NCBI GenBank assembly: GCA_035933635.1
Contig: DASYYY010000021.1
Span: forward strand, 86,918-150,917
Direction of reading: 5' to 3'
DNA: 64,000 nt
Origin: Thermoplasmata archaeon
GTDB taxonomy: Archaea > Thermoplasmatota > Thermoplasmata > Lutacidiplasmatales > UBA184
Part shown: positions 1 through 64,000 of the stretch, piece after piece
Position numbering within the stretch: position 1 is the first letter of the stretch
How the letters are laid out: every line of letters starts with the position of its first letter
The notes under the pieces: generated by a model
What the model was told of the DNA's origin: nothing
Seen by the model: only the letters and a program-made list of their open reading frames with translations
The model's database searches: none
Program-made: the position numbers and the translations under genes

Positions 1-861
1 CAGCAGCTCCTCGGCGTGCTCGGCCGAGAAGGCGAGTCGAGTCGGTGTGGCCTCGGCGTCGAGCGGCGATCCGAGGACGTGGGCCCCCCGTTGGGCGAGC
101 TCGCGGGACAGGTCGACTCGGTCGCCGGCCGGTAGCGGGGCGGCGAAGACCACCGAGACCTCGCGCGCCCCTCCGTGGAGCCGCTTGAGCTCGGCGGCGG
201 TGTCCAGCGCGAGGAGCTGGCCGAGGTGGAGCACCGCGATCCGGTCGCACAGCTGATCGGCCTCCTGCAGGATGTGCGTGGTGTAGACCATCGACAGCCC
301 CGCGCGGGCGCGCTGCTTCAGGTAGCGCAGGATCCGTCGGCGGGCCACCGCGTCGAGGCCGACCGTCGGTTCGTCGAGGAACAGGATCTCCATATCGTGC
401 ATCAGCTCGCGGGCCACCTGGAACCGCCGACGCTCCCCCCCCGAGAGCGCCCACGGCTTGCGCCGTCGGGCCGCTCCGAGCTCGAAGAGCTCGATCATCT
501 CCTCGGCCCGGGAGTTCGCCACCTCGCGCGGGACGCCCCAGAGGAACGCGTACAGCGTCAGGTTCCGCTCGACCGAGACGAAGTCGAGCGACTCGGACTG
601 GAGGACGACGCCGAGCCGGGCGCGGAGCGCCCGTCCGCCGGTCCGGATGTCCTGACCGAGGACCATCGCCGTGCCCTCGGTGGGCGGTAGCAGCGTGGTC
701 AGGAGCCGTACGGTGGTGGTCTTCCCGGCTCCGTTCCGTCCCAGGAGCCCGAGGACCTCGCCGCGCCCGAGCCCGAGCGACAGATGGCGGACGGCGAACC
801 GGTCGCTGCGGTAGGCGTAGCCGAGGTCCCGGGTCTCCAGGACCAGCTCGTTCGCGGCCAC
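1..861 (-). CDS. ABC transporter ATP-binding protein (partial; 3' end beyond window start)
   Basis: Minus-strand translation gives MAANELVLETRDLGYAYRSDRFAVRHLSLGLGRGEVLGLLGRNGAGKTT (Walker A), LSGGERRR (ABC signature) and ILFLDEPTVGLD (Walker B). Putative GTG start at 861, immediately after the stop of the upstream glucoamylase gene. Paralogous to the ABC ATPase at 18716. Confidence 0.7.
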   Translation of the reverse strand, partial: MAANELVLETRDLGYAYRSDRFAVRHLSLGLGRGEVLGLLGRNGAGKTTTVRLLTTLLPPTEGTAMVLGQDIRTGGRALRARLGVVLQSESLDFVSVERNLTLYAFLWGVPREVANSRAEEMIELFELGAARRRKPWALSGGERRRFQVARELMHDMEILFLDEPTVGLDAVARRRILRYLKQRARAGLSMVYTTHILQEADQLCDRIAVLHLGQLLALDTAAELKRLHGGAREVSVVFAAPLPAGDRVDLSRELAQRGAHVLGSPLDAEATPTRLAFSAEHAEELL

Positions 862-903
862 CGGCGGTTCTCCCGAGCCGCGGAGCTCCGTCGGACTTGG
901 CGC

Positions 904-3336
904 TTACGCGCTCGCGGCGACCGCTCGGGTGTCGTCGGCGGCGGGTTGAATGGCGACCCGGTAGTCCCGCCCTTCCCACGCGTTCCGTCCCGGCCAGAAG
1001 AAGGTGAACACCACCGGACCCTCCGTGTCGACCAGATCGAGGTCCACAAAGGAGATGCCCAGCTGGGTGGAGTGCGAGTCGGTGTCCTGGACCGTCCGCC
1101 ACCCGTCGGTGCTCCAGTGCAGCCGGAACGGCGAACTGGACTGGACCCGGAGCACGCACCCCGTCGGCACCGTTGACGGCTGACGGCCGTACTTCCAGAT
1201 CTCGAGTCGACAGGGGGGCCGACCGCGGCGGTTGGCGTAACGCGCCTCCACCGCCGGCACCCGGTCGAAGACCCGGCCGTCGACGGCGGACCTCAGGAGC
1301 TTCATGTATTCGGCGTGCGCCCACAACAGCGGCATCGCCGCCCCGGTGGAGCGCCCGAGCTGCAGATGCTTCTCGGGCAGGTCCGCCTCGTCCCAGACCT
1401 GCTCGGGCAGCAGGCCGGTCGGCGAGGCGAACCGCTCCATCGCCCGGAGATAGGGCCGCGCGTCCCTCCCCGCCCCGAGCTCGTAGTGCCCCCGCTCGCC
1501 GGTCAACAACGGCCATGCCCGACCCACCCCGCTCCGCAGGAACGGCTCGCCCGTCTCGGTCTGGCCGTACCCATCGTGATTGTATCGGCGCCAGCACGGG
1601 CCGAAGGGGGTGTGGACCTTGAGCACCGCGTCGACGACCGCGAGCGAGGCGACCACGAGGGGGTCGTCGGCGGATCGGACCCCGTACCGCACCAGCTCGA
1701 GGAACCCCGCATCGACGATCTCCTTCGCCGGATACTCCGGGGGAGCCTCGGGCGACTGGTTGTTGAGCGCGAGCCGGGCGGTCTCGGGATCCTCGTCCGG
1801 ACTCGAGTCACCGATGCGCACCGGGAAAATCCGCATGAAGTGACGCGGGTGGCCGGTCAGGAGCGTGCCGGTCGAGGTCACCGTCCATCGCTCGAGGTGG
1901 CCTTCGAGGAAGTCGGCGTTCTCCTCGAGGAAGGTGGCGGTCTCGGGGTCGCCGCGTACCCGGGAGAGCTGCCCGGCGACGACGAGCGCGCTGATGTGGG
2001 CGGCGAGCGTCGAGGGCGAGTACCCCGAGGCCTCCTCCCACCGGTCCTGGCCCGTCGCCGGGCCGTTCTCGACGAGGAACCGGGCCGCCCGCAGCACCAT
2101 CGGGTAGGGGTCGAAGTTCTCGAGCGCGTTCTCCCGGTGGAGCTTCTCGGCGAGGAGGATGGGGAAGGAGACCTCGTCGAGCTGGACCCCGCCCCAGTAC
2201 GGTTCCCCGTTCACCCAGGAGTTCTGCGGGAACCCTCCGTCGGCGTTCTGGCTGGAGGCAAGGTAGATCAACGTACGGAGGGGTGTCTCGCGATTGCCCA
2301 CGGCCAACAGACCGGCGGCGATCTCGCAGAGGTCCCGGGTCCACACGAGATGGTAGCCGCCCCGGTCGCTGTCGTTCTTCGCGTTCCCCCAGGGGATGGC
2401 GAGCGAGGCGATGAACGCCCCGGGGAAGGTCTTGTCCTCGTGGGTGAGGATCGTGCTGTGACTGAGGCGGGCGAGGTGGCCCCCGTCGGAGCTCGCCGCG
2501 GTCAGCTCCTTGAGCGACTCGACCGTCCGTCCCCACTGGGTCAGGAATCGGGCGCGATGGGCGGCGTAGGGGACCCCCAACGCCTGCAGTAGGCAGGTCA
2601 CCGCCGAGGAAGCTCCCCGCCCGAACCCGAGGCCTACCGTGAACGGCTCCTCCCCCGGGTCGCCCAGCTCGCCCGTGAGCGCCAGATTGCCGTCCGTCGC
2701 CCGGTCGAACTCCCAGGTCATCCACCGGTGCTGGGCGATGTCGGTCCAGCCGTCGCTCGAGCCGACGTAGCCGCAGGAGAGGCGGGTGAACGGCCGGCTC
2801 GCCCCGAGGGCGAGCCAGAGCCCGTTGCGCTCGGCGACGAGCAGTTGGTGCCCGGCCGCCTCGACGACGTAGCCGTTGTTGTGCATGCCGCCGACATCGA
2901 GGTGGGGTGCGGCGAGCAGGTAGAGCTGCAGCGGGCGGTCGAATCCTGGCGCCCGCCGCAACTGGACCTGCTGGAGGAGCACCGGGTAGTGCGGCGCCGC
3001 GAGGACCTCCTTCTCGATCGAGTACCGCCCCTCGGGGTCCGCGGTGACGACCCGATAGCCGGGCGCGACCGGGTCGAGATTGGTGACGGTCGGCACGAGG
3101 TGCCGCCGTTCCTCGTGAAACAGCTCGCCGCCATCGGAGATCAGGAACTGCAGGTCGCGGAGCTGCGGGTGGTCGACGAGCGGATAGTAGACCTCCGTGA
3201 CGATCCCGCGCCAGAGCGTGTACCAGATCTTCGAGTCACCGGAGTAGGCGGTGCCGGCTCCGATCTTGTCGCCGTGCTCCCACCGCGGGTCGATCCCCGG
3301 CGCGCCGAACGCGTGCCGATCTCCGCGGAACTGCAT
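904..3336 (-). CDS. Glucoamylase, GH15, with bacterial/archaeal-type N-terminal beta-sandwich domain
   Basis: N-terminus MQFRGDRHAFGAPGIDPRWEHGD...IWYTLWRGIVTEVYYPLVDHPQLRDLQF matches the glucoamylase N-domain. The (alpha/alpha)6 catalytic region contains WTRDL and LPEQVWDE. The ORF-track entry 904..3531 was trimmed to the internal ATG (3336..3334), which begins the conserved region. Confidence 0.85.
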   Translation of the reverse strand: MQFRGDRHAFGAPGIDPRWEHGDKIGAGTAYSGDSKIWYTLWRGIVTEVYYPLVDHPQLRDLQFLISDGGELFHEERRHLVPTVTNLDPVAPGYRVVTADPEGRYSIEKEVLAAPHYPVLLQQVQLRRAPGFDRPLQLYLLAAPHLDVGGMHNNGYVVEAAGHQLLVAERNGLWLALGASRPFTRLSCGYVGSSDGWTDIAQHRWMTWEFDRATDGNLALTGELGDPGEEPFTVGLGFGRGASSAVTCLLQALGVPYAAHRARFLTQWGRTVESLKELTAASSDGGHLARLSHSTILTHEDKTFPGAFIASLAIPWGNAKNDSDRGGYHLVWTRDLCEIAAGLLAVGNRETPLRTLIYLASSQNADGGFPQNSWVNGEPYWGGVQLDEVSFPILLAEKLHRENALENFDPYPMVLRAARFLVENGPATGQDRWEEASGYSPSTLAAHISALVVAGQLSRVRGDPETATFLEENADFLEGHLERWTVTSTGTLLTGHPRHFMRIFPVRIGDSSPDEDPETARLALNNQSPEAPPEYPAKEIVDAGFLELVRYGVRSADDPLVVASLAVVDAVLKVHTPFGPCWRRYNHDGYGQTETGEPFLRSGVGRAWPLLTGERGHYELGAGRDARPYLRAMERFASPTGLLPEQVWDEADLPEKHLQLGRSTGAAMPLLWAHAEYMKLLRSAVDGRVFDRVPAVEARYANRRGRPPCRLEIWKYGRQPSTVPTGCVLRVQSSSPFRLHWSTDGWRTVQDTDSHSTQLGISFVDLDLVDTEGPVVFTFFWPGRNAWEGRDYRVAIQPAADDTRAVAASA

Positions 3337-3370
3337 CTCCCCTCGAACCGGTCGTGCTCGATCGCAGCGT

Positions 3371-5392
3371 TCAGCGGGAGGTCGGGGTCGAGCCCAGATC
3401 CCCCGAACGGCCGAGGAGCGCCCGTCCTCGAGCCACGACATTCTCGACCGAGAAGCCGAGGTTGGCGTAGACCGTCGGGCCCGGAGCGGAGGCTCCGAAC
3501 CGCTCCAGCCCGAGCACGTCGCCCCGCGCACCGACGTACTTCCACCACCCCAGAGGGCTGCCCGCTTCGATGGCGAGGCACGGTAGGCCCGGGGGGATCA
3601 CGCTCTGGCGATACTCGGGCGGGTTCTCTTCGAAGAGCTCCACGGAGGGCATCGAGACCACCCGTACAGCGGTGCCCTCCCGTTCGAGCGCCGCTTGGGC
3701 GGCGAGCGTGAGGTGCACCTCCGATCCAGTGGCCAGGAGAACCAGTTCCGGCGCCCGTGAGGCCTCCCGAAGCGTGTAGCCCCCCCGAGGGACGCCGGCG
3801 CGGATCGGGTACTGCTCGACGTCCAAGACGGGCAGCTTCTGTCGGGTGAAGACGAACAGCACCGGACCGGGGCGCGGTATGCCCGCCCTCCATGCCTCGA
3901 CCGTCTCGTTCGCGTCGGCCGGCCGGAACAGCGTCAGCCCCGGGATCGACCGCAGGCTCCACAGGTGCTCGATCGGCTGATGGGTCGGCCCGTCCTCGCC
4001 GAGGCCGATCGAGTCGTGGGTGAAGAGGAACAATCCGTGGGCGCGCATCAGCGCCCCCAACCGAATCGCCGGACGTGCATAGTCGGCGAACACCAGGAAC
4101 GTCGCACCGTAGGGGATCACCCCCCCGTGCATCGCCATGCCGTTGACCGCCGCGGCCATCGCATGCTCGCGCACGCCGAAGTGAAGGTTCCGACCGACCC
4201 GACCGGCACGGAGGCTACCCTCGCCGTCCATGAGGGTCTTCGTCGAGGGAGCCAGATCCGCTGACCCGCCGATGAGGGTGGGGAGATGCGGTACCAAGGA
4301 TTTGACCGCCTTCGCGGACGCATCTCGCGTCGCCAGTTCCCCCTCCCTGCCATCGAACCTCGGCAGCTCCCGATCCCACCCGTCGGGCAATCGACCGGCC
4401 AGCGCGCGTTCAAACATCTCGGCGAGATCGGGATGGGCGGAACGGTAGCGGGACAGTAGCGAGCGCCACTCGGTGTGAAGTGCCCCACCCTTCGCTCGGA
4501 CCGATCGGGTGTACTCGGCGATCTCCGGGGGGATGTAAAAAGGTGGTTCCACGGGCCAGCCGAGCCGCTCCTTGGCGGCACGCGCGGCCGCCGCACCCAG
4601 CGGCTCGCCGTGGGCGTCCTTGGTGTCCTGCTTGGGGCTGCCGTAGCCGATGTGGGTGCGAACCTGGATGAGATGCGGCCGGTCGGTGGCGCGCGCGGCG
4701 GCGCGGATCGCCCCGTCGATGGCGTCCCGGTCGTTGCCGTCGGGGACCTCACGCGTGTCCCAACCGTAGCTGCGGAACCGGGCGAGCACGTCCTCGGTGA
4801 ACGTCAGTTCGGTCGGGCCCTCGAGCGAGACCTGGTTCGCGTCGTACAGATAGAAGAGCTTCCCGAGGCCGGCCGTGGCCGCGTACGAGGCCGCCTCGCT
4901 ACTGATCCCCTCCATCAGGTCGCCGTCGGAAACGAGGCCGTAGACCCGGTGGTCCACCACCGGAAAGCCTTCGCGATTGAACGCGTGTCCCAGGAACTTC
5001 TCGGCGAGCGCCAGGCCGACACCCATTCCGAATCCCTGACCGAGCGGACCGGTGGTGACCTCGACACCGGCCGTCAACTCGGCTTCGGGATGGCCCGGGG
5101 TGCGGCTCCCGTACTGCCGGAAGCTCCGGAGCTGTTCGATCGGGAGGTCGTAGCCGCTGACGTGGAGCAGGGAGTACAGGAGCGCCGAACCGTGACCGGC
5201 GGACAGGACGAAACGATCCCGGTCCGGCCAGTTCGGGTCGGCCGGATCGTGCCGCAGGAACCGGGACCAGAGCACGTGCGCCATCGGGGCGGCCCCGAGC
5301 GGTAGACCCGGGTGGCCGGACTTGGCCGCCTCGACCATGTCGACGGAGAGGAACCGCAGGGTGCCAACGACCTGGTCATCGAGTTCGCTCAT
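3371..5392 (-). CDS. tkt: Transketolase (full-length)
   Basis: MSELDDQVVGTLRFLSVDMVEAAKSGHPGLPLGAAPMAHVLW... contains the TPP-binding GDG motif and typical transketolase central and C-terminal domains. The real start MSELDD (ATG at 5392) was chosen over the Arg-rich 190-aa N-terminal ORF extension. ATGA stop/start overlap with the upstream glucokinase gene. Confidence 0.9.
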   Translation of the reverse strand: MSELDDQVVGTLRFLSVDMVEAAKSGHPGLPLGAAPMAHVLWSRFLRHDPADPNWPDRDRFVLSAGHGSALLYSLLHVSGYDLPIEQLRSFRQYGSRTPGHPEAELTAGVEVTTGPLGQGFGMGVGLALAEKFLGHAFNREGFPVVDHRVYGLVSDGDLMEGISSEAASYAATAGLGKLFYLYDANQVSLEGPTELTFTEDVLARFRSYGWDTREVPDGNDRDAIDGAIRAAARATDRPHLIQVRTHIGYGSPKQDTKDAHGEPLGAAAARAAKERLGWPVEPPFYIPPEIAEYTRSVRAKGGALHTEWRSLLSRYRSAHPDLAEMFERALAGRLPDGWDRELPRFDGREGELATRDASAKAVKSLVPHLPTLIGGSADLAPSTKTLMDGEGSLRAGRVGRNLHFGVREHAMAAAVNGMAMHGGVIPYGATFLVFADYARPAIRLGALMRAHGLFLFTHDSIGLGEDGPTHQPIEHLWSLRSIPGLTLFRPADANETVEAWRAGIPRPGPVLFVFTRQKLPVLDVEQYPIRAGVPRGGYTLREASRAPELVLLATGSEVHLTLAAQAALEREGTAVRVVSMPSVELFEENPPEYRQSVIPPGLPCLAIEAGSPLGWWKYVGARGDVLGLERFGASAPGPTVYANLGFSVENVVARGRALLGRSGDLGSTPTSR

Positions 5393-6381
5393 GCCGCACC
5401 CGGAACGGTCCGGCGCCGCACGAGCTCGGCGGCACCCAGTATCCCCGCATCGGCGCCGAGGCGGCTGGCCCGCACGCGCGCGTGGGCCGCCGGAGGCTGG
5501 CAGCGTTCGTTGACGGCCCTCTGCGCCGTGGGAATGAACTCCGGGTAGCCCTCGGGGATCTTCCCGCCGACGATCACCAGGTCGGGGTTGAAGGCGTTCA
5601 CGAGCCCGACCACGCCGCTCGCGAACTCCTCGGCGAGCCGCCGAAGGAATCGGGACGCCAACGGATGACCGTGCTCGGCGGCCTTCTCGAGCGCGAGCGG
5701 GTCCAGGTGGCCGACCGACCCCCCGGGCCCGAGCAGAGCGCCCGCGGCCGTGGGGTCCTCTCGCGCCAGCTGCTGAAACCGCTCGGCGATCGCCCAGCCC
5801 GAAACGTAGGCTTCCCAGCATCCGACGTTGGGGCAGTGACAGGGTCGGCCGCCGTGGACGAAGGTGAAGTGCCCGATCTCGCCGGTCGAATGGTGCGCGC
5901 CCTCGAGCAGCCTTCCGTCGACGACCGCGCCTCCCCCGACGCCGGTGCCGATGACCAGGCACAGCAGGTTGTCGTTGCCCGCACCCTCACCGTAGGTCCA
6001 TTCCCCCAGGGTGATCGTTCGCGCATCGTTCTCGACGACGACCGGCAGGCCGAGCGCCGCCTGGAGGCGGTCGCGCAAGGGATAGTCGCGCCAGCGGAGG
6101 TTCGGTGCATGGACGACGCTCCCGCTCGCCCGCTCGACCTGAGCGGCGACGCCGACCCCGACGGAGCTCGCGCGAGCGTCGCCCGACTCGGCCACCGCCC
6201 GGATGCACTCCGCCAGTCCGGCCAGGACCTCGTCCGGCTGCAGCGAGGGGGCCACCGGTTGACGATGGCGACGGACGATGGACCCGTCCGGCGCGACCAG
6301 GCCCGCGACGATCTTGGTCCCGCCGACGTCCGCGCCCACGGTCCAGCCCGCGGCCGCGGGTGCCGTTCGCGGTCCGGACAC
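5389..6381 (-). CDS. ROK-family glucokinase/sugar kinase
   Basis: GADVGGTKIVAGLV (ROK N-terminal ATPase motif), LCLVIGTGVGGGAV and the zinc motif HCPNVGCWEAY. Start is uncertain (GTG at 6381 or GTG at 6339). Stop overlaps the tkt start (ATGA). Confidence 0.8.
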   Translation of the reverse strand: MSGPRTAPAAAGWTVGADVGGTKIVAGLVAPDGSIVRRHRQPVAPSLQPDEVLAGLAECIRAVAESGDARASSVGVGVAAQVERASGSVVHAPNLRWRDYPLRDRLQAALGLPVVVENDARTITLGEWTYGEGAGNDNLLCLVIGTGVGGGAVVDGRLLEGAHHSTGEIGHFTFVHGGRPCHCPNVGCWEAYVSGWAIAERFQQLAREDPTAAGALLGPGGSVGHLDPLALEKAAEHGHPLASRFLRRLAEEFASGVVGLVNAFNPDLVIVGGKIPEGYPEFIPTAQRAVNERCQPPAAHARVRASRLGADAGILGAAELVRRRTVPGAA

Positions 6382-6440
6382 GTCCGGCCCCGTTCGGCGG
6401 GGAGCAGATAACGCATCGGGCCCGACGCGTCGCCGTTCGG

Positions 6441-8306
6441 CTATTCGTCGTCGTCGGCCGCGCCGCGCATCGCCCGCTGATACTTGTGGACCACATCGAC
6501 GAAGGTCGAATGGGACCAGGCGAGCGGGACCGCGCTGCGGCTCTCGCCGGTCTGGGCGTCCACCTGCTCGGGAAGGAGCGAACTGGCGGTGGCGTGCTGG
6601 ACGACCCAATCGAGCAAGGCGCGGCAGCGCTCCTTGTCGCCGAGCATCAGCCGCGCCTCGGCCAGCCAGAGCGTGCAGATGATCCAGGGGTTCTCGCGGC
6701 CGTAGTACTCGTCACCCTCGTAGCGCGCCACCCCACCGACCGTCGGGTTCCACAACCGTCGCTCGATGGTGTCGACCACCCGCGCCGCGCGTGGGTCCGC
6801 CCAGTCGAGCAGGCCGAGCTTGAGCGCGAGCAGGACCGACGCGTCGATCCGCTCGTCGCGCGGGTTGATGCTCCGCAGGAACATTCCCTTCTCCTCGCTC
6901 CAGAGATGGCGGAGCGCCGACTCGTGCATCGCCTCGGCGGTCTCGTGCCACGGAGTACCGTCCTTGCCGAGCTCGCGGGCGATCCGGAACGCGCGCTCGA
7001 GCGCGTGGATGACGACAGCGACCGAATAGGTGTTGATCGCTTCGCGCTCCTCCCACAGGTCGAAGCTGGGCCGGCACAATCCCGTCGGTAGGTCGCGGAA
7101 CTGGCGGAGGAACTCCGCGGCGTTCTTGACCATCGGCCAGTGGTCGAGGAGGACCTCGAGCTCGGCGCGGAGTTTGAAGTGGTGCCAGACCGCGGCGATG
7201 ACAGTCCCGGTCTGGTCGATCTGGAGGAACGGCGGCGGATGCCAGGTGCTCCCGAACGTCCCGTCGGGGAAGTGGCGGTGCAGGAACGAACCGTCGGGGC
7301 GTTGGCACTGCGCGGCGAACCGGAGGAAACGTCGGGCGTTGTCGTAGAGCCCGGCCTCGTCCATGGCCTTGGAGATGTAGCCGCCGTCGCGCCACCAGCA
7401 GTAGTTGTAGGTGTCCCCGCCGATGACCAGCGCAGTCGTATCCGGCGAGGCGATGATGGAGCCGTTCTGCGCCGAGACGTGGCGCATGACGTGCACGCTC
7501 GCCTGGTAGAGCCGGCGCGCCCGCTCCTCCAATCCGGGCGTGGCGCGAACCGGATGGCGCGCCGTCCAGGTGCCCCAGAACGCGCGCGCCTCGCGCTCGA
7601 ACCGTGCGGGATCTCCCGCCCGTACGTACTCGCGGAGCCGACGGGTGTCGTCGAGCTGCCGACCGAGGGCGACGAACATCCGCACGAACACCGGCGCGGT
7701 GCCGGCCCCGACGATGTTCCATTGGAGCGCGCTGTCCGCGGCGCCGTGGCTGATGGTGCGACCTTCGAGGAGGCCGTCCTCGGCGTCGACGTAGGTGCCC
7801 CGAAGCCCCTTCAACGTGTGCTCGCCACAGACGGCGGAGTCGAAGCCCGGGTCGCTGAACAATTCGAAGTAGAAACTGCGCTTGTAGTGGACGACCGAGT
7901 GGAGCTCGGGGTCGACGTACGCGGTCTCCTGGTACATCGACTCCTCGATCTTGAACGAGTGGTAGGAGAACAATCGGAGCTTACGGCCCTCCGGCGCGGA
8001 GACGCGGATGACCCGCACGATCAGGTCGTGGTTCGGGTGGATGTGCTCGAGGACCCGGAGGTCCACCCCCATGCCCCGGAACTGCGTCTCGGGGACCGTG
8101 GTGGAGCTCTCGGGGACCTGGGTGACCTCGAACGGCCCTCCGACCCGCAGCCAAGAGAACTTGCGGTCGGCGACATCGTAGAGCCCGAGGCGGGACTCGC
8201 GGAGGTGCTGGAACTCCCCCGGGTAGGGGTAGAACAGGTCGTTCCACTCGCCCGCTTCGTTCAGGGTCAGCAGGATCCGGCCGTTGCCGGTAAGCTGGGT
8301 GATCAT
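6441..8306 (-). CDS. GH15-family glycoside hydrolase (glucoamylase/trehalase/glucodextranase-like)
   Basis: 621 aa. Catalytic-region motifs WWRDGGY and SFDLWEEREAINTYS (GH15 general acid region). N-terminal beta-sandwich followed by an (alpha/alpha)6 barrel. Similar architecture to archaeal GH15 enzymes. Confidence 0.8.
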   Translation of the reverse strand: MITQLTGNGRILLTLNEAGEWNDLFYPYPGEFQHLRESRLGLYDVADRKFSWLRVGGPFEVTQVPESSTTVPETQFRGMGVDLRVLEHIHPNHDLIVRVIRVSAPEGRKLRLFSYHSFKIEESMYQETAYVDPELHSVVHYKRSFYFELFSDPGFDSAVCGEHTLKGLRGTYVDAEDGLLEGRTISHGAADSALQWNIVGAGTAPVFVRMFVALGRQLDDTRRLREYVRAGDPARFEREARAFWGTWTARHPVRATPGLEERARRLYQASVHVMRHVSAQNGSIIASPDTTALVIGGDTYNYCWWRDGGYISKAMDEAGLYDNARRFLRFAAQCQRPDGSFLHRHFPDGTFGSTWHPPPFLQIDQTGTVIAAVWHHFKLRAELEVLLDHWPMVKNAAEFLRQFRDLPTGLCRPSFDLWEEREAINTYSVAVVIHALERAFRIARELGKDGTPWHETAEAMHESALRHLWSEEKGMFLRSINPRDERIDASVLLALKLGLLDWADPRAARVVDTIERRLWNPTVGGVARYEGDEYYGRENPWIICTLWLAEARLMLGDKERCRALLDWVVQHATASSLLPEQVDAQTGESRSAVPLAWSHSTFVDVVHKYQRAMRGAADDDE

Positions 8307-8411
8307 CGCTCGGACCCACCGGCGCTCATTCTTGACCGTTCAGTTCCTTCGGACACGTACTTTGCGGCTTCTGCCTATGCAGGGTCGCGGGCCCCGGATC
8401 GGCCCCCCGGC

Positions 8412-8708
8412 CTAGATTCGGACCGTGAACCCCGGCCCGACCGTTCGTGCCGGGGACCGCTCGAGCCGGTCGACCCGCTCCGCGTCGCTGGCGCCGTACC
8501 GGCCTCCGATTCGGACGGCGAGGGCCTCCAAGCGCCGGACCGGCCCCTGCACGTCGACCAATACCGAGCCATCGGCCTCGTTCCAAACCTCCCCCGAGAG
8601 GCCAAGGGCCTGGGCAGCTCGACGCACCCGTTCGCGATAGCCCACGCCCTGGACTCGACCGGTCGCCCGGAGTCGCCAGTGCTCGACCGGCCCTTCCCCA
8701 GCGTTCAC
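8412..8708 (-). CDS. acyP: Acylphosphatase
   Basis: 98 aa. Both acylphosphatase signatures are present: GRVQGVGYR and GEVWNEADGSVLVDVQG. Confidence 0.8.
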   Translation of the reverse strand: MNAGEGPVEHWRLRATGRVQGVGYRERVRRAAQALGLSGEVWNEADGSVLVDVQGPVRRLEALAVRIGGRYGASDAERVDRLERSPARTVGPGFTVRI

Positions 8709-8831
8709 TCGACGCGCGATGGAACGAGGCGGCTCATGAGCCTAGTTCGTCCGATCGTTCGGCGGCGACGGAATGTCTAAGAGCCGATTCGACCCAAGAT
8801 ACTCTGGATTCTGCTCTCGAACGCATCTCCG

Positions 8832-9749
8832 ATGGACCGAAACACCACCGAGCCACTCACCGCTACCCCGGAGAATTCGCCACGGTCCGACGAACCTCCT
8901 CGGCCCGTCGGGGACGGTCGGGCGAACGGTCGGGCCGAACCCCCTCCCTCCCCGCTCGAAGACAGCTTGCCGTTCCTGTTCTTCGGAGGAGTGTGCGTCG
9001 TCACGGCGATCTGGCTCTACCTCTCGAATCCGGTCCCCGGCAATCCGCTCCCGCTGTGGACCCTGCTCCTCGGCGTGGGAGTCATCGCGCTCGCCGGGGG
9101 GATCCTGGGCGCATTGATCGGCGTGCCGGGGCCCGCCCGCCCTGCACCGGTCCCCCGTCGCCGCCGGGTGGCCACGACGGCCCCTCGGCCCCCCGCTCCT
9201 CTGCCACCGCCCGTACGGGTGATCCCGCCCGTCGCCGTTCCCCGCACCGCACGGCCGACCCCTGCCCGTGAGATGGTGTCGATCGAAGCCGAGGCGTCGG
9301 ACTTCACAGGATTGGGGACAACGGCCACCCCTGCACCCTCGGCGGACCGGGGCCCGGAGTTGTACCGTCCGATCTTTGATTCGCCCCGAAACGAACCGCC
9401 GGCGGAGGATCGAAGCTCGGACGAGGTGCTTCGGAGCATCGAGGAACTCTCTGACATCATCCGGCGGGACCGACGCTCCTCCCCCTCAGAGGCATCGAGC
9501 TCGCTCGTCAGCTCCAACTGCGGGAGTTGCGGGTCGACGATCGTCCCCTCGGCGGCTCCGGTGCAGTGTCGCTCGTGCCGCGCCGCGCTGTGCAGCGCCT
9601 GCATCGAATTGGGGCAGCGGGATGGCCATCCGGGGGCGTGCCCGACCTGCGCGCTCCTCGAGGAAGTCGAGACCGCCGACCGCTCTCCCCGAGCTTGGCG
9701 CTCGGGACCCGGCGACGCCCCCGTCCCCGGCACGAGTTACGACGTTTGA
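8832..9749 (+). CDS. Membrane protein with two TM helices, Pro/Arg-rich linker and C-terminal 8-Cys double zinc ribbon
   Basis: TM segments LPFLFFGGVCVVTAIWLYL and LWTLLLGVGVIALAGGILGALIGV. C-terminus CGSCGS...CRSCRAALCSAC...CPTC. No recognisable family. Confidence 0.45.
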   Translation: MDRNTTEPLTATPENSPRSDEPPRPVGDGRANGRAEPPPSPLEDSLPFLFFGGVCVVTAIWLYLSNPVPGNPLPLWTLLLGVGVIALAGGILGALIGVPGPARPAPVPRRRRVATTAPRPPAPLPPPVRVIPPVAVPRTARPTPAREMVSIEAEASDFTGLGTTATPAPSADRGPELYRPIFDSPRNEPPAEDRSSDEVLRSIEELSDIIRRDRRSSPSEASSSLVSSNCGSCGSTIVPSAAPVQCRSCRAALCSACIELGQRDGHPGACPTCALLEEVETADRSPRAWRSGPGDAPVPGTSYDV

Positions 9750-9776
9750 AATAGGGGAGCCCGCGTCGGCCCGGCG

Positions 9777-10010
9777 ATGTCCGGCGCGATGAGCAAGAGT
9801 TCTGGCGGGGCCAAGACCGAGACCGACCGAGCGATCTCCGAGATCCTTCAGATGAACCCGCGCGGGGTCACCGTGACCCTCACGCTCCCTGTCGCCGACC
9901 GGCCCAGCCCAACGGTCACCCTCGAATGGAACCGCGAGGACACCACCATGCCGCTGAGCGAGTTGCTCAAGCGGATCGAGACCTACGTCCGCGAGTTCGG
10001 CAGCCGCTAG
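9777..10010 (+). CDS. Small hypothetical protein (77 aa)
   Basis: Intergenic ORF with non-repetitive composition (MSGAMSKSSGGAKTETDRAISEILQMNPRGVTVTLTLPV...). No family recognised. Confidence 0.3.
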   Translation: MSGAMSKSSGGAKTETDRAISEILQMNPRGVTVTLTLPVADRPSPTVTLEWNREDTTMPLSELLKRIETYVREFGSR

Positions 10011-10046
10011 GGTCCGTCGAGGAGGACCGACCCTGCCCGCTTCGGT

Positions 10047-10982
10047 TCAGCCCGGGGCGGCGGGCAGCCCGGCCCGGTTCCGCAACGAGGAATAGAACCC
10101 GCCGAACGCCGTCGCCGTTCCGGTGCGCAGCCCCTGGTTGCGGAGCGCTTCCCGGACCTCCTTGGCGTTCTGGCGCACGTCGAGCGTCTTGGCGGTGTCG
10201 AAACGGTACTGGAAGGTGCCCATCGGCCCGCGGGGGAACTGCTCCCAGTCCTTGACGCTGGTGATGCGGAGGTCGGAGTGCTTGACCCGGTCGGTCGGCG
10301 TGGTGAACGCGGGGAGCGCGAGGTGCTCGTCGGACAGCCACATCAGCGTGGCCTCGCGGACCGCCTGCTCGGAGAGGTCGTCGAGACCGCCGTTGGGGGC
10401 GACCTGGTTGCGGACCCAGCCGGCGAGCGCTTCGAAGGTACGCTCGGAGTTCTCCTCCAGGAGCTGCAGGACCGCCTGGCGGATGGCCACCCGGCGGAGC
10501 AGTTGGATGCCGGTGTCGGAGCCGCGATAATCGGCGCTGAGCCCGATGAGCGCCTCGCTGTTCTCGGGAAGGTCCTTGAGCGTGAGGACGGTCAGCGGCG
10601 TGGGCGCCTCGGTGCCGGAGAGGTGCCAGAGGGAGAACTCCTGGCCGTTCGTGATGAGAAGCAATGGCGCCTTGACCGTCTGGGCCATCTTGCCCGCATC
10701 CTCGGGATCCGTGGCGCTCACTCCCGGGCGGCGCACGTCGACCAGCACGCGGGGTTGGCCGTGGGCGTCCAAGAGCGCGTAGTCGGCGTGCTCGGTCTTG
10801 CTGACCGGATAGTCGAGGTAGACCTGCTTCTTGTCCGAGGGGTCCCAGCCCAAGGCGACGAGGAAGGGGGCGACGATCCAGTGCTTGACCTGCTGATCGG
10901 TGAGCTCCTGTACATCCCGGAGGGTCTCGTTGGCGACGAGATAGTAGTCGGCGAGGCGGCGGGAGAGCTCGTTAGACTCCAT
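10047..10982 (-). CDS. Hypothetical protein with type I restriction enzyme R-subunit N-terminal (HSDR_N)-like domain
   Basis: Start taken as MESNELSRRL (ATG at 10982). The upstream part of ORF 10047..12014 overlaps the epimerase gene in another frame. Motif QQVKHWIVAPFLVALGWD resembles the HSDR_N/Mrr-type recognition fold. No ATPase or helicase part is present. Confidence 0.5.
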   Translation of the reverse strand: MESNELSRRLADYYLVANETLRDVQELTDQQVKHWIVAPFLVALGWDPSDKKQVYLDYPVSKTEHADYALLDAHGQPRVLVDVRRPGVSATDPEDAGKMAQTVKAPLLLITNGQEFSLWHLSGTEAPTPLTVLTLKDLPENSEALIGLSADYRGSDTGIQLLRRVAIRQAVLQLLEENSERTFEALAGWVRNQVAPNGGLDDLSEQAVREATLMWLSDEHLALPAFTTPTDRVKHSDLRITSVKDWEQFPRGPMGTFQYRFDTAKTLDVRQNAKEVREALRNQGLRTGTATAFGGFYSSLRNRAGLPAAPG

Positions 10983-11008
10983 CGAACGTTGTTGGCGCGG
11001 TTCGGGGC

Positions 11009-11929
11009 TTAAATCTGCGCCCGCTCCGTCGGCGAACGGAGCCGCCGGGCCTCCGCGTCGAGGTACGGTTCGACCCGGGCGAGCGGCGGACCGTTCAGCG
11101 GCTGCGCCGGCAGCCCGAGCCGGTCGCTCATGAGCCACTCGACCTCGTACGGATACAGCAGCTTCGAACCGAACGTCGTCATCAGGCGGGCGAGCGCCAT
11201 CGCGCCCCCCCGCGACAGGCGGACGTAACGTGGCGGGCGCTGGAGCGCAGCGAACAGGCGATCGGTCAGGTCCCGGTAAACATAGCTCGACGGACCCCCC
11301 AGGTCCACGGTCCCGACCTCGCTCGACTCGGCGGCGGCACGCAGGTACCGGGCCAGGTCCTCGACGGCGAGTGGGCTGACATGGTAGGCCCCGTCTCCGA
11401 ACATCGGGAACCGATGGTACCGCTCCATCAAGCGGAGCATCACCCCCAGCAAGCGGTCGCCCGGACCGAACAACATCGTCGGGCGGAGGATCCGATAGGA
11501 CAGGCCGCTCTCCGACAGCGCCCGGTCGAATCGGCGCTTCAGATTCAGGTAGGGCAGATCGGTCTCGAGCCGGGCGGGTGCGGCGGGTACGCTCACGTGG
11601 AGAAATCTCGGCTGCGTCCCCGACCGGCACGCGTCGAGCAGACGTTCGAGTCCCGCCTCGAGCTCGCGGAAAACGCGTGGGCTCTCCCAGCGGTACCACG
11701 CGAGGTTGAGGACGCAGTCGACGTCGGCGACGAGCGGCGACCAGTCCTCCACCGCCGCCACGTCGGCCGGGATCCACTCGATCTCCGGGCCCCGCTCGGC
11801 GGCGACGGCGTGTCGATGGACCGAGCGGATCGCCCAGTCCGGTCGGAACGCGCTGAGGACGCTGCGCCCGACGAGCCCGCCCCCTCCGCCGACGAGGAGG
11901 AGCCGGCGGCCGGGGCAAGGGGTGCTCAT
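11009..11929 (-). CDS. NAD(P)-dependent epimerase/dehydratase (NmrA/SDR-like) family protein
   Basis: Start MSTPCPGRRLLLVGGGGGLVGRSVL (Rossmann Gly-rich loop). ATG at 11929 gives a 4-bp overlap with the lipB stop. Confidence 0.7.
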   Translation of the reverse strand: MSTPCPGRRLLLVGGGGGLVGRSVLSAFRPDWAIRSVHRHAVAAERGPEIEWIPADVAAVEDWSPLVADVDCVLNLAWYRWESPRVFRELEAGLERLLDACRSGTQPRFLHVSVPAAPARLETDLPYLNLKRRFDRALSESGLSYRILRPTMLFGPGDRLLGVMLRLMERYHRFPMFGDGAYHVSPLAVEDLARYLRAAAESSEVGTVDLGGPSSYVYRDLTDRLFAALQRPPRYVRLSRGGAMALARLMTTFGSKLLYPYEVEWLMSDRLGLPAQPLNGPPLARVEPYLDAEARRLRSPTERAQI

Positions 11930-12597
11930 CCGGCCGCGCCGGAGACCGGCATCGGTGGCGCGGCGATCGGTCCGATCGGCGGGGCCCCCGGGGCGAACAG
12001 CTCGCCGAACGCACGGACCAACGGTGGTTTGAGCGCCGCGACGGAAATCGGGCGGGCCAGTTCGCGCTCGACGGAGGTCATCACGCGTCCATCGAATCCG
12101 CAGGGGTGGAACGCGGCGAACGGCGCGAGGTCGTTGGTAACGTTGAGCGCGAGGCCATGGAAGGTGACCCACTCCTCGACGGCGATCCCGACCGAGGCGA
12201 TCTTGCGCTCGCCGTCGACCCAGACGCCCCGGCGGCCCGTGACCCGGCCGGCGGTCAGGCCCACCGTGGCCAGCGTGCGGACGACGAGCTCCTCGGTCTC
12301 GTGGACGAAGCGACGCACATCGCGTCCGCGCCGGTCGAGGTCCACGATCGGGTACGCGACGAGCTGGCCGGGGCCGTGGTAGGTGCTCTTGCCGCCCCGC
12401 TCGACCGAGACGACGGCGATGCCGGGAGGGAGCATCTCTCCGTCGCCGCCCTGAACTCCGACGGTGATCACCGGTGGATGCTCGACCAGGATGAGGGTAT
12501 CCGGGATCTCGCCGCGGCGCCGCTGCGCGCGCATTCGACGCATCTCGGCGAGCGCGTCGGTGTACTCCCGGAGGCCCCAGTCAACCGACGCGGGCAT
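11926..12597 (-). CDS. lipB: Lipoyl(octanoyl) transferase LipB
   Basis: RGGKSTYHGPGQLVAYPIVDL is the LipB signature. Lies immediately downstream of the 2-oxoacid dehydrogenase genes. Confidence 0.85.
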   Translation of the reverse strand: MPASVDWGLREYTDALAEMRRMRAQRRRGEIPDTLILVEHPPVITVGVQGGDGEMLPPGIAVVSVERGGKSTYHGPGQLVAYPIVDLDRRGRDVRRFVHETEELVVRTLATVGLTAGRVTGRRGVWVDGERKIASVGIAVEEWVTFHGLALNVTNDLAPFAAFHPCGFDGRVMTSVERELARPISVAALKPPLVRAFGELFAPGAPPIGPIAAPPMPVSGAAG

Positions 12598-14023
12598 GCT
12601 CCCGTCGCATGGAAACGTGCATCGGCTCGTTGAGCCACAGCAGGGCGGCCTCCTGGACCATCTCGGAGAAGGTCGGGTGCGGGTGGATCGTCAGCGCCAC
12701 GTCCCGTACCATCGCGCCCAGTTCGATGGCGAGCGCCGCCTCAGCGGCGAACTCCCCACAGCTCTCCCCGGCGGCGTGGACCCCGAGCAGCAGGCCGGTG
12801 GCGTCGTCCCCGACCACCTTGAGCCAGCCGCCCGTGGCGTGGTAGGCGTGGGCCCGACCCAGCGCCGCGTACGGAAAGCGGACCTCCCGGGCGTTGTGGC
12901 CCTGGGCCTTGGCCTCCGCCAAAGTGAGCCCCGTGCTGGCGAGCTCCGGGCTGGTGAACACGACCGATGGGACGACCTGGAACTGGTAGCGGGTCGGACG
13001 CCCCGCGATCACCTCGGCGGCGACGATCCCCTCCCGGTAGGCCTTGTGCGCGAGCATCGGGGGTCGGCCGACGTCGCCGACGGCGTAGATGTGGGGCACA
13101 TTCGTCTGCTGCCGGTCGTTGACGGTGATGGCGCCGGTCCTCGGGTCGACGGTCACGCCCGCCTCTTCGAGACCCAGTTCTGCGGTGGCGGGCCTCTTTC
13201 CGACCGTCAGGAAGAGCTTCTCGGCGGTGAACCACTCGGTGCCGTTGGCCCCGTTCGCCGTCAGCTGGACGCCTTTGGCCGAGCGCTCGAGCTTAGTGGC
13301 CTTCGTCCCGGTGCGTACCGTCACGCCCAGTTTCTCGAGAGCGCCCGTGAGCTCGCGCGAGAGGTCCGGGTCGAGTCCGGGGAGCAACTGCGGAAGGAGC
13401 TCGAGGATGGTGACCTTCACCCCGAGATGGGCCAGGAACTCGCCGAGCTCGCATCCGCTGACGCCCCCGCCCAGTACTAGGAGCGATTCCGGCGGCGTCT
13501 CGAGGTCCAGGATCTGCCAGGCGGTCAGGACGCGCTCGCCGTCCGGCTCGAACCCGGGGATGACCGACGGGACCGACCCGGTCGCGATGATGGCGTTCTG
13601 GAAATCGATCCGCTCCCGGCCGCCGTCGTGCGCGGCGAGCTCGACCGACTTCGGACCGGTGAAGCGCGCCTCCCCAAAGAGCACCTGCGTTCCGGCCGCC
13701 TTGACCAGGGTCTGGACGCCCTGGCGCTCCTTCTCGACCACGGCCCGCTTGGCCGCCTGCGCCTTCGCGAGATCGAACTGCACGCCGCCGGTGACCAGGC
13801 CCAGCTCGCTCCCTTGCGTCAGTACCTGGTGGTACAGCGCACCGGAGTGGATGAGCGCCTTCGAGGGGATACAGCCGCGGTTGAGACATTCCCCGCCGAG
13901 GTCCTTGCGCTCGAGCACGACCGCCTTTCGGCCAAGCTGGCCCAGCCGGATCCCCGCGATGTACCCGCCGGGGCCTCCGCCGAGGATGACGGTCTCGGTC
14001 TGCCGCGCGTAGGTGCCGGCCAC
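12581..14023 (-). CDS. lpdA: Dihydrolipoamide dehydrogenase (E3)
   Basis: GGGPGGYIAGIRLGQLG (FAD binding), redox-active disulfide GGECLNRGCIPSK, and a C-terminal dimerisation HPTFSE motif. Confidence 0.9.
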   Translation of the reverse strand: MAGTYARQTETVILGGGPGGYIAGIRLGQLGRKAVVLERKDLGGECLNRGCIPSKALIHSGALYHQVLTQGSELGLVTGGVQFDLAKAQAAKRAVVEKERQGVQTLVKAAGTQVLFGEARFTGPKSVELAAHDGGRERIDFQNAIIATGSVPSVIPGFEPDGERVLTAWQILDLETPPESLLVLGGGVSGCELGEFLAHLGVKVTILELLPQLLPGLDPDLSRELTGALEKLGVTVRTGTKATKLERSAKGVQLTANGANGTEWFTAEKLFLTVGKRPATAELGLEEAGVTVDPRTGAITVNDRQQTNVPHIYAVGDVGRPPMLAHKAYREGIVAAEVIAGRPTRYQFQVVPSVVFTSPELASTGLTLAEAKAQGHNAREVRFPYAALGRAHAYHATGGWLKVVGDDATGLLLGVHAAGESCGEFAAEAALAIELGAMVRDVALTIHPHPTFSEMVQEAALLWLNEPMHVSMRREHARVG

Positions 14024-14025
14024 GG

Positions 14026-15099
14026 TCAGGCCACCTCGGGAGCGTGGGCCGTAGCGGCTCGGGCCGGTGCCCAGACATCGCTGGTCAGGGTCTCGGGCCG
14101 CGGCGCCGGGACCGATTCGGCGGCGGCGACCGCACGCTTGACCTCTGCCTCGGCGTCGTCGAGCATCGCCTTGCGGTCCGGCTCGGCCAGGAGTCCGAGC
14201 TCATCGACGAGTCGCTCCAGACGCCGGTAGGGGTCGTGGGCGAGGGCGCGGGCCATCCAGTCCGCCGACTGGTAACGCGTCGGGTCGTCGGAGCTCGAGT
14301 GGGGCGTCATCCGGAAGAGCACGAATTCCAGCATCGACGGTCCGCCCCCCCGACGGGCGTGGTCGATCGCGGCGCCCAGGTCGTGCATCACCGCGACGAC
14401 ATCCGTGCCGTCGACGGTCCGGCCGGGTATCCCGTACGCCTCGGCCTTGACGGAGAGATGTTCGACGTGGGTCTGCTGGGAGACGGGCACGGAGATCGCC
14501 CACTGATTGTTCGTGCAGCAGAAGACCACCGGCAGGCCGTACACTCCCGCGAAATTCAACCCCGCGTGGAAATCGTTCGCGGAGGTCGCCCCGTCCCCGA
14601 AGAACGTCAGCGCCACGGCCGCTTCCCGACGCCGTCGCAGCGCGTACCCGATCCCGACCCCGTGGGTCACCTGGGTGCCGATCACGCTCGACATCGACAC
14701 ATAATGGACCTCTCGGGCGGTCGGATGGCAGGGCATCTGTCGCCCCCGCGCCGGGTCGCGATCGTTGGCGAACAGGTGGTCGACGTAGCGCTCGAGGGAG
14801 TGGCCACGCACCAGCGCGACCAGCTGCTCGCGTAGTCCCGGGATGATCCAGTCCTCGGGACGGCTGACGAGCCCCGCGCCCACGCTGACCGCCTCCTGGC
14901 CCGTCGCCGGGCCGTAGAACCCGATACGCCCCTGACGCTGGAGACCCAGCATTCGCGCGTCGAGGGTGCGCGCCAACGTCATCCAGCGGTAGGCGCGGAC
15001 GAGGTAGTCGCGCCAATACGGCCCCAGATTGCGTTCGAGATCCGCCGCCCCGTAGGGCAGGGGGACCACTTCCGGCGGGGCCGGCGCCTCCGGGCTCAT
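14026..15099 (-). CDS. 2-oxoacid dehydrogenase E1 component alpha subunit, second paralog
   Basis: TPP motif FFGDGATSANDFHAGLNFAGVYGLPVVFCCTNNQWAIS. ATGA overlap with the E2 stop. Second E1alpha copy in the operon. Confidence 0.85.
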   Translation of the reverse strand: MSPEAPAPPEVVPLPYGAADLERNLGPYWRDYLVRAYRWMTLARTLDARMLGLQRQGRIGFYGPATGQEAVSVGAGLVSRPEDWIIPGLREQLVALVRGHSLERYVDHLFANDRDPARGRQMPCHPTAREVHYVSMSSVIGTQVTHGVGIGYALRRRREAAVALTFFGDGATSANDFHAGLNFAGVYGLPVVFCCTNNQWAISVPVSQQTHVEHLSVKAEAYGIPGRTVDGTDVVAVMHDLGAAIDHARRGGGPSMLEFVLFRMTPHSSSDDPTRYQSADWMARALAHDPYRRLERLVDELGLLAEPDRKAMLDDAEAEVKRAVAAAESVPAPRPETLTSDVWAPARAATAHAPEVA

Positions 15100-16460
15100 G
15101 CGAGCTCGGAGAACATCAGGTGGGGATCTTCGAGGTTGGCCTTCACCACGGCGAGGAACTGGGCCCCGGTGATCCCGTCCAGCACGCGGTGGTCGAGGGA
15201 AACCGACAGGTTCATCAGATCCGCTGGGCGCAGCGTTCCGTCGGGCGCGTAGACCGGCCGTTTGACGATCCGGTGGACGCCGAGTATCGCAACCTCCGGG
15301 TAGTTCAGGATGGGCGTGGCGAGCACGCCCCCGAGCGCCCCGAGGCTGGTGATCGTGAACGTGCTCCCCGAGAGCTCCCCGCGCGTCAGCTTGCCCGACC
15401 GCCCGCGCTCGCTCAGGTCGTAGAGTTCCCGAGCGAGTTGCCCGACGCTCTTGGTGTTCGCGTCGCGGATCACCGGAACGATCAGACCGTCCGGGGTCGC
15501 CGTGGCGATCCCGAGATGGTAGCGGTGGTGAACGACGAGTTCCTGCTTGTCGTCGTCCATCGTAGCGTTCATCATCGGATACTGTCGCAAGCCGGCGACG
15601 ACACCCTTGATGACGAACGGGAGGTAGGTCAGCCGCGTCCCCTGCTTCTCCAGGTGCTTGGCCATCCGGTCGCGCGTCCGGACCAGCTCGGTCGCGTCGA
15701 CCTCCTCAACATAGGTGAAGTGGGCGGCGCGTCGCATCGCCTCGGCCATGTGCTCGGCGATCACGCGCCGCAGACCACGGATCGGCACCCGCTCGATCTC
15801 GGCGCCCGCCGGGACGGGGGCGGAAGCGGAGGCGGGAGCCGGTGCCGTTGGTGGGGAGGGTGCCGGAGCCTCGGGGGGCGGGACGGCCGGGCTCGCCGCC
15901 GGCACGGTCGCGGGGGCTGGCGGGGGGGCCGCACCGCCCGCGGCGGCGGCCAGTACGTCGGCCTCGGTGATCCGCCCGTTCGGGCCGGTTCCGCGAACGG
16001 CTCCGAGGTCGACGCCCTTCTCGGCTGCCAAGCGACGGAGGTAGGGAGCCGCCAAGACGCGACCGGCCGGAGCGGACGAGGGGGGCGCCGGTTCGGTCGG
16101 TGTGGGGGCGGAAGCCGGTGGCGGACTCGGCTCCCCTGGGCTGGGAGCCTGGCCCACCGAGACGGTGGATTCCGCGGGCGGCTCCGAAGGCGGCGGAGCG
16201 CCGGACTTCCCCCCGCTGTCCCCGGCCGTTTCGATCGTGACGAGAAGTCCCCCGACCTTGACCTTCTGGCCCTCCTGCGCGTGGATCTTCGAGATGCGAC
16301 CGGCACGCGGCGAGGGGATCTCGACGTTGGCCTTGTCGGTCAGGACCGAGACGAGCGGCGCGTCCTCGGCGATCGCGTCGCCCTCCTTGACGTACCACTT
16401 GACGACCTCGCCCTCGGCGACGCCCTCGCCGATGTCCGGCAGCTTGAACTCGAACGCCAT
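15096..16460 (-). CDS. Dihydrolipoamide acyltransferase (E2)
   Basis: Lipoyl domain (MAFEFKLPDIGEGVAEGEVVKW...LTDKANVEI), Ala/Pro-rich linkers, peripheral subunit-binding domain (AAPYLRRLAAEKGVDLGAVRGTGPNGRI) and a catalytic domain containing DHRVLDG. Confidence 0.9.
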   Translation of the reverse strand: MAFEFKLPDIGEGVAEGEVVKWYVKEGDAIAEDAPLVSVLTDKANVEIPSPRAGRISKIHAQEGQKVKVGGLLVTIETAGDSGGKSGAPPPSEPPAESTVSVGQAPSPGEPSPPPASAPTPTEPAPPSSAPAGRVLAAPYLRRLAAEKGVDLGAVRGTGPNGRITEADVLAAAAGGAAPPPAPATVPAASPAVPPPEAPAPSPPTAPAPASASAPVPAGAEIERVPIRGLRRVIAEHMAEAMRRAAHFTYVEEVDATELVRTRDRMAKHLEKQGTRLTYLPFVIKGVVAGLRQYPMMNATMDDDKQELVVHHRYHLGIATATPDGLIVPVIRDANTKSVGQLARELYDLSERGRSGKLTRGELSGSTFTITSLGALGGVLATPILNYPEVAILGVHRIVKRPVYAPDGTLRPADLMNLSVSLDHRVLDGITGAQFLAVVKANLEDPHLMFSELA

Positions 16461-16472
16461 GGTGGCCCACCC

Positions 16473-17450
16473 CTAGCCGGCCCTCGCCGCGGTCTTGATC
16501 GCATGCGCGATCCGCTCGGGCCCGGGCAGGTAGACGTTCTCGAGGGCGTAGGGGAACGGAGTGTCCCAGCCGGTGACCCGAAGGACGGGCGCCTTGAGCG
16601 AGTAGAGGCACTTCTCGGCGAGGATGGCCGCCAGCTCCGCACCGTAGCCGCAGAACCTCGGGGCTTCGTGGACGATGACCGCGCGACCGGTCTTCTCGAC
16701 CGACGCCACGACCGCCGCCTCATCGAGCGGTACCAGCGTGCGGAGGTCGACGACCTCGGCGTCGATCCCCTCCGCCGCGAGCGACTCCGCCGCCTGCATC
16801 GACGGTGGGATCATCGCTCCGTAGGCGAAGACCGAGACGGTCGAGCCCGGTCGGACGACCTGCGCGGATCCGATCGGGACGCGGTGGTCCCCTTCGGGAA
16901 CCTCCCCGGTGACCGCCCGGTAGATCCGCTTGGGCTCGAAGAACAGCACCGGGTCCTCGTCGTGGATGGCACTGAGCAACAGTCCCTTGGCATCGGCGGG
17001 GTTGCTCGGGATGACCACCTTCAGTCCGGCGGTGTGCGCGAAGTAGGCCTCGGCGCTCTGAGAGTGGTAGAGCCCGCCCTTGATGCCACCTCCGTACGGC
17101 GTCCGGATCACGACGTGGCAGGGGTACTGTCCGCCCGAACGGTAGCGGAACTTGGCGAGCTCGCTGACGATCTGGTCGAAGGCGGGATAGATGAAGTCCT
17201 GGAACTGGATCTCGGGAACCGGTTTGAGCCCGTAGAGCGCCATCCCGATCGCGGTGCCGATGATACCGGTCTCCGACAGCGGTGTGTCGATGACCCGGTC
17301 GGCCCCGAACTCCTTCTGGAGCCCCTCGGTCGCACGGAACACACCTCCGTTGACCCCGATGTCCTCGCCCAGCAGCAGGACATCGTCGTCGGTGCGGAGC
17401 GCGTGCTGCAATCCCCGATTGACCGCTTGGACGAGCGTGAGTTCCGTCAT
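16473..17450 (-). CDS. 2-oxoacid dehydrogenase E1 component beta subunit
   Basis: Start MTELTLVQAVN (ATG at 17450, ATGA overlap with the E1alpha stop). Transketolase-like pyrimidine and C-terminal domains. ORF-track entry 16473..17618 trimmed. Confidence 0.9.
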   Translation of the reverse strand: MTELTLVQAVNRGLQHALRTDDDVLLLGEDIGVNGGVFRATEGLQKEFGADRVIDTPLSETGIIGTAIGMALYGLKPVPEIQFQDFIYPAFDQIVSELAKFRYRSGGQYPCHVVIRTPYGGGIKGGLYHSQSAEAYFAHTAGLKVVIPSNPADAKGLLLSAIHDEDPVLFFEPKRIYRAVTGEVPEGDHRVPIGSAQVVRPGSTVSVFAYGAMIPPSMQAAESLAAEGIDAEVVDLRTLVPLDEAAVVASVEKTGRAVIVHEAPRFCGYGAELAAILAEKCLYSLKAPVLRVTGWDTPFPYALENVYLPGPERIAHAIKTAARAG

Positions 17451-18526
17451 GGCCGTACGACTCCCTGATTGAACAACTGCTCGAGCTCGCGCCGTTCCTC
17501 CTGGAGCAGCGGCGGCTGCGAGCCGAAGACGTCGTCGAAGATCGACATCGGTGGGACCGGCCCGACCGACTCGGACTTCTGGACCGCCTTGGACAGGAGC
17601 TCCTTGGCCGATTCCCACAGCGCCGTGTCGGCCGCCTCGGTCAGCGTCCCGGCATCGAGCAGCTCCCGCTTCAGCCGGGCGATGGGGTCCTTGGCCTTCC
17701 AGTCGGCCAGCTCGGCGTCGGTACGGTAGCGTTTGGGATCGTCGGAGGTGGAGTGCGGGCCCAGACGGTAGACCTGCGCCTCGATCAGCGTCGGCCCTCC
17801 GCCGGACAGCGCACGGTTGCGGGCCTCAGTGACGGCGCGGTAGACCGCCCGCACGTCCATCCCGTCGACCACGACGCCCGCAATGCCGTAGGCGATCGCC
17901 TTCTCGGCGAGCGTCTTGCTGTGGGTCTGCTTCTCGCGTGGGAGCGAGATCGCCCACTGGTTGTTCTGGCAGAAGAAGATCGTCGGGGTTTGGAAGACCC
18001 CGGCGAAGTTCAATCCCGCGTGGAAGTCGTTCGAGCTGGTCGTTCCATCGCCGAAGAAGGTGATCGTGATGTGCGAGGCCCCCTTGCGCTGCGCGGCCAT
18101 CGCCGCCCCGACCGCGTGGGAGATCTGCGTCCCGACCGGACTCGAGGCCGTGACGAAATTGAACCGTCGGTACCCGTAGTGGTTGGGCATCTGCCGGCCC
18201 TTGAGCTCATCGCCGCTGTTGCCGAACAGCTGGTCGAGCACGAGCTGGAGCGGGATCCCACGGACGAGGGCGACGCCGAGCTCCCGGTAGGCCGGGAAGA
18301 TCCAGTCCTCGGGTTTGAGCGCCCAGGCGCAGCCGACCTGGGCGGCCTCCTGGCCCTGCAACGGGACGTAGAAGCCGATACGGCCCTGACGCTGGAGGGT
18401 CAGGCACCGCTCGTCCGTGACGCGGACGACGACCATCGCCTGGTACGCCTTGAGCAACTGTTCCGAGGGAAACTCGGGGTCCTGGGGGGTAGCCACCGAG
18501 CTCGGAACGACCGAAGCCTCACCCAC
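17447..18526 (-). CDS. 2-oxoacid dehydrogenase E1 component alpha subunit
   Basis: FFGDGTTSSNDFHAGLNFAGVFQTPTIFFCQNNQWAIS TPP motif. GTG start at 18526. First gene of the operon. Confidence 0.85.
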   Translation of the reverse strand: MGEASVVPSSVATPQDPEFPSEQLLKAYQAMVVVRVTDERCLTLQRQGRIGFYVPLQGQEAAQVGCAWALKPEDWIFPAYRELGVALVRGIPLQLVLDQLFGNSGDELKGRQMPNHYGYRRFNFVTASSPVGTQISHAVGAAMAAQRKGASHITITFFGDGTTSSNDFHAGLNFAGVFQTPTIFFCQNNQWAISLPREKQTHSKTLAEKAIAYGIAGVVVDGMDVRAVYRAVTEARNRALSGGGPTLIEAQVYRLGPHSTSDDPKRYRTDAELADWKAKDPIARLKRELLDAGTLTEAADTALWESAKELLSKAVQKSESVGPVPPMSIFDDVFGSQPPLLQEERRELEQLFNQGVVRP

Positions 18527-18549
18527 GGGGCAACCCTAGGCAACCGAGC

Positions 18550-18700
18550 CGGGGTGCCGATATAACGCTACGGCCGAGGAGGCGACGCTCGAGCACCCCG
18601 ACGTCGTTGGCTGCGGTTCGCCGGTCTCTCCCCGAGCGAAACCGTCGTCGACAGTGGCGTTTCGTACGGGTACCGCAAAGGGTGATTATCCCCCGACCAC
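18550..18700. promoter_or_regulatory. Divergent promoter region with TATA-like elements (cgTTATATCgg for E1alpha, gTGATTATCc for ABC ATPase)
   Basis: In this ~68 % GC DNA, AT-rich hexamers lie about 25–40 nt upstream of both divergently oriented start codons. This is consistent with archaeal TATA boxes and short-leader or leaderless mRNAs. Confidence 0.3.
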
Positions 18701-18715
18701 CGGGACGGTCGGACC

Positions 18716-19696
18716 ATGGTCGTATCCCCCATTCGCGCCCGCGAACTCACGCGGGTATTCACCGCCCGCAAGGGGTTCCTGTTCAACGAGCTCGTCCGGA
18801 CCGAAGCGCTGCGCGGGGTCGATCTGGAGGTCGCTCCGGGGGAGATATTCGGGCTGCTCGGGCCCAACGGAGCCGGCAAGACCACCCTCACCAAGATCCT
18901 GTCCACGCTGCTGCTGCCGACCGCCGGCACGGCGGAGGTCCTCGGGTTCGACGTCACGCGTGACGCGGCCAAGATCCGGCCGCGCATCGGACTGGTGCTC
19001 GGCGGCGAACGCGGCCTCTACAACCGGGTGAGCGCCCGGGAGAACCTGCGATTCTTCGCCGACCTCTACGGGATCGAGCTCAAGGGGCGGGACCGGCACA
19101 TCGAGGAGGTCCTCGGGCGCGTCGGGCTGTCGGAAGCCGCCGACCGGCGGGTCGAGGAGTACTCCCGCGGCATGAAGCAGAAGCTCCACCTCGCCCGCGG
19201 GCTGCTGCACGACCCCGAGGTCCTCTTCCTGGACGAGCCCACCATCGGACTCGACCCGAAGAGCGCCCGGGAGACCCGAAAGTTCGTCCGTTCCCTCGTC
19301 GCCGAAGGCGTCACGATCTTCCTCACCACCCACTACATGTTCGAGGCCGAGGAGCTCTGCCACCGCATCGCCGTGCTCACGCGCGGGCGGATCGTCGCGA
19401 CGGACACGGTGGCGGGTCTTCGACGGCTCGTCGGCGGGGACCGGACGTTCGAACTGGACGGCCACGGATTCGAGGACAGCGACCTGCGGAAACTCAAGGG
19501 CCTCCCCGGCGTCTCCCGCCTGGCCACCGAAGAGTTCGGGCCGACGCTGCGAGTGACACTTCGGGTGCGAGGAGACGAGCTCGACCCGGCCGGGATCACC
19601 CGGGCGCTCGGCGCCCACGCGGACGTGGAAGTGCGCGAACGGCGCACCTCGCTGGAGGACATCTACCTCGACCTCGTCGAAGAGGAGGCGCTGTAG
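18716..19696 (+). CDS. ABC transporter ATP-binding protein (ABC-2 exporter type)
   Basis: GLLGPNGAGKTT (Walker A), YSRGMKQKL (signature) and VLFLDEPTIGLD (Walker B). Followed by two ABC-2 permeases. Confidence 0.85.
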   Translation: MVVSPIRARELTRVFTARKGFLFNELVRTEALRGVDLEVAPGEIFGLLGPNGAGKTTLTKILSTLLLPTAGTAEVLGFDVTRDAAKIRPRIGLVLGGERGLYNRVSARENLRFFADLYGIELKGRDRHIEEVLGRVGLSEAADRRVEEYSRGMKQKLHLARGLLHDPEVLFLDEPTIGLDPKSARETRKFVRSLVAEGVTIFLTTHYMFEAEELCHRIAVLTRGRIVATDTVAGLRRLVGGDRTFELDGHGFEDSDLRKLKGLPGVSRLATEEFGPTLRVTLRVRGDELDPAGITRALGAHADVEVRERRTSLEDIYLDLVEEEAL

Positions 19697-20497
19697 ATGA
19701 CCCTCGAGGTCGGCCACCGCGTCCGCGCCTTGGGGGCATCCACGCGGTTGGCGTTCCTGGCCTTCCTCGCCGACCCGCAATGGATCATCCCGAGCACGAT
19801 CGCGCCGGTCGTCTTCGCCCTCGCCGCCTTCGAGCTCTACCGCACCTCCGGCGCGGTCCTCGTTCTGTACGCGATCCTGGGCGCCGCGATGATGTCCATG
19901 TGGGGTCAGACCTTGTACGGCAGTGGGTGGGCCACCGGGCTCGACCGCGAGCTCGGGACGCTCGAGCCGACCTTGACCACCCCTACCCCGTACCTCTGGG
20001 TCGTCGGCGGCCGGGTGATCGTCAACGCCATCACCGGCCTCGTCGGCGGGATCGTGGTCTACTTCGTCGTCGCGGCGATCTACCAGCACCCGTTGCCGCT
20101 CGTGAACCCCGCCGCGTTCGCGGTCCTGTTCGTGTTCGTGCTCCTGAGCCTCGCGAGCGTGGGGATCGTGCTCGCCGCGTTCTATGTGTACACGCGCTAC
20201 GCGGGCTTCATCCAGAACTTCGGCGAGTTCGCTTTCTACGTGGGGACCGGCTGCATGTTCCCTGTGGTCCTCCTCCCCTTCTGGGCCACGCCGTTCGCCC
20301 TCGTGCTGCCGCCGACCTGGGCGCTCGATGCGCTGCGGTACGCGACCCTACCGGGCTACCAAGGATTCTCGTGGGGGCTCGGCTGGGACCTCGTCGGCGC
20401 GGTGGCCTCGACGGCCCTCTACCTGGCGATCGCCGGGACGGTCTTTCGCCGGGTCGAACGTCACGTGCTCGAGGTCGGCGACCTCTCCGACTACTGA
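19697..20497 (+). CDS. ABC-2 family transporter permease
   Basis: 266 aa with six predicted TM segments. Start is 1 nt after the ATPase stop. Confidence 0.75.
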   Translation: MTLEVGHRVRALGASTRLAFLAFLADPQWIIPSTIAPVVFALAAFELYRTSGAVLVLYAILGAAMMSMWGQTLYGSGWATGLDRELGTLEPTLTTPTPYLWVVGGRVIVNAITGLVGGIVVYFVVAAIYQHPLPLVNPAAFAVLFVFVLLSLASVGIVLAAFYVYTRYAGFIQNFGEFAFYVGTGCMFPVVLLPFWATPFALVLPPTWALDALRYATLPGYQGFSWGLGWDLVGAVASTALYLAIAGTVFRRVERHVLEVGDLSDY

Positions 20498-20503
20498 GGG
20501 TCG

Positions 20504-21313
20504 ATGGCGATCGAGCACCACGCCTCGCTCTGGCGGACGTTCTGGACCAACGCGGTCCTCGCGCCGCGCACCAGCCTCGGGTTCATGCGGGCGGACTATG
20601 TGTTCGGTTCGGTCGTCATCGTCCCGTTCACGCAGATGGTCTTCTTTGCGACCGTGGCCGGCCTCGCGGGCAACGCCCAGGCCTCGGTCGCGTTCGTCGT
20701 GCTGGGGAACGCCGTAGCCACGGTGACCTACACGAGCATCTTCGCCGTCTGCCAAACGACCGACCAAGAGAAGAATCACGGGACGATGGAGCATCTGCTC
20801 GTCTCACCGGCCAACCGGGTCGCGATGTACCTGGGCCGCGGCTTCATCCCGATCCTCACCAGCCTCGCCACGGTCACCGTCGGTCTCGTGTACGCGGCGC
20901 TGATCTTCCATGTGAGCTTCGCCGCCGTCAATCTCCCGTTCCTCGCATTCTCCATCGCGATCACGACGGTGGCGATGGTGAGTTTCGGGCTGCTGCTCGG
21001 CGGCGTCGCGCTCTTCCTGCGGACCTCGATCATCCTGGGCAACATCTTCCTGTTCATCGGGCTGCTCCTCTCCGGGGTGAACTTCCCGGTCACCTTCCTG
21101 CCGGAACCGGTGCGCCTCGCCGGCGAGTTCTTCCCCCTGACCTGGGGCGTCGCGGCCGTGCGGGCGTCGGTGGCGGGCGACGGACTGGCGACCTTGTGGC
21201 CCCTCTGGGGCTACGTTGCCGTCGAGCTGTTCGGAAGCCTCGTGCTCGCAATGGCGCTCTGGCAGGTGTTCGAGCGCCGAGCCCTGGCGACCGGAAGCAT
21301 CGTGAGGTTCTGA
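20504..21313 (+). CDS. ABC-2 family transporter permease (second subunit)
   Basis: 269 aa, polytopic. Paralog of the preceding permease. Confidence 0.75.
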   Translation: MAIEHHASLWRTFWTNAVLAPRTSLGFMRADYVFGSVVIVPFTQMVFFATVAGLAGNAQASVAFVVLGNAVATVTYTSIFAVCQTTDQEKNHGTMEHLLVSPANRVAMYLGRGFIPILTSLATVTVGLVYAALIFHVSFAAVNLPFLAFSIAITTVAMVSFGLLLGGVALFLRTSIILGNIFLFIGLLLSGVNFPVTFLPEPVRLAGEFFPLTWGVAAVRASVAGDGLATLWPLWGYVAVELFGSLVLAMALWQVFERRALATGSIVRF

Positions 21314-21600
21314 ACCGGTTTGTGCCGCAGGTGCGACGAACCGCCCTCAGCTTCTCGGAAGGTTAGGACCTTCTCCCGGCGGTACGGGGGGGCATCGGGG
21401 GATATGAACCACCGTCCCTGAATTGTCCATGCACAGCGGGGTCCGGCCCACGGGGGGCTGGGCTCGCCAAGCTTCTTCATGATACTACAAAATCAGTCCC
21501 GCCGTAACCTTCGCCCGATAGGTCAATCCGTTCCAGAGCGAGGAGTAGACGCTCCCATCCCCTGCGTCGGCCGGGTCCCCTCTCCGAGCCACGGGGTGCT

Positions 21601-23070
21601 GTGACCGCACCTTCGGGCCGCCGCGGCGGACGCCACTCGGTCCTGCGGGTACGTGCGAGCACTCTGCCGTGGAAACTGATCACCATCCCGGTGGCGTTCC
21701 TGGTCGTGCTGAGCACGATCGGCGCCCTCGTCGCCTCGAACGGGATGGTGGACTCCAATGCTTGCGGAGGCGGCTGCAACGGAACCCTGCAGCAGACCCC
21801 CCAGCTGCACCTCGGCTCGGTACTCGGGGTCCCTCGCACCGATCGGTTCTGGGCGGTCGCCGACCAGGCGGCCTATCCGCAGTCGGGTCCGGGCCTGGCC
21901 CGGATGATGAGCGCGACCCCGATCTCGACCTACCGCTTCGATGTGGGCGTCGACAGCACGAACCAGACCACCGACACCGGCTACACCGACCTCGGTACCA
22001 CCTACCCCTCGGGGTTGGACGACGCGGCGTTCATCAGTTGGTGCCGGTCGATCGGATGCCACGCGATCCTCGGCGTGCCCGCCGAGACCAACAATCCCGG
22101 CGCCGCCGCGGCGACCGTGCGCTACGTCGAGCAGACGCTGAAGTTCCACCCCGAGTACTGGAGCATCGGAAACGAGCCCGGCTCCTGGAACCACTACGGG
22201 ATCCCCTGGGCGAAGTGGTCGCTCCTGGACCGGTCCACGTGCGACGCGACGTGCTACGCCAAGGACGTCCAGCGGCTCGTCCCCGCACTGAAGAAGGTCG
22301 ACCCCTCGATGCGCATCATCGGGATCCAGGACTCCTACTGCGGCAACGACAGCTACCTCCGTGCGGTGGTGGCGATCGACGGGCCGAACCTCTCGGCGGT
22401 GGCGTGCCACATGTACCCCGCGAGCCAGTACCTTCGACCGACGCTGGGACAGTTCTACGGCGCGCTCCAAGGGCGCTGGAGTCTGCCCTTCAAGATGGAC
22501 CGTATCGACCAGGTCATCGACTACGAGTGCCCCGGGTGCAATCTTCCGATGCTCATCGACGAGTACAATGCCGCCTGGTTCCCCATCCCGCTCATGACCG
22601 GGTACCCGAACGCGGTGTTCCTCGCCGCGACGATCATCCAAGCGCTCTCGGTCAATGCGACCCAGCTCGCCTTCTTCACGCTCGAAGACGCCGGATCGTT
22701 CGGATCGTCGTACGGGATGATCTCCCCCTCGGGGACCGCGCTCTATCCGTACTACGTCTACTCCACCTTCGCCGAACACCTGGCCCTCGACGAGGTGGTC
22801 AACGCCACGATCCGGCCGACCATGGGGGGGGTCTTCTCCGTCGAGACGGTCAACGGCACGCACCGCTCGCTGTTCGTCGTGAACACCAACGTCACCCACG
22901 CGTTGACGTTCACGACCGCTCGATCGGGCTTTCCGACCACCGGCACGGCCGAGGTCTGGGAGTGGGGACCGACCTGGAAGACGCCGAAGGCGGCCGCGAC
23001 GAGCATCGGCCCGCTTCCGACGACTTGGACGGTACCGGCCCAAGGGATCTTCCTGCTGGACGTGAGTTGA
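21601..23070 (+). CDS. Membrane-anchored extracellular glycoside-hydrolase-like protein (clan GH-A TIM-barrel, WSIGNEPGSW motif), N-glycosylation-sequon rich
   Basis: N-terminal TM anchor LITIPVAFLVVLSTIGALVA. The IGNEPG motif is the clan GH-A acid/base region. Eight N-x-S/T sequons. Paralogous to the 51199..53496 protein. Confidence 0.6.
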   Translation: MTAPSGRRGGRHSVLRVRASTLPWKLITIPVAFLVVLSTIGALVASNGMVDSNACGGGCNGTLQQTPQLHLGSVLGVPRTDRFWAVADQAAYPQSGPGLARMMSATPISTYRFDVGVDSTNQTTDTGYTDLGTTYPSGLDDAAFISWCRSIGCHAILGVPAETNNPGAAAATVRYVEQTLKFHPEYWSIGNEPGSWNHYGIPWAKWSLLDRSTCDATCYAKDVQRLVPALKKVDPSMRIIGIQDSYCGNDSYLRAVVAIDGPNLSAVACHMYPASQYLRPTLGQFYGALQGRWSLPFKMDRIDQVIDYECPGCNLPMLIDEYNAAWFPIPLMTGYPNAVFLAATIIQALSVNATQLAFFTLEDAGSFGSSYGMISPSGTALYPYYVYSTFAEHLALDEVVNATIRPTMGGVFSVETVNGTHRSLFVVNTNVTHALTFTTARSGFPTTGTAEVWEWGPTWKTPKAAATSIGPLPTTWTVPAQGIFLLDVS

Positions 23071-23137
23071 GCCCGACGTCCCGCGGCCGTCCGGGTTGCC
23101 CCGATCGGCTGGCCACTGGCCATAATAGCGCGCCCGG

Positions 23138-23734
23138 ATGAGGGTCGCCATGGCGTCGCCACCCGTCCATTCCCGAGCTCCCTCCACCCCCGCGGACGAC
23201 CCGGGCCTTGCGGTCTGGCGGGACCATACCTTCCTACAAATGCTCGCCGAAGGTTTCCGATTCGTCGCGAAGATCGTGCGATCCGGAGACCCCCTCGACC
23301 TGGGCCGGCTCAGCGAGGGAGTCGCGATCCACAGGGCCTTCGTGGTCGACCTCCATCAACGGCGCCTGGCAGTGTTCGAACGGGTCCTGGGCGGGCTCGC
23401 CGGAAATCCCTACGCGAACGGGATCGAGGAGTGCCACCGTGCGCAGGCCAGCGCCGAGCGGGCCTCGGCGGAATTGGAGGACGAGGTCCAGAGGCTCAAG
23501 AGCGGGGATTCGGGAATGCGCGAGGCCCTGTCCGCTCGGCTCGAGCACGAAGCCCAGCGCTGGTCGGTCCACTTTCACCGGGAGGCCGACGAGCTCTTCC
23601 CGGGCCTCGACCGCCGATCGGGCGAGGAGCGGAGGGCCCTCGCTACGGGCCTCACGCCGATCTGGAACGGTTCGGCCGCCGTCGAGGAGCGACTGACGAG
23701 TTGGACCTCGCGATTGGGCCCGTCTTCGGATTAG
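23138..23734 (+). CDS. Hemerythrin HHE cation-binding domain-like protein
   Basis: H/E-rich helical motifs (AIHRAF, HFHREADELFPGL) resemble hemerythrin-like domains. Start is uncertain; an alternative is ATG at 23234. Confidence 0.4.
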   Translation: MRVAMASPPVHSRAPSTPADDPGLAVWRDHTFLQMLAEGFRFVAKIVRSGDPLDLGRLSEGVAIHRAFVVDLHQRRLAVFERVLGGLAGNPYANGIEECHRAQASAERASAELEDEVQRLKSGDSGMREALSARLEHEAQRWSVHFHREADELFPGLDRRSGEERRALATGLTPIWNGSAAVEERLTSWTSRLGPSSD

Positions 23735-24465
23735 CGCGACCTTCGAGCTCGAGGGCGCGGCGCTCCACGTGCCTTCGCCTTGGCGGGTGGGAGCTTCTTG
23801 GACTTCGTCGTACGCGGCGACGGAGGGGCACGCCCCGAGTGTTCCGATCGGCGATCGGGAGCGCGGGGCCGTCGCTCCCCGAGTTCTTTGGCCGTCGTCT
23901 GGCGGATCACCGTCGAGGGAGTGGCCGGGTTCTCCTCCTCCGACCACGACATCTCCCCGGCCCGAATCGGGATGGGGAGGTCATTCTCCGACGGCGGGAA
24001 GCCGCACTCGAACCGGTCGGTGTAGGCGCAGTAGGGATTGAAGGCGTAGTTGAAGTCCAGCGTGTAGCGGTCGTCCTCGCTGAGCTGGAGCGTGAGGTAC
24101 CGGCCCGGACCGTAGCTCTCCGACCCGCAGGTCTGGTCACGGAACGGCACGAAGACCGACGGACCGACCTGCTCGCCGGCGTGGTAGACGCGGAGCCGGA
24201 GCTCCTGGGCGTCGAGCGTGAACACGAGGTCGCCGAGGTAGCGACAGGTCAACTGCCCGTCGCGATTCGTTCGTAGGTACGCCTCGCGCGGACTGTCCAG
24301 CCGCTGGAGCTCGGCCGAGACCCGGTAGCTCGGGTCGATCGGAAAGTAGCGTAGCCCGTGAAACCCACCGGCTTCGCCGACGATGAACGGAGACTCGGGG
24401 TGCCGGGCCATGAACTGGTCCTTCATTTCGCGCTCCTTGCGGAGCTCGGACTCATAACCGGCCAT
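23731..24465 (-). CDS. DUF1684 family protein
   Basis: Characteristic motif FNYAFNPYCAYTDRFECGFPP. Start taken at MAGYESEL (24465). Lys-rich C-terminal tail. Confidence 0.65.
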   Translation of the reverse strand: MAGYESELRKEREMKDQFMARHPESPFIVGEAGGFHGLRYFPIDPSYRVSAELQRLDSPREAYLRTNRDGQLTCRYLGDLVFTLDAQELRLRVYHAGEQVGPSVFVPFRDQTCGSESYGPGRYLTLQLSEDDRYTLDFNYAFNPYCAYTDRFECGFPPSENDLPIPIRAGEMSWSEEENPATPSTVIRQTTAKELGERRPRAPDRRSEHSGRAPPSPRTTKSKKLPPAKAKARGAPRPRARRSR

Positions 24466-24556
24466 TCGGGCGTGCGACGTTCGACCCCGCTTAACTCTTC
24501 TTCGCGTCGGAATCTCCACCCAGGTCGCCCTTTGCGGGCGAGCGTCGGAGCGTCAG

Positions 24557-25027
24557 ATGTCCCCGCCGGTGGCCGTGGGAAACCCGCCGCCCGCGGGGGC
24601 GACGGTACGCGATGAGGTGGACGCGGCTCTTCAGCGAGTCCTCCGGGGCGGCGCATACCAGAATGTCTACCTCGGACCGTGGTGGGATGAAGGTGAGCGC
24701 GCCCTCGGCGCCCCGGGGATCGGATCCCAGCTCTGGAAGCGGGCGGTCCTTCGCCGGAGAAGCTCGGGGGGAGCATTGCACTGGGGCCACCTCTTCCTGC
24801 TCGAGCGAGTGCCGCCACGGTCGGCGATCAACCTCTCGTCGATGGCACCGGCCCCAACGGCGGCGCGGGGGTTCGGGGAGCCCCGGCAATTCCCCTTGCC
24901 CAAGGCGAGCGCGCTGTTGATCGCGCGCCCGGTGACCGTCGACATCGCATCTCCGCTTTACGACCTAGCCGGTGAAGTGGCGCGGCGGATCGAGGAGGGC
25001 GCTTCGCGAGGGGAGAATGGACCTTAG
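24557..25027 (+). CDS. Hypothetical protein (156 aa), weak call
   Basis: Only non-Arg-rich ORF in an approximately 700-bp gap (24466..25183). No family recognised. Confidence 0.2.
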   Translation: MSPPVAVGNPPPAGATVRDEVDAALQRVLRGGAYQNVYLGPWWDEGERALGAPGIGSQLWKRAVLRRRSSGGALHWGHLFLLERVPPRSAINLSSMAPAPTAARGFGEPRQFPLPKASALLIARPVTVDIASPLYDLAGEVARRIEEGASRGENGP

Positions 25028-25183
25028 TCGCCGGGGGCCCAGCGCCGGTGGCCACAGTCCCCCGACGTCCGCACGATCCGCTCCGCGGCACAAAAGCGCA
25101 CCCACAACGCTCTTCGCTCCCTCCATTCTGATCTCGAAGATGCCGGAGACTGTTCTCCTCGACCGTCGCGAAATCACGATGCA

Positions 25184-25942
25184 GTGAACGCTGCACGATG
25201 GCGCCGTTGGCTCCAACGGTGGGACGAACAGCAAGAGGGCTACAACGCCGATCGGGAACGCCGGTTCGACGCGATGTTCGACGTCATCCAGGCATGGTGT
25301 CCTGGGCGATTCCGTGCGTTGGACCTCGGTAGCGGCCCCGGTTCGTTGAGTGCCCGTTTGCTACGCCGATTCCCTCGCGGGCGGTGCGTCGCGGTCGACT
25401 TCGACCCGGTAGTGCTGGAAGTGGGCCGCCACGCGGTCGGTTCTTTGGGTGGGCGACTTACGTGGATCGATGCACGCCTGGGATCCCCCGACTGGGTCCG
25501 AGCTCTTCCCCCGGGAAAGTTCGATGTCGCACTCAGCACCACTGCGCTGCATTGGCTTCGAGAGGAGGCGCTCCGGTCCACCTATCGCGAAGTACGCCGA
25601 CGCCTCGGTCCCCGCGGAATCCTACTCAATGGAGATCACCTTCCCTGGGGGGGCGAACTACCCCGGACCGCGCGACTCGGGTCGGCCGTGCACGACCTCA
25701 GGGTCTCCGTCTCGGAGCGTCGCGCCGCACGCCGAGGGTGGGACCGCTGGTGGAGAGAGGCCGCGCGGGTGCCCGAACTGCGCGAGGCGTTCCGAGAACG
25801 CGAACGCCGCCACTCCGAGCACCCTTCCCATGCCACCCTCCCATTGAGCGCTCACACGCTCGCTCTCCAGCGTGCCCGGTTCCGCGAAGTTCAGGTGATC
25901 TGGCAGAATTTCGACGACCGGATCCTGTGCGCATTTCGCTGA
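25184..25942 (+). CDS. Class I SAM-dependent methyltransferase
   Basis: Motif I ALDLGSGPGSLSARL and a motif II-like CVAVDFDPVVLE. Confidence 0.7.
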   Translation: MNAARWRRWLQRWDEQQEGYNADRERRFDAMFDVIQAWCPGRFRALDLGSGPGSLSARLLRRFPRGRCVAVDFDPVVLEVGRHAVGSLGGRLTWIDARLGSPDWVRALPPGKFDVALSTTALHWLREEALRSTYREVRRRLGPRGILLNGDHLPWGGELPRTARLGSAVHDLRVSVSERRAARRGWDRWWREAARVPELREAFRERERRHSEHPSHATLPLSAHTLALQRARFREVQVIWQNFDDRILCAFR

Positions 25943-26168
25943 CGGTCAGCTCGCGCAACAGTCCCCCCTTGTACCGAGACGCTGCCCGAACTGCGACCCG
26001 AGGGTCGAAATCGATCTGGGCCGTAGACGGATGTTGGGTCCGTGCACGTTCCACCGTAGCATGTTGGGAGCCCGCGAGAGAACGTTCGGGGGGCGCGTCG
26101 GCCAAGCCGTGGGGTCCGTTTGGGGCCGGAAATGCATCGCGCGAACCCACGGCTTCTTTCGCAGTCAA

Positions 26169-26188
26169 TGGGCCCAGTCGGATTTGAA
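26169..26188. repeat. attL-like direct repeat TGGGCCCAGTCGGATTTGAA, identical to the 3' end of tRNA-Ile at 42668..42687
   Basis: 20/20 nt identity with tRNA nt 56–75 (T-loop 3' half plus acceptor 3' strand). Flanking sequence diverges on both sides. The interval between the repeats has lower GC and carries mobile-element genes. Confidence 0.6.
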
Positions 26189-26343
26189 TACGAATGGGTT
26201 CGGGCCCGTCCAATTCGCCTCACAAGCGCCCCAAGTCCGGCCGCGAGCCTTGCCGAGGGGGTGGGTTCAACACTGCCCGTGGTCGCACTGTTTCTTGGGC
26301 CAATCCCCAGATTCGATTCGCACGTTCGTAGTCGCCTCCTGAA

Positions 26344-26835
26344 TCATCGGTCGCCACGGCCTATGACGTCTTCGAGGGGTTTCCACAATGACCAGTACTT
26401 CTCCGGGAGCCACAGGCTGCCAGTGCTGTCATCTTCACCGTAGTAGCGACTCACGCTCCGGGTAGCACCCTTCGGGGTGGCGGCGTGGGATATTGGGGGC
26501 GATCCGCCATTTCGACCGCCGAGGGGTCTGAGGTCAAAGATTACAACGTAGTCGCTCAGGCGCAGGGATGCTGCCTTTCCCAGAGGCACGACTGAGTTCC
26601 GAGTCCCTTTCACCTGTAGCGTCCGCGGTCTCGATCCGCTTTTCGAGACGAGCAGCAGGTCCGGCCCCGCGGAGTTCTTCGCAGTCGGGATGGCGTGCCA
26701 ACCAAGTTTCGAAGCTACGACCATCGACCAGCCGAGCGCCTCTAGGCTGGTGCTGACGTTCCTCCACTGATCCCGCCCCATCGGGCTACCCCCTCGGAGG
26801 AGCGTTAAGGCCTGTTCGTAGCCAGCCCCGAGCAA
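26344..26835 (-). CDS. Hjc-like (archaeal Holliday-junction-resolvase-fold, PD-(D/E)xK) nuclease-like protein
   Basis: N-terminus GAGYEQALTLL and core SAGPDLLLVSKSGSRPRTLQVKGT parallel the Hjc motifs (GxxxERxLxxxL and SAGSxxxDLVA...IEVKxT). Here Q replaces E in the (E/Q)VK motif, as in Mrr. Confidence 0.4.
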   Translation of the reverse strand: MLGAGYEQALTLLRGGSPMGRDQWRNVSTSLEALGWSMVVASKLGWHAIPTAKNSAGPDLLLVSKSGSRPRTLQVKGTRNSVVPLGKAASLRLSDYVVIFDLRPLGGRNGGSPPISHAATPKGATRSVSRYYGEDDSTGSLWLPEKYWSLWKPLEDVIGRGDR

Positions 26836-27060
26836 GTATGCATGACGTTGCCGCGCGAGTGTGGCACCCTACTGAGTTGATTTGGCCCGGAAGGGTTGAG
26901 GCGTCGACTTCACCCGGGGATACACGACCGGCCGTTACCTAGAGGGGTCTGAGTCTGCCAGTATAGAATCAGAGCTCTGGACCGGTCGGCGCGTAGTTGA
27001 GAGCCCTTGCACTACCTCTCGGCCGGCGGAGACCTAGATGCTGCCGCGCTCGCCCAGGAA

Positions 27061-29437
<2,377 letters not shown>

Positions 29438-29639
29438 CTATAAGCTTCCCAGTTTCCACAAGATTGAACGGTGGAGGGTGCCACCCCCATTGGCTTCCCA
29501 GAGAGTGTAGGGCCTAGCCGCGCCATATCGGGCCCGCGCCCCATTCCGGGGAGCAGCGCCTGTCGGCTCGGACTCGGGCCAATGCTGGCCGCACCTCCTT
29601 ATCAGGTAGGTCGAATTCGAGACCCCGGGGAGTGTCCGG

Positions 29640-31019
29640 ATGGCACCAAAGAGGAAGAGGCTCTCATCGACTCACTTTTCAAGCATCCTTCTGCGCAACT
29701 TCCGCTGTTACAAGGATTCTGGCCCGATTCCATTCAAACCTCTAACCATAATCTTGGGGCCGAACAACGTCGGGAAGTCAACCATCCTAAACTCCATCCT
29801 CCTGATGAAGCAAAGTCTGGCAGTCGATACTCCTCGAGAGGCGATCATTACTTCCGGACCCCTGGTCGATCTCGGTGGGTTCTCGGACGTTCTCCACAGA
29901 GGTGCATCCAAAGGCGATCGGTCGTTCACGGTGGAGCTCCAGGCGACTTACTCAGGTCAGAACTCGCCTTTTGGAGGTTTTCGTGATGACCTGAAGTCAC
30001 CGTCGAAGGATCGTGGGATCATCGGTCTCAGTCTAACATTCGGGTATAGCTCAGCGGCAAATCAGATCCTCGTTCGTGAGGTAGAATTCCGACGCGATGG
30101 CGTGACTGAACTGAAATTCAAGGGTCACGGCTCCCGAATCTTCCTGCTCAATCCAGACGGCTCAGAGCGTTCAGATTTGGAGGTCCACCTCCTGAATTCT
30201 CTACCCCTTATTCACGGCAAGGTTGGGCGGAAGGGGAAACCAAATGAAGACCAAGTCCGCGATCTCTCGCGCCTAGGAAATCTCTGCATCTCTCATGCAT
30301 GGGGTTGGACGGACTTTCACCGCAGTGTGGGTTATGTCGCCCCACTCCGCGGCCCGACCCCGCGATACGCGACTTCGGGTTCCACGTCTCCGGGTGGGCC
30401 CCTCGCTACACCCGCTGGACTTCTGCAGGAGCTGAAGAGCCGTCGAAGGCTCAGACCTACCGGGAAGCAATTGATCAAACTCGTTGAGGACTGGGCCAAG
30501 AATCAGCTTGGCGTCCTCAGGGGCCTGGACCTCCGGTCCATCGACAAGGCTGGAACCGTATTCGCGCTCTTCGTCGATGAAAGGTCTGGGTTCCGGGGAA
30601 TCAATATCGCGAGCATGGGAGAAGGCGTCTCGCAGCTGATTCCAATCTTGAGCGCAGTACTAGGGAGCAGGGACGGCTCCTGCGTCCTGGTCGAACAACC
30701 CGAACTCCACCTCCACCCGGATCTTCAAGCCCGCATTGCGGACCTGTTCGTGGATCAGGTCGTGAACAATCGCAAGCAGATCATCTTGGAGACCCATAGC
30801 GAGCACCTGCTCCTGAGAGTCCGCCGCCGGGTTGCGGAGGGAACACTCGACCCCTCCCAGGTCGCGATTCTGTACGTCGACCGACCGGGTCGCGAGTCGC
30901 GTGTACGGAGCTTGCCCATCGATTCGGACGGCCACATCGGTCAATGGCCTGAGGGTTTTTTCGAAGAGGGGATTGAGGAAGCGTACCGAATCGCATCCGC
31001 GCGATCTGGCGGGGCTTAG
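29640..31019 (+). CDS. AAA_21/AAA_15-type (ABC-like, OLD/Septu/PARIS-family) ATPase
   Basis: LRNFRCYKD...IILGPNNVGKSTILNSI (Walker A after an NFR motif), a long insert, then VLVEQPELHLHPDLQ (Walker B/D-loop) and ILETHSEHLL (H-loop). C-terminal ...GQWPEGFFEE tail. Divergent from the MTase-Mrr gene. Confidence 0.8.
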   Translation: MAPKRKRLSSTHFSSILLRNFRCYKDSGPIPFKPLTIILGPNNVGKSTILNSILLMKQSLAVDTPREAIITSGPLVDLGGFSDVLHRGASKGDRSFTVELQATYSGQNSPFGGFRDDLKSPSKDRGIIGLSLTFGYSSAANQILVREVEFRRDGVTELKFKGHGSRIFLLNPDGSERSDLEVHLLNSLPLIHGKVGRKGKPNEDQVRDLSRLGNLCISHAWGWTDFHRSVGYVAPLRGPTPRYATSGSTSPGGPLATPAGLLQELKSRRRLRPTGKQLIKLVEDWAKNQLGVLRGLDLRSIDKAGTVFALFVDERSGFRGINIASMGEGVSQLIPILSAVLGSRDGSCVLVEQPELHLHPDLQARIADLFVDQVVNNRKQIILETHSEHLLLRVRRRVAEGTLDPSQVAILYVDRPGRESRVRSLPIDSDGHIGQWPEGFFEEGIEEAYRIASARSGGA

Positions 31020-31023
31020 GTCC

Positions 31024-31521
31024 GTGGAGGTCACGGTCGACACGAACGTATTGGTTAGAAGTGGAGTAAAGAGCGATCCAGCCCGCCCGGCATGTTTCGT
31101 GTTCCTCCATGAGTTCAAGGCGCGCGAAGATCTCGTCCTGGCGCTAGACGATGAAGAGCTCGTCGAGAGAGAGTACCGGGCTCACCTCAACCCGATGACA
31201 TACGGTCACCACTGGCTTCGGACCATTCTTCTTATGAAGGCCCGGACGAAACTCCTCAAGCGAGCAGAGTTGCCGCCGGCTGTCCGAGCCGAGCTCTTGG
31301 ACGAGTGCCACCTGGACCCACCTGATCTCAATCTCTTCGTGCGCGTGGCCCTTGCGTCGAAAGAGAAACTCATCGTAACCCACGATGGCGACTATTGGCG
31401 GAGCTCTAGGCGATGCCTAAAGAGACGGCTCAAGATCGAGGTCGAATCTGCGAAGTCGGTCCATCCCAAGCTTTGCGGGGGCCAGTGGGAAGACTGCCGC
31501 CGGCGAGTTATGGGGGGGTAG
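31024..31521 (+). CDS. PIN-domain nuclease-like protein, translationally coupled to the ATPase
   Basis: GTG start 4 nt after the ATPase stop. VEVTVDTNVLV (first PIN acidic residue), acidic ALDDEELVERE, LDPPDLNLFVRVALA (third Asp) and LIVTHDGDYW (fourth Asp) give the PIN four-acidic-residue topology. The only ATG in frame would truncate the DTNVL motif. Confidence 0.55.
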   Translation: MEVTVDTNVLVRSGVKSDPARPACFVFLHEFKAREDLVLALDDEELVEREYRAHLNPMTYGHHWLRTILLMKARTKLLKRAELPPAVRAELLDECHLDPPDLNLFVRVALASKEKLIVTHDGDYWRSSRRCLKRRLKIEVESAKSVHPKLCGGQWEDCRRRVMGG

Positions 31522-32021
31522 GAAGTTACCCGTGCGCATCTGGTTCCAGCCCTCTCAATTCGGGGAAACTTAAAGACGCCACGGACCTTTACCCTAGCTG
31601 AACATGGATCTCGCTTCGACCCCGAATTCTGAAGTGCGGAGTGAACAAGCATTGATTCGTCAGGTCTCGCGGTCGAGGTTACCAAACGACCGCGAACGGC
31701 GCGAGCACCGTCACGGGACCGGCAACTCAATCAAGGCATTCTTCGCCTGCCCCGGGTGTGGACTCCCTATTCCCTTTGGCGGCGCACCCTGACCAGACTC
31801 CGACTCCCTGTTCTTCTGCGAATCGCTCGCTGGAATCGCCAAGATTCAGTCGGATACCTGGAAGACGTAAGGGTCTCAGCGGCCCCTGATTAAATCGGGT
31901 GCCTTGCCGGAGCCCCCCTCCCCTCGGGCTTCTCCGGACCCTTTCGGGACGGCGGGGTTACGTGAAGACCCCCGGTGAGGCGGGAGGATCGGACCCTGTC
32001 CGCTGAATAGGACAGAGATAC

Positions 32022-32639
32022 TTGCGGCCGAAGGAATCGGTCGCCCACATCATGACGGCGGAACTGCCCCCTCCGGACCGACGGATTATCGCGGAGTTCT
32101 CGACCGACGCCGCCGGCCGCACCCGCGGTCGCCTGATCGTGAACCTGGCCGGTCTGGCAGTTCTAACCGTCATCCTACTTTCAGTGTTTGGATGGGCGGT
32201 TGTGCGCGAGCCGGAGGCATCACTGCGCGCACTGGCAGCCGCCTCCATCGCCGGACCGTTCGTTTTCGGCGCTCTCGCGGTTCTCTTTGCTCGTCGCGCT
32301 TCCGCCCGCCGTCCACCGAACCTCGTCCGACTTTCCGACTGGGGTGTGGAGTTCGATGCCCCTCCGACAACGCCTGGTCTCGCCCCCGAGGAGAGCGGCG
32401 GCGCTATTGCGTGGCCGCACGTCGGGAGGGTCGAGATACAAGAAGCGGCCCGGGCGAGGAGACGAGCTGGGTTGTCTCAGGTTACCTTCTATTCACGCGA
32501 GTTCCACAGGCGGCCAATAGCGTTCACGGTCCCTCGCTTCTGGCCATGGGGTATCCGCATCCCATATCTTCGACGGGAGGACGCCGAGAAGATCATCGAA
32601 CTCGCCGAGGGATGGATCGCTTCCTCGACCACGGACTGA
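32022..32639 (+). CDS. Hypothetical membrane protein (2 TM)
   Basis: TM helices LAGLAVLTVILLSVFGWAVV and AAASIAGPFVFGALAVLFA. An alternative start is at 32052 (MTAEL). Confidence 0.35.
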   Translation: MRPKESVAHIMTAELPPPDRRIIAEFSTDAAGRTRGRLIVNLAGLAVLTVILLSVFGWAVVREPEASLRALAAASIAGPFVFGALAVLFARRASARRPPNLVRLSDWGVEFDAPPTTPGLAPEESGGAIAWPHVGRVEIQEAARARRRAGLSQVTFYSREFHRRPIAFTVPRFWPWGIRIPYLRREDAEKIIELAEGWIASSTTD

Positions 32640-32654
32640 GGTTAACGGACCAGC

Positions 32655-33263
32655 CTAGCTCCACTCGTTCCGTCGACCGAGTCCCTTGGGCCGCTTCGCG
32701 AGGAGTTCCCTAATCGCCCGGTCGGCCATGTTCAGTTCTCTGGGGATCTTGACCCAAGTTACGGACGATAGCCCGGCCAAGTCCGCACGGATCCCGTCCC
32801 GGATTCGCGCGGCGATGTCAACATCCCCCAGCTGAATACTCACTTGGCTATCCTCCCCGTTCATGTAACGAATGACCTGGTCGCCATCCCCGAGGAATCT
32901 CGCTCGCCTCGTGCAGCCGTTCGTCTTGAGGTGGAGCGCCGCGCCACGGGCGGCGATGAGGTCATACAGTTGGGTGCCGCGTGCCCACGCGCTCTGGACA
33001 ATCAAGTCCCAGTTGTCCTGCCATATGCGCGCCAGGGGCGGGTCCCAGGATGCAATCGCGGCGCCGATGGGGGAAGATAGGCAAGACTGACCGCCCGAAG
33101 CCTTGTCTGGATTGGGCTGGCCGTTGAACGACACGAAGCCCAAGTCAACGCGGTTCGGGTAGCCTTCCTTGCTCCAACGAACGCCTGAATCGAAGTAGAC
33201 CCAGACCTCATCCCAACCGCTGATTGCTCCTGATCTTTGCCGCCGCACGATCCAGTAACCCAA
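32655..33263 (-). CDS. Hypothetical protein (202 aa)
   Basis: Non-repetitive ORF in the island. No family recognised. Confidence 0.35.
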   Translation of the reverse strand: MGYWIVRRQRSGAISGWDEVWVYFDSGVRWSKEGYPNRVDLGFVSFNGQPNPDKASGGQSCLSSPIGAAIASWDPPLARIWQDNWDLIVQSAWARGTQLYDLIAARGAALHLKTNGCTRRARFLGDGDQVIRYMNGEDSQVSIQLGDVDIAARIRDGIRADLAGLSSVTWVKIPRELNMADRAIRELLAKRPKGLGRRNEWS

Positions 33264-33371
33264 CTCAGTGGGACACCACCAAGCATGTCATTTGTTCGGG
33301 GGTCCTGACGGGGCGAAAGGGACAGGTATAGCGCCGATTCCTCGCCGAAGAACCGGAGGGGAGACTTCGGG

Positions 33372-33935
33372 GTGGCCGCTACATACAACCGCGGCGTAGC
33401 CGGCTCGGAGATGGATTCGCGGAATACTGTTGCGAAACGCGTAGCCCATGAGTCCGGACCAGAAGGGTCACCGCGCGATCAGCGGCTCGTGCGGATCGGC
33501 CTGCTCGTGTTCTCCGCTGGCTTCCTGAGCTCAATCACCGGCATCCAGGTCCTCCCTCCCGGCTACTTCCCGCCCTGGCAGACCTCCGCCCCCCTCGTTT
33601 GGGTCGCTTGGGGTTGGTTGACCGTAGGGGCTTTGGCAGCTGGAGCGACACTTGCCCTCGCAGCAGCCGCGCATTCCCACCGGTCGTGGCCGTTCGCGGA
33701 GTTCCGAGTCGCTCCTGACCCGAAGGATATGGACCCGCGGCTGTGGTGGTCACTCGTCGGATCATTCTCGGCCCTCGTCGGGGTCGTGTTCGTCTGGACG
33801 TACGTGCTAGGCAACCCGTACTTGGACGGGCACTCCATCGTTCATTGGGGAGCTTTGGCCTTTCTAGTCTTGGGGGTAAGTTGGATGGTAGGGCAAGCCG
33901 TGGTGTCCCGAAGAAAGAAGACCGCGTACCTGTAG
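33372..33935 (+). CDS. Hypothetical membrane protein (4 TM)
   Basis: Four hydrophobic segments (LVRIGLLVFSAGFL..., LVWVAWGWLTVGALAAGATLALAAAA, WWSLVGSFSALVGVVFVW, GALAFLVLGVSWMVG). Confidence 0.35.
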   Translation: MAATYNRGVAGSEMDSRNTVAKRVAHESGPEGSPRDQRLVRIGLLVFSAGFLSSITGIQVLPPGYFPPWQTSAPLVWVAWGWLTVGALAAGATLALAAAAHSHRSWPFAEFRVAPDPKDMDPRLWWSLVGSFSALVGVVFVWTYVLGNPYLDGHSIVHWGALAFLVLGVSWMVGQAVVSRRKKTAYL

Positions 33936-34119
33936 ACGATGCCCGCCGCGCGCGGGGGTTCTCCAGGGCTCGAATTGGGCCGGCGCCCAATTGCGCGTGT
34001 GTGGGGGTGGGTGCGGAGTGGGAATGTTGGAGAAAAGCACGCATTGCGGATCAGTGGGTGGCGTGGAGGGCCACCCTCGGCGCTCTAAATCCGCTCGGAC
34101 CCTTTTCCACGCGAGGGGT

Positions 34120-34668
34120 TTAGGACGAAGGGGCAGGCCGCGCGTTCGGATCGGGGTGGCCAATCCACTCCCACGATTCTGGAGGGAACAGGTTCCTGGG
34201 AGCGTTCGGGTGCCCAAGAATAGCCGCAGCCTGTTCTCGGCTGACGGGAAAGTCACGAACGGGAGGCGCCCTGCCGCCGGGCCCCCCGAACCGTCTTGCC
34301 GATAGCCACCCCCATCTTTGGACAGGCGGCCTCTGACTCGGACGCAAGTCGGCCCAGAAGACAATCCGCTCTCGTAGCCGGCTGTGCACGTGGACCCCGG
34401 TCGGACCAATCCCAATCCGATTCGGAACTTGAGAGAGGGCGACCACCACGAAAGCTAACGGGGTGGCAATCTCCGTGCCCACAAGCGCCGCCGCGAGTCC
34501 GGGATTCGCCGTTGAGAACAAGACGCGGATCAGATACGGCGCGCCGCCAATGATGATGAACGCGACGGGCAGAAACGCCGCATACATCACGCCGAGTCCG
34601 ACGAGCGTCCAGAACAACGGTGGGCGCCCGGCAGTGGGGAGCCAAACGGGGCTCTCTTGAGAACCCAT
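34120..34668 (-). CDS. Hypothetical membrane protein
   Basis: Start taken at MGSQESPVWL (34668) so that it does not overlap the recombinase. TM segments LFWTLVGLGVMYAAFLPVAFIIIGG and LAAALVGTEIATPLAFVVVAL. Confidence 0.3.
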   Translation of the reverse strand: MGSQESPVWLPTAGRPPLFWTLVGLGVMYAAFLPVAFIIIGGAPYLIRVLFSTANPGLAAALVGTEIATPLAFVVVALSQVPNRIGIGPTGVHVHSRLRERIVFWADLRPSQRPPVQRWGWLSARRFGGPGGRAPPVRDFPVSREQAAAILGHPNAPRNLFPPESWEWIGHPDPNARPAPSS

Positions 34669-34688
34669 TTTCGGCCGAGGCTGGAACC

Positions 34689-35330
34689 CTATTTTGGTCC
34701 GGTGACCGAGAGCCGACCTGCTGGATCGGGTCCAATCTTTCGGCACGTTCCCGCCGGGAGGCCCACGTGCTGTGCCACCTCCTTCCAAGGAAGACCTCGC
34801 GACCGGAGCTCACGGACTCGAGCCGCCAGCTCGGGGGTCACACGGCGGGGTCGCCCCGGAGGTCGCCCGCTCCGGGTGAGCCGCCGTCCCTCCCGGAGTT
34901 CCCTCATCGCGACCCGGACTCGCTCGGAGCGCCGCTTGGACTCGAACGCCGAGATGACCGGGAGCAGCGCCAGGAGCACGTCCCGCCCCAAGTTCGGTCG
35001 GCCGTCCTCTGGCGTATCGAGCGTGGACTCCTTCAGCGAGTGGAACCGGACCCCGGCCGCCTCGAGGTCGAGGATCGTCTGGGTCGCTCGGGTGAAGGTG
35101 GCCTCCCGGCTGAAGCGGTCGAGGGACCACACGAGGAGGTGGGTCCAGATCCGGTCGGGTTTCCGGGCATCGGAGAGCAGCCGTTCGTACTCTACCCGCT
35201 CGACCTTCCCGGTCCCGGAAACCTTCTCGGCGTAGACCGCTGTAACCGACCAACCGCGACGGTCCGCTTCCGACCGTAAGTCGCGTTCCTGACCCGCCAA
35301 GTCCTGGTCTTCGGTCGAAACTCGGAGGTA
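34689..35330 (-). CDS. Serine recombinase (resolvase/invertase family), start codon unresolved
   Basis: VALYLRVSTEDQDLAGQERDL (catalytic Ser motif), VWSLDRFSR and a C-terminal HTH (GLPWKEVAQHVGLPAGTCRKI). No ATG/GTG/TTG lies within about 50 codons upstream of the catalytic motif in frame. The ORF-track N-terminal 130 aa (Arg/Pro-rich) are unlikely to be real. Confidence 0.65.
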   Translation of the reverse strand, partial: YLRVSTEDQDLAGQERDLRSEADRRGWSVTAVYAEKVSGTGKVERVEYERLLSDARKPDRIWTHLLVWSLDRFSREATFTRATQTILDLEAAGVRFHSLKESTLDTPEDGRPNLGRDVLLALLPVISAFESKRRSERVRVAMRELREGRRLTRSGRPPGRPRRVTPELAARVRELRSRGLPWKEVAQHVGLPAGTCRKIGPDPAGRLSVTGPK

Positions 35331-35497
35331 AAGTGCGACCGAACAGTTGGCCGCCCCCGGAACGACCTCCTCCGGCGGGGGAGGGGACCGAGGCCGGGCC
35401 TCGTGGGGGGTAACCGTTAGTTCGTCCGTTTGAGTCGGCGTACTAAACTCGCAGTTCGACTCTAGCGCCGCCCCAGAGGGGGCCAATTGGCTCCCGG

Positions 35498-35743
35498 TCA
35501 AACGTCCCCTCTCCGCCTCGCCCGCAGCCGTCGCCGCCTGAGCGCGTCGGTATCCCGTCGGTAGTCCGGGTAGCAGACCGGGCAGATCCAAGACCGCGAA
35601 CGGTTCGGCAAGGTCTTGCCGCACCCCTGGCAATGCTTGCGATCGTACGGTTGGGCGGTGCGACCGTGCTCGCGGTCCGAGTACCGAAGCTCCCTCCCCC
35701 GGATCCAGAGGTGGTCGTAGAACTTCCCCGGCCGTTCGACCAT
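35498..35743 (-). CDS. Small zinc-ribbon protein (81 aa)
   Basis: CQGCGKTLPNRSRSWICPVCY (CxxC...CxxC). Located upstream of the recombinase. Confidence 0.3.
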   Translation of the reverse strand: MVERPGKFYDHLWIRGRELRYSDREHGRTAQPYDRKHCQGCGKTLPNRSRSWICPVCYPDYRRDTDALRRRRLRARRRGDV

Positions 35744-36251
35744 GGTTAGCCCCTCTCAATCGACCCGGGATTGGGCGAGCGGCAGGGGGACCTTGGTTGG
35801 GCTTCGGTGCGCCCCGCTGTAACCGTCCTAGGCCGATTACAGGGGGTACTGGCCCAGCTGCAGTCCGTACTCCCGGGGTGCAGTACTGCACCAGCCGAGG
35901 ATACCGGGAGCTGGGGATGGAAATCTAGGAAAGAGTGCGCCCGGCCGCTCCGCGGGACGGTTACGTACCGTCTGGGGGTGTAACCGTCCGTCAATGAGCG
36001 CTGATCTCGTGCCCGGTTACGCTCACAGGGCCTCGTTCCTCCGTCCGAGTATCCCGAGCGCAAGTCGAGCGGTCCCGGTGACCGCCCGGTGGGAGAACGG
36101 GGGTTGTTCCGTCGGGGTCCCCCGAGTGCGGAATCCTTGGACTTGTTCTTCTCGGGATTGTAGCCCGGCAACCTCCCGGTGTAACCGAGCATGGGAGATG
36201 CACCCGGACGAGCACGCTTACAGGGGCCGGCTCGTGCCTTGGGACGTTCGC

Positions 36252-36686
36252 TCATTTGAGGGCCTCCCGGATCTCCTCGTAGAGGCTCCTCCAGCGGTCG
36301 GCGCGTCCCTCGGGATCGGGGTCCAAGGAGGCCCGTCGAGTGAACTCTCCGGCTTGCAAGTCGTACCTGCGCAGGGCCTCCCGGAAGTATCCCACCAGGT
36401 CGGGCTGAGGGAGTCGGTACCCCGCCCGCCAAAGGTTGAGCGCCTCGGCCATGTGCTCCGCCAGCCCCAGTCCGAGGCCGTGGAGCCAAGCGAGGTCCTC
36501 GCTGCTCGGGAGCCCCTCCTCAGTAGCCGCTCGTTCGCGTACCGCCGCGGCGCGTGCCCGTTGCCGAAAGGCGTGGACGTTGTTGAGCCGCCGGGACCGC
36601 TGGTGCTTGGTCCAGCAGTCAGCGCAGAACTGGCTCCGGGGCCCGATCCTGGGCTGGGCGTTGCAGCGATTGCAAACCGCGATCAT
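36252..36686 (-). CDS. Hypothetical protein with N-terminal zinc ribbon
   Basis: MIAVCNRCNAQPRIGPRSQFCADCW. 4-bp overlap (ATGA) with the upstream methyltransferase gene. Confidence 0.4.
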   Translation of the reverse strand: MIAVCNRCNAQPRIGPRSQFCADCWTKHQRSRRLNNVHAFRQRARAAAVRERAATEEGLPSSEDLAWLHGLGLGLAEHMAEALNLWRAGYRLPQPDLVGYFREALRRYDLQAGEFTRRASLDPDPEGRADRWRSLYEEIREALK

Positions 36687-37723
36687 CGGGAGCTCCGCCT
36701 ACCCCGGAGGCGATGGGGACGCTCATCCCGGAGCCCAGCGAGATTCCGGGTGAGAACCTTCCAGTTCTTCGGGCTCGCCTCGATCCCGACCGACCTCCGG
36801 CCGAGCTTGTGGGCGACCCGGAGGGTCGTCCCGGAGCCCGCGTACGGGTCCAGGATCGTGTCGCCCGGCTTGGTGAGGGTCGCGACGAGGAGGGTGACGA
36901 GGTCCTCGGGCTTCGCTGCGAACAGGTCCCCCTCCATCGACGGGAGCGAGAACACCACGTCGACCGGATAGTGCCAGCCATTCGAGGAGTACTCACGTCC
37001 TTCGACGGGGTACTCGCCGTGGTGCTTCGGCCCGGACCACTTGATCGCGTGCCAGGGCTTCCCCCGACGGTGCATCGCGCCGAGGTTGAACGTGAGGTCG
37101 CCGACCTTCGCGTCCTTCCGCTTGAAGACGTGGAGCATCTCGTGGGCGCGGAGCGGTTCGTAGTCGGAGAGCCAGGGGGAGGACCGGATGGGACCTCCGA
37201 CCCGACCCTTGACCCAGACGATTTGGAACCGGTGCTGGAGCCCGACGTCCATGAAGGCTGAGGCGGCCCGGATCGCCATCGCTCCAGCACCGTGTAGGAC
37301 GACTTGCCCGGTCGGGCAGAGTACCCGGGCGATGTTCACGCCCAACCAATCCCAACTCGGGACTCGATCCCAATCCGCGGACGTAGTACCGTAGGGGGGG
37401 TCCAAGTAGGCCAGGTCGAACGAGTTCCTCCGGAGACGGGGTAGGATGTCCTCCGCGATCCCCGAGCGAAGTTCGGGTTGGTAGAGCCTCGGTCGGCACT
37501 TTCCGTAACCTTCGCGAATAAGGTGGCGTCGGTGACCTTGGGTGTAGGACCGATCGCAGAGGTACCAGTGGGGACCATGGCGGTGCGGGGCAACCGAAAG
37601 CGGCGGGTCGGGGTGACGCGCAGGACCGGCCGTTTTGGGGTCCCCGGGTACTTGCCCCTGGTCGGCCGTCAGGAGGCACCTCCCGGCGTGCCCCCGTCGT
37701 CCTCCCATCGCTGCTGCGCGCAA
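36683..37723 (-). CDS. DNA methyltransferase (N6-adenine/N4-cytosine, beta-class), apparently orphan
   Basis: DLAYLDPPYGTT (motif IV) precedes ILDPYAGSGTTLRVAHKLGRRSVGIE (motif I). No adjacent restriction endonuclease gene. The start overlaps the prim-pol gene's 3' end because no in-frame start lies downstream of it. Confidence 0.75.
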   Translation of the reverse strand: MRAAAMGGRRGHAGRCLLTADQGQVPGDPKTAGPARHPDPPLSVAPHRHGPHWYLCDRSYTQGHRRHLIREGYGKCRPRLYQPELRSGIAEDILPRLRRNSFDLAYLDPPYGTTSADWDRVPSWDWLGVNIARVLCPTGQVVLHGAGAMAIRAASAFMDVGLQHRFQIVWVKGRVGGPIRSSPWLSDYEPLRAHEMLHVFKRKDAKVGDLTFNLGAMHRRGKPWHAIKWSGPKHHGEYPVEGREYSSNGWHYPVDVVFSLPSMEGDLFAAKPEDLVTLLVATLTKPGDTILDPYAGSGTTLRVAHKLGRRSVGIEASPKNWKVLTRNLAGLRDERPHRLRGRRSSR

Positions 37724-40059
37724 CCCCCCCAGTCGACCGGGCTGGGTGGGCTTACCGGGCTTTCGGCCCTGGTCTCTGACGTTGGCCTGCCAAGCCCACC
37801 TCCAAGCCCGCCCTCCCCTGGGCTAACCGGGCTTTCGTAATCGTCGTCACGAAGGGAACGCTGAAGCCCACCAAGCCCGGGTAGCCCGGGTCCATGTAGG
37901 CTCCCGCGCAGCAACATTTCCTGGTCCGATGTTGATACCCTCACCGCGTGCCGGCGGTCGGTGGTCTGGTTGACACGGCCCAGGCGGGTCAGGCCGAGAG
38001 CCCTGAGCAGCCCCGGGATCGAGTTCGGGTGCACTTTGGTGTCCCTGGCGACCTTCCCGGCGTTCACCGCCTCGGCGATACGGACCGTGGGCAACACCCA
38101 CAGTGCCTGGTCCGCGTCCCACCCGACCTTGTTGTCGAGGAGGGTCAGAAGGGACGCCCGCACCTCTTCTGCGTCGTCGTCGACCGCCCCATCCTCGATC
38201 CCCCCAAGCCGCGCCTGAATCGCTTCCTCGGCGTCCCACCCCATGACGTGGCCGATGACGAGCATCAGCTCCCCGATCTCGTGGGTCCTGGGGAGTTCGC
38301 CGGTCAGCCGGTCCGCCGCGGTTTCGAACTCTTCCGACTCCTCGTAGGCCAGGAGCGAGTCGCGGTCGAAGCGCTCTCGGGCCCTCTCGGCCTCGAGCTC
38401 CAGCCACGCTTTGACCGACGCGAGGTGTCGCTTGTAGTACTTCGCCCGTCGTCGCTCCGCCTTCGGGTCCGACCGGCGATGGAGGTCGATGCAGTCAGTT
38501 CGGGAGCCAAGGGCGGGATCCTTCGAATCCTCGCAGTAGTTGAACGCGCAAGGGCCGAACGTCGGGATGGGAACGGCCGCGTGCTCCGTGCGGCCATCCG
38601 GACCCTTTCGTTCCTCTGTCTTCAGATACGGCTGGTCTCGGTCCGTCCCTTGGCGCAGGATGGTCCGCACCAGGTCGCCAACGTCCCGTCGCCGAAGGGT
38701 GACATCCACCTCATCGAGCGCAAGTCCGCGGCCTCGCCTCTTTGCGTCGGCTACGGCAGCGAAAGTAGCGACGCCGACGAGGAACGAGTCGTCCGCGAGG
38801 TAGGCCCAAATCCGTGTCGCCGTCGACTTTCCACTTGTCGGGGGCCCGCGGAACCCGAGGTGCCAGGTTTTGTCGAGCCGGTCAAGGATGTACGTCTGGG
38901 CGAGGTGGAGGAGAAGCGCGTCGTAGTCAGTCTCGTTCGGAAATACAACGATCCGACGGATGGCAGCCTTCGCTCGGGAGTAGTCCATCGACCGGGCCTC
39001 CGCGAGTACCTGGGGGCTCCACGGGAGGTGGGCACCTGCCGGTCGGAGCTCCAAGTCCACGCCGCTTTCGGACGCCTTGGATTGCGTGACGCGGGCCTCG
39101 ACCCGGTTCCACACTTCTCTCTCGAAGTACTCGGACCCACGTTCTGGCGTCTTTGTGTGTGGGGCTTGGAGCACGACCGCGAGGACGCTCTCTTTGTCGA
39201 AACCGGCCCTCTTCAGAAATGTGACGAGCCGAAACTCTGTCTGGGATCGGTCCACGCCGCCGGCCGGGCGGACGAACCCCTCATGGAACAGGGAACGCGC
39301 CTTCGGATCCTTCTCAACGGCGTCGAGGGCGGCGCGGACCCTTGTATCTCTGGGCGTAGCGACGCTCGACGCAAGCCCGGAGACTGTGGTGGCCCTAGAA
39401 ACTGCGGCGGCGTATTCATCGGGCAGCCACGCGGCTTGTGCCGCAAGCGCCTCGCGGGCGCTCGGGTAAACCGGGACCGCTTCCCCCGCAATAGGCTCGT
39501 ACGGCCGTTCGCCGTTTTCGAAGCGGCTCGGGGCTACGATGCAGAGGCCACTGCCGAGCAGGTCGTAGTAGCCGCCGAGGCCGGTCCACACTCGACTCCG
39601 TGCCCCATCAGGGTGCGCCGCGACTGGCTCGCGTGTGATGAACAGGTCGTGAGTCCCCGAGCTCTTCGTTGACTCGCGGTAGCCCGGCGCGTCACCCTCT
39701 GAGACGAGTTGTCGGGGGAGGGACGACCCACCCGGGGGGCGTTTTCGAACGTCCGTGTCTCCAGCGTTCAGCCACCCACCAGCTGGAAGCTGGCCGAGAG
39801 CGATCGCGAGCTGCGCATTGGGTCGCGAACGCCAGAACTCGCGGACCTCCGACTCCGACCGGAGAGGACCATCTGTCGTCCAGCGGATCAGCGGCCGCGG
39901 CCCAGGCTTCCCATTCGCTCCGCCCGCGAGAAAAGGGGCGAGCGGGACTACGCCGACGCCCATCCCGACGAAGAAGAGGGCAGCTTCTAGGACGCTGGTG
40001 AACCGAGGAATCCGCGGAGCATCGGTGCCCTCGTCCGCGGAGGGGCGATCCTGGCTCAT
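37669..40059 (-). CDS. Replication protein: bifunctional primase-polymerase (prim-pol) domain plus P-loop NTPase/helicase (D5/P4-like) domain
   Basis: N-terminal prim-pol motifs (GKPGPRPLIRWTTDG..., ...GLCIVAPSRFENGERPYE). Central Walker A LGFRGPPTSGKST. 796 aa. ATGA coupling with a 56-aa upstream ORF. Confidence 0.7.
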   Translation of the reverse strand: MSQDRPSADEGTDAPRIPRFTSVLEAALFFVGMGVGVVPLAPFLAGGANGKPGPRPLIRWTTDGPLRSESEVREFWRSRPNAQLAIALGQLPAGGWLNAGDTDVRKRPPGGSSLPRQLVSEGDAPGYRESTKSSGTHDLFITREPVAAHPDGARSRVWTGLGGYYDLLGSGLCIVAPSRFENGERPYEPIAGEAVPVYPSAREALAAQAAWLPDEYAAAVSRATTVSGLASSVATPRDTRVRAALDAVEKDPKARSLFHEGFVRPAGGVDRSQTEFRLVTFLKRAGFDKESVLAVVLQAPHTKTPERGSEYFEREVWNRVEARVTQSKASESGVDLELRPAGAHLPWSPQVLAEARSMDYSRAKAAIRRIVVFPNETDYDALLLHLAQTYILDRLDKTWHLGFRGPPTSGKSTATRIWAYLADDSFLVGVATFAAVADAKRRGRGLALDEVDVTLRRRDVGDLVRTILRQGTDRDQPYLKTEERKGPDGRTEHAAVPIPTFGPCAFNYCEDSKDPALGSRTDCIDLHRRSDPKAERRRAKYYKRHLASVKAWLELEAERARERFDRDSLLAYEESEEFETAADRLTGELPRTHEIGELMLVIGHVMGWDAEEAIQARLGGIEDGAVDDDAEEVRASLLTLLDNKVGWDADQALWVLPTVRIAEAVNAGKVARDTKVHPNSIPGLLRALGLTRLGRVNQTTDRRHAVRVSTSDQEMLLRGSLHGPGLPGLGGLQRSLRDDDYESPVSPGEGGLGGGLGRPTSETRAESPVSPPSPVDWGGCAQQRWEDDGGTPGGAS

Positions 40060-40226
40060 TCCTGCCTCGCACGGGACCGGGCGAGCCCGGCAAGGACCGG
40101 CGCCACGAGGTCGAACTGCGCCTCGTCCATCCGGTCGGGAAGCCCCAGAAGTATCTCGCGGAGTGGATCACCCGGGCGGAGTTCCCGGACCGCGATCCGC
40201 TTCACCTCCCCAAGCAAGACGGGCAT
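40056..40226 (-). CDS. Small ORF (56 aa) translationally coupled between the AbrB-like gene and the replication gene
   Basis: MPVLLGEVKRIAVRELRPGDPLREILLGLPDRMDEAQFDLVAPVLAGLARSRARQE. Stop/start overlaps on both sides (ATGA). Below the ORF-track length cutoff. Confidence 0.3.
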   Translation of the reverse strand: MPVLLGEVKRIAVRELRPGDPLREILLGLPDRMDEAQFDLVAPVLAGLARSRARQE

Positions 40227-40424
40227 TCAGCCCTCCATCGCCTTGCGGACGCGGTCGGCCTGCGACGACTCGCGGGGGATTAGGACGAGGACGTCGCCGA
40301 ACAGCAGCTCGACGTGCTGCCCCTTCCGTATCCCGTTGCCTTCAGCGAACGCTTTCGGCAGATGGAGGAGCTTTGCGCCCGTACCACCCACCTCGCCGAT
40401 TCGCGCGCTCTGACGGCTTGGCAT
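40227..40424 (-). CDS. AbrB/SpoVT/MazE-like swapped-hairpin DNA-binding protein
   Basis: LHLPKAFAEGNGIRKGQHVELLFGDVLVLIP resembles the SpoVT_AbrB domain. First gene of the replication-module operon. Confidence 0.5.
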   Translation of the reverse strand: MPSRQSARIGEVGGTGAKLLHLPKAFAEGNGIRKGQHVELLFGDVLVLIPRESSQADRVRKAMEG

Positions 40425-40473
40425 GCCCTTGGGCAGACACTGATGTACCCTATAAGGCTCACAACGATGTGAG

Positions 40474-41526
40474 TTGGGGGGCCCCGCTCACATGTCGAAG
40501 AGAATCCTAGACCCATGGGACCCGCACGGGTCGCCCGAACGAAAGCGCAGGGCGGTGCCTTCAGAGGCCCGAGCGCTCGTCATTGACCTGCTCGAGGAGT
40601 TGACCCCACGACGACATTCGCCCAACGATCCCATTCCGATTGGGCTGATGCTTGACGAATCCGAGCGGTGGGTCGGGAGCGGACGCTGGAAGTACGGGCC
40701 GCCCGCCGGGCGCCATACGCTCGAGGTCCGGATCCTCCGCGCGATGGCCCCGCTGATTTCAGAGGGGCGAGTGCGCCGCATCGAAGGTCACGGATTCCTC
40801 CTCGCCGGAGCTGAATCTGCCGACCGGGCTCTCGAACGAGCAATACAACGTCTCCAATGGGTCCGTGACGCGCTCAAGCTACCGAAGGCCGAACGGGGTA
40901 CGTGGGCCGGGTCCGCCTGGACCTATGCGACCTGGGCCTTCGTCGACGCGATTCCACTCGTGGAGGATCGAGTCTCCGATGAGATGGAGAAGTGGAAGCG
41001 AGAGCGAACCACCCTTCGCCGAGTCGATGACGATCCGATGAATGCACACCTGGAAGCGACGCTACGCGGATCAAATCTAAGCGTCCCTGACGCGATTCGC
41101 GAGATGGGCCAGGAGATCTTCGCCTCCGGCCTGAAGCACCAGCTCGCACCGAAGTGTGAGCTATGTCAACGCGATTTGCCTCATGAAGGGAAGGCTACGG
41201 ATTTTCACGAGGCGATCGAATCGAGGTTGAAGCTCGTCGAGGGGTTCGACCCGACCGCGCACGGTCACTCCCCGTGCGGGGAACAGTGCAACGCCTTCTG
41301 GCTTCTGGATTACCTCAGGCACGGGATGAGGGAAGCCCCGCCGCAGTGGGCGAAGGAGCTACCGCCTGCACCGCCGGCGCCCTTACTACCGCTTGGTTCT
41401 CGTCCAGCCGCGACACAAACTCCCACCCCTCGGCGAGCATGGCGCCGACTTCGCAAATCGGGACCGCCTTCTGAGCTGGTCTTACGGGCGCGGCGGAAGC
41501 GAGGAACTTCCCGAAGATCGCCTTGA
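40474..41526 (+). CDS. Hypothetical protein (element-encoded). C-terminal ~200 nt overlap the integrase gene on the opposite strand
   Basis: Non-repetitive sequence up to about residue 285, then a Pro/Arg-rich tail. Likely start is MSKRIL (40492). No family recognised. Confidence 0.3.
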   Translation: MGGPAHMSKRILDPWDPHGSPERKRRAVPSEARALVIDLLEELTPRRHSPNDPIPIGLMLDESERWVGSGRWKYGPPAGRHTLEVRILRAMAPLISEGRVRRIEGHGFLLAGAESADRALERAIQRLQWVRDALKLPKAERGTWAGSAWTYATWAFVDAIPLVEDRVSDEMEKWKRERTTLRRVDDDPMNAHLEATLRGSNLSVPDAIREMGQEIFASGLKHQLAPKCELCQRDLPHEGKATDFHEAIESRLKLVEGFDPTAHGHSPCGEQCNAFWLLDYLRHGMREAPPQWAKELPPAPPAPLLPLGSRPAATQTPTPRRAWRRLRKSGPPSELVLRARRKRGTSRRSP

Positions 41527-42622
41527 GCTCGTCCTCGGATTTCTCAGCGAGGTCGAGCTTATCCAACTCACCCTGCGGCATCCCCCGGGCTGAGAGTAGT
41601 GCCTTGAGGACCTTGTTGACACCATCATCCGCCCCGGACTTGGTGGGGACGGTCGAAAGAAACGGCTCGCACCGCTTGTAGGCGGCCCTCTGGTCCTCGA
41701 CCATAGATGCCGGGAGGTTCGGTCTCCCGGTCGTGTAGTGTCGCGCGGTCACGTCCCCGGTGTGTCCCGACCAGAACTCGACGTACCTATCCGAAACTTT
41801 CCCCGCGTTCGCCGCCTCGAGGCAGCGAGAGAAGAAGTAAGAGCGAAGGGCGTAGGGGCGGGCCCCGATTCCAGCAGCGCGGAGGGCCTGGCGCGCCCGG
41901 TCGCCCACGTTGATCGTCGTCATGAACCGCTTGATGCTCTTCGACGGCGACACTAGGTCTGTCTCCTTGTCGATCTTCTCTCCTCCAAGCGCTCTCTCCT
42001 CGAGGTGCTGCTTGAGGTACTCGCAGCCCTCCGTCCCCAGGAACGTAAAGTAAGCGTGCCCGGCTTTCGACGAGGTGGAACGAACCTTCACCAAGGCCGG
42101 GACCTTCTCGATTTGGACGGTCTTCGCATGGATCGAGAGCCCTTCGATGTCGCCAACTCGGAGCCCATCCGTGCCATCGTACGAGCCCAGCACCTGCGGT
42201 CGAAGCCCGCTGAAAGCCATCAGAGCGATTACGACGCGCTGCCCCGGGTTGGCTGCAAGGACAGCCTTCCGAAGCTGTTCCGGTGTGATCGGGTCCTCCC
42301 GTTCGACCCGCGGATGCGACCTCTCGTTGGGGACCTTCAGACCTCTTGGGAGTTCCTTCTCATTGTAAGCTAACCAGCTCCGTAGCGCTTTGAGTGTAGT
42401 CCGGACATACTCTCCTGAGTGCTTCGCCCTGCGTTCTTCTTCGAGGTAGTCCTCCAACTGCACCCGGAGCCGATCCTTTGAGACTTCGGCGAGAGTTTCC
42501 GGGTCGGTCTTCATCTGGCGACAGAATGCCTCGATCCGCCGTCGGCTCACGTCAGCGTAGAGCTGCGATCCGCGGGCAACATTTCGGTGCCAGCGGTCAA
42601 ACTTCTCTGACGGATTGGCCAT
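41315..42622 (-). CDS. Tyrosine recombinase/integrase
   Basis: ALMAFSGLRPQVL (box I Arg) and WSGHTGDVTARHYTT (HxxR...Y box II). 45 nt from the 3' end of tRNA-Ile. Confidence 0.85.
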   Translation of the reverse strand: MANPSEKFDRWHRNVARGSQLYADVSRRRIEAFCRQMKTDPETLAEVSKDRLRVQLEDYLEEERRAKHSGEYVRTTLKALRSWLAYNEKELPRGLKVPNERSHPRVEREDPITPEQLRKAVLAANPGQRVVIALMAFSGLRPQVLGSYDGTDGLRVGDIEGLSIHAKTVQIEKVPALVKVRSTSSKAGHAYFTFLGTEGCEYLKQHLEERALGGEKIDKETDLVSPSKSIKRFMTTINVGDRARQALRAAGIGARPYALRSYFFSRCLEAANAGKVSDRYVEFWSGHTGDVTARHYTTGRPNLPASMVEDQRAAYKRCEPFLSTVPTKSGADDGVNKVLKALLSARGMPQGELDKLDLAEKSEDELKAIFGKFLASAAPVRPAQKAVPICEVGAMLAEGWEFVSRLDENQAVVRAPAVQAVAPSPTAAGLPSSRA

Positions 42623-42667
42623 GGCCTCGATAGGCCCAGCGCGTGTGGGTTAAAATGGGTTCCTACT

Positions 42668-42742
42668 TGGGCCCAGTCGGATTTGAACCGACGACCTCCC
42701 GGTTATCAGCCGGGTGCTCCAGCCAACCTAAGCTATGGGCCC
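42668..42742 (-). tRNA. tRNA-Ile (anticodon GAU)
   Basis: Manually folded 75-nt cloverleaf: 7-bp acceptor stem GGGCCCA/UGGGCCC, D-stem GCUU/GAGC, anticodon stem CCCGG/CCGGG with loop CUGAUAA, T-stem GUCGG/CCGAC with loop UUCAAAU, discriminator A. CCA is not encoded. Confidence 0.85.
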
Positions 42743-42992
42743 ATTGCGTCGCAGTTCGTGCTGCGGCGCGGGGCCCACGAACGCCCTCCTACTAAATTCA
42801 ATCCCCTCAATCGAACCCGATTCCTCTCGGGGCCGGAGGGGTTCTCACCGAGGCTGGTCGCGGGATTCGTGGGCTCATCGCCGGCCGCGAAGAGGTGTGG
42901 AGAGGTGCCGCCCGCCAGCCTCGTCGAGTCTGTAGCCTTGTTACTCTGACCGGGACCCGAACGCGGCTCGGGCCGGACGTCGACCGATCGAT

Positions 42993-44066
42993 CTAGCTCT
43001 TCGCTAGCGCGCGCAGCGCTCCGAGCTGTTGGGCCTTCGAGCCGATCTCCTCCGTATTGGCCCATTGGTCGACGGACCCGACGCCGCCCAACGAGCAGAG
43101 CCGGCGATCGCGGATCGACGCTCGGATGATCTTGGCAAACCCTCCGGCGTGGATGATCCGGTAGGGGCGATCGTGAAAGCGGGAGACTTGGACCGGCAGC
43201 GAAATCGTGAGTCGGAGGGAGTTCTGCTTCCTCGCGACTACCTCGTAGGCGCGCGAGAGGGCACGCTCGCGGGACAAAGGCTCCGTGGCCTCCAAGGCCC
43301 TGAGGAGCGGCGGAAGTAGGATGGGCGCGATGCGGAGTCCGCGGAACGCCGTCCCCAGCCACTTGCTGTACGGAATGTACCTGCGTTCCTGAAAGAACGC
43401 GAGGCGAACCACCTCGCGTACTTGTCGTGCGGTAATCACCCGAGCACCGAGTTCGTCGCGAACGGCCCCGGCTCGGCCTGCGAACGCCTCCTCCTCGGCG
43501 ATCCGGGACCACTGGGCCGCCAGCAGATGTAGCCACACGTCCCGAGGGAAGTAGACCAGCCGAGATCGCGTGCGTTCGAGCCCGATCAGGTCATGGTAGA
43601 TCGGTCCACGGACCACGGAGAGGAGCTTCTGCTGGGGCAAGATGAGCCAGTCCAATGGGCGAAGTTTGCGCGAGACATCGACGTGCAAGTAGGACGAGAA
43701 GAACTCTGGAATCGACCCGACCCAGACGATCGGAGTACCGTTCGGATCCCGCACTCGAACTCCATCTGCGTCCGCTTCGGAGAACCTCGCCACCAGTCCG
43801 CCGAAGGTAGGGGGGAGTTCCCTCCGTAGGGTGCGGAGTATTCGCGGTCGAAAGCGACGGACTTCGTCTGCACGAAGGAACAACTGGGCTCGCGGACCCC
43901 AGTCGTGGTCTCGCGAGATTTCCGTATCGTATCCTAAGACCTCGGATCCCGGACCAAGTAATGCCGCGCTGTACCTGAGCCCCGGGAATCGGGACCGGAG
44001 GATAGGCGCCACGGCCCCACGGTAGTACCTTCGGTTGAATTCCCGACCCGGGACAAACGCGGCCAC
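42993..44066 (-). CDS. Hypothetical protein (357 aa)
   Basis: Non-repetitive ORF. No confident family assignment. Confidence 0.45.
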   Translation of the reverse strand: MAAFVPGREFNRRYYRGAVAPILRSRFPGLRYSAALLGPGSEVLGYDTEISRDHDWGPRAQLFLRADEVRRFRPRILRTLRRELPPTFGGLVARFSEADADGVRVRDPNGTPIVWVGSIPEFFSSYLHVDVSRKLRPLDWLILPQQKLLSVVRGPIYHDLIGLERTRSRLVYFPRDVWLHLLAAQWSRIAEEEAFAGRAGAVRDELGARVITARQVREVVRLAFFQERRYIPYSKWLGTAFRGLRIAPILLPPLLRALEATEPLSRERALSRAYEVVARKQNSLRLTISLPVQVSRFHDRPYRIIHAGGFAKIIRASIRDRRLCSLGGVGSVDQWANTEEIGSKAQQLGALRALAKS

Positions 44067-44177
44067 TGCCGGCAGAATCTGTCGTGGCCGATAATCCTGT
44101 CATCGCCGGCGGAAACGGGGGATCGACTCCCCGGCGTGCGCGCACCCTTATCCGCAAGCGATCCACCCCACCAATCC

Positions 44178-44588
44178 ATGCTCGATCACGTGATTCTCCC
44201 GGTGCCCAACGTCAGCCGGTCCGTCGCGTTTTACGAAGCCGCTCTGGCGCCCCTCGGCGTCCTTCAGCGAGCCGATTTCGAGGGCCGGGACGGCCCGAAG
44301 GGCCATCCCGACCTCAAAGGGTTCGGGTTCAGCGGACGTTACTTTCTCTGGTTGCGGGAGGGTAGATCTCAGGCGGATCATCTTCGCCTGGGCATCACCG
44401 CGGCCGATCGCGCGGCGGTCGATGCGGCCTTCGCGGTCGCGATACAAGCGGGGGCCACGGTAGAGACCCCCCCAGGCGTGCGTGGCTACTACGACCCGCG
44501 CTACTACGCCGCGAATGTGTTCGACCCAGACGGTTACAGTCTCGAATTCGTCCACAAGAGCTGGCAACACCCGGCTATCGACAGATAG
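44178..44588 (+). CDS. VOC (glyoxalase/bleomycin-resistance/dioxygenase) family protein
   Basis: MLDHVILPVPNVSRSVAFYEAALAPLG... is the typical VOC N-terminal motif. Internal ATG chosen over the ORF-track start. Confidence 0.6.
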   Translation: MLDHVILPVPNVSRSVAFYEAALAPLGVLQRADFEGRDGPKGHPDLKGFGFSGRYFLWLREGRSQADHLRLGITAADRAAVDAAFAVAIQAGATVETPPGVRGYYDPRYYAANVFDPDGYSLEFVHKSWQHPAIDR

Positions 44589-44616
44589 GTCTCGACGATG
44601 AGGCGATACTCGGGGA

Positions 44617-45186
44617 GTGCGTACGAAGTCGGTGGCTAGCTGGTCCACTCCCCCGGAGGGACGTTCGGGACGGGCCGTTATCCTTCGGGGCCCGCTGGGC
44701 GCGGGCAAGTCTACGATCGCCCGAACGCTCGCCCTCCGAACGCGGGGGAAGGTGGTCTCCATCGATGCCATCCTCGAGACGATGCGCTGGGATGGCGGTT
44801 CCTTCCGACTTTTCCTCCGGGCCAACATCGCGGCGGCGCGACTGGCCCGCCCCCATCTGAGGGACGGCCGCACGGTGATCTTCGATGGGAACTTCTACTG
44901 GCAGCGTGCGATCGACGACCTGCGGCGACGTCTCGGGTGCCCGATGGCGGTGGTGACCCTACGGCTCCCGCTCCGCCTGTGCATCGAGCGCGACCGCGCC
45001 CGCGCACAGCCGTACGGGGCTGAAGCTGCCCGAGCGGTCTTTGCGAAGTCGCGCCGCGTCTCGTCCGGCGTGAAGGTCGACGCGCGAGGCACGGTCGACC
45101 AGGTGGCGGACCGCGTCTTGGCCGTCATCCGAGACTCGGCCCGGTACGCTCAACCCATGGTTCGGGCCCGGCCGCGACCCTCTTAG
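44617..45186 (+). CDS. P-loop NTPase/kinase (AAA_33-like)
   Basis: RAVILRGPLGAGKSTIARTLA Walker A. Small, 189 aa. Confidence 0.55.
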   Translation: MRTKSVASWSTPPEGRSGRAVILRGPLGAGKSTIARTLALRTRGKVVSIDAILETMRWDGGSFRLFLRANIAAARLARPHLRDGRTVIFDGNFYWQRAIDDLRRRLGCPMAVVTLRLPLRLCIERDRARAQPYGAEAARAVFAKSRRVSSGVKVDARGTVDQVADRVLAVIRDSARYAQPMVRARPRPS

Positions 45187-45382
45187 GAACGCGAAGGCGT
45201 CCCGCGAGATAGGCGGCGCATTCGCGGCCGGGAGTATCGAGCGTGCGAAACGAACGGGGATGGGCCCGGGTGGAGGAGGCGCGACGCCTGCCACATCCAG
45301 GGCTTCGGAACCACGACTCGGATGGCCCGAGTCACACGACGAGCCCCCTTGCACGCGACCCGCGTCGTCGGAGTGGGGACTG

Positions 45383-46810
45383 ATGGCCGAGGACGCCCGT
45401 TACGTGCGAACGCCGATCACCGAGGAATCCGCCGACCAACGGCGAACGACCTTCGGGGAGATCCAGCTGCCGTACCTGCCGGAGGAGGCGGTGCTCGAGG
45501 GCCAGCGTTGCCTGCAATGCGCTCTCCCGTTCTGCGTCGAGGCTTGCCCCATCACCCAAGACTGTCGCGGCTACATCCGGCTCGTCGGGGAGCGGAAGTT
45601 CGACGAGGCCGCGAAGCTCACGCTGCGCGAAAATCCCCTCGCGATGACCCTGTGCAAGGTCTGTTACCACTATTGCGAGGACTCGTGCATCATGGGCGAG
45701 CGGGGCGTGCCGATCGCGATCCGTCAACTGAAGCGGGCGGCGATGGAGCTCGGGAGCTGCAACCTTCTCTACGTTCCCAGCGCTCCGCGCAATCAACGCA
45801 TCGCCATCGTCGGTGGCGGCCCAGCCGGGCTAATGGCGGCCTGGGAGCTCGGGATCCGCGGCTACTCGGTCACAGTCTTCGAGGAGGAGGAGTACCTCGG
45901 TGGCCAGGTAGCGACCATCCCGAAGTACCACATGGACGGCCGGGAGTTCGCGCTGGACGTCGCCCGCTTCCGCAACCTCGATGTGACGTTCTCGATGGGC
46001 AAACGCGCCGGCTCAGACTTCGATCCGGTGGCGCTGCTGCAGCAGGGCTATCGAGCAGTCTATCTCGCCGTTGGCACCACCTTCCACAACTCCCTCGGCA
46101 TCCCGGGCGAAGACCTGCCCGGCGTCTACCCGGCGATCTCGTTGCTGCGCGCGCTGAACCGCGGTCCTCCGGTGAAGCTCGGGCAGAAGATCGTCGTCGT
46201 GGGCGGCGGGGACGTGGCGATGGACGCTGTCCGCTCGGCACTCCGACTCGCCCCCCAAGGAATGGTCGAGCTCGTCTACCGCAAGGGTCGCGAGCAGATG
46301 AGCGCCGGGAGCGAGGAGCTGACCGAGGGCGACGAGGAGCGCGTCCATCTAGTGTTCGAACGGTCCCCCAAGAGGGTCCTCGGGGAGGACCGGGTCCAGG
46401 GCCTCGTGGTCCAGCAGATGCAGCTCGGCCCCCCGGGCGCGGGGGGCGTCCGCCCGCTGCTTCCCGTGCCGGGAACCGAGGAGACGATCGCATGCGACAC
46501 GGTCATCGTGGCCGTGGGGGAGCGTACCGACCTGACGGGATTCCCCCCGGAACTGGACCTCAAGATGCGCCCGAACGGCTGGCCGGAAGGGAAGAACCCC
46601 GACTCGATGACCGCGGTCGAAGGGATCTTCGCCTCCGGGGGAAAGTCCGTGGTGTATGCAATGTCGGCGGGGAGCCGCTCGGCCCAGGCGATCGATGCCT
46701 ACCTCTGCAAGAAGGAGGGCCGGACACCCGGCCCGCGCCCGGACCCCTTCGGGGAAGGAGGGGCCACCGGGCCCCCGAAGGTCTACTCCGGCCCCACCTG
46801 GCATTTGTAG
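45383..46810 (+). CDS. NADPH-dependent glutamate synthase small-subunit-like (GltD family) FAD/NAD(P) oxidoreductase with N-terminal Fe-S cluster
   Basis: CLQCALPFCVEACPITQDC Fe-S motif. IAIVGGGPAGLMAAWEL (FAD) and KIVVVGGGDVAMDAV (NAD(P)). Start MAEDARYV (45383). The 735-aa ORF 45322..47529 is a different frame over this region. Confidence 0.8.
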   Translation: MAEDARYVRTPITEESADQRRTTFGEIQLPYLPEEAVLEGQRCLQCALPFCVEACPITQDCRGYIRLVGERKFDEAAKLTLRENPLAMTLCKVCYHYCEDSCIMGERGVPIAIRQLKRAAMELGSCNLLYVPSAPRNQRIAIVGGGPAGLMAAWELGIRGYSVTVFEEEEYLGGQVATIPKYHMDGREFALDVARFRNLDVTFSMGKRAGSDFDPVALLQQGYRAVYLAVGTTFHNSLGIPGEDLPGVYPAISLLRALNRGPPVKLGQKIVVVGGGDVAMDAVRSALRLAPQGMVELVYRKGREQMSAGSEELTEGDEERVHLVFERSPKRVLGEDRVQGLVVQQMQLGPPGAGGVRPLLPVPGTEETIACDTVIVAVGERTDLTGFPPELDLKMRPNGWPEGKNPDSMTAVEGIFASGGKSVVYAMSAGSRSAQAIDAYLCKKEGRTPGPRPDPFGEGGATGPPKVYSGPTWHL

Positions 46811-46941
46811 TCCTCCGGCCGTCGCAGTTTTCCGGCCGACTCTGGAAGGAATCCCTGACTCTCACGCCCCCTGTGCGGTGGGCGACCCATCCGTCGCATT
46901 CTTGGCCTCGCCCGGCCGTACATACACCGAACTGGAGCTCG

Positions 46942-47529
46942 ATGTCGCGTCGAAACCGCCCGGGACGGGCCGCGGACCGGGAGGACGCCTCCCCCCCAGG
47001 TGCCGGGTCGAAGCCGGGCATTCGAAGAGGCGTTGTGGTCCTCCTCGTCGTGGCCGTCGCGGTGATCGCCGCCGTCGCCGTTTACGAGGTCCTCGAGCTG
47101 AGGAATCTATCGAAGCCTTCACGAGGTGGCGGTGGAGAGAACTCCACAAGTCCCTCGGGCACGATCCTGGTGGCCAACGGTACGACTTGGCCGATCGGGC
47201 CGCGCCACTACGAGGGTAGCTGGTTCAATATCGACTACACATCGGAGGTCCAAGGGACGTTCCGGTCCTCCACCCTGGTGACGGGGTACATCCTCCCTTC
47301 CGGTGCATTCGTCGGTTACGCCGGTGCGAACTCGAGCTACGGGGCCGTCCCGGCCTCCGGGTCCCCGAGCCCCAACAACTGGACCTCGGGAAGTTCCATG
47401 GGAGGTTACATCGACACCTTCCTCGATCCCGGGGAGTACGAGATCTTCTTCGTGAACGCCAACTCCAGCGCGACGGCCTCCCTCGGCATGACGAGCGACC
47501 TGATCGCTTCGACCGAGTCGGTCGGCTAG
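46942..47529 (+). CDS. Small membrane-anchored extracellular protein, sequon-rich
   Basis: N-terminal TM GVVVLLVVAVAVIAAVAVY. Six N-x-S/T sequons in 195 aa. Represents the 3' part of ORF 45322..47529 after an internal ATG. Confidence 0.45.
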   Translation: MSRRNRPGRAADREDASPPGAGSKPGIRRGVVVLLVVAVAVIAAVAVYEVLELRNLSKPSRGGGGENSTSPSGTILVANGTTWPIGPRHYEGSWFNIDYTSEVQGTFRSSTLVTGYILPSGAFVGYAGANSSYGAVPASGSPSPNNWTSGSSMGGYIDTFLDPGEYEIFFVNANSSATASLGMTSDLIASTESVG

Positions 47530-47560
47530 AACTGCGCGGGTCCGACTTCGGCGGCGGCGA

Positions 47561-50500
47561 TCACGCGGCGCGAGGTCGCCCGCGGGTCGGCCGCGGGACC
47601 CGGCGCCGGTGGTCCGCGACCACCAGCGCGAGCGGGGCCGTCGCGTTGTGTCCCGTGGCGTCGACCACCGTCACGGACAGACGGAACAGGCCGGTCTGGT
47701 TCGGCACGCACGTCAACACGGCCACCGGCAGCGCAGCACAGCCACCGGGCAGTCCGGACCACGTGTACTGGTACCCCCCAGCCCCCCCCACGGCCAGCGC
47801 CGTGAGGTTGAGCGGGGCCCCCAATGTCGCCGGGGTCGACCACACGAACGGACCTCGGACGCTGAGCGGCGCGCCGGGCCCGGTCAGGTAGCGCACGAAG
47901 GAGAACTGCATGCCGTGGGCGATCCCGGTCAGGGGGCTCGGGTCGACGCTGGCGATGCTGATCCAGGGCGCGGTCGCGACGAGCTCGGCCCGTTGGCCGG
48001 CGTAGAGGTACAGGGCCAGGTCGTTCGCCACGGTCTCGATCTGACCGTACAGCACACCCCGTCGCGGTCCTGGGGGGATCGTATCGGCCTGGTGGATCCC
48101 GACCACCATCGAGGCGTAGGCAGCCCCCTGGCAGCTGTTCGGGATGGGCGAGGTCGAGTTCGCCCAGTAGCCGAGCGAGGTCGAACAGTTCGTGGCGTTG
48201 AAGAGCTGGAGTCGCTCGGCGAGCGCGCTCGAGGCGGTGTAGAACGTGTCGGGCAGGTAGAGCGGGTCGACCGAATCGGAGGGGTCGGCGTAGTCCACCG
48301 CCGCGCTCAATCCGGTCGTGACGAACGGACCCAGCCCGCCGGGCCCGGAATAGAGCGTGTCGGCGGTCAACCGTGCCGCGCTCTCATTGCGCAGGACGGG
48401 GAGGAGCGACCGATTGGAGAGCGACTCGATCGAGGCGACCCACATCTTGTCGGACTGCCCGGCGGCAGTGGCGTTGGTCGGGTAGGTCACCAGGAAGGAG
48501 CAGGGTGAGAGGGGCGTGCAGACCGGGCCGACCATCGGGTCGTGAGCGGTCTGGTTCCACCACCAGGCCGCCCCACCGACGTCGGCCGGATTGGTGTCCG
48601 GATTGCCGCTCGGCCAGGCGATCCCTTGGGGTGTGGACGGGCCGAGGAACTGCGGGATGGCCCCGCCGTCGAGGAACCGGCTGCTGAGCCCGGCGACGCC
48701 GAACGCGTAGGTCATCGCCGAATCGTAGGGGAAGGCGTGGACCAGGAACTGGCGCAGGTTGACGTCGTCCAGGAGCGTGCTCGGAGCGGTGAGGTTCTGC
48801 CCGGCGAGTCCGGCGGCGCGGGTCGCGTTGGACCAGAGGTTGAGCGGGTCGAAGTAGGTCGTCAGCGAGGGGAATTCGTCGATCCCGACGAGCCCCTGGG
48901 TGACGTCACTGACGAGCATGGTCGTCCCGTTCGGCGGCAGCGTGGCGAGGTCGGAGCTGCCTGTGACAATGGCGGCTTGCACCGCACCCGGGGTCGTCGC
49001 CCAAGTGACGTTGACCTGCGGGACGAAGGCTCCCTTCGCGGGAAGACAGCCGGGGGCGGTGCAGACCGCGACGGTCGACCAGCTCGGGTTCGTTCGGAGG
49101 ACATAGCCCACCCCCCAGGTCTCCCGGGCCAGGTAGTACGGTCCGCTCCCGACCATCGCCTGGAGCGCCCGGCCATGGCTCGGGTAGATCGAGCCGTTGA
49201 GCTCCCAACTGTCGAAGCCGGTCGCCGGGACGGTCGAGACCGCCACGCCGTATCCTGAGGATCCGGGCGCAGCACACGGCGCGTCGCCCGCCCCGCTCAC
49301 ATTGCCGAGGGTCCAGTAGGGAATCCCCAGACCCTGGGCCGCCGCACTGAACCAGCCGCAGGAGACGATCGATGCGCCGACCGGGCTGGCAAGGACCTCC
49401 AGGGCCGTACGGAAGCCCGGGGAGAGCGAGGTGTGGGGGAACTGCAAGGTGACGCACCCCCGCTGACCGGCGGCCATCGCCGCCTTCGGACACAGGCCCG
49501 ACGCGTTGAGGGTAATCGAGCCGTACATCCAGCGCGGAGTGTTGTTGACCGGCAGGTGGGCCGCGCCATCCCACGAGTAGCTGCCCGCGGGCAGCAGCCC
49601 TTGGCTGACCATCCAGCCTCCGTTGCACTCCCAGCAGGGCGAATTGGCGAGCGCCATCGTCCGGATCAGCGAGAACAGCACGTCGGTGGGCCAGACGCCC
49701 CAGCTCGCCCCGGTGGCCGGGTCGTAGAACGCCGACCGGTTGTTGATCACGAAGGTGAGGTTGTCGCCCCGGGCGAGCGAGTTCCCGTAGAGCGAGATAC
49801 ATCGGCCGCTGCCGGGGACGCAGGTCGCCAGATCCGGCTCGAACGAAACCGGGCCGCGCCCCGTGGCGGAACCGTTGGCGAGGATCAGAGTCTGGTAGAC
49901 GTTCGCCATCGCCTCGGCGCCGGCGGGCTCGTAGTCGATCGCCGGGTCGAAGGAGGCCGCCCCTCCCGGGGCGTACTCCACGACACGCAGCGTCCCGTGA
50001 TGACCGGAGGCCGACCGAGGGGGCAGCAAGCCACCCAGGCCGCTCCCGACCACGATTGTGAAGGTGTAGTTGCTCCAGGCCAGGGACCAGTTGACCCCCA
50101 CGAGGGTCTTGGTCGGGAGCGTGTAGTTGAGCTCGTAGAATCCGGGTGGGGTCGTCGCGCCGAATCCGATCCGGACGCTGCTCGTTCCGTTCGGCTGGAG
50201 GAGGGGCGCGCTCAGCGTCCCGAACCCGACGGCGTTCTGGCTCTCGGAGAACCGGGGGACGAACTCGCGGGTCAGGTCGTTCGACGGGGGCAGGACGTCG
50301 GTGACCCGGACGGTGACGCTCCCCCCTGGCGCGACGTAGGGAGTGGCGAGAGTGCCCGTTGAGGAGTTCGAAGCGATCGATCCGGTCAACAGCGCCCGCA
50401 CCCCCGCCGGATCGCCGACGGTCGAGGGGAGCACCACGTACTCGAGCAGGTGCGCACGGCTATCGTGGATGTGGCCCGTTGCGTCGAGCGCCGTCGCGCA

Positions 50501-50893
50501 CACCGCGTAGGTGCCCGGCGTCGCGTACGGATGGCGGACCTCGGGGCTGTGGCTGACGGCAAATCCTCCGTCGCCGAACCACCAGAGGTAGGAGACGCCC
50601 ACCGCCCCGGCGGGCAGTACGGCGAAGAACCGGGGCCACTGGCCATAGAGCGAGGTCAGATTGGGTGACTCCACCACAAGGTCGTGGAGGTGGGTGCTCC
50701 CCGACACGATCCCGCAGGGGTTCGCGCTCCCGGTCACCGCGCTTGTGGCGCTCGGTCCGGTAAAGCCGGGTGCGCTCGCAGCGGTCGACAGACCGGAGCT
50801 GGCGCCCAACAGGCTGACCAGGACGATCCCGATCCCCGCGCTGGTGGCTCGGAACCGACGCGAAGGGCGGATACGGTGACGTTCGAGCGTCAT
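47561..50893 (-). CDS. Large secreted/extracellular glycoprotein (1110 aa) with C-terminal PKD-like domain, S-layer/surface-protein-like
   Basis: Signal peptide or anchor IGIVLVSLLGASSGLSTAASA. About 27 N-x-S/T sequons. C-terminal YQYTWSGLPGGC...LSVTVVDATGHNAT is PKD-like. TATA-like ttatacttcataaa lies upstream. Confidence 0.65.
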   Translation of the reverse strand: MTLERHRIRPSRRFRATSAGIGIVLVSLLGASSGLSTAASAPGFTGPSATSAVTGSANPCGIVSGSTHLHDLVVESPNLTSLYGQWPRFFAVLPAGAVGVSYLWWFGDGGFAVSHSPEVRHPYATPGTYAVCATALDATGHIHDSRAHLLEYVVLPSTVGDPAGVRALLTGSIASNSSTGTLATPYVAPGGSVTVRVTDVLPPSNDLTREFVPRFSESQNAVGFGTLSAPLLQPNGTSSVRIGFGATTPPGFYELNYTLPTKTLVGVNWSLAWSNYTFTIVVGSGLGGLLPPRSASGHHGTLRVVEYAPGGAASFDPAIDYEPAGAEAMANVYQTLILANGSATGRGPVSFEPDLATCVPGSGRCISLYGNSLARGDNLTFVINNRSAFYDPATGASWGVWPTDVLFSLIRTMALANSPCWECNGGWMVSQGLLPAGSYSWDGAAHLPVNNTPRWMYGSITLNASGLCPKAAMAAGQRGCVTLQFPHTSLSPGFRTALEVLASPVGASIVSCGWFSAAAQGLGIPYWTLGNVSGAGDAPCAAPGSSGYGVAVSTVPATGFDSWELNGSIYPSHGRALQAMVGSGPYYLARETWGVGYVLRTNPSWSTVAVCTAPGCLPAKGAFVPQVNVTWATTPGAVQAAIVTGSSDLATLPPNGTTMLVSDVTQGLVGIDEFPSLTTYFDPLNLWSNATRAAGLAGQNLTAPSTLLDDVNLRQFLVHAFPYDSAMTYAFGVAGLSSRFLDGGAIPQFLGPSTPQGIAWPSGNPDTNPADVGGAAWWWNQTAHDPMVGPVCTPLSPCSFLVTYPTNATAAGQSDKMWVASIESLSNRSLLPVLRNESAARLTADTLYSGPGGLGPFVTTGLSAAVDYADPSDSVDPLYLPDTFYTASSALAERLQLFNATNCSTSLGYWANSTSPIPNSCQGAAYASMVVGIHQADTIPPGPRRGVLYGQIETVANDLALYLYAGQRAELVATAPWISIASVDPSPLTGIAHGMQFSFVRYLTGPGAPLSVRGPFVWSTPATLGAPLNLTALAVGGAGGYQYTWSGLPGGCAALPVAVLTCVPNQTGLFRLSVTVVDATGHNATAPLALVVADHRRRVPRPTRGRPRAA

Positions 50894-50940
50894 GGCACCG
50901 ACGCCTCGGGCGTTCCGCAGGCGATGGGCGCGGGCAGGGC

Positions 50941-50957
50941 GTTATACTTCATAAACC
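50941..50957 (-). promoter_or_regulatory. TATA-box-like AT-rich element upstream of the 1110-aa surface protein gene
   Basis: gttatacttcataaacc reads on the minus strand as GGTTTATGAAGTATAAC. It lies about 50–64 nt upstream of the ATG at 50893 in an otherwise ~68 % GC context. Confidence 0.3.
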
Positions 50958-51198
50958 CCCACCGCGGCGCTCGCGACCACGTCTTCGGACCGCACATCCC
51001 CCCCGCGGCCGCCGCCCGAGGTACGTCTCCCCCTCCGATCGGATCCGGAGGAGTACTCCCGAGTAAGACAATGGCCCGTGGCACGCGGGGGGACGTCTGG
51101 GGAGTTAGGGCCGAGCATCGGAAGGTAGGGTGGGAGCTCTCGGGCTCGAGCGTTCGCGCGGGCTGCCGCGCCATCGCCGTGGGCTCAGAGTCGGAGAA

Positions 51199-53496
51199 TC
51201 AGCGAAGGGGAGGGGCCATCGACGAAGCACAGTGGAACAGCGCGGGAGCCGGTGGGGAGTAGGCGCTGGGCCCAAGCAACGAATGGAATGAGATCCGCGG
51301 AGGGGCGGTCTTGGTCACGGACGCGAGTCCGAGGCTCGAGGGGCTCTGATGGGCCTGGAACCCGCCGAGAAGCCCACCGGAGGTCCCCACGGGGGATCCG
51401 ATGAACGCGAGGTCCGCGGCCGAGCCGCTCGACGCATGACCGCCGCCGGACCCCGGCCCGAACCGGAAGTGGACGACGGCGACGCCGTATCCGGCAAAGT
51501 GCACCGTCATCGGTCCGATCGGAGAGAACGATACGTTCGAGACGCCCGAGCGAGCCAGGGTGGTCCAGTTCTGGGTACTGTTGAAGTTCATCGAGTAGGT
51601 CGTGGCATCGAGCAGGGTGTAGTTCGACGCGGTCGCCGTTTGCCCGTCGACCGAGAGGATCACCGTGGTGGGGAGGGCATTGCGGTTCGCCAACACCAGG
51701 TTGAAGCCACCCGAGGTCGGGGCGGCGAAGGCACGGACCATGCCGGGATCGGAGGAGGAGACCGAGAGACCGGGTGCGCCGGCGGCGACGCCGTTGCCCC
51801 AGAGCTCGGTCGCCCAGTACGGGGCGTAGTAGACATCGGAGGTGCGGCTCAGCTCCTCGGCGAGCGAGTAGCCCCAGCCTCCGTAGGGGTAGGTGATCGG
51901 GCCGGGCGTCGAGTACGGCCCCTCGAGGGCGAACAGGGTGACCGCGCTCAGGTCCGTGGCCGCCGCGTCGACGAAGTCCGAGACGACCCAGGCGGCGGAG
52001 AACAGGGTCTGCTGGCGGGGGTCGGTGCCGTAGGTGTCGTAGGAGTTGAGGTTCGATTCGGTGTTCAGGATCGGAAGCCACTGATGGGTGAGGTTGTACC
52101 AATCCCACTGCTCGGTGAGGGGAGGGAGGAACACCGCGCCGTGGGCGAAGTCAGCGCTCCGGGCGAGGATAGAGCTGTCCGTGTAGTAGGAGTTCACATC
52201 GTCGGGGGGGCAGAACGTCGTGTTGTCCGGGCACCCTCCGTTCGCGGGGTAGAAGTGGAACTGGAGGAAGCCGACGCCGGTCGCGTTCTGGGCGAAGAAC
52301 GGCAGGACGGAGGGCCGAGCCATCACGTCCGACCCGACGAGCGCGCCGGGCGAGGCGTTGTGGATGATGGCCGCCGCCGCGTTGAAAAGTGGAACATAGG
52401 CCTGCGCCTGTGATAGGTTGGCCCACACGGGCACCTCGTTGCCGATGTTCCAGTACGAGACGTTGGGCAAACCCGCCGCCACCGCGCCGTTGACGAAGGT
52501 CCGGACGAACACGCGGAAGGCCGAGAGGTTGGGCAGGTAGCCCAACCCCCCGCTCTTGGAGGTGAGCTCCAAGGTGGTGTTGAGCGGCATGCCGATCGGG
52601 AGCACGTTGCCGTCTCCCCACGTGCCCACCGGTAGGTCGATCATGTTGACCGCTCCGACCGAAGTGCTGAGGTTGAACAACGGCCCGAGCCCCGCGAAAT
52701 TGAACGAGGGAAGACCGGTGGTATTGTTCCAGCTGGCCGGGGCGACGGCGACCTCGCTCCATCGCAGGATCCCCGGGGTGAGGTTGCGCACCATCTGGAC
52801 GAAGTTCGGATCGTTGCGCGGGACCTGGGCAGAGATCGCGGGATTCGCCAGGACGAGCCCCACTGTGGGTGCGCGGGCCCCGGAGGGCTGAAGATCATCG
52901 ACGGCGACCCCGACCGATAGGTGCTCGGTGCCCACGATCTCGTACGAGCAGTTCGTCCACGAGGCGAGCCGGCTCAGCGTGAGCGTCGCCGGATCGTAGC
53001 TCCAGTTCCAGCTGTCATCGACCCCGTTGTACCAGACCGTCCACGTCCAGTTTTCCATCGGTGGGAGTACGTCGGCCCCCCCGGCGATCTGGCCCGGGAT
53101 CGACCATTGGAGGAGCGGAGAGGTGGACACATTGACCGCCAGCGTGCGGAACGGCAGCGGCGTGCTGAGATTGAGCCAATACGCACGCTGGGAGGTCGGA
53201 ACCCCGCCCGGTGCGGGAAGGAGAGGCGTGACGGTATCGGAGAGCAGACTCTTGATGCCCGCCACGATCACGGAGATCTCCTGACCGTCGGTGACCGAGG
53301 CGATCGAGAGGAACGCCCCCAAGGCAGGATGCGTCGCGGCGCGGGGGTGGTTCATCGCCCCACCCGCCGGTGCGATCGCGCTGGAGAGCAGCACGGCCGC
53401 TGCGACGGTGACGACCCCCAACGACCCCCAAAGCAGGGTACGGGAGGCAGGTCCTCCCATCCGGGGCGAGTCGGGAAGTTTGGCCCGAACAACCAT
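51199..53496 (-). CDS. Secreted clan GH-A-like glycoside hydrolase family protein (YWNIGNEVPVW motif), heavily sequon-decorated, 765 aa
   Basis: N-terminal signal/anchor LLWGSLGVVTVAAAVLLSSAIAPAGGA. Paralog of 21601..23070 with the shared IGNE acid/base motif. 21 N-x-S/T sequons. TATA-like gtgtatatgt lies upstream. Confidence 0.6.
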   Translation of the reverse strand: MVVRAKLPDSPRMGGPASRTLLWGSLGVVTVAAAVLLSSAIAPAGGAMNHPRAATHPALGAFLSIASVTDGQEISVIVAGIKSLLSDTVTPLLPAPGGVPTSQRAYWLNLSTPLPFRTLAVNVSTSPLLQWSIPGQIAGGADVLPPMENWTWTVWYNGVDDSWNWSYDPATLTLSRLASWTNCSYEIVGTEHLSVGVAVDDLQPSGARAPTVGLVLANPAISAQVPRNDPNFVQMVRNLTPGILRWSEVAVAPASWNNTTGLPSFNFAGLGPLFNLSTSVGAVNMIDLPVGTWGDGNVLPIGMPLNTTLELTSKSGGLGYLPNLSAFRVFVRTFVNGAVAAGLPNVSYWNIGNEVPVWANLSQAQAYVPLFNAAAAIIHNASPGALVGSDVMARPSVLPFFAQNATGVGFLQFHFYPANGGCPDNTTFCPPDDVNSYYTDSSILARSADFAHGAVFLPPLTEQWDWYNLTHQWLPILNTESNLNSYDTYGTDPRQQTLFSAAWVVSDFVDAAATDLSAVTLFALEGPYSTPGPITYPYGGWGYSLAEELSRTSDVYYAPYWATELWGNGVAAGAPGLSVSSSDPGMVRAFAAPTSGGFNLVLANRNALPTTVILSVDGQTATASNYTLLDATTYSMNFNSTQNWTTLARSGVSNVSFSPIGPMTVHFAGYGVAVVHFRFGPGSGGGHASSGSAADLAFIGSPVGTSGGLLGGFQAHQSPSSLGLASVTKTAPPRISFHSLLGPSAYSPPAPALFHCASSMAPPLR

Positions 53497-53530
53497 CAGA
53501 AAAGCCTGGCGGGTAGTCGGTTACCAAGTT

Positions 53531-53540
53531 GTGTATATGT
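53531..53540 (-). promoter_or_regulatory. TATA-box-like element upstream of the 765-aa extracellular protein gene
   Basis: gtgtatatgt (minus strand ACATATACAC) lies 35–44 nt upstream of the ATG at 53496. Confidence 0.3.
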
Positions 53541-53797
53541 AGGTATTGTCGGCCCCAATGAATCGTCGAGTTCGCCGAGCTCGTGCCCGTCAGTTCCACC
53601 CCGGCATCTGGTGCCACGCCGCAGGCGCCGGGGACACTCCCTTGCGTCGAAGATAAGCGCGGATTCCGGGCCGCCGGGGGCCCAGCGGGATAGGGGCTGG
53701 GTCGCCCCCCCCAGCCGACCCCTTCCCGCACCGGTCGATTCGCTGCGCCGCCGGACCGCCTGGATCGACGCCCTCACGGCCGACGCTTTCTGCCTCC

Positions 53798-54568
53798 GTG
53801 GGTGGCCCGAGCAGAGGCGATCGCTTGGCCACGGAACCCACGGGGGGAGGTTCAGCGTCGGCGGCGCCGGAGGTCCACGAGCCGCATCCGCGGCCGACGC
53901 TGCTGTCGGATTTCATCCTCGGAAGTCAGGACGGTATCGTCAACGTCCTGGGGATCATCCTCGGGCTGGCGGCCGCCCAGACCCCGGCGGGCACCATCAT
54001 CGTCGCCACGCTCGCCGCGCTCGCGGCGGAGTCGATCGCCATGGGGGCGGTGGCGTACACGTCCACCCGGTCGCGCCGGCGCCTGTACCTCTCCGAAGAG
54101 CAACGGGAGCTCAAGGAGATGCGGGAGATCCCTGAGGCCGAGCGGGCCGAGGTGCGCGAGGTGCTCGCGGGATGGGGCTACCGAGGGAGCGACCTCGAGG
54201 AGCTGCTGAACCGGATCTGCGGCAACCCGCGGGCGATGCTCGAGTTCATGATGGCGTTCGAGCTCAAGCTCTCACCCGTCGAGGAGTCCGCCCCCCGGAC
54301 GAGCGCCTATATCGTCGGGGCCGCCACCGTCGTCGGGCACTTCATTCCGCTCCTACCGTTCGTCATCGACCGTTCGAGCGTCGTCACCGATGCGATCATC
54401 GCCATCGTGCTGAGCGGCGTGACCCTCTTCGCCATCGGCTGGTACGAGGCGAAGGTCACCGACGGCACCTGGTGGCGCAACGGGATCCAGATGCTCGTCA
54501 TCGGCCTCGCCGGTGGGCTCGCCGGCTACCTCATCGGCCACCTCATCGGTGCGACACCGGGCCTGTAG
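53798..54568 (+). CDS. VIT1/CCC1-family iron/manganese transporter
   Basis: LLSDFILGSQDGIVNVLGIILGLAAA (VIT1 N-terminal motif) plus C-terminal TM helices, with a central cytoplasmic helical domain. Confidence 0.75.
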   Translation: MGGPSRGDRLATEPTGGGSASAAPEVHEPHPRPTLLSDFILGSQDGIVNVLGIILGLAAAQTPAGTIIVATLAALAAESIAMGAVAYTSTRSRRRLYLSEEQRELKEMREIPEAERAEVREVLAGWGYRGSDLEELLNRICGNPRAMLEFMMAFELKLSPVEESAPRTSAYIVGAATVVGHFIPLLPFVIDRSSVVTDAIIAIVLSGVTLFAIGWYEAKVTDGTWWRNGIQMLVIGLAGGLAGYLIGHLIGATPGL

Positions 54569-54613
54569 ACGCATCGGGAGTCGATCCGAGGTCCCCGAAG
54601 GCGGAACGGGTGG

Positions 54614-55423
54614 ATGTCGGAGTACCGCATCGGGTGCTCGTCCTGGACCTCCCCGGCCTGGAGCGGCCGCTTCTATCCCCCGGGTCTCGCCGACGGCGAT
54701 CGCCTCGCGTTCTACGCGAGGTACTTCGACGCCGTCGAGGTCGATTCGAGCTACTACGGCGCCCCCAACCCCTACGTCGTGCGAGGGTGGGCGCGCAAGA
54801 CCCCCGAATCGTTCCGGTTCACGCTGAAGATGACGCGCGATCTGCTCGACCCGAAGTCCGAGCCCAAGCCCGAGCAGCTCCAGCGGTTCGTGGACTCCGC
54901 CCAACGGCTCGGCCCGAAGCTGGGAGCCATCCTCCTGCAGTTCCCGCCGTGGTTCCGTCCGGGTCGGAGTTGGGAGGCTGGGACGGGGGCGATGCTGGAA
55001 CGGCTGGTGCGCAACCTCCCCTCCGGCCCCCGATACTCCGTCGAGCTACGGGACGCGGGCTGGTACTCCGAGTCGATGCGGCCGCAACTGGTGCGCCTGC
55101 TCGGCGACCGACAGATCGCCTCGTGCTGGTCGAGCCTGACCTACGTCGACATCCCGCCGCTCCGGACGGCTCCATGGGCCTACTTGCGGTTCATCGGCGA
55201 CCACGAGACGGTCCCGGCGGAGGTCCACGGCGAGATCCGGGTCGACCGGACGAAGGAGACGCGGCAATGGGCCGAGCACCTGCGGGCGAGCGAGATGGAG
55301 AGCGCCTTCGCCTTCTTCAACAACCACTTCGCGGGCTACGCCCCTAGCTCGGCGAATCTCTTCCGCGCGGAGCTCGGGCTGCCGGAGGTCCGGCTCCCGG
55401 TGTCGAGCCGGTTGCCGGAATAG
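54614..55423 (+). CDS. DUF72 (UPF0759) family protein
   Basis: YRIGCSSWTSPAWSGRFYP and AILLQFPPWF are DUF72 hallmarks. Confidence 0.75.
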   Translation: MSEYRIGCSSWTSPAWSGRFYPPGLADGDRLAFYARYFDAVEVDSSYYGAPNPYVVRGWARKTPESFRFTLKMTRDLLDPKSEPKPEQLQRFVDSAQRLGPKLGAILLQFPPWFRPGRSWEAGTGAMLERLVRNLPSGPRYSVELRDAGWYSESMRPQLVRLLGDRQIASCWSSLTYVDIPPLRTAPWAYLRFIGDHETVPAEVHGEIRVDRTKETRQWAEHLRASEMESAFAFFNNHFAGYAPSSANLFRAELGLPEVRLPVSSRLPE

Positions 55424-55433
55424 AGGCCGCGCC

Positions 55434-56378
55434 CTAGGGCACGACGACCGTCTTGCCCCGCGCCGCCCCGGTGCGGCTTCGGGCGAGCGCGGCCGGCGCT
55501 TCCTTCAGCGGGATCATCGACTCGATCGGGGCCCTCAGTCGGCCCGTGACGACCTCCTCGGCCAATCGCTCGAGCATGCGACGCTCGGGCTGCATGTCGA
55601 TGTTGATCCGACGGACCCCCGAGTGGCGCTCCGAGGTAGTGCCCGCCGAGCCGATCGTGCTCGCCGCCGCGCCTTCGGAGCGCACGGCCGTCATCAGTTC
55701 CTGGAAGGTCACCGGGTCGCTGGCCATGTCCAGCAGACCGTCCAGGCCCGAGGGATGGGCCGCCCGGACGAGCGCCCCCACCGATCCGGCCTTGATGTCG
55801 ATCGTCTCCTGCGCTCCGAGGGAGCGGACGTAGTCGAACTGATCGCGGCGGGTCGCGGCGAACACCACTGCCCCCCGGGCGATCGCGAGCTGCACGGCGA
55901 AGCTCCCGACCCCGCCGGCAGCGCCGACGACCATGATCGTGTTGCCCGGAGCGATCCGGAGTTGATCGAGCGCGGTGAGCGCGGTCATGCCGGCCGTCGG
56001 CAGCGCAGCCGCCGTCGCCGGCTCGAGACCCGGGGGTATCCGTGCGATCGCCCCATCGGCTTCGGCCGGCGCCCACTGGGCGAACGTTCCGCGGCCGTAC
56101 GGCGGATGGAGAAAGGAGCCGAAGACCGCATCCCCCTCGACGAACTCGTGGACCTGTGCACCCACCCCGTCGACGACACCGGCGCCGTCGACGCCCACGA
56201 TGAATGGGAACAGGTGGGGCCCGCGACCGTCGAGGCCCCCATCGATGATCTTCCAATCGAAGGGGTTGAGTCCGGCGGCGCCGATCCGCACCACGACTTC
56301 CTTGGGTCCTGGTTCGGGTCGAGGCAGCTCCATGACCTCGGGGGTGGAACGGAGTGCTCGGACCGCGACCGCCTGCAT
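55434..56378 (-). CDS. Zinc-binding alcohol dehydrogenase/quinone oxidoreductase (MDR superfamily)
   Basis: Start MQAVAVRALRSTPEVMELP (ATG at 56378). Contains VVGAAGGVGSFAVQLA (NAD(P) Rossmann motif). ORF-track N-terminal extension rejected as Arg-rich. Confidence 0.75.
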   Translation of the reverse strand: MQAVAVRALRSTPEVMELPRPEPGPKEVVVRIGAAGLNPFDWKIIDGGLDGRGPHLFPFIVGVDGAGVVDGVGAQVHEFVEGDAVFGSFLHPPYGRGTFAQWAPAEADGAIARIPPGLEPATAAALPTAGMTALTALDQLRIAPGNTIMVVGAAGGVGSFAVQLAIARGAVVFAATRRDQFDYVRSLGAQETIDIKAGSVGALVRAAHPSGLDGLLDMASDPVTFQELMTAVRSEGAAASTIGSAGTTSERHSGVRRINIDMQPERRMLERLAEEVVTGRLRAPIESMIPLKEAPAALARSRTGAARGKTVVVP

Positions 56379-56491
56379 GCCGCGACGACTTCCCCCTGCC
56401 ACGTAAGTGTGGTGGTCGGCTCGATTGCGAAGGAAAGGTCCTGTCGGACGTCTGGGACGGGCGGGCGGCGGACCGCGGGACGAACAGGCGC

Positions 56492-57739
56492 CTACGCCCG
56501 GCCCACGGCGGGGGTTCGACCGCGGCCCGGCGATGCCTCCTCGGCCGGGAAGCGGATCGTCGGCTCGATGGCGTGGGCGGCTCGGGCCGCCGCCGCTCGC
56601 GCGGCGTCGACCGATCCGGCGGCCACGAGCGCGACCCCCAGGCGACGGTCCGGGTAGGCCTCGGGCTTGCCGAACAGATGAACCCGAACCCCGGGGGCGG
56701 CCAGCGCGGTGGCGAAGCCGCCGAATTCCGGCGCCCACCCCGTCCCCGGGGAAAGTATCACATGCGCCGCCGACGGGCGCGCGGTCTCGGGACCGACGTA
56801 GGGGAGACCTAGGACCGCCCGGGCGTGGAGGGCGAATTCACTGTTCGACTGGCTGACGAGCGTGACCAGGCCGGTGTCGTGGGGTCGGGGGGAGACCTCG
56901 CTGAAGAACACCGAGCCGCCGGCGACGAAGCACTCGACGCCGAAGATGCCGACCCCCCCCAGCTCGCCCGTGACCGCCTGTGCGACCCGGGCGAGGGCGG
57001 CTCGCACGTGCGGAGGGAGCCCAGCCGGCTGCCAACTTTCATGATAGAGCGTCCCGGGCCGTTCGTGCCCGATCGGGTCCAGCACAGAGGTCGTCACGTC
57101 TCCGCCCTCACCGTAGTGGCGGAGCGTGAGCATCGTCACCTCGGCGTCGAAGGCGATGAACTCCTCGATCATCACCCTCGGATTCGCCACCCGGCCGTGC
57201 TGGCTCGCCGCGGCGTACGCCGCGGCCACTGCCTGGGGCTCACGAACCACGGTCATTCCGTGCCCCGAGCTCGACATGATGGCCTTGAACACGCACGGGA
57301 ATCCGATCGCCCGCGCCTGTCGCTCGGCCTCGGGAAGGGAATCTGCGAACTCGAACCGGCTGGTGGGGACCTTCGCGCGCTCCGCGGCGAGGCGTCGGAT
57401 CCGTTCCCGGTTCATGGTGACGCGGGTGGCCTCGGCGCCGGGGACGACCGTCCAGCCGTCCGCTTCGAGGCGCACGAGCTCATCGGTGGCGATCTGCTCG
57501 ATCTCGGGGACGATGACGTCCGGCGACTCGCGCCGGACGATCGCCCGGAGCGCGGCGGGATCGGTCATCGGCACGACATGGTGACGGTGCGCCACCTGCA
57601 TCGCGGGGGCCATCGGATAGCGGTCCACGGCGATGACCTCGGCTCCGAGCCGGATCGCCTCGATGGCCACCTCGCGTCCGATCTCGCCGCTGCCGAGGAG
57701 GAGCAGCCGTGGAGCGTCGCCCACCAGCGGCGTTCCCAT
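56492..57739 (-). CDS. purT: Formate-dependent phosphoribosylglycinamide formyltransferase (PurT, ATP-grasp)
   Basis: MGTPLVGDAPRLLLLGSGEIGREVAIEAIRLG N-terminus, ATP-grasp core and C-terminus typical of PurT. Start taken at ATG 57739. Confidence 0.75.
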   Translation of the reverse strand: MGTPLVGDAPRLLLLGSGEIGREVAIEAIRLGAEVIAVDRYPMAPAMQVAHRHHVVPMTDPAALRAIVRRESPDVIVPEIEQIATDELVRLEADGWTVVPGAEATRVTMNRERIRRLAAERAKVPTSRFEFADSLPEAERQARAIGFPCVFKAIMSSSGHGMTVVREPQAVAAAYAAASQHGRVANPRVMIEEFIAFDAEVTMLTLRHYGEGGDVTTSVLDPIGHERPGTLYHESWQPAGLPPHVRAALARVAQAVTGELGGVGIFGVECFVAGGSVFFSEVSPRPHDTGLVTLVSQSNSEFALHARAVLGLPYVGPETARPSAAHVILSPGTGWAPEFGGFATALAAPGVRVHLFGKPEAYPDRRLGVALVAAGSVDAARAAAARAAHAIEPTIRFPAEEASPGRGRTPAVGRA

Positions 57740-57800
57740 CCGATCCCGGAGGGGGACGCGCGCGGCTTCGGGGCCGGAAGCCCCGGCCGAGAACGGACGC

Positions 57801-59792
<1,992 letters not shown>

Positions 59793-59810
59793 GGTCGCCC
59801 CGTGAAGCTC

Positions 59811-62273
59811 TCAGCCCGCTCGCGCGAGCGGCGGCCGGTCCGGGGCCGCCGCCACCGCGGTAGTAGCGGAGGAGGCCCCGTGCAACTCGAGGAACCTCCG
59901 GTCGACCTCCATCCACTCCAATCCCTTGACGATCCCTCGATCGGCCTCGGGGAAGGTGTGGGCGGCGAAGTACGCTCGGACCTCCGCCGGGCGCGTCGCC
60001 CCCAGGCACGGGATGGCGATCTCCATCGTCTTCGACAGCAGCGGAGTTCCGACCAGCAGCCGTTCGACGTCGGGGAGGTGCGCCCGGAGCCACGCCCACA
60101 CGAGTCCGGGTTCGCCGTCGCTCGCGGCAAGGCCATTGAGGAACGACCAACTGCGCGAGGCCGGCATGCGTGGGTCGAGCACCAGATCGAGCGCCCGAGC
60201 CACCGAATCCGGACCCCGTACCTGGGCGATCCCTGCGGCCATCATCCGCGCCACCTCCTCACTGGGCGCCGCAAACATCCGATCGCGGATCGACTCGAAG
60301 GCGACGGGTCCCCCGGTCCGGGCAAAGGCGATCACCGTCGACGAGCGCAGGTCGGGGTTGAGCGAGTCGAACGTCGCGAACCCGGCCGCGTGCTCGCGAG
60401 CGAAAGCCGGATCGGTCAACACGCGCCCGAGGGCCATACGGCCCCGGAGCAGCCCGACGGTCTCGGCTTCCCCCGGTTTGGGATCCAGACCGATCGCGTC
60501 CAACGCGGTGCGGAAGTAGTGCCCGAACGCGGACTGCAGCCGGGGCACCAGGGCCAGGTGGGGCCCGTAGTCCCCGAGGTCGAGCCAGACCTCGCCCCCC
60601 GTCAGCTGGTCGAGATGCTCGGCGGCCACCGTCAGCAACCGCTCGAACTGCTCGAGGGGGAGATCCCCGGATCGGACGAAGCCGTGGGCATCGAGTACCA
60701 GCGACCAGCGATCGACCGGGTCGAGCTGGCCGTACCCGGCGAGTACCCGATCGTACAGCTCGGGTGAGTACAGCACCCGATAGAACCCCCGGCGGCCGGG
60801 ATTGACCAGGATGCGCGGCGATCCCTTGATCGCGACCGCGCCCTCGCGTGCGTCGAGCAGCAGCAATCCCGGCGTGCCATCGAGCGTGTAGGTCAGCGGG
60901 ATCGGCCAGAGCTCCTCCGTCCGTTCCCCGGAGATGAGGTACCGGCGCTGGCGGAACCGCAGCTCGCCCCCCTCCTGGCGGACCTCCACGACCGGGTGGC
61001 CGTAGCTGCGCACCCAGCGCTCCATGATCTGGGTGACGGGCTGGCCGGCGGCCTCCTCCAGGCTCTTCCAGAGGTCCTGCGACCGGGCGTTCGCGTAGGA
61101 GAACTTCCTCAGGTAGTTCGTCACCCCCCGCCGGAACGGTTCCTCTCCGAGGAACGCCTCGATCATGGACAGTACGGCGGCGCCCTTGCCGTAGCTGATC
61201 TCGTCGGCGATCTGGCCGAGCTCGGTGGGCGCACGTACCTCGACGTCGATCGGATGGGTCGAGCGCAGGACATCGCCGCCGAACCCCCAGCGGGGGAACC
61301 GAAGCAGGAAGTCGCTCCAGGTGTCGAGCCCGGGGTACAGGGCCGAGTCGAGCTTGGCCTGCATGAACGTCGCGAAGCTCTCGTTGAGCCAGAAGTCGTT
61401 CCACCAGACCATCGTCACCAGGTTGCCGAACCACTGGTGGGCGATCTCGTGGGTGACCGTTTCGCGCACGAGCCGACGGTTCCGCGAGGTGGTCGTCGGG
61501 TCGACGAGGAGCTGGGTCTCGTGGAAGGCGATCGCCCCCCAGTTCTCCATCGCCCCGGCCCAGAAGTCCGGGACCGTGACGAGATGGAGCTTGGGCAGCG
61601 GATAGGGAATGCCGAAGTAGCGGTCGAACCCCTCGAGGACGCGCACGGCGTGCTCGAGGGCGAACTCCCCGGCCCGCTCGCGCCCCGGTGGGGTCGCCAC
61701 CGAGAGCTTCACCCCGCCCGACACCGCCTCGAGGTAGGCGAACGGCCCGACCCCGAGGTACATCACGTAGGTCGACATCTTCGGCGTCGGGGCGAAGACC
61801 ACCCGCCGCCGATCACCGAGCGGCTCGGTCGAGGTCGGGGGGGTGTTGAAGATCACCTCGCTGCCCGCCGGGCACGTCACGGTCACCTCGAAGACCGCCT
61901 TGCTGGCGGGGTCGTCGACGCACGGGAAGACCCGCCGCGCACCGCAAGGGTACATCATCGAGGTCACCAGGCTCGAGGTACCGAACGGGGACCGGTAGAG
62001 TCCGATGAGGCCCTTGGTCAGGATCGCGCCGGAGTAGACGACGGTCACCGAGTGGTCCCCCGGTACGACGTCGTCGATCACGAGCTGCTCGTTCTCCGGA
62101 TCCGGACGGAATGGGACCGGGCGCCCATCGAGCTCGACGCGCTCGACCTGCAGCTCCTTGGCGTGGAGTCGCACCGTAGAGTCGGTCCCGGTCAGCTCGA
62201 TCCGGACCCGCCCCCCGAACCGCTCGCCTCCACCGGCCAGATCCAGGTCGAGGCGGTAGCGGGGAGTTTCCAT
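59811..62273 (-). CDS. pepN: M1-family aminopeptidase (aminopeptidase N-like)
   Basis: GAMENWG exopeptidase motif. HEIAHQWFGNLVT...WLNESFA zinc site (HExxH-18-E). Start METPRYRL (ATG at 62273) instead of the 106-aa low-complexity ORF extension. Confidence 0.85.
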   Translation of the reverse strand: METPRYRLDLDLAGGGERFGGRVRIELTGTDSTVRLHAKELQVERVELDGRPVPFRPDPENEQLVIDDVVPGDHSVTVVYSGAILTKGLIGLYRSPFGTSSLVTSMMYPCGARRVFPCVDDPASKAVFEVTVTCPAGSEVIFNTPPTSTEPLGDRRRVVFAPTPKMSTYVMYLGVGPFAYLEAVSGGVKLSVATPPGRERAGEFALEHAVRVLEGFDRYFGIPYPLPKLHLVTVPDFWAGAMENWGAIAFHETQLLVDPTTTSRNRRLVRETVTHEIAHQWFGNLVTMVWWNDFWLNESFATFMQAKLDSALYPGLDTWSDFLLRFPRWGFGGDVLRSTHPIDVEVRAPTELGQIADEISYGKGAAVLSMIEAFLGEEPFRRGVTNYLRKFSYANARSQDLWKSLEEAAGQPVTQIMERWVRSYGHPVVEVRQEGGELRFRQRRYLISGERTEELWPIPLTYTLDGTPGLLLLDAREGAVAIKGSPRILVNPGRRGFYRVLYSPELYDRVLAGYGQLDPVDRWSLVLDAHGFVRSGDLPLEQFERLLTVAAEHLDQLTGGEVWLDLGDYGPHLALVPRLQSAFGHYFRTALDAIGLDPKPGEAETVGLLRGRMALGRVLTDPAFAREHAAGFATFDSLNPDLRSSTVIAFARTGGPVAFESIRDRMFAAPSEEVARMMAAGIAQVRGPDSVARALDLVLDPRMPASRSWSFLNGLAASDGEPGLVWAWLRAHLPDVERLLVGTPLLSKTMEIAIPCLGATRPAEVRAYFAAHTFPEADRGIVKGLEWMEVDRRFLELHGASSATTAVAAAPDRPPLARAG

Positions 62274-62298
62274 CACCCGGGGGACCGCGCGGTCCGCT

Positions 62299-63468
62299 TC
62301 AATTCTTCTGACGGGCGGTACGCTCCTTGGGCCAGAGCTCGCGAGCGGCCACGAGGTGCATGACCTCGTCGGTACCGTGGGCGACCCGCGCACTGCGGAG
62401 GTCACGGAGGCGTTGTGCGAACGGCAGCTCCTCCGAATAGCCGGCCCCGCCGTGGAAGTGCATGGCGTGGTCGACCGCGGTGAGCGCGGTCTGTCCGCAG
62501 TACCACTTCGCGAGGGCGGCGTCGCCTGCTGCTGCCGTCCCCTCGTCGAGCAGGGAGAGCGTTCGTTCCAAGAGACCCCACGCGGCCACAAGGCGCACGC
62601 GGTCCTCGACCAGCGGAAAGCTGACCGCCTCCTGGCTGGAGAGCGGGCGGCCCCCGACCCGACGGTCCGCGACCTGCTGAACGGTCTCGGCCCATGCGGC
62701 CCAGCCGACTCCCAGGTAGACCGCGCCGAGCAGCGCGCGCTCGTGGTCCAACTCGCGTCTGACGTACTCGAGCGCCCGGTCCTCTGCTCCGATCAACTGT
62801 CCTGGGGAGACCGGCACATCGGTGTATCGGACGGTGCCCCGCCGCATCCACCGTTCGCCGAAGTCGGGGAGGGCCCGTCGCTCGATCCCCGGCGTGGCCT
62901 GCGGAACGAGCCAGGCGCTGATCCCGGCAGGCGGCGTACCCGGGGCGGACGCGCGCCCGTACACGATCGCGGAGTCGGCCACGTCGGCGAACGCCACCTG
63001 GGTCTTTTCCCCGGTGAGGAGGTAGTTGTCATCGCGTCGTACCGCCCGAGTCTCGATCGATCCCAGATCCGATCCGGGGCCGGCTTCGGTTAGCTGGTTG
63101 CCCACGATACGCTCGCCTTCGATCAGCGGCGCGAAGTACCGATCGCGCAGCTCGGTGCCCCCGTGGGAGGCGAGCACGCTCGAAAACTCCGGCTGTAACG
63201 ACAGCTTCGCCGCGAGCGTGCCACCGCGTAGGGCCAGTTCGAACAGGCCGCGGGCGGCACGGAGCGAGGTCAGACCGCGCCCACCCAGTTCGACCGGGAT
63301 CGTGAGCCCCAGCAGCCGACGGCGCCCGAGTTCCCGGAACAGCTCCCGAGGAAACGTTCCGCTGCGGTCGCTGGCCCGTCCGATCGCGAGGAGGTCGGCG
63401 GCACGGTCCAGCTCGCCCACCTCCTCCCGGATCGTGTCGGGAGGGACCGGCGGCTCGCGCGGGTTCAT
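62299..63468 (-). CDS. Acyl-CoA dehydrogenase
   Basis: 389 aa. ACAD N-terminal, middle and C-terminal domain pattern (...QLTEAGPGSDLGSIETRAV...; ...HGGAGYSEELPFAQRLRDLR...). Confidence 0.8.
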   Translation of the reverse strand: MNPREPPVPPDTIREEVGELDRAADLLAIGRASDRSGTFPRELFRELGRRRLLGLTIPVELGGRGLTSLRAARGLFELALRGGTLAAKLSLQPEFSSVLASHGGTELRDRYFAPLIEGERIVGNQLTEAGPGSDLGSIETRAVRRDDNYLLTGEKTQVAFADVADSAIVYGRASAPGTPPAGISAWLVPQATPGIERRALPDFGERWMRRGTVRYTDVPVSPGQLIGAEDRALEYVRRELDHERALLGAVYLGVGWAAWAETVQQVADRRVGGRPLSSQEAVSFPLVEDRVRLVAAWGLLERTLSLLDEGTAAAGDAALAKWYCGQTALTAVDHAMHFHGGAGYSEELPFAQRLRDLRSARVAHGTDEVMHLVAARELWPKERTARQKN

Positions 63469-64000
63469 TCCGAGCCCCCGGGCGACACCCCGGGCGGAGG
63501 GTCGGCGCCCGTCACCCCCGACTCGGCCAACCGCCGGATGCGGTCGGGCGGGTAGCCGAGTAGGCTCCCCAAGATGCGCTCATTGTCCTGCCCCAACCAC
63601 GGCGCACCCCTCCACACCCCACCGGGGGTGTCGGTGAATTTGGGGACGATGCCCGCACCCTTCACCGGCCCGACGACCGGGTCGGTCCACTCGAGAAACA
63701 GGCCCCGGGCTCGGTAATGGGGATCCTCGGCGATTCCGGCGATGTCGTAGACTCGGGAGATCGCCAGATCGTGCTCGCGGCCGACCCGCTCGAGCTCGGC
63801 GACGGTCCTCGCCCCCACGAACCGCTGGATCGCCGGATCGACCTCCTCTCGGTGCTCGGTCCGGTACTGCATCGAATCGGTCGGGCCGGAGGGGAGCCCG
63901 ATCAGGTCGCGCAGCTTGGCCCAGGCGGCGGCGGTGGGCGCGGCCACGACGACCCAGCCGTCCTTGGCGGCGAGGACGTCGTACGGATGCAGCCGGGCGT
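63465..64000 (-). CDS. CoA-transferase family III (CaiB/BaiF) protein, partial (5' end beyond window)
   Basis: C-terminal CaiB/BaiF-like region (...VKGAGIVPKFTDTPGGVWRGAPWLGQDNERIL...). The reading frame stays open to the window edge (…ARLHPYDVLAAKDGWVVVAAPT…), so the ORF-track 'M' is an internal GTG. 4-bp overlap with the ACAD start. Confidence 0.65.
   Translation of the reverse strand, partial: ARLHPYDVLAAKDGWVVVAAPTAAAWAKLRDLIGLPSGPTDSMQYRTEHREEVDPAIQRFVGARTVAELERVGREHDLAISRVYDIAGIAEDPHYRARGLFLEWTDPVVGPVKGAGIVPKFTDTPGGVWRGAPWLGQDNERILGSLLGYPPDRIRRLAESGVTGADPPPGVSPGGSE

Follow-up and report, generated by a model that had tools for sequence, protein, structure and literature searches.

A beta-less second E1α gene in a 2-oxoacid dehydrogenase operon of a Thermoplasmata archaeon: a candidate alternative subunit for a shared E1β

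In the textbook view, the E1 component of heterotetrameric 2-oxoacid dehydrogenase (OADH) complexes has an invariable α2β2 composition, with the α and β genes side by side. Mammals provide a precedent for two alphas sharing one beta, as PDHA1 and PDHA2 are alternative E1α isoforms on one PDHB and one E2/E3 core; this case is eukaryotic and tissue-specific, and its isoforms are closely similar, lie on different chromosomes and act on the same substrate, whereas the pair described here is 48% identical and encoded in one operon. To our knowledge, no prokaryotic case of alphas exchanged on a common beta is known. The nearest solved relative of the present locus is the α2β2 BCKDH E1 of Thermus thermophilus HB8 (1UM9/1UMB), which matches both alphas (α 8e-87, α′ 2e-64) and β (5.6e-116), has the same TPP motif and catalytic histidine, and has one alpha per beta, unlike the two found here. 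Within the same phylum, operons of the Thermoplasma acidophilum type (E1α-E1β-E2-E3) encode the same four core components, but they lack a second alpha and the examined loci begin with LipA. OADH operons, and LipB above all, are uncommon in archaea (PMC3904984), in agreement with the sporadic occurrence noted in a sequence-only reading of this DNA; the Lutacidiplasmatales genome paper makes no mention of OADH.

On the minus strand of the window (the whole 64-kb stretch of DNA analysed), Pfam and NCBIfam models bear out the gene order and identities first read from the letters, E1α-E1β-E2-α′-E3-LipB, and add an epimerase-like gene at the end. The canonical alpha (17447-18526, 359 aa; PF00676, E1_dh, 7.7e-95) directly precedes E1β (16473-17450, 325 aa, ATG at 17450), which has the two domains PF02779 (Transket_pyr) and PF02780 (Transketolase_C). 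The E2 acyltransferase (15096-16460, 454 aa) is made up of one lipoyl domain (PF00364, Biotin_lipoyl), a peripheral-subunit-binding domain (PF02817, E3_binding) and the catalytic core (PF00198, 2-oxoacid_dh). It is followed by the second alpha, α′ (14026-15099, 357 aa; PF00676, E1_dh, 3.6e-80), the E3 dihydrolipoyl dehydrogenase (12581-14023, 480 aa, GTG start; TIGR01350, 488.9 bits, cut-off 408.8), the LipB octanoyl/lipoyl transferase (11926-12597, 223 aa; PF21948; TIGR00214, 162 bits against 83.55) and a gene of the NAD(P)-binding epimerase/dehydratase family (11009-11929, 306 aa; PF01370 and PF13460). The span originally quoted for the cluster including LipB, 12581-18526, stops short of that gene.

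ATGA overlaps had been proposed between consecutive genes. They occur at E1α/E1β, where the E1β ATG lies over the E1α stop, and at E2/α′, whereas the remaining three of the five boundaries from E1α to LipB are a 12-nt gap (E1β/E2), a 2-nt gap (α′/E3) and a 17-nt overlap (E3/LipB); the third ATGA of the cluster joins the LipB stop to the epimerase-like gene. Judging by its overlap, α′ is translationally coupled to E2, and all seven genes are probably co-transcribed. A TATA-like box read from the sequence (TTATAT, 18560-18565, minus strand), about 35-40 nt 5' of the E1α GTG start and inside the 159-nt divergent intergenic region, is a possible operon promoter; inspection of the sequence upstream of α′ found no AT-rich promoter-like box. 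With an E1α carrying GDG...NN and the catalytic His, a two-domain E1β, a three-domain E2 and E3, the components of a heterotetrameric-E1 OADH are all present, and the cluster is best explained as encoding one complex of the branched-chain or Gram-positive-PDH type and a dedicated enzyme for its lipoylation. LipA was not found in the window or in the loci of the lineage, and the flanking genes (ABC-2 exporter, glycoside hydrolase, DUF1684) give no hint of the substrate.

The first alpha is canonical in its YRE motif and in its conserved C-terminal helix and tail. It retains 97% of 66 near-invariant E1α positions, its dN/dS is 0.15-0.34, and it scores 411.4 bits against the equivalog TIGR03181 (PDH_E1_alph_x), barely above the cut-off of 411.35. 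T. thermophilus BCKDH E1α is its nearest solved structure, as 1UM9_B is for E1β, in which the glutamate of PLSE and the histidine of HSQS are aligned. The canonical alpha groups with Thermoplasmatales-type alphas (L051, L061, L071), with weak NJ support of 40%, and the β, E2, E3 and LipB of the window are slightly nearer to bacterial versions than to those of the same three loci.

The two alphas had been called clearly divergent, and their identity is indeed 48% over 317 aa. Both keep the TPP motif pointed out at the start, seen as GDG...NN in the alignment to 1UM9 and 1W85, together with the catalytic histidine of HS.SDDP. The second alpha has LRE where the canonical one has YRE, and SSVIGT in place of SSPIGT (YYRD and ASPIAS in T. 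thermophilus); according to the alignment, both signature changes fall in the TPP-binding loops. We take the Tyr to Leu change to correspond to Tyr113α, and the Pro to Val/Cys change to Pro163α, in human BCKDH numbering; the Tyr of the YR motif contacts the TPP diphosphate. Unlike the T. thermophilus alpha, α′ is also without the segment that follows the 'DVF' motif. The α′ proteins of the lineage have an N-terminal motif of their own, confidently modelled, and lack the conserved C-terminal helix, the Phe of the 'LF.DVY' segment and one conserved Trp. In human BCKDH, F364C, Y368C and Y393N are assembly defects. The matching C-terminal region of the human enzyme contacts the other β (PMC6140420). 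As the Phe, the Trp and the C-terminal helix lost from α′ lie in this β-contacting region, its mode of assembly may differ from that of the canonical alpha.

The duplicated arrangement, for which a check in other genomes of the lineage had been proposed, is neither peculiar to the source genome nor to archaea. Within the lineage, probably Lutacidiplasmatales, the layout recurs in 43 of 48 informative loci: E2 lies directly upstream of α′ in 38, and a spacer of 164-1181 nt separates them in 5 more. In all related loci long enough to show it, the gene next after α′ is E3. The boundary between E2 and α′ forms a seam that varies, with unrelated ORFs inserted in L001 and L006, and in three relatives (L102/L103, L106/L107 and L119) α′-E3-LipB-epimerase is set apart from α-β-E2. 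The epimerase-like gene follows LipB in L001-L004, L006 and 25 metagenome loci and the bacterial loci lack it; only in the source lineage is it a conserved seventh member of the cluster.

Among bacteria, α-β-E2-α′-E3-LipB was found in ten Planctomycetota loci, in one unclassified bacterium and in L137. One of the ten, in the fully sequenced genome of Engelhardtia mirabilis Pla133 (L033), has the order LipA-α-β-E2-α′-E3-LipB, identical to the window from α to LipB, and the downstream alphas of Planctomycetota show the same LRE and SSVIGT signatures; their operons differ from that of the window in being bacterial, in including LipA and in having no epimerase-like gene. Both Planctomycetota alphas end in ...G.G.FPL. 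Three Myxococcota loci (L043, L045, L048) have the order LipA-β-E2-α′, and a fourth (L023) has LipA-β-E2 and ends soon after E2; the β of these operons is 63-65% identical to that of the window. As the α′-type protein is the sole alpha of such operons, proteins of this type evidently can work without a canonical alpha. In other taxa α′ stands apart from α-β-E2 or alone, as α′-E3(-LipB-epimerase) in L132, L134 and L135 as well as in the three archaeal relatives above, as E2-α′ in L138 and as a lone α′ in L136, so that the α′ gene may also sit a long way from every beta.

These proteins appear to form a conserved and apparently undescribed subfamily, for which the grouping 'orphan' LRE-type E1α′ is proposed here and which extends to several bacterial phyla. 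Leu replaces the Tyr of YR[EDQ] in the α′ of the window, in 120/120 close homologues and in 20/20 downstream alphas, in none of the alphas located before a beta, and in 27 of 150 distant cluster representatives. In all loci examined (the window, the 48 of the lineage, 11 of Planctomycetota type, Myxococcota, L131, L132, L134, L135, L137 and L138), α′ lies after E2 and/or before E3 and never in α-β order. Neither an operon with two alphas and one beta nor the subfamily was found described in open-access full-text literature. An NJ tree of 208 sequences places all downstream copies in a 40-member clade, 39 of them Leu-type, with a bootstrap of 55-66%; in an NJ tree of 86 sequences the deep nodes were unresolved, and denser sampling gave a moderate gain only. 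Five rare derived states favor α′ monophyly versus two against it, and reciprocal HMM scoring of the two copies against the Planctomycetota copies pointed weakly but consistently to orthology, by about 10-40 bits, a signal given no weight here since generic profiles dominate the scores. ML quartet mapping (BLOSUM62-derived rate matrix) split about 45:43:11, and 17 of 20 ML quartets preferred (T_dn,T_up|P_dn,P_up), in which paralogues of the same lineage stand together; lineage-specific derived states, the C-terminal tail included, are also common to both Planctomycetota paralogues. Because the ML quartets split, a single origin of the archaeal and bacterial α′ genes is not proven.

The claim of a single E1β held up in the window, where tblastn detected no other E1β-like sequence. 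The α′ of the window and of related loci has no beta gene of its own beside it: in over 60 related loci none goes with it over a distance of about 8-10 kb, and the sole flank with an extra beta, in L048, holds an unrelated distant α-β pair. The reading that we prefer, with about an even chance of being right, is that α′ functions as an alternative alpha, active with the operon's single β and with the same E2/E3 core. The two alphas would be interchangeable, each probably pairing with this β to give α2β2 and α′2β2, and the substrate specificity of α′ would differ from that of the canonical alpha. In this E1 type the pyrimidine-binding half of each TPP site comes from β, which in the solved Geobacillus E1-PSBD complex reportedly also gives the docking surface for the peripheral-subunit-binding domain of E2; since β supplies both, either E1 form could dock on the same E2/E3 core, and duplication of the alpha alone could be enough for the complex to gain another substrate preference or another kinetic form. 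A mirror-tree of 20 operons gave r = 0.49 for the α-β positive control, no higher than for non-interacting pairs.

A separate E1, in which α′ pairs with a beta encoded elsewhere in the genome and works with or without the E2/E3 of this operon, is unlikely. The loci in which α′ lies far from any beta (L102/L103, L106/L107, L119, L132, L134, L135 and L138) and the ORFs inserted at the E2/α′ seam would fit such an arrangement; however, a dedicated beta would be expected beside α′, as in almost all other E1 gene pairs, the flanks of more than 60 loci hold none, and in Myxococcota the β of the operon is the only neighbouring partner. We likewise consider it improbable that α and α′ co-assemble as αα′β2, or that α′ competes for β as a modulator, so that activity is tuned with no independent specificity. 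Co-encoding and apparent translational coupling in one operon, the altered C-terminal region and new N-terminal motif of the lineage's α′, and the derived states common to the Planctomycetota paralogues are consistent with it, as are the quartets that often unite paralogues of one lineage, which co-evolution with a shared partner would yield; against it, α′ keeps every catalytic residue and, in the Myxococcota operons, has no other alpha beside it.

The AlphaFold2 model of α′ has the E1α fold (pLDDT 87.7, TM 0.84 to 1UMB), its dN/dS of 0.20-0.43 indicates purifying selection comparable to that on the canonical alpha, and α′ retains 86-92% of the 66 near-invariant positions. Decayed alphas, which retain just 41-80% of them, adjoin β-E2 in Polyangia. 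A pseudogene among the two copies had been named as fatal to the two-alpha reading, but the second alpha is an intact, conserved gene on which purifying selection acts, so neither copy is one; for α′ the idea is ruled out by its motifs, its conservation, its dN/dS and its modelled structure. It is very improbable that α′ is redundant as a duplicate, or that it is a pseudo-enzyme which has lost catalysis and serves structure or regulation, for although the Tyr to Leu change removes a presumed TPP-diphosphate contact, the TIGR03181 score (345.5 bits) falls below the equivalog cut-off and truly degenerate alphas exist in Polyangia, the remaining TPP and catalytic motifs are intact, dN/dS is far below 1 and the protein is conserved in all 120 close homologues and across phyla.

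The preferred reading, that α′ shares the β of the operon, can be extended, tentatively, to a wider proposal: LRE-type α′ proteins might be widespread, undescribed, beta-sharing 'specificity subunits', a swapped alpha or asymmetric αα′β2 tetramers letting one E2/E3 core take two classes of 2-oxoacid, in a module that moved between bacteria and soil archaea with E3 and lipoylation genes. If true, aerobic soil archaea, Planctomycetota and Myxococcota would have, in a conserved alpha paralogue that consistently comes without a beta, a simple genetic means of widening the substrate range or the regulation of one multienzyme complex. At present the two alpha genes bear the same label, 'pyruvate dehydrogenase E1 alpha'; a second activity may therefore be overlooked when the metabolism of these uncultured soil archaea is reconstructed.

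The 2-oxoacid dehydrogenase (OADH) cluster occupies the minus strand of the window (G+C about 70%) and comprises six closely packed genes. Their order E1α-E1β-E2-E1α′-E3-LipB, proposed by the sequence-only reading, was upheld by Pfam and NCBIfam matches: E1α (17447-18526; 359 aa; PF00676, 7.7e-95), E1β (16473-17450; 325 aa; Transket_pyr and Transketolase_C), E2 (15096-16460; 454 aa; lipoyl domain, E3_binding and catalytic core), the second alpha α′ (14026-15099; 357 aa; PF00676, 3.6e-80), E3 (12581-14023; 480 aa; TIGR01350, 488.9 bits vs. a cut-off of 408.8) and LipB (11926-12597; 223 aa; PF21948 and TIGR00214). The ATGA overlaps claimed for all consecutive genes are present at E1α/E1β and E2/α′, but E1β and E2 are 12 nt apart, α′ and E3 are 2 nt apart, and E3 and LipB overlap by 17 nt. 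A seventh minus-strand gene of the NAD-dependent epimerase/dehydratase family (11009-11929) shares an ATGA overlap with LipB. Only one AT-rich element resembles a promoter, a TTATAT box located about 35-40 nt 5' of the E1α start, and no comparable box was found 5' of α′. The genes neighboring the operon gave no clue to its substrate. Elsewhere in the window, positions 26000-36000 have a low G+C (0.58-0.63 vs. about 0.70) and look like a mobile defence island. The minus strand there encodes a DNA methylase with a fused Mrr-type restriction-endonuclease domain (27623-29401) and a serine recombinase (34689-35891), and the plus strand an AAA_15/AAA_21/DUF3696 ATPase (29640-31019); a tRNA-Ile gene is found at 42667-42743.

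As initially noticed, the two alphas are clearly divergent (48% identity to each other), both keep the TPP motif (GDG...NN) and a single E1β is available, since no further E1β-like sequence was detected across the 64-kb window. Half of the TPP site, the part that binds the pyrimidine, is missing from an alpha by itself, so α′ must have a beta. The most economical partner would be the operon's own β, because no other beta is in view, because α′ is translationally coupled into the operon and because the α′-type protein of Myxococcota adjoins that beta only. In the latter bacteria (loci L043, L045 and L048) the order is LipA-β-E2-α′, with lipoyl synthase and no alpha 5' of β, and the sole alpha follows E2; locus L023, which ends soon past E2, shows LipA-β-E2. 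In 1W85, an E1-PSBD structure from Geobacillus, the two betas reportedly form the E2 docking site, hence α2β2 and α′2β2 would bind the same E2 and could both operate on one E2 with the same E3. That α′ pairs with the operon β and that both tetramers use a common E2/E3, in line with the sharing of one core suggested by the sequence-only reading, is a reasonable hypothesis and is given an even chance. A beta for α′ encoded elsewhere in the genome, beyond the window in which a single one was found, is considered unlikely.

A mixed or modulatory αα′β2 assembly is judged equally unlikely, and the altered C-terminal segment of the lineage's α′ argues in its favor. The α′ of the window and its archaeal relatives carries Thr for the conserved Phe of 'LF.DVY' and Ala for a conserved Trp. 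Mutations in that C-terminal segment block tetramer assembly in human branched-chain dehydrogenase (BCKDH). In the human enzyme the 'LF.DVY' segment contacts the C-terminal domain of the other β (PMC6140420). Past 'DVW' the tail of α′ is disordered and without conservation, standing where other groups have a 'PW.L.EQ' helix and a conserved C-terminal end. Both the Phe and the Trp are kept in other alphas that have Leu for the Tyr of the conserved YR motif (Leu-type), thus their loss is peculiar to the lineage and not to the subfamily; these changes are a reason to bear mixed or altered assemblies in mind. The lineage's α′ also has an N-terminal motif at residues 10-30, (V)P-L.Y..E.....LGP.W, which is conserved, absent from all other groups and modeled with a pLDDT near 98. 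Conservation of the final E1α residues goes by lineage (loci L007-L060): Planctomycetota (both copies), Bdellovibrionota and Melainabacteria end in ...FPL, Sorangium and some Thermoplasmatota end in ...G-H, and the window's lineage has ...[RK]P in its upstream alpha and no conserved end in its α′. This pattern suggests that the C-terminal end of E1α may have a docking role.

That α′ is a dead or redundant copy is very improbable, as motifs, near-invariant positions, dN/dS and the structure model speak for a real gene and rule out the pseudogene for which the sequence-only reading had allowed. α′ retains HS.SDDP, the segment with the catalytic histidine, as well as the residues that align with D180 and I206 of Geobacillus. 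Among 66 near-invariant positions, each with ≥90% conservation across canonical alphas, α′ keeps 86-92% and upstream α 91-98%, and clearly decayed Polyangia alphas hold on to 41-80%. Pairwise comparisons within the lineage, in which synonymous sites are close to saturated, put dN/dS at 0.20-0.43 for α′ and at 0.15-0.34 for α. The AlphaFold2 model of α′ (mean pLDDT 87.7, pTM 0.87) superposes on Thermus thermophilus BCKDH E1α with a TM of 0.84. The T. thermophilus enzyme (1UM9/1UMB) is the closest solved structure for α, α′ and β alike. Human BCKDH and Geobacillus PDH come next, though not in the same order for α and α′, and mitochondrial-type PDH is much more distant. On sequence and model, then, α′ is a real gene.

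A Leu signature distinguishes the downstream alphas. [GA]LRE occurs in 20/20 alphas in this position (Thermoplasmata, Planctomycetota, Myxococcota) vs. YR[EDQN] in all intact upstream alphas examined except L059 (HR) and in both structural references; in addition, downstream copies have SS[VC]IGT vs. SSPIGT. By our own alignment, we take these positions to be Tyr113α and Pro163α of human BCKDH, both within TPP-holding loops. Leu is present in 120/120 close α′ homologues and in 27 of the best 150 representatives from 50%-identity clusters of 1.84 billion proteins, mostly among the highest-ranked of them. Seven Leu-type representatives were looked up and six had usable context: E2-α′-E3 (L131), α′-E3 alone (L132, L134, L135), α′ alone (L136), LipA-α-β-E2-α′-E3 (L137) and E2-α′ alone (L138, organism of 32% G+C). 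No beta gene follows α′ in any of them. α′ defines a recognizable alpha subfamily, one that has apparently not been described so far.

The nearest α′ homologues (63-76% identity) all belong to 'Thermoplasmata archaeon' MAGs or soil/peat metagenome contigs, the best genome match being isolate AcS5-116 (L001), named in the manner of the Lutacidiplasmatales genomes of Sheridan et al. (PMC9287336). These genomes have about 69% G+C and indicate an organoheterotrophic and aerobic lifestyle; 2-oxoacid dehydrogenases are not mentioned in that paper. On the strength of this match and of the similar G+C, the window probably belongs to the same order. LipB is the rarest lipoylation system in archaea (Borziak et al., PMC3904984). 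Scanning species-representative genomes with E1β gave six close Thermoplasmata loci, and the duplicated arrangement, whose presence in relatives had been suggested as a check, was found complete (α-β-E2-α′-E3-LipB) in 5/5 long enough to show the order. Metagenomes scanned with α′ gave 50 further loci. The E2 stop lies ≤60 nt from the α′ start in 38 of 48 informative lineage loci, a spacer of 164-1181 nt separates them in five, and in another five (three populations) α′-E3-LipB-epimerase stands by itself, preceded by unrelated genes of opposite orientation; α′ is followed by E3 in every case. Because the E2-α′ junction varies while E3 is constant, α-β-E2 and α′-E3-LipB-epimerase behave like separate modules of the cluster with a variable seam between them. 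Unrelated ORFs are inserted exactly at this junction in L001 (11487-12248, 253 aa) and L006 (12470-13096, 208 aa, opposite strand), marking it as a recombination-prone seam. The atypical NAD(P)-binding epimerase/dehydratase-family gene directly after LipB is conserved throughout the lineage (L001-L006, L082-L130) and does not occur in bacterial operons; LipA, with which the operons of bacteria and of the Thermoplasmatales type begin, is absent from the loci of this lineage.

The layout is not confined to archaea. Of the 80 genome loci from the same E1β scan, ten from Planctomycetota, one of them in the complete Engelhardtia mirabilis Pla133 genome, and one from an unclassified bacterium show α-β-E2-α-E3-LipB, mostly preceded by LipA; the duplicated arrangement exists as first described, but its scope had been drawn too narrowly. 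The window β shares 62-68% identity with the betas of these bacteria and of Myxococcota vs. 56-62% with those from the plain operons (α-β-E2-E3) of other Thermoplasmatota. The gene after α′ in the Myxococcota operons (L043 13290-15599; L048 13332-14594) encodes a ClpX-type zinc-finger protein, which in L043 has additional weak AAA-type ATPase matches; L043 also has LipB fused to a NUDIX domain. In Polyangia (L019, L021, L028, L038, L046, L049, L052, L053) a degenerate alpha in which both the YR motif and the catalytic HS.SDDP segment are gone lies 5' of intact E1β-E2, at about 8950-10000 in full-length loci and at other coordinates in the short L021 and L046, with no further alpha within 10 kb.

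A neighbor-joining tree of 208 sequences placed every downstream copy inside a clade of 40, 39 of them Leu-type (bootstrap 55-66%), and gave 19% to α′ as sister to α within the lineage. Maximum-likelihood quartet mapping was split, at about 45:43:11 overall, and four-copy quartets of Thermoplasmata and Planctomycetota preferred grouping by lineage (17/20); rare derived states instead join the two downstream groups (five common to these only vs. two common to the two Thermoplasmata copies only). The two Planctomycetota copies have seven in common, four of which are in the C-terminal tail. A single origin of α′ is probable, with some later concerted evolution or with co-evolution between partner-sharing paralogues; separate duplications, with Tyr→Leu arising convergently, are less probable. 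Whether it had one origin or several, the layout recurs, and it represents a variant of the known OADH system that is broader than the sequence-only reading supposed.

Follow-up and report, generated by a model that had tools for sequence, protein, structure and literature searches.

The locus analysed here raises the question of whether an ABC-type ATPase gene, closely followed by a gene for a PIN-domain protein in a 64,000 nucleotide stretch of DNA from a Thermoplasmata archaeon (hereafter the window), represents a new kind of defence system. A preliminary description of this DNA had suggested as much, presenting the pair as an undescribed and possibly archaeal module. Its guess at an archaeal host is borne out by the encoded proteins, which match a Thermoplasmata MAG. 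Its claim to novelty does not survive, because the combination of an ABC ATPase bearing DUF3696 with a PIN protein has already been named, and experimentally validated, as HEC-03. On sequence comparison, homology of the window pair to HEC-03 is very likely, and we consider the pair to be probably a divergent HEC-03 family member of archaeal (Thermoplasmata-type) origin, with a defence-type role. What is new is the divergent Thermoplasmata-type clade to which it belongs, which is about 26% identical to the tested HEC-03.

The first gene of the pair (ORF1) runs from an ATG at 29640 to a TAG at 31017-31019, and its 459 aa product carries the NCBI name 'DUF3696 domain-containing protein [Thermoplasmata archaeon]'. 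Pfam matches to AAA_15 (1.9e-27), AAA_21 (1.3e-21) and DUF3696 (3.2e-09, residues 403-443) each exceed the gathering score. The AF2 model (pLDDT 91) lacks a coiled coil, ends in a helix formed by residues 442-456, and finds its best Foldseek matches among SMC, Rad50, PtuA and GajA heads, while neither Pfam nor the model provides evidence of a TOPRIM domain in ORF1. The Pfam and Foldseek results uphold the earlier assignment to the ABC ATPases of the OLD, Septu, Gabija and PARIS type, and the motifs on which it was based, NFR...GPNNVGKST (with LRNFRCY lying upstream of GPNNVGKST), CVLVEQPELHLHPD (residues E352-D361) and ETHSEHLL (beginning at E384), can all be read in ORF1. Across 96 homologues, G40, G45 and K46 of Walker A are invariant, as are P354 and E355 of Walker B (E352, Q353, H357 and H359 being nearly so), E384, H386 and S387 of the H-loop region, and P437 of the W436-P437-x-G-F-F motif of DUF3696, in which W436, G439, F440 and F441 are nearly invariant. 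The Walker B motif has E-Q in place of the usual D-E dyad, followed by P-E, and EQPELHLHP aligns with 'EEPEMYLHP' in OLD, 'DQPEISLH' in AriA (which has DQPE where ORF1 has EQPE) and 'DEPTVYL' in Rad50. Since the position of the catalytic glutamate is occupied by Q (EQPE), the ATPase cycle of ORF1 may be unusual.

The second gene (ORF2) follows the ORF1 stop codon after four nucleotides (GTCC) and opens with the GTG at 31024, in agreement with the roughly 165 aa frame originally noted there. A longer reading of this frame, from a TTG at 30832, was rejected as a gene, because every homologue begins at an aligned M/V-x-L/V-T-V/I-D-T-N-V and strand β1 occupies residues 2-5 in the model. The AF2 model of ORF2 (pLDDT 96) has a VapC-like PIN fold, VapC toxins are the nearest fold in structure searches, and the segments DTNVL, DPPDLNLFVRVALA and IVTHDGDYW, previously taken to carry the acidic constellation of a PIN domain, are all found in ORF2. 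The predicted protein combines a PIN α/β/α fold with a set of four conserved acidic residues, putatively located where strands end at their C-terminal side and helices begin; in the PIN family D42, D101 and D121 never vary, and position 6 holds either D or E. The PADLOC HEC-03 PIN model matches ORF2 over its full length at a modest E-value (1.1e-6), and BLASTP against the tested HEC-03 PIN protein finds 33% identity in an N-terminal segment of 57 aa (E 1e-5). Pfam PIN_3 (E 0.021) falls below its gathering score and NCBIfam returns zero matches for ORF2. Pfam and NCBIfam alone are uninformative here, and it is the PADLOC model together with the structure search that identifies ORF2 as a PIN protein, as the preliminary description had proposed.

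A profile of archaeal, Planctomycetes and tested PINs retrieved 775 homologous proteins of about 150-170 aa. The HEC-03 PIN model is matched by 108 of 120 aligned members of this family, and none of its members matches the NsnC models at E ≤ 0.001. Protein searches with the ORF1 family returned more than 2000 ATPase homologues. Given these numbers of homologues and the confident AF2 models, we regard ORF1 and ORF2 as genuine genes, as opposed to ORFs that arise by chance in GC-rich DNA. Coordinates of both, and of the surrounding features, are collected in Table 1.

Table 1 The ATPase-PIN pair, its motifs and the features of its carrier element, in window coordinates
Feature	Position	Strand	Basis or remark
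Distal att repeat, 20-nt copy of the tRNA-Ile 3' end	26169..26188		Exact match to 42668-42687
N6_N4 DNA methyltransferase fused to Mrr-type PD-(D/E)xK domain, 592 aa, divergent neighbour	27623..29401	-	
ORF1, ABC-type (OLD/AAA_15/AAA_21) ATPase with C-terminal DUF3696 helix, 459 aa; probable HEC-03 ATPase component, Menshen NsnB-like platform	29640..31019	+	
Walker A / P-loop GPNNVGKST (G40-T48, lysine K46)	29757..29783	+	Sequence reading
Walker B-type motif EQPELHLHP (E352-P360)	30693..30719	+	Sequence reading
H-loop region ETHSEH (E384-H389)	30789..30806	+	Aligns to THS motif of OLD, AriA
DUF3696 C-terminal module, residues 403-456	30846..31007	+	Pfam, AF2, conservation
ORF2, stand-alone PIN-domain protein, 165 aa; probable HEC-03 PIN component	31024..31521	+	GTG start
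Acidic residues of ORF2	D6 (31039-41), D42 (31147-49), D101 (31324-26), D121 (31384-86)		
Candidate third gene, 62-aa unannotated micro-ORF ending ...REHRHGTGNSIKAFFACPGCGLPIPFGGAP	31604..31792	+	
Serine recombinase / invertase in element	34689..35891	-	Pfam Resolvase 9.7e-26; PHROG DNA invertase 2.9e-28
Second N6_N4 DNA methyltransferase	36683-37723	-	Pfam N6_N4_Mtase 3.7e-23
Prim-Pol primase, 796 aa	37669-40059	-	Pfam Prim-Pol 4.7e-09; PHROG DNA primase 4.5e-07
Integrase-like gene, adjoins tRNA	41315..42622	-	PHROG phrog_1 integrase 1.1e-10
tRNA-Ile(GAT), integration target	42667..42743	-	ARAGORN; Rfam tRNA 67 bits

HEC-03 (Hma-embedded candidate 03) was described as an ABC ATPase (DUF3696) plus a PIN protein by Payne, Hughes, Fineran & Jackson (bioRxiv 10.1101/2024.01.29.577857), and has been catalogued in PADLOC-DB since 2023 (models PDLC04147/PDLC04148 in v2.0.0). 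The tested system, from Pseudomonas cichorii ATCC 10857 (WP_025259138.1 and WP_025259137.1), protected E. coli against phages, reduced the plaquing of at least two of them by orders of magnitude, needed both of its genes to do so, and was toxic when induced (10.1101/2024.01.29.577857). Among PADLOC models, ORF1 is matched best by NsnB (3e-57, 193 bits), followed by PDC-M55A (3.6e-52, 176 bits) and the HEC-03 ATPase (1.8e-44, 150 bits), and so scores about equally on three models. The HEC-03 alignment spans model positions 5-441 of 458. However, proteobacterial members score 445-823 bits on the same model, and the window ATPase falls outside the tight proteobacterial group represented by that model; by BLASTP, ORF1 is 26% identical to the tested ATPase WP_025259138.1 over 402 aa (E 3e-33). 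Our assignment is based on matches to the PADLOC HMM library, on BLASTP and on architecture. In these terms, ORF1 is a homologous ABC ATPase with a C-terminal DUF3696, ORF2 is a homologous stand-alone PIN protein, and the two genes are adjacent on one strand, ATPase first, with a gap of 4 nt. The profile searches called for in the preliminary description return AAA_15, AAA_21 and DUF3696 for ORF1 and HEC-03 models for both proteins. Archaeal HEC-03 is unmentioned in the HEC-03 and Menshen papers and in an archaeal defence survey.

The association between the two genes extends well beyond the window. In 11 of 11 distinct loci sampled from archaea and bacteria, a PIN gene lies immediately downstream of a 446-472 aa DUF3696 ATPase gene, which provides the conservation as neighbours that had been suggested as a check; among these loci the arrangement varies from genes overlapping by 20 nt to genes 4 nt apart, in unrelated surroundings. 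Divergence of the ATPase and of the PIN protein is correlated among loci (r = 0.97, n = 8), and homology shared by the archaeal loci is limited to the cassette. The pair interrupts the ccm operon in Methylovulum and is also carried by Aeromonas and Azotobacter plasmids. It is, in short, a tightly coupled cassette that moves horizontally. No ATPase-PIN fusions occur among the longer ATPase homologues, whose added length consists of inserts. Three independent bacterial HEC-03 loci have RNA-ligase genes 3' of their PIN gene. The window pair itself falls in a small divergent clade of Thermoplasmata-type MAGs (the window, L001, L002 and L004), which at E ≤ 1e-30 amounts to just two clusters at 50% identity, and a search of genome contigs with an alignment of four sequences returned a single locus, situated on the same contig as L001.

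Members of this clade may possess a further gene. ORFs of 59-63 aa with the motif R-x-H-[RK]-H...FF[AP]CPGCG[LFY]PI are found in the window, in L001/L011 and in L002/3/5, so that two archaeal loci besides the window keep the micro-ORF 3' of their PIN gene. Codon differences within the motif are mostly synonymous, and tblastx homology between the window and L001 stops at 31783. The micro-ORF has no Pfam match, is absent from the protein collection, and was sought without success in L004 and in bacterial loci. These observations suggest an accessory component of the archaeal pairs, its membership in the ATPase-PIN system being uncertain.

The preliminary description had also placed the pair inside an integrated mobile element, which is confirmed and can be given more exact borders. 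The pair is cargo of an element of ~16.5 kb integrated at tRNA-Ile, the ends of which are an exact 20-nt direct repeat (TGGGCCCAGTCGGATTTGAA), with the proximal copy (42668-42687) forming the 3' end of tRNA-Ile(GAT). The repeat was detected by matching k-mers of the tRNA-Ile region to the whole window, and a repeat search within 24-38 kb revealed just short repeats at chance level. G+C content dips from about 0.70 to 0.58-0.66 over roughly 26-44 kb, the onset of this drop coinciding with the distal repeat. The integrase-like gene beside the tRNA is recognised by PHROG and has zero Pfam matches at 1e-3. The second methyltransferase and the Prim-Pol gene (36683..40059) are modification and replication genes of the element. 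The divergent neighbour of the pair is a methyltransferase-Mrr fusion, as originally reported, with Pfam matches to N6_N4_Mtase (1.1e-45), Mrr_cat (2.3e-06) and NA-iREase1 (2.2e-07), and a match to PADLOC MTase_II (8.6e-55).

What is available for the window pair is homology, folds, conserved residues, conserved gene order and mobility; phage protection, the requirement for two genes and induced toxicity come from the 26%-identical P. cichorii homologue. A mechanism can be outlined from these sources, which we put forward tentatively and which could well be wrong in its details. ORF1 and ORF2, separated by 4 nt, would be co-translated and form a complex, in which ATPase dimers or tetramers would hold the PIN protein via the DUF3696 tail and keep it inactive. 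A virus-derived cue would then affect the ATPase at its variable β-rich inserts, shifting the nucleotide state of the enzyme, upon which the PIN domain would be released or activated. VapC toxins cleave tRNA or rRNA, and the putative four-carboxylate metal site of the PIN domain (D6, D42, D101, D121) would likewise cleave RNA, most likely tRNA or rRNA, so that the infected cell would be arrested or viral transcripts degraded. The RNA-ligase neighbours together with the VapC-like fold suggest an RNA target. The presumptive parts of this scheme are assembly of the complex via DUF3696, the nature of the trigger and RNA as the substrate, and we infer the docking of the PIN partner on the DUF3696 module from AF3 models of Menshen NsnB-NsnC (PMC12065111).

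Other interpretations of the locus deserve consideration. One, which we find unlikely without being far-fetched, is that the Thermoplasmata-type clade, having kept a catalytically competent stand-alone PIN, forms a lineage of its own within a wider 'DUF3696-ATPase platform' superfamily (HEC-03, Menshen and PDC-M55). If this were true, three of the four archaeal loci would carry a third component, the 59-63 aa protein with its HxH...CPGCG zinc-knuckle-like motif, and the resulting archaeal three-component variant could be the ancestral state that gave rise to the Menshen inactive-PIN adaptor, a link drawn by neither the HEC-03 nor the Menshen paper.

The cassette might instead act mainly as an addiction (toxin-antitoxin-like) module that stabilises its element, the PIN protein serving as toxin and the ATPase as a proteinaceous antidote, with defence secondary or absent in this host. 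Its carriage as cargo by an integrated element and by plasmids would suit such a module, two of the plasmid loci having AbiE/Hok or AbiG modules near the cassette, as would a PIN fold nearest to VapC toxins and the toxicity of the tested HEC-03 upon induction; moreover, the analogous AriA has been labelled 'antitoxin' by PDB depositors. However, with the tested homologue several phages formed plaques at an efficiency lower by orders of magnitude, an effect for which both genes were needed, and a 459 aa ATPase with sensor-like variable inserts exceeds the needs of an antidote. We judge a chiefly addiction-type role to be improbable, and the two roles are in any case not mutually exclusive.

It is very improbable that the pair is an undescribed Septu/PARIS-like variant, distinct from all named systems. 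Low identity to the tested HEC-03, an ATPase equidistant from three PADLOC families and a possible clade-specific micro-ORF would be compatible with that reading, yet the defining architecture, in which a stand-alone PIN comes after a DUF3696 ABC ATPase, is exactly that of HEC-03, and the PIN family is continuous at the profile level from the window clade to the tested protein. Furthermore, neither the HNH partner of Septu nor the DUF4435/TOPRIM partner of PARIS is present, and the models of PtuA and AriA give only partial matches. There is a slight chance that the locus is a reduced or partial Menshen (NsnABC), with ORF1 as NsnB, ORF2 as a truncated NsnC, and NsnA lost or located elsewhere: NsnB is the best PADLOC match of ORF1, the AAA_15 plus DUF3696 architecture is as in NsnB, and the first domain of NsnC is PIN-like (PMC12065111). 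Against this, ORF2 is a complete single domain, of a length (about 150-170 aa) conserved among the 775 homologues. It lacks an effector domain at its C-terminus, it retains the acidic PIN residues missing from NsnC inPIN domains, and its family leaves the NsnC models unmatched. NsnA, with its ParB-DUF262 and ParBDB domains, was found neither in ORFs neighbouring the window pair nor in the 11 loci sampled. Finally, a housekeeping SMC/Rad50/RecF-like or transporter ATPase beside an unrelated small ORF2 is effectively refuted, as the weak N-terminal P-loop matches to RecF, Rad50 and SMC and the SMC and Rad50 heads found by Foldseek span the P-loop or generic ABC head alone and fall far under the family cut-offs, whereas ORF1 lacks a coiled coil, lies on a mobile element and has homologues in unrelated contexts that always accompany a PIN gene.

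Membership of the HEC-03 family, which remains our preferred reading, has several consequences. A divergent HEC-03-type cassette is now documented in archaeal Thermoplasmata-type MAGs, on a tRNA-integrated element. A pairing that looked novel from sequence alone, yet had been in PADLOC-DB since 2023 and was validated in 2024, also offers a calibration point. Setting HEC-03 beside Menshen yields a testable assembly model, stated by neither paper, in which the DUF3696 tail clamps the PIN protein. The RNA ligases of bacterial pairs and the CPGCG micro-ORF of archaeal pairs, which suggest an RNA target and accessory components, could additionally guide work on the HEC-03 mechanism.

Comparison with known systems places the window pair as follows. 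In VapBC the toxin is accompanied by a small DNA-binding antitoxin of the VapB type (AbrB/RHH/PhD), whereas a 459 aa ATPase lies upstream of ORF2; no antitoxin ORF lies between the two genes, as the gap is only 4 nt, and the likeness of ORF2 to VapC families is below Pfam thresholds. Septu (PtuAB), PARIS (AriAB), Gabija (GajAB), OLD and PDC-M55 share with ORF1 the OLD-type ABC ATPase clade, as partial PADLOC and PDB matches show, and they follow the logic proposed for the window pair, in which a nuclease effector is held or controlled by an oligomer of the ATPase. PtuB is an HNH protein, AriB belongs to DUF4435/TOPRIM, and GajA and OLD have a fused TOPRIM. Unlike the effector of the window pair, the effectors of these systems are not PIN proteins, PDC-M55B being 352 aa long, and the DUF3696 tail is missing from their ATPases, PDC-M55A-type proteins excepted (the ATPase of L018, for which PDC-M55A is the best PADLOC model, bears the annotation DUF3696 domain-containing protein). 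The PtuA, AriA and GajA models align to parts of ORF1 only, the NCBIfam PtuA score being 39.5 bits against a cut-off of 500, and ORF2 has no match to PtuB, AriB or GajB-type partner models. Although ORF1 matches PDC-M55A, PDC-M55B finds no match in ORF2; a genuine PDC-M55B partner (352 aa) is found on a Bacillus plasmid.

Menshen (Millman et al. 2022) shares several features with the window pair: ORF1 has the architecture of NsnB, an ABC ATPase with a DUF3696 helix, and in both cases the downstream partner starts with a PIN-fold domain. In this NsnA-NsnB-NsnC system (Li et al., NAR 2025, PMC12065111), NsnC joins an inactive PIN adaptor (inPIN, with acidic residues lost) to a separate C-terminal nuclease, whereas ORF2 is a single 165 aa domain that keeps its catalytic carboxylates. 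Since AF3 models of 23 of 24 Menshen systems show the PIN-like domain of NsnC clamped by the NsnB DUF3696 tail, two such tails holding it (PMC12065111), Menshen provides the best available assembly template for the window pair.

Differences from the tested HEC-03 itself are those of a distant relative. The two are about 26-27% identical, the window host is archaeal, position 6 of the PIN protein is D in the window and E in the tested protein, and the tested genes overlap whereas those of the window are separated by 4 nt. Unlike HEC-03, the window pair lies beside a methyltransferase-Mrr fusion without Hma embedding, and its clade possibly has the extra downstream micro-ORF. Nevertheless, both consist of an ATPase of ~460 aa with DUF3696 followed by a stand-alone VapC-like PIN protein of ~160 aa, in overlapping or nearly abutting genes. 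Their PIN proteins share the acidic positions, the cysteines C24/C151 and a D-D-x-x-L-x-x-x-Y motif, and each pair occurs in association with mobile elements and with genes for defence.

The ATPase–PIN gene pair belongs, as a divergent archaeal member, to HEC-03, a named anti-phage system made up of an ABC ATPase and a PIN-domain protein (Payne, Hughes, Fineran & Jackson, bioRxiv 10.1101/2024.01.29.577857). The tested pair, from Pseudomonas cichorii ATCC 10857, consists of WP_025259138.1 ('DUF3696 domain-containing protein') and the 157-aa WP_025259137.1; in E. coli it cut the plaquing of at least two phages by orders of magnitude, both genes were needed, and the system was toxic on induction (10.1101/2024.01.29.577857). 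The paper letters the ATPase 'A' and the PIN protein 'B', and the PADLOC HMM names are reversed. In PADLOC-DB, ORF2 (the PIN protein) matched the HEC-03 small subunit (1.1e-6, model positions 1-148 of 159) and no other model, and ORF1 (the ATPase) matched NsnB of Menshen (3e-57), PDC-M55A (3.6e-52) and the HEC-03 ATPase (1.8e-44, full length). Direct BLASTP against the tested proteins gave 26% identity over 402 aa for ORF1 (E 3e-33) and 33% over the N-terminal 57 aa for ORF2 (E 1e-5), and multiple alignment finds C24, D-D-x-x-L-x-x-x-Y, D-x-x-D, D-x-D and a C-terminal cysteine common to ORF2 and the tested PIN. A PIN profile spanning archaeal, Planctomycetes-type and tested sequences retrieved 775 proteins, all of ~150-170 aa, and 108 of 120 aligned PIN-family members matched the HEC-03 PIN model (best 3.5e-87); the family is therefore continuous from ORF2 to the validated PIN. 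The preliminary description had suggested that the pairing may be an undescribed, unnamed system; the PADLOC and BLASTP matches place it in one with reported phage protection, and since the pair is a HEC-03 member, what we find is the very outcome that the description had named against its own claim ('an already named system'). The system itself is not new; what is new is its divergent archaeal member. Proteins identical to ORF1 and ORF2 are recorded from a Thermoplasmata archaeon MAG (as 'DUF3696 domain-containing protein' and 'hypothetical protein', respectively), in agreement with the possibly archaeal origin suggested earlier.

The pair is assigned to HEC-03 by its PIN partner, as the ATPase by itself does not tell the families apart. 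On the PADLOC HEC-03 ATPase model, proteobacterial ATPases score 445-823 bits and the window, other archaeal and Planctomycetes-type ATPases ~140-160 bits, the latter scoring slightly higher on NsnB or PDC-M55A than on HEC-03. A narrow archaeal-PIN profile recovered 289 50%-identity clusters at E <= 1e-3, of which only two reached E <= 1e-30; given so few close clusters and the low ATPase bit scores, the window pair belongs to a small, divergent clade. A Bacillus pacificus plasmid (CP093425.1; L018, 3374-5835) carries a DUF3696 ATPase with PDC-M55A as its best PADLOC model, followed by a 352-aa PDC-M55B protein in place of the PIN, with an AbiGi/AbiGii pair adjoining. Because PDC-M55B stands here where others have a PIN, this locus shows that the DUF3696 ATPase serves as a platform whose partner can be exchanged (PIN, PDC-M55B, NsnC).

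The motifs previously quoted for ORF1 are all present, reading LRNFRCY...GPNNVGKST (Walker A, K46), CVLVEQPELHLHPD and ETHSEHLL. Its Pfam matches (AAA_15 1.9e-27, AAA_21 1.3e-21, C-terminal DUF3696 3.2e-09) and its AF2 model (pLDDT 91), which has an ABC head like that of SMC, Rad50, PtuA and GajA, β-rich inserts, a terminal helix (442-456) and no coiled coil, bear out an ATPase of Septu/Gabija-related type. In alignment, the Walker B region of the family is E-Q-P-E (D-E in Rad50, D-Q-P-E in AriA). Where the canonical catalytic glutamate would stand, the family has a nearly invariant glutamine, as in AriA; catalysis may use the P-E glutamate as its base, or the enzyme may be a slow switch. The C-terminal tail, W-P-x-G-F-F plus a helix, is conserved in the family.

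The GTG start of ORF2, 4 nt past the ORF1 stop, holds as described, because every homologue starts at an aligned M/V-x-L/V-T-V/I-D-T-N-V; a longer version of the frame in a mechanical ORF list, from TTG-30832, is rejected on the same alignment. An AF2 model made from a 120-sequence alignment has very high confidence (pLDDT 96.3), and the fold is VapC-like. D42, Y51, G61, D101 and D121 are invariant in 120/120 PIN-family members, T7, N8, C24, D98 and D123 are nearly so, and position 6 is D or E. In the model, the acidic residues lie where β1 and β2 end, where the post-β3 helix starts and just past β4; as this is the canonical PIN metal-site layout, the modelled domain looks catalytically competent. 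Model, layout and HEC-03 PIN match together uphold the identification of ORF2 as a PIN-domain protein.

For the three nearest PIN homologues (74%, 56% and 52% identical), the gene follows that of a 458-466-aa AAA_15/AAA_21/DUF3696 ATPase after 4 nt or 1 nt, in unrelated flanks (an integrase; aconitase/thiolase genes; TFIIB). Where ATPase identity is ~40% (a Planctomycetes MAG; another bacterium), the downstream ORF overlaps the ATPase gene and encodes a 154-159-aa member of this PIN family. Distant PIN members occur in the same pair in Methylovulum, Burkholderia (adjoining an integrase fragment and an HTH gene), a metagenome (adjoining a DEAD helicase and HATPase_c_3), and Aeromonas and Azotobacter plasmids. 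Tested as conserved neighbours across genomes, the two genes were present and adjacent in 11/11 distinct loci sampled, with unrelated flanks. Across loci, identity to the window proteins declines in step for ATPase and PIN (r = 0.97 over 8 phylogenetically non-independent loci), and tblastx of the window element against other archaeal loci found homology limited to ~29592-31783, the cassette alone. In Methylovulum psychrotolerans (GCA_002923755.1; L012, 3627-5474) the pair interrupts the cytochrome c maturation operon between ccmE and ccmF, a clear example of a cassette landed within a housekeeping operon; the insertion also has a 121-aa cysteine-rich putative membrane ORF.

A 3'-terminal tRNA repeat flanking DNA is the textbook layout left by integration into the 3' end of a tRNA gene. 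Here, the 3'-end 20 nt of tRNA-Ile(GAT), TGGGCCCAGTCGGATTTGAA (42668-42687), recur exactly at 26169-26188, the onset of a G+C drop from ~0.70 to 0.58-0.66 across roughly 26-44 kb of the window, and this direct repeat bounds an integrated element of ~16.5 kb (~26.2-42.7 kb). The integrated mobile element described earlier is thereby confirmed and given borders; it has an integrase-like gene. Its cargo includes the ATPase–PIN pair and, divergent from the ATPase gene, as had been noted, across a 238-nt spacer, an MTase–Mrr fusion, one of two N6_N4 MTases in the element. The functional reading, an ATPase + PIN defence cassette on a mobile element in an archaeal host, is sound.

Features of the window and of related loci
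Feature	Locus	Position	Strand	Remarks
ORF1, ATPase, 459 aa	window	29640-31019	+	TAG stop 31017-31019
ORF1 residues 352-355	window	30693-30704	+	Walker B region E-Q-P-E, from sequence
ORF2, PIN, 165 aa	window	31024-31521	+	GTG start at 31024; ORF reading
Micro-ORF	window	31604-31792	+	unannotated
Micro-ORF counterpart	L001	~8579-8758		
Micro-ORF counterpart	L002	8660-8851		also L003, L005, L011
MTase–Mrr fusion, 592 aa	window	27623-29401	-	N6_N4 DNA methyltransferase + C-terminal Mrr_cat / NA-iREase1-like PD-(D/E)xK domain (GVDG...IQVK)
Serine recombinase	window	34689-35891		in element
Prim-Pol primase	window	37669-40059		in element
Integrase-like gene	window	41315-42622		abuts tRNA; PHROG integrase 1.1e-10
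tRNA-Ile(GAT)	window	42667-42743	-	sole tRNA within window
Element ORFs without family match	window	26344-26835, 27061-27669, 32022-32639, 32655-33263, 33372-33935		
RNA ligase PF09414	L015/L016	5719-6165		E 2e-33
RNA ligase PF09414	L017, Aeromonas veronii plasmid NZ_AP022291.1	5895-6596		E 9e-31
RNA ligase PF09414	L019, Azotobacter chroococcum plasmid NZ_CP010420.1	5888-6580		E 5e-12

A plausible alternative, compatible with defence, is that the pair is an addiction module for its carrier element. That it represents a partial Menshen (NsnA-NsnB-NsnC) fails: the NsnA/DUF262 gene is absent here and in every related locus, ORF2 is a complete single-domain protein, and no PIN-family member matched the NsnC models (E <= 0.001). 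Septu, PARIS and Gabija do not fit by effector type in the PADLOC-DB search. A housekeeping ATPase is excluded by the family scores (RecF, SMC, Rad50 and ABC-transporter profiles matched the P-loop alone, far under cut-offs), by the absence of a coiled coil and by its location on a mobile element.

Three divergent archaeal loci have a micro-ORF of 59-63 aa, 80-165 nt past the PIN gene, with the common motif R-x-H-[RK]-H...FF[A/P]CPGCG[L/F/Y]PI. Nucleotide changes in the motif are mostly synonymous, at third positions, which argues for translation. The micro-ORF had no match in a 15-billion-protein collection, no Pfam family, and no counterpart in the archaeal locus L004 or the bacterial loci; the archaeal cassette may have in it a third component or a regulator. 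Three bacterial HEC-03 loci, independent of one another, have a gene of the RNA ligase family (PF09414) immediately after that of the PIN; the window locus has none, and the HEC-03 preprint (10.1101/2024.01.29.577857) makes no mention of a ligase. Such a neighbour is suggestive of RNA cleavage by the PIN and of damage open to repair.

The remaining interest lies in the archaeal HEC-03 clade, in the micro-ORF and RNA-ligase neighbours, and in a structural link between HEC-03 and Menshen that neither paper states. No published mechanism for HEC-03 was found in the literature searched, and the Menshen analysis (Li et al., NAR 2025, PMC12065111) is the most useful template. There, NsnB combines an ABC ATPase with a DUF3696 helix, and in NsnB tetramers predicted by AF3 the N-terminal PIN-like domain of NsnC is gripped by a pair of DUF3696 tails (23/24 systems modelled), resembling the grip of PtuA and AriA on their nucleases (PMC12065111). 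By analogy, ORF1 may hold the ORF2 PIN via its conserved W-P-x-G-F-F/helix tail; from complex formation onward, we infer that infection would alter the nucleotide state of the ATPase, and that the PIN would then be released or activated. Its substrate would be RNA, to which the VapC-like fold and the RNA ligase gene in three independent bacterial loci point. Unlike Menshen NsnC, the ORF2 PIN has retained the carboxylates and lacks a further nuclease domain, and for these reasons it would be the effector itself.

Follow-up and report, generated by a model that had tools for sequence, protein, structure and literature searches.

Why would an archaeon of acidic soil load enzyme-like and binding-protein-like surface proteins with N-glycosylation sequons, and what do these proteins do? 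Acidic soils and peat harbour the Lutacidiplasmatales, abundant archaea that have not been cultured. Their published dbCAN annotation lists intracellular alpha-glucan enzymes only (GH57, GH15, GH133; PMC9287336). The locus discussed here is part of a window of 64,000 nucleotides, the whole stretch of DNA that was analysed, from a 69% GC Thermoplasmata MAG. Judging from sequence and structure models, we propose with a probability of roughly 0.7 that its sequon-rich proteins, adapted to acid and shielded by N-glycans, act as ecto-glycosidases and as a binding protein and together would aid extracellular glycan breakdown.

Gene calls, host and surface topology

Translation recovers all four ORFs reported in the initial annotation (Table 1), and an independent gene caller yields the same products of 765, 1110 and 195 aa in other assemblies. 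The four genes had been described as a cluster. Three of them do lie together at 46942-53496, the 195-aa gene and the 1110-aa gene being convergent, but the 489-aa gene is located 24 kb outside, past an integrated element. This element is the low-GC stretch at 26-34 kb; an rRNA operon was considered for it and rejected, as Rfam found tRNA only.

Table 1. Coordinates of the four genes and of their predicted features.
Feature	Position (nt)	Strand	Basis
195-aa small surface protein	46942..47529	+	ORF, translation
195-aa: basic N-terminus, one TM helix (aa 30-48)	47029-47085
195-aa gene: TATA-like GTACATACAC box just 5' of ATG	46918-46927
1110-aa PKD / SBP-family-5-like / PKD-like surface glycoprotein	47561..50893	-	ORF, Pfam
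1110-aa: 27 sequons, 18 Cys; signal-like segment (aa 21-39)	50777-50833
1110-aa: N-terminal PKD (aa 89-143)	50465-50629
1110-aa: conserved core (aa ~297-990)	47924-50005
1110-aa: Pfam SBP_bac_5 match (aa 577-732)	48698-49165
1110-aa: C-terminal PKD-like domain (aa 1019-1085)	47639-47839
1110-aa gene: AT-rich box TTTATGAAGTATAA	50942-50955
765-aa clan GH-A-like ecto-glycosidase candidate	51199..53496	-
765-aa: 21 sequons; N-terminal hydrophobic segment (aa 26-44)	53365-53421
765-aa: N-terminal beta-sandwich (aa 63-217)	52846-53310
765-aa: (beta/alpha)8 barrel (aa ~230-560)	51817-52809
765-aa: R245, predicted active site	52762-52764
765-aa: predicted acid/base N353-E354	52435-52440
765-aa: H414 and Y416, predicted active site	52249-52257
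765-aa: predicted nucleophile E480	52057-52059
765-aa: C-terminal beta-sandwich (aa 575-680)	51457-51774
765-aa: disordered Ser/Gly/Pro tail (aa 683-765)
765-aa gene: TATA-like ACATATACAC box	53531-53540
489-aa clan GH-A-like ecto-glycosidase candidate	21601..23070	+
489-aa: 8 sequons; N-terminal membrane anchor (aa 26-44)	21676-21732
489-aa: barrel (aa ~68-395)	21802-22785
489-aa: predicted acid/base N191-E192	22171-22176
489-aa: H270 and Y272, predicted active site	22408-22416
489-aa: predicted nucleophile E321	22561-22563
489-aa: C-terminal beta-sandwich (aa 398-488)	22792-23064

Proteins of the window are 100% identical to entries of a Thermoplasmata archaeon MAG (locus tags VGV89_03775 and VGV89_03905). 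By source names and GTDB record titles, all relatives found are Thermoplasmata or Lutacidiplasmatales, among them some unassigned Thermoplasmata MAGs. An archaeal origin, as had been proposed, is thereby supported, and the host is not a bacterium lacking N-glycosylation; with host and relatives being Thermoplasmata/Lutacidiplasmatales MAGs, archaeal N-glycosylation is plausible. Lutacidiplasmatales have been described as ~69% GC organisms of acidic soils (PMC9287336). The host is predicted to be a mesophilic soil acidophile.

Each of the four proteins has a single N-terminal hydrophobic segment and all 62 sequons are C-terminal of it, in agreement with the surface location suggested earlier. 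With the topology taken from these segments, the sequons reside on extracytoplasmic polypeptide, as expected for N-glycoproteins made by AglB. The sequences are poor in Lys, Arg, Asp and Glu and contain conserved Cys residues. In the smallest protein, all 6 sequons follow the TM helix in an ectodomain of ~145 aa. This protein has no Pfam or NCBIfam match. Its family, with 36 representative clusters, covers lengths of about 150-240 aa; each cluster has one N-terminal TM, the median sequon density is 1.4 per 100 aa, and one homologue is found near a 765-family pair in locus L011.

AglB is widely conserved in archaea (PMC6098224) and N-glycans have been observed at NXS/T sites of Thermoplasmatales filaments (PMC12448462), from which we infer that the host contains AglB. 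An ORF with the WWDxG motif of AglB was found neither in the window nor in 38 further loci (711 kb), which are a small sample. Sequon density is known to be higher in thermophiles and acidophiles (PMC6098224), with approximately one site per 30-40 residues in thermoacidophile glycoproteins (PMC11284389). From their sequences, we infer that the four proteins are glycosylated at their sequons by AglB.

Sequon excess

Counting N-[not P]-S/T, we find 6, 27, 21 and 8 sequons in the proteins of 195, 1110, 765 and 489 aa, respectively, identical to the numbers of the initial annotation. The resulting density is 1.6-3.1 per 100 aa, compared to 0.15 per 100 aa (21 sequons in 14,201 aa) for the remaining 43 predicted proteins of the window, and the Poisson p of the excess lies between 6e-7 and 1e-23. 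That non-secreted proteins might be equally sequon-rich had been named as one ground for refutation; those of the window are sequon-poor. No further outlier for sequons is found among stop-to-stop ORFs of at least 100 aa in every frame of the window.

The excess could be a by-product of secreted proteins that are rich in Asn, Ser and Thr, without any selection for glycosylation. The composition indeed points in this direction, with 3.7-5.6% Asn in the four proteins vs 1.7% in the rest of the window, and 17-21% Ser+Thr vs 10.6%. However, 5000 shuffles of each protein's own sequence lead to an expectation of 1.9-7.1 sequons where 6-27 are observed. The probability to reach at least the observed number is 0.0034 for the 195-aa protein, 0 for the 1110-aa and 765-aa proteins and 0.0028 for the 489-aa protein, which bears out the claim that sequons are more frequent than by chance. 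Sequons take up 44%-63% of all Asn in the four proteins, in contrast to 8.6% in the other proteins. The motif also has a direction: 62 forward N-x-S/T stand against 14 reverse S/T-x-N (binomial p 2e-8), while the other window proteins, serving as control, show 21 forward and 23 reverse. Furthermore, single sequon positions are conserved among homologues of 30-45% identity, namely N468 in 32/35 and N306 in 27/35 homologues of the 765-aa protein and N263 in 27/32 homologues of the 489-aa protein. A purely compositional origin is already disfavoured by these observations, and we regard it as highly improbable. Family-wide medians of sequon density are 2.2, 2.1 and 1.6 per 100 aa. Sequon enrichment as such is expected biology for such archaea and not new.

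Two GH-A-like protein families

The two acid/base motifs that had suggested a relation to clan GH-A are present, WSIGNEPGSW at aa 187-196 of the 489-aa protein and YWNIGNEVPVW at aa 348-358 of the 765-aa protein. The two proteins had also been called paralogous. This is supported at the superfamily level by profile-profile comparison (97.4% probability, E 1.4e-11, 16% identity), but not by pairwise BLASTP, which aligns the NE motif alone and is not significant (E 0.22).

In AlphaFold models, both proteins contain the (beta/alpha)8 TIM-barrel catalytic domain of clan GH-A. The Asn-Glu acid/base is placed at the C-terminal end of strand 4, with N353-E354 directly after predicted strand 346-351 in the 765-aa protein and N191-E192 after 186-189 in the 489-aa protein; it is invariant in 35/35 and 32/32 homologues, respectively. 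The nucleophile Glu is found at the end of strand 7 in both proteins, E480 within strand 476-481 (invariant in 34/34 homologues) and E321 within strand 317-322 (32/32). E321 aligns with the Glu of the XynB1 ITEYN motif and E480 with E321 (hhalign). Every homologue keeps the two catalytic Glu as well as the Asn and His/Tyr without any substitution, which argues that enzymatic function is retained.

For the CAZy families GH79, GH39, GH51, GH30, GH44 and GH5 we obtain no significant model match. No Pfam or NCBIfam GH model is found at E<=0.1 for either protein, nor any GH model at E<=1 for 35 members of the 765-aa family, and single-sequence PDB searches of the GH-A-like proteins return nothing informative. 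The profile of the 489-family matches GH39 XynB1 with E 3.8e-7 over 176 residues, and GH79 and GH44 at ~5e-4; the best reach of the 765-family profile is E 0.08. Of the suggestion that these are surface-displayed glycosidases, the surface topology and the predicted GH-A fold hold, while Pfam and NCBIfam assign no GH family. Judged from the models, both proteins are probably active retaining glycosidases of GH79/51/39/30-like architecture. By sequence they constitute two new, distantly related and lineage-restricted families of putative enzymes, missed by current Pfam and NCBIfam models. They are candidate extracellular glycosidases overlooked by standard annotation. Should they prove active, our view of soil organic matter use by Lutacidiplasmatales would have to be revised, and they could become founding members of new CAZy families with acid-stable enzymes.

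Many homologues of the 765-family carry an added C-terminal TM and a basic tail; the window copy has no C-terminal anchor. A frameshift hiding such a TM was searched for in three frames of the 3' end and the intergenic DNA, and none was found.

The PKD-flanked 1110-aa protein

The N-terminal PKD domain (PF00801) scores 47.5 bits, above the gathering score of 23.5. The C-terminal PKD-like domain noticed in the initial annotation gives a match as well, with 21.2 bits (E 3e-4) just under this cut-off. An S-layer-like nature of the proteins is not confirmed: Pfam and NCBIfam detect no S-layer domain in any of the four, and the 1110-aa protein, with PKD and SBP-family-5-like regions instead, is not recognisably S-layer. 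Its SBP_bac_5 match of 21.7-22.7 bits (E 1.3e-4) stays below the cut-off of 32.4 and outside formal PF00496 membership. All of its 98 homologues are from Thermoplasmata and most contain PF00496, and the family profile finds PKD (1.7e-7) and OppA 2z23 (0.008) in the PDB. From the PF00496 matches in most homologues and the similarity to OppA, a family-5 solute-binding fold is likely. Some homologues are named ABC substrate-binding protein.

No cognate ABC permease or ATPase adjoins the 1110-family gene in seven loci (window, L031, L032, L037, L038, L039 and L040), so that a transport role is unsupported; an unrelated BPD_transp_1/ABC_tran pair in L039 lies 3 kb off, past a Kelch gene. Archaeal SBPs are major glycoproteins and envelope components (PMC11284389, PMC3047682), and in one Asgard archaeon the principal glycoprotein is an SBP5 (PMC11284389).

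The proteins might have a mainly structural role, forming, jointly with other anchored proteins of high sequon density, the disordered extracellular glycoprotein layer found in place of an S-layer in many Thermoplasmata. The GH and SBP folds would then be scaffolds, whether or not some activity is left. Thermoplasmatales are devoid of an S-layer and possess an unordered glycoprotein layer (PMC12448462). The 1110-aa family would suit such a layer, as it is large, Thermoplasmata-wide and 'orphan', occurring even amid housekeeping genes without a transporter, and combines a heavy sequon load with membrane anchors and PKD domains. The strict invariance of the catalytic residues argues against a mere scaffold in the case of the GH-A-like proteins, and we consider a structural role improbable. 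We likewise give little credence to the bolder proposal that the GH-A-like and PKD-SBP5 proteins are major parts of an S-layer-replacing layer, with the GH-A families being new GHs that attack sulfated/phosphorylated glycans in concert with the sulfatases and phosphoesterases encoded nearby. The sequon-dense proteins are concrete candidates for the glycoprotein layer of S-layer-less Thermoplasmata. If they do form it, functional hydrolases and binding proteins would make up the coat of the cell.

Gene neighbourhoods and proposed function

A 765-family gene is followed by a 1110-family gene in 3/7 loci examined (window, L031 and L038); in L031 the two genes overlap by 4 nt and the 1110-family product has 1100 aa. 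In the closest relatives, the 1110-aa family is genetically coupled to the 765-aa family. Among 126 neighbour genes of the 765-family, the Phosphodiest model is matched 15 times and the Sulfatase model 12 times, where one protein may match both. The same census contains PF04185 phosphoesterase (6), Kelch (12) and GT4 (7), and the neighbours also include thermopsin, ATP sulfurylase and APS kinase. In addition, PF04185, PKD and a 489-family domain occur in a natural fusion. The sulfatase, phosphodiesterase and PF04185 neighbours together with this fusion make scavenging of substituted glycans most likely. The 489-aa gene is located downstream of an ABC-2 transporter operon (18716-21313). As a conserved partner this operon was dismissed, being absent in L002, the single homologous locus examined.

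Genes of glycan biosynthesis (GT4, GT2, flippase, PAPS synthesis) are present in the neighbourhoods too, and they fit remodelling of envelope glycans as well as scavenging. By analogy, the GH-A-like proteins could trim the cell's own envelope glycans, be it a sulfated N-glycan, lipoglycan or exopolysaccharide, and not serve feeding. PslG (GH39-like) belongs to the psl operon of Pseudomonas, and polysaccharide-synthesis loci encode further hydrolases. However, the GH-A-like families are multi-copy and often in tandem, MAG AcS5-116 having at least four copies. One would not usually expect this of an enzyme that trims glycans during biosynthesis. The window copies have no glycan-synthesis neighbours. 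The pairing with an SBP-like protein and the clustering with up to six sulfatase/phosphodiesterase genes in locus L035 look more degradative. We consider remodelling rather unlikely.

For the scavenging function that we prefer, the following model can be drawn. The four proteins of this 69% GC, Lutacidiplasmatales-type archaeon of acid soil would be extracytoplasmic, either membrane-anchored or secreted. After export, AglB would attach glycans to about one Asn in every 30-60 residues. Such a dense coat and the low content of Lys, Arg, Asp and Glu would stabilise the proteins against low pH and proteases, as has been reported for cell-surface proteins in other acidophilic archaea. With their complete set of Asn-Glu acid/base, His/Tyr and Glu nucleophile, the 765-aa and 489-aa enzymes would act as retaining glycosidases. 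They would contribute to the extracellular degradation of substituted glycans, whether sulfated, phosphorylated or containing uronic acids, and in this way to the scavenging of nutrients. The 1110-aa protein may bind the glycan, or the oligosaccharide released by the enzymes, at the cell surface.

Comparison with known systems

Within clan GH-A, a barrel combined with a beta-sandwich is known from GH79 beta-glucuronidase/heparanase (5bwi, 5l77), GH51 alpha-L-arabinofuranosidase (3ug3, 1pz2), GH39 beta-xylosidase XynB1 (1w91/2bfg) and PslG (4zn2), and GH30 xylanases. This likeness is derived from AlphaFold models at 11-20% identity to PDB matches. The low identity and the lack of a significant Pfam or NCBIfam GH model set both families apart from the solved members of the clan, as does their confinement to Thermoplasmata/Lutacidiplasmatales MAGs. 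Compared with the 489-aa family, the 765-aa family possesses an additional beta-sandwich at the N-terminus and an invariant insertion, GTWGDGN..GMPLNTS.

With the family-5 (Opp/Dpp-type) SBPs of archaeal ABC transporters, the 1110-aa protein shares a weak SBP_bac_5 core match that is clearer, as PF00496, in its homologues. This group includes the glycosylated SBP5 from Promethearchaeum syntrophicum and the 'bindosome' proteins of Sulfolobus, and the 1110-aa protein is predicted to be an extracellular glycoprotein as well. In contrast to these SBPs it is twice the usual size, has PKD domains on both flanks and belongs to a family without adjoining transporter genes, whose gene follows a GH-A-like gene in three loci.

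Among acidophilic archaea, heavily N-glycosylated surface proteins include Sulfolobus acidocaldarius SlaA (31 sequons), Sulfolobus sugar-binding proteins and the archaellin of Oxyplasma meridianum (8 glycans). Our host differs in being a predicted mesophile, and glycosylation is here a prediction from sequence. The density of one sequon per 32-61 residues is within the range reported for thermoacidophiles (PMC11284389, PMC6098224, PMC12448462), and the extracytoplasmic location is common to both. Unlike S-layer or filament subunits, the proteins described here are enzyme-like and binding-protein-like.

Sequon enrichment and surface topology

The four sequon-rich proteins (195, 1110, 765 and 489 aa; see table) are best read as surface proteins that an acidophilic soil archaeon shields with N-glycans. 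The initial annotation had claimed 6, about 27, 21 and 8 N-x-S/T sequons, and a recount with the motif N-[not P]-S/T comes to exactly 6, 27, 21 and 8. The gene set holds 47 predicted proteins from a codon-usage gene model built for the 69% GC window; an independent gene caller also yields the 765, 1110 and 195 aa products in further public assemblies from this organism. Sequon density is 1.6–3.1 per 100 aa in the four proteins and 0.15 in the other 43 (21 sequons in 14,201 aa), with Poisson p values for the excess of 6e-7 to 1e-23. The non-secreted proteins of the window are thus far from equally rich, as is also seen for the two cytoplasmic GH15 enzymes that serve as internal control. This GH15 pair is in keeping with the report that Lutacidiplasmatales metabolise alpha-glucans inside the cell (PMC9287336).

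When the residues of each protein are permuted 5000 times, the mean counts are 1.9, 7.1, 6.9 and 2.8 (195, 1110, 765, 489 aa), and the observed count or more is reached with a probability of about 0.003 or lower in each case. The motif occurs 62 times forward versus 14 times reversed (S/T-x-N; binomial p 2e-8), while the other window proteins have 21 forward and 23 reverse. The share of Asn residing inside sequons is 44–63% versus 8.6%, and six-frame inspection of stop-to-stop ORFs of at least 100 aa reveals no further sequon outlier in the window. Because of the shuffles, the reversed-motif count and the six-frame check, composition does not account for the excess, and within the window the claimed enrichment beyond chance is borne out. 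Sequon richness belongs to whole families beyond the window copies: family-wide medians are 2.2, 2.1, 1.6 and 1.4 per 100 aa (1.4 for the 195-aa family), and at 30–45% identity single sites are kept in 32 of 35 (N468) and 27 of 35 (N306) 765-family sequences and in 27 of 32 489-family sequences (N263). The high-GC DNA also contains many long spurious ORFs overlapping real genes on both strands. One open frame of 735 codons starts within a GltD-like gene and continues into the 195-aa gene; only over its last 195 codons does it show coding-type codon usage and have homologues.

The hydrophobic segments agree with a surface location. Basic residues followed by a single hydrophobic segment mark the N-terminus of each of the four proteins, and all sequons lie C-terminal to this segment. 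In many 765-family homologues the C-terminus is a TM helix followed by a basic tail, as is classic for archaeal surface anchors. The 765-aa protein of the window instead has a disordered Ser/Gly/Pro tail there, and translation of the 3' end of its gene revealed no TM in any frame. Compared with the window background, Lys (0.4–1.8% versus 2.5%), Arg (3.0–5.6% versus 9.1%) and Asp+Glu (5.4–7.7% versus 12%) are low, which together with conserved Cys residues in the protein families fits proteins facing an acidic exterior. NCBI entries named 'MAG TPA: Thermoplasmata archaeon' (VGV89_03905, VGV89_03775) match the 765-, 489- and 1110-aa proteins at 100% identity. When GTDB was scanned with one genome for each species, the 765-aa protein had relatives in MAGs of Thermoplasmata, Candidatus Lutacidiplasmatales and Ca. 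Lutacidiplasma silvani and nowhere else, so the host is not a bacterium lacking N-glycosylation. Lutacidiplasmatales are described from acidic soils, with a GC content of ~69% (PMC9287336).

Features of the window and of one homologous locus (L038)
Feature	Position	Strand	Details
GH15 glucoamylase/glucodextranase-type gene	904-3336	-	810 aa; without signal sequence; 2 sequons
GH15 glucoamylase/glucodextranase-type gene	6441-8306	-	621 aa; without signal sequence; 1 sequon
ABC-2-type exporter operon	18716-21313	+	ATPase (326 aa), two ABC2_membrane permeases (266, 269 aa)
489-aa protein	21601-23070	+	8 sequons
Integrated element	26169-42687		~16.5 kb
Direct repeat copies	26169-26188, 42668-42687		20 nt, exact
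N6/N4 DNA methylase	27623-29383		fused to Mrr-like endonuclease domain
AAA_21/DUF3696 ATPase	30471-31019		
Resolvase	34689-35300		
Second N6/N4 DNA methylase	36683-37345		
Probable integrase	41315-42622		435 aa; adjoins tRNA; no Pfam match
tRNA-Ile(GAT)	42667-42743	-	3' end is second repeat copy
735-codon open frame	45322-47529	+	
195-aa protein	46942-47529	+	6 sequons
1110-aa protein	47561-50893	-	27 sequons
765-aa protein	51199-53496	-	21 sequons
L038 fusion protein (985 aa)	1619-4576	-	PF04185 phosphoesterase aa 122-341; PKD aa 376-449; 489-family domain aa 470-883 (35% identity, E 7e-77)

Two candidate GH-A families

Neither the 765-aa nor the 489-aa protein matches any Pfam or NCBIfam glycosidase model. 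Their reading as GH-A-like glycosidases is supported by predicted structure. AlphaFold models, built from alignments of 35 (765-family) and 32 (489-family) sequences, are confident in their cores (pLDDT 77 and 86) and show in both a (beta/alpha)8 barrel with a C-terminal beta-sandwich, with an extra N-terminal beta-sandwich (aa 63–217) in the 765-aa model. The signature residues of clan GH-A do not vary within the 765-family (R245, N353-E354, H414, Y416, E480) or the 489-family (N191-E192, H270, Y272, E321), and lie at the ends of predicted strands 4, 6 and 7. The 489-family profile matches GH39 XynB1 (E 3.8e-7), aligning 'vdEyn' to 'ITEYN', the motif which we take to hold the XynB1 nucleophile. 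Both proteins are probably members of unclassified GH-A families with retaining glycosidase activity. The two had been called paralogous; by BLASTP nothing is detectable outside the NE motif, whereas profile–profile comparison gives 97.4% probability (E 1.4e-11, 16% identity, 282 columns). Superfamily kinship therefore stands and close paralogy does not; the two are distant relatives.

The 1110-aa and 195-aa proteins

The large protein had been described as ending in a PKD-like domain. A C-terminal PKD match is present, narrowly under threshold (21.2 bits), and the clear Pfam PKD domain is N-terminal. The core gives a weak, sub-threshold SBP_bac_5 match (21.7 bits). All 98 homologues are from Thermoplasmata, most contain PF00496 and several are called substrate-binding proteins; the family profile matches PKD domains and, weakly, OppA. 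No transporter genes lie beside the 1110-family gene at the seven loci examined. The order 765-family then 1110-family is found in the window and at two other loci, L031 and L038. The L031 pair (759 aa, 47% identical; 1100 aa, 45% identical; 4-nt overlap) is probably a second copy inside the window's own genome, and the L038 pair, from a different organism, is 54% and 49% identical. This order was not found at loci L032, L039 and L040. Judged from these profiles and gene orders, the 1110-aa protein is best described as a putative SBP5-fold binding protein genetically coupled to the 765-family.

At L040, a 1494-aa PKD-SBP5 family member (4291-10485) directly follows DUF929 and VKOR genes, VKOR being a vitamin K epoxide reductase-type disulfide oxidoreductase. 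With the many invariant Cys residues of the PKD-SBP5 family, this linkage suggests extracellular disulfide formation. The 195-aa family (36 representative clusters) is single-pass, with a sequon-rich ectodomain of ~145 aa.

Genomic context and function

Window neighbours are unrelated housekeeping genes (GltD-like oxidoreductase, VIT1, DUF72). TATA-like AT-rich boxes precede the 195-, 1110- and 765-aa genes; for the 489-aa gene there is an AT-rich stretch ~110 nt upstream of its start. An ABC-2-type exporter operon lies upstream of the 489-aa gene, its end 288 nt away, a linkage not seen in L002, the single homologous locus checked. Elsewhere in the window, an integrated element is flanked by the direct repeat TGGGCCCAGTCGGATTTGAA, and much of it (about 26–34 kb) has 58–63% GC versus ~69%. 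The element resembles a mobile defence island.

Outside the window, the 765-family is multi-copy and in many cases tandem. A census of 126 genes at most three positions from 765-family genes at 27 loci is dominated by the alkaline-phosphatase superfamily (Phosphodiest model 15, Sulfatase model 12, dual matches possible). Further genes encode Kelch propellers (12), GT4 (7), PF04185 phosphoesterases (6), GT2 (3) and fn3/PKD proteins, with ATP sulfurylase, APS kinase, GDP-mannose dehydratase, PGM/PMM and thermopsin as singletons. The L038 fusion gene, 1 kb from the 765-family/1110-family pair, joins phosphoesterase, PKD and 489-family domains and has a weak Pfam GH39 match (E 0.007); it is a Rosetta-stone hint that glycosidase-like domains cooperate with phosphoesterases. 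L035 (JAKIWG010000005.1, MAG AcS5-116) has seven sulfatase/phosphodiesterase-family and two PF04185 genes around one 765-family gene within 20 kb, an esterase-rich island resembling bacterial sulfated-polysaccharide utilisation loci.

A block conserved in two different Thermoplasmata genomes (L001 285-22439; L033 and L034) contains a Polysacc_synt flippase, HAD, GT4, APS kinase, sulfatase or PF04185, the 765-family gene and two large unannotated proteins; the L033 copy adds GT2 and a Kelch propeller, and L001 an 829-aa PNGase A-like gene. The block may be a locus of sulfated-glycan synthesis or remodelling. Since the neighbours include GT, flippase and PAPS-synthesis genes as well, a serious alternative is that the enzymes remodel a sulfated glycan of the cell's own envelope. 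We favour a scavenging role, in which the GH-A-like surface enzymes would act on substituted glycans, because of the multi-copy families, the sulfatase/phosphoesterase clustering, the phosphoesterase fusion and the pairing with a binding protein. The proteins may also be mainly structural, forming a glycoprotein coat without S-layer; Thermoplasmatales possess such an S-layer-less glycoprotein layer, of unidentified components (PMC12448462).

Comparison with known systems

Overall, the observation of sequon-rich surface proteins is confirmed, and its interpretation is supported with the corrections described. At one sequon per 32–61 residues, the four proteins agree with the densities reported for surface proteins of thermoacidophilic archaea (PMC11284389, PMC6098224), and N-glycans have been directly seen on NXS/T sites in Thermoplasmatales (PMC12448462); for these reasons the enrichment is expected biology. 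The published dbCAN annotation of Lutacidiplasmatales did not report the two GH-A-like families (PMC9287336). The novelty is modest and lies in these two lineage-restricted families, one of which is linked both with PKD-SBP5, a large orphan family, and with loci rich in esterases.
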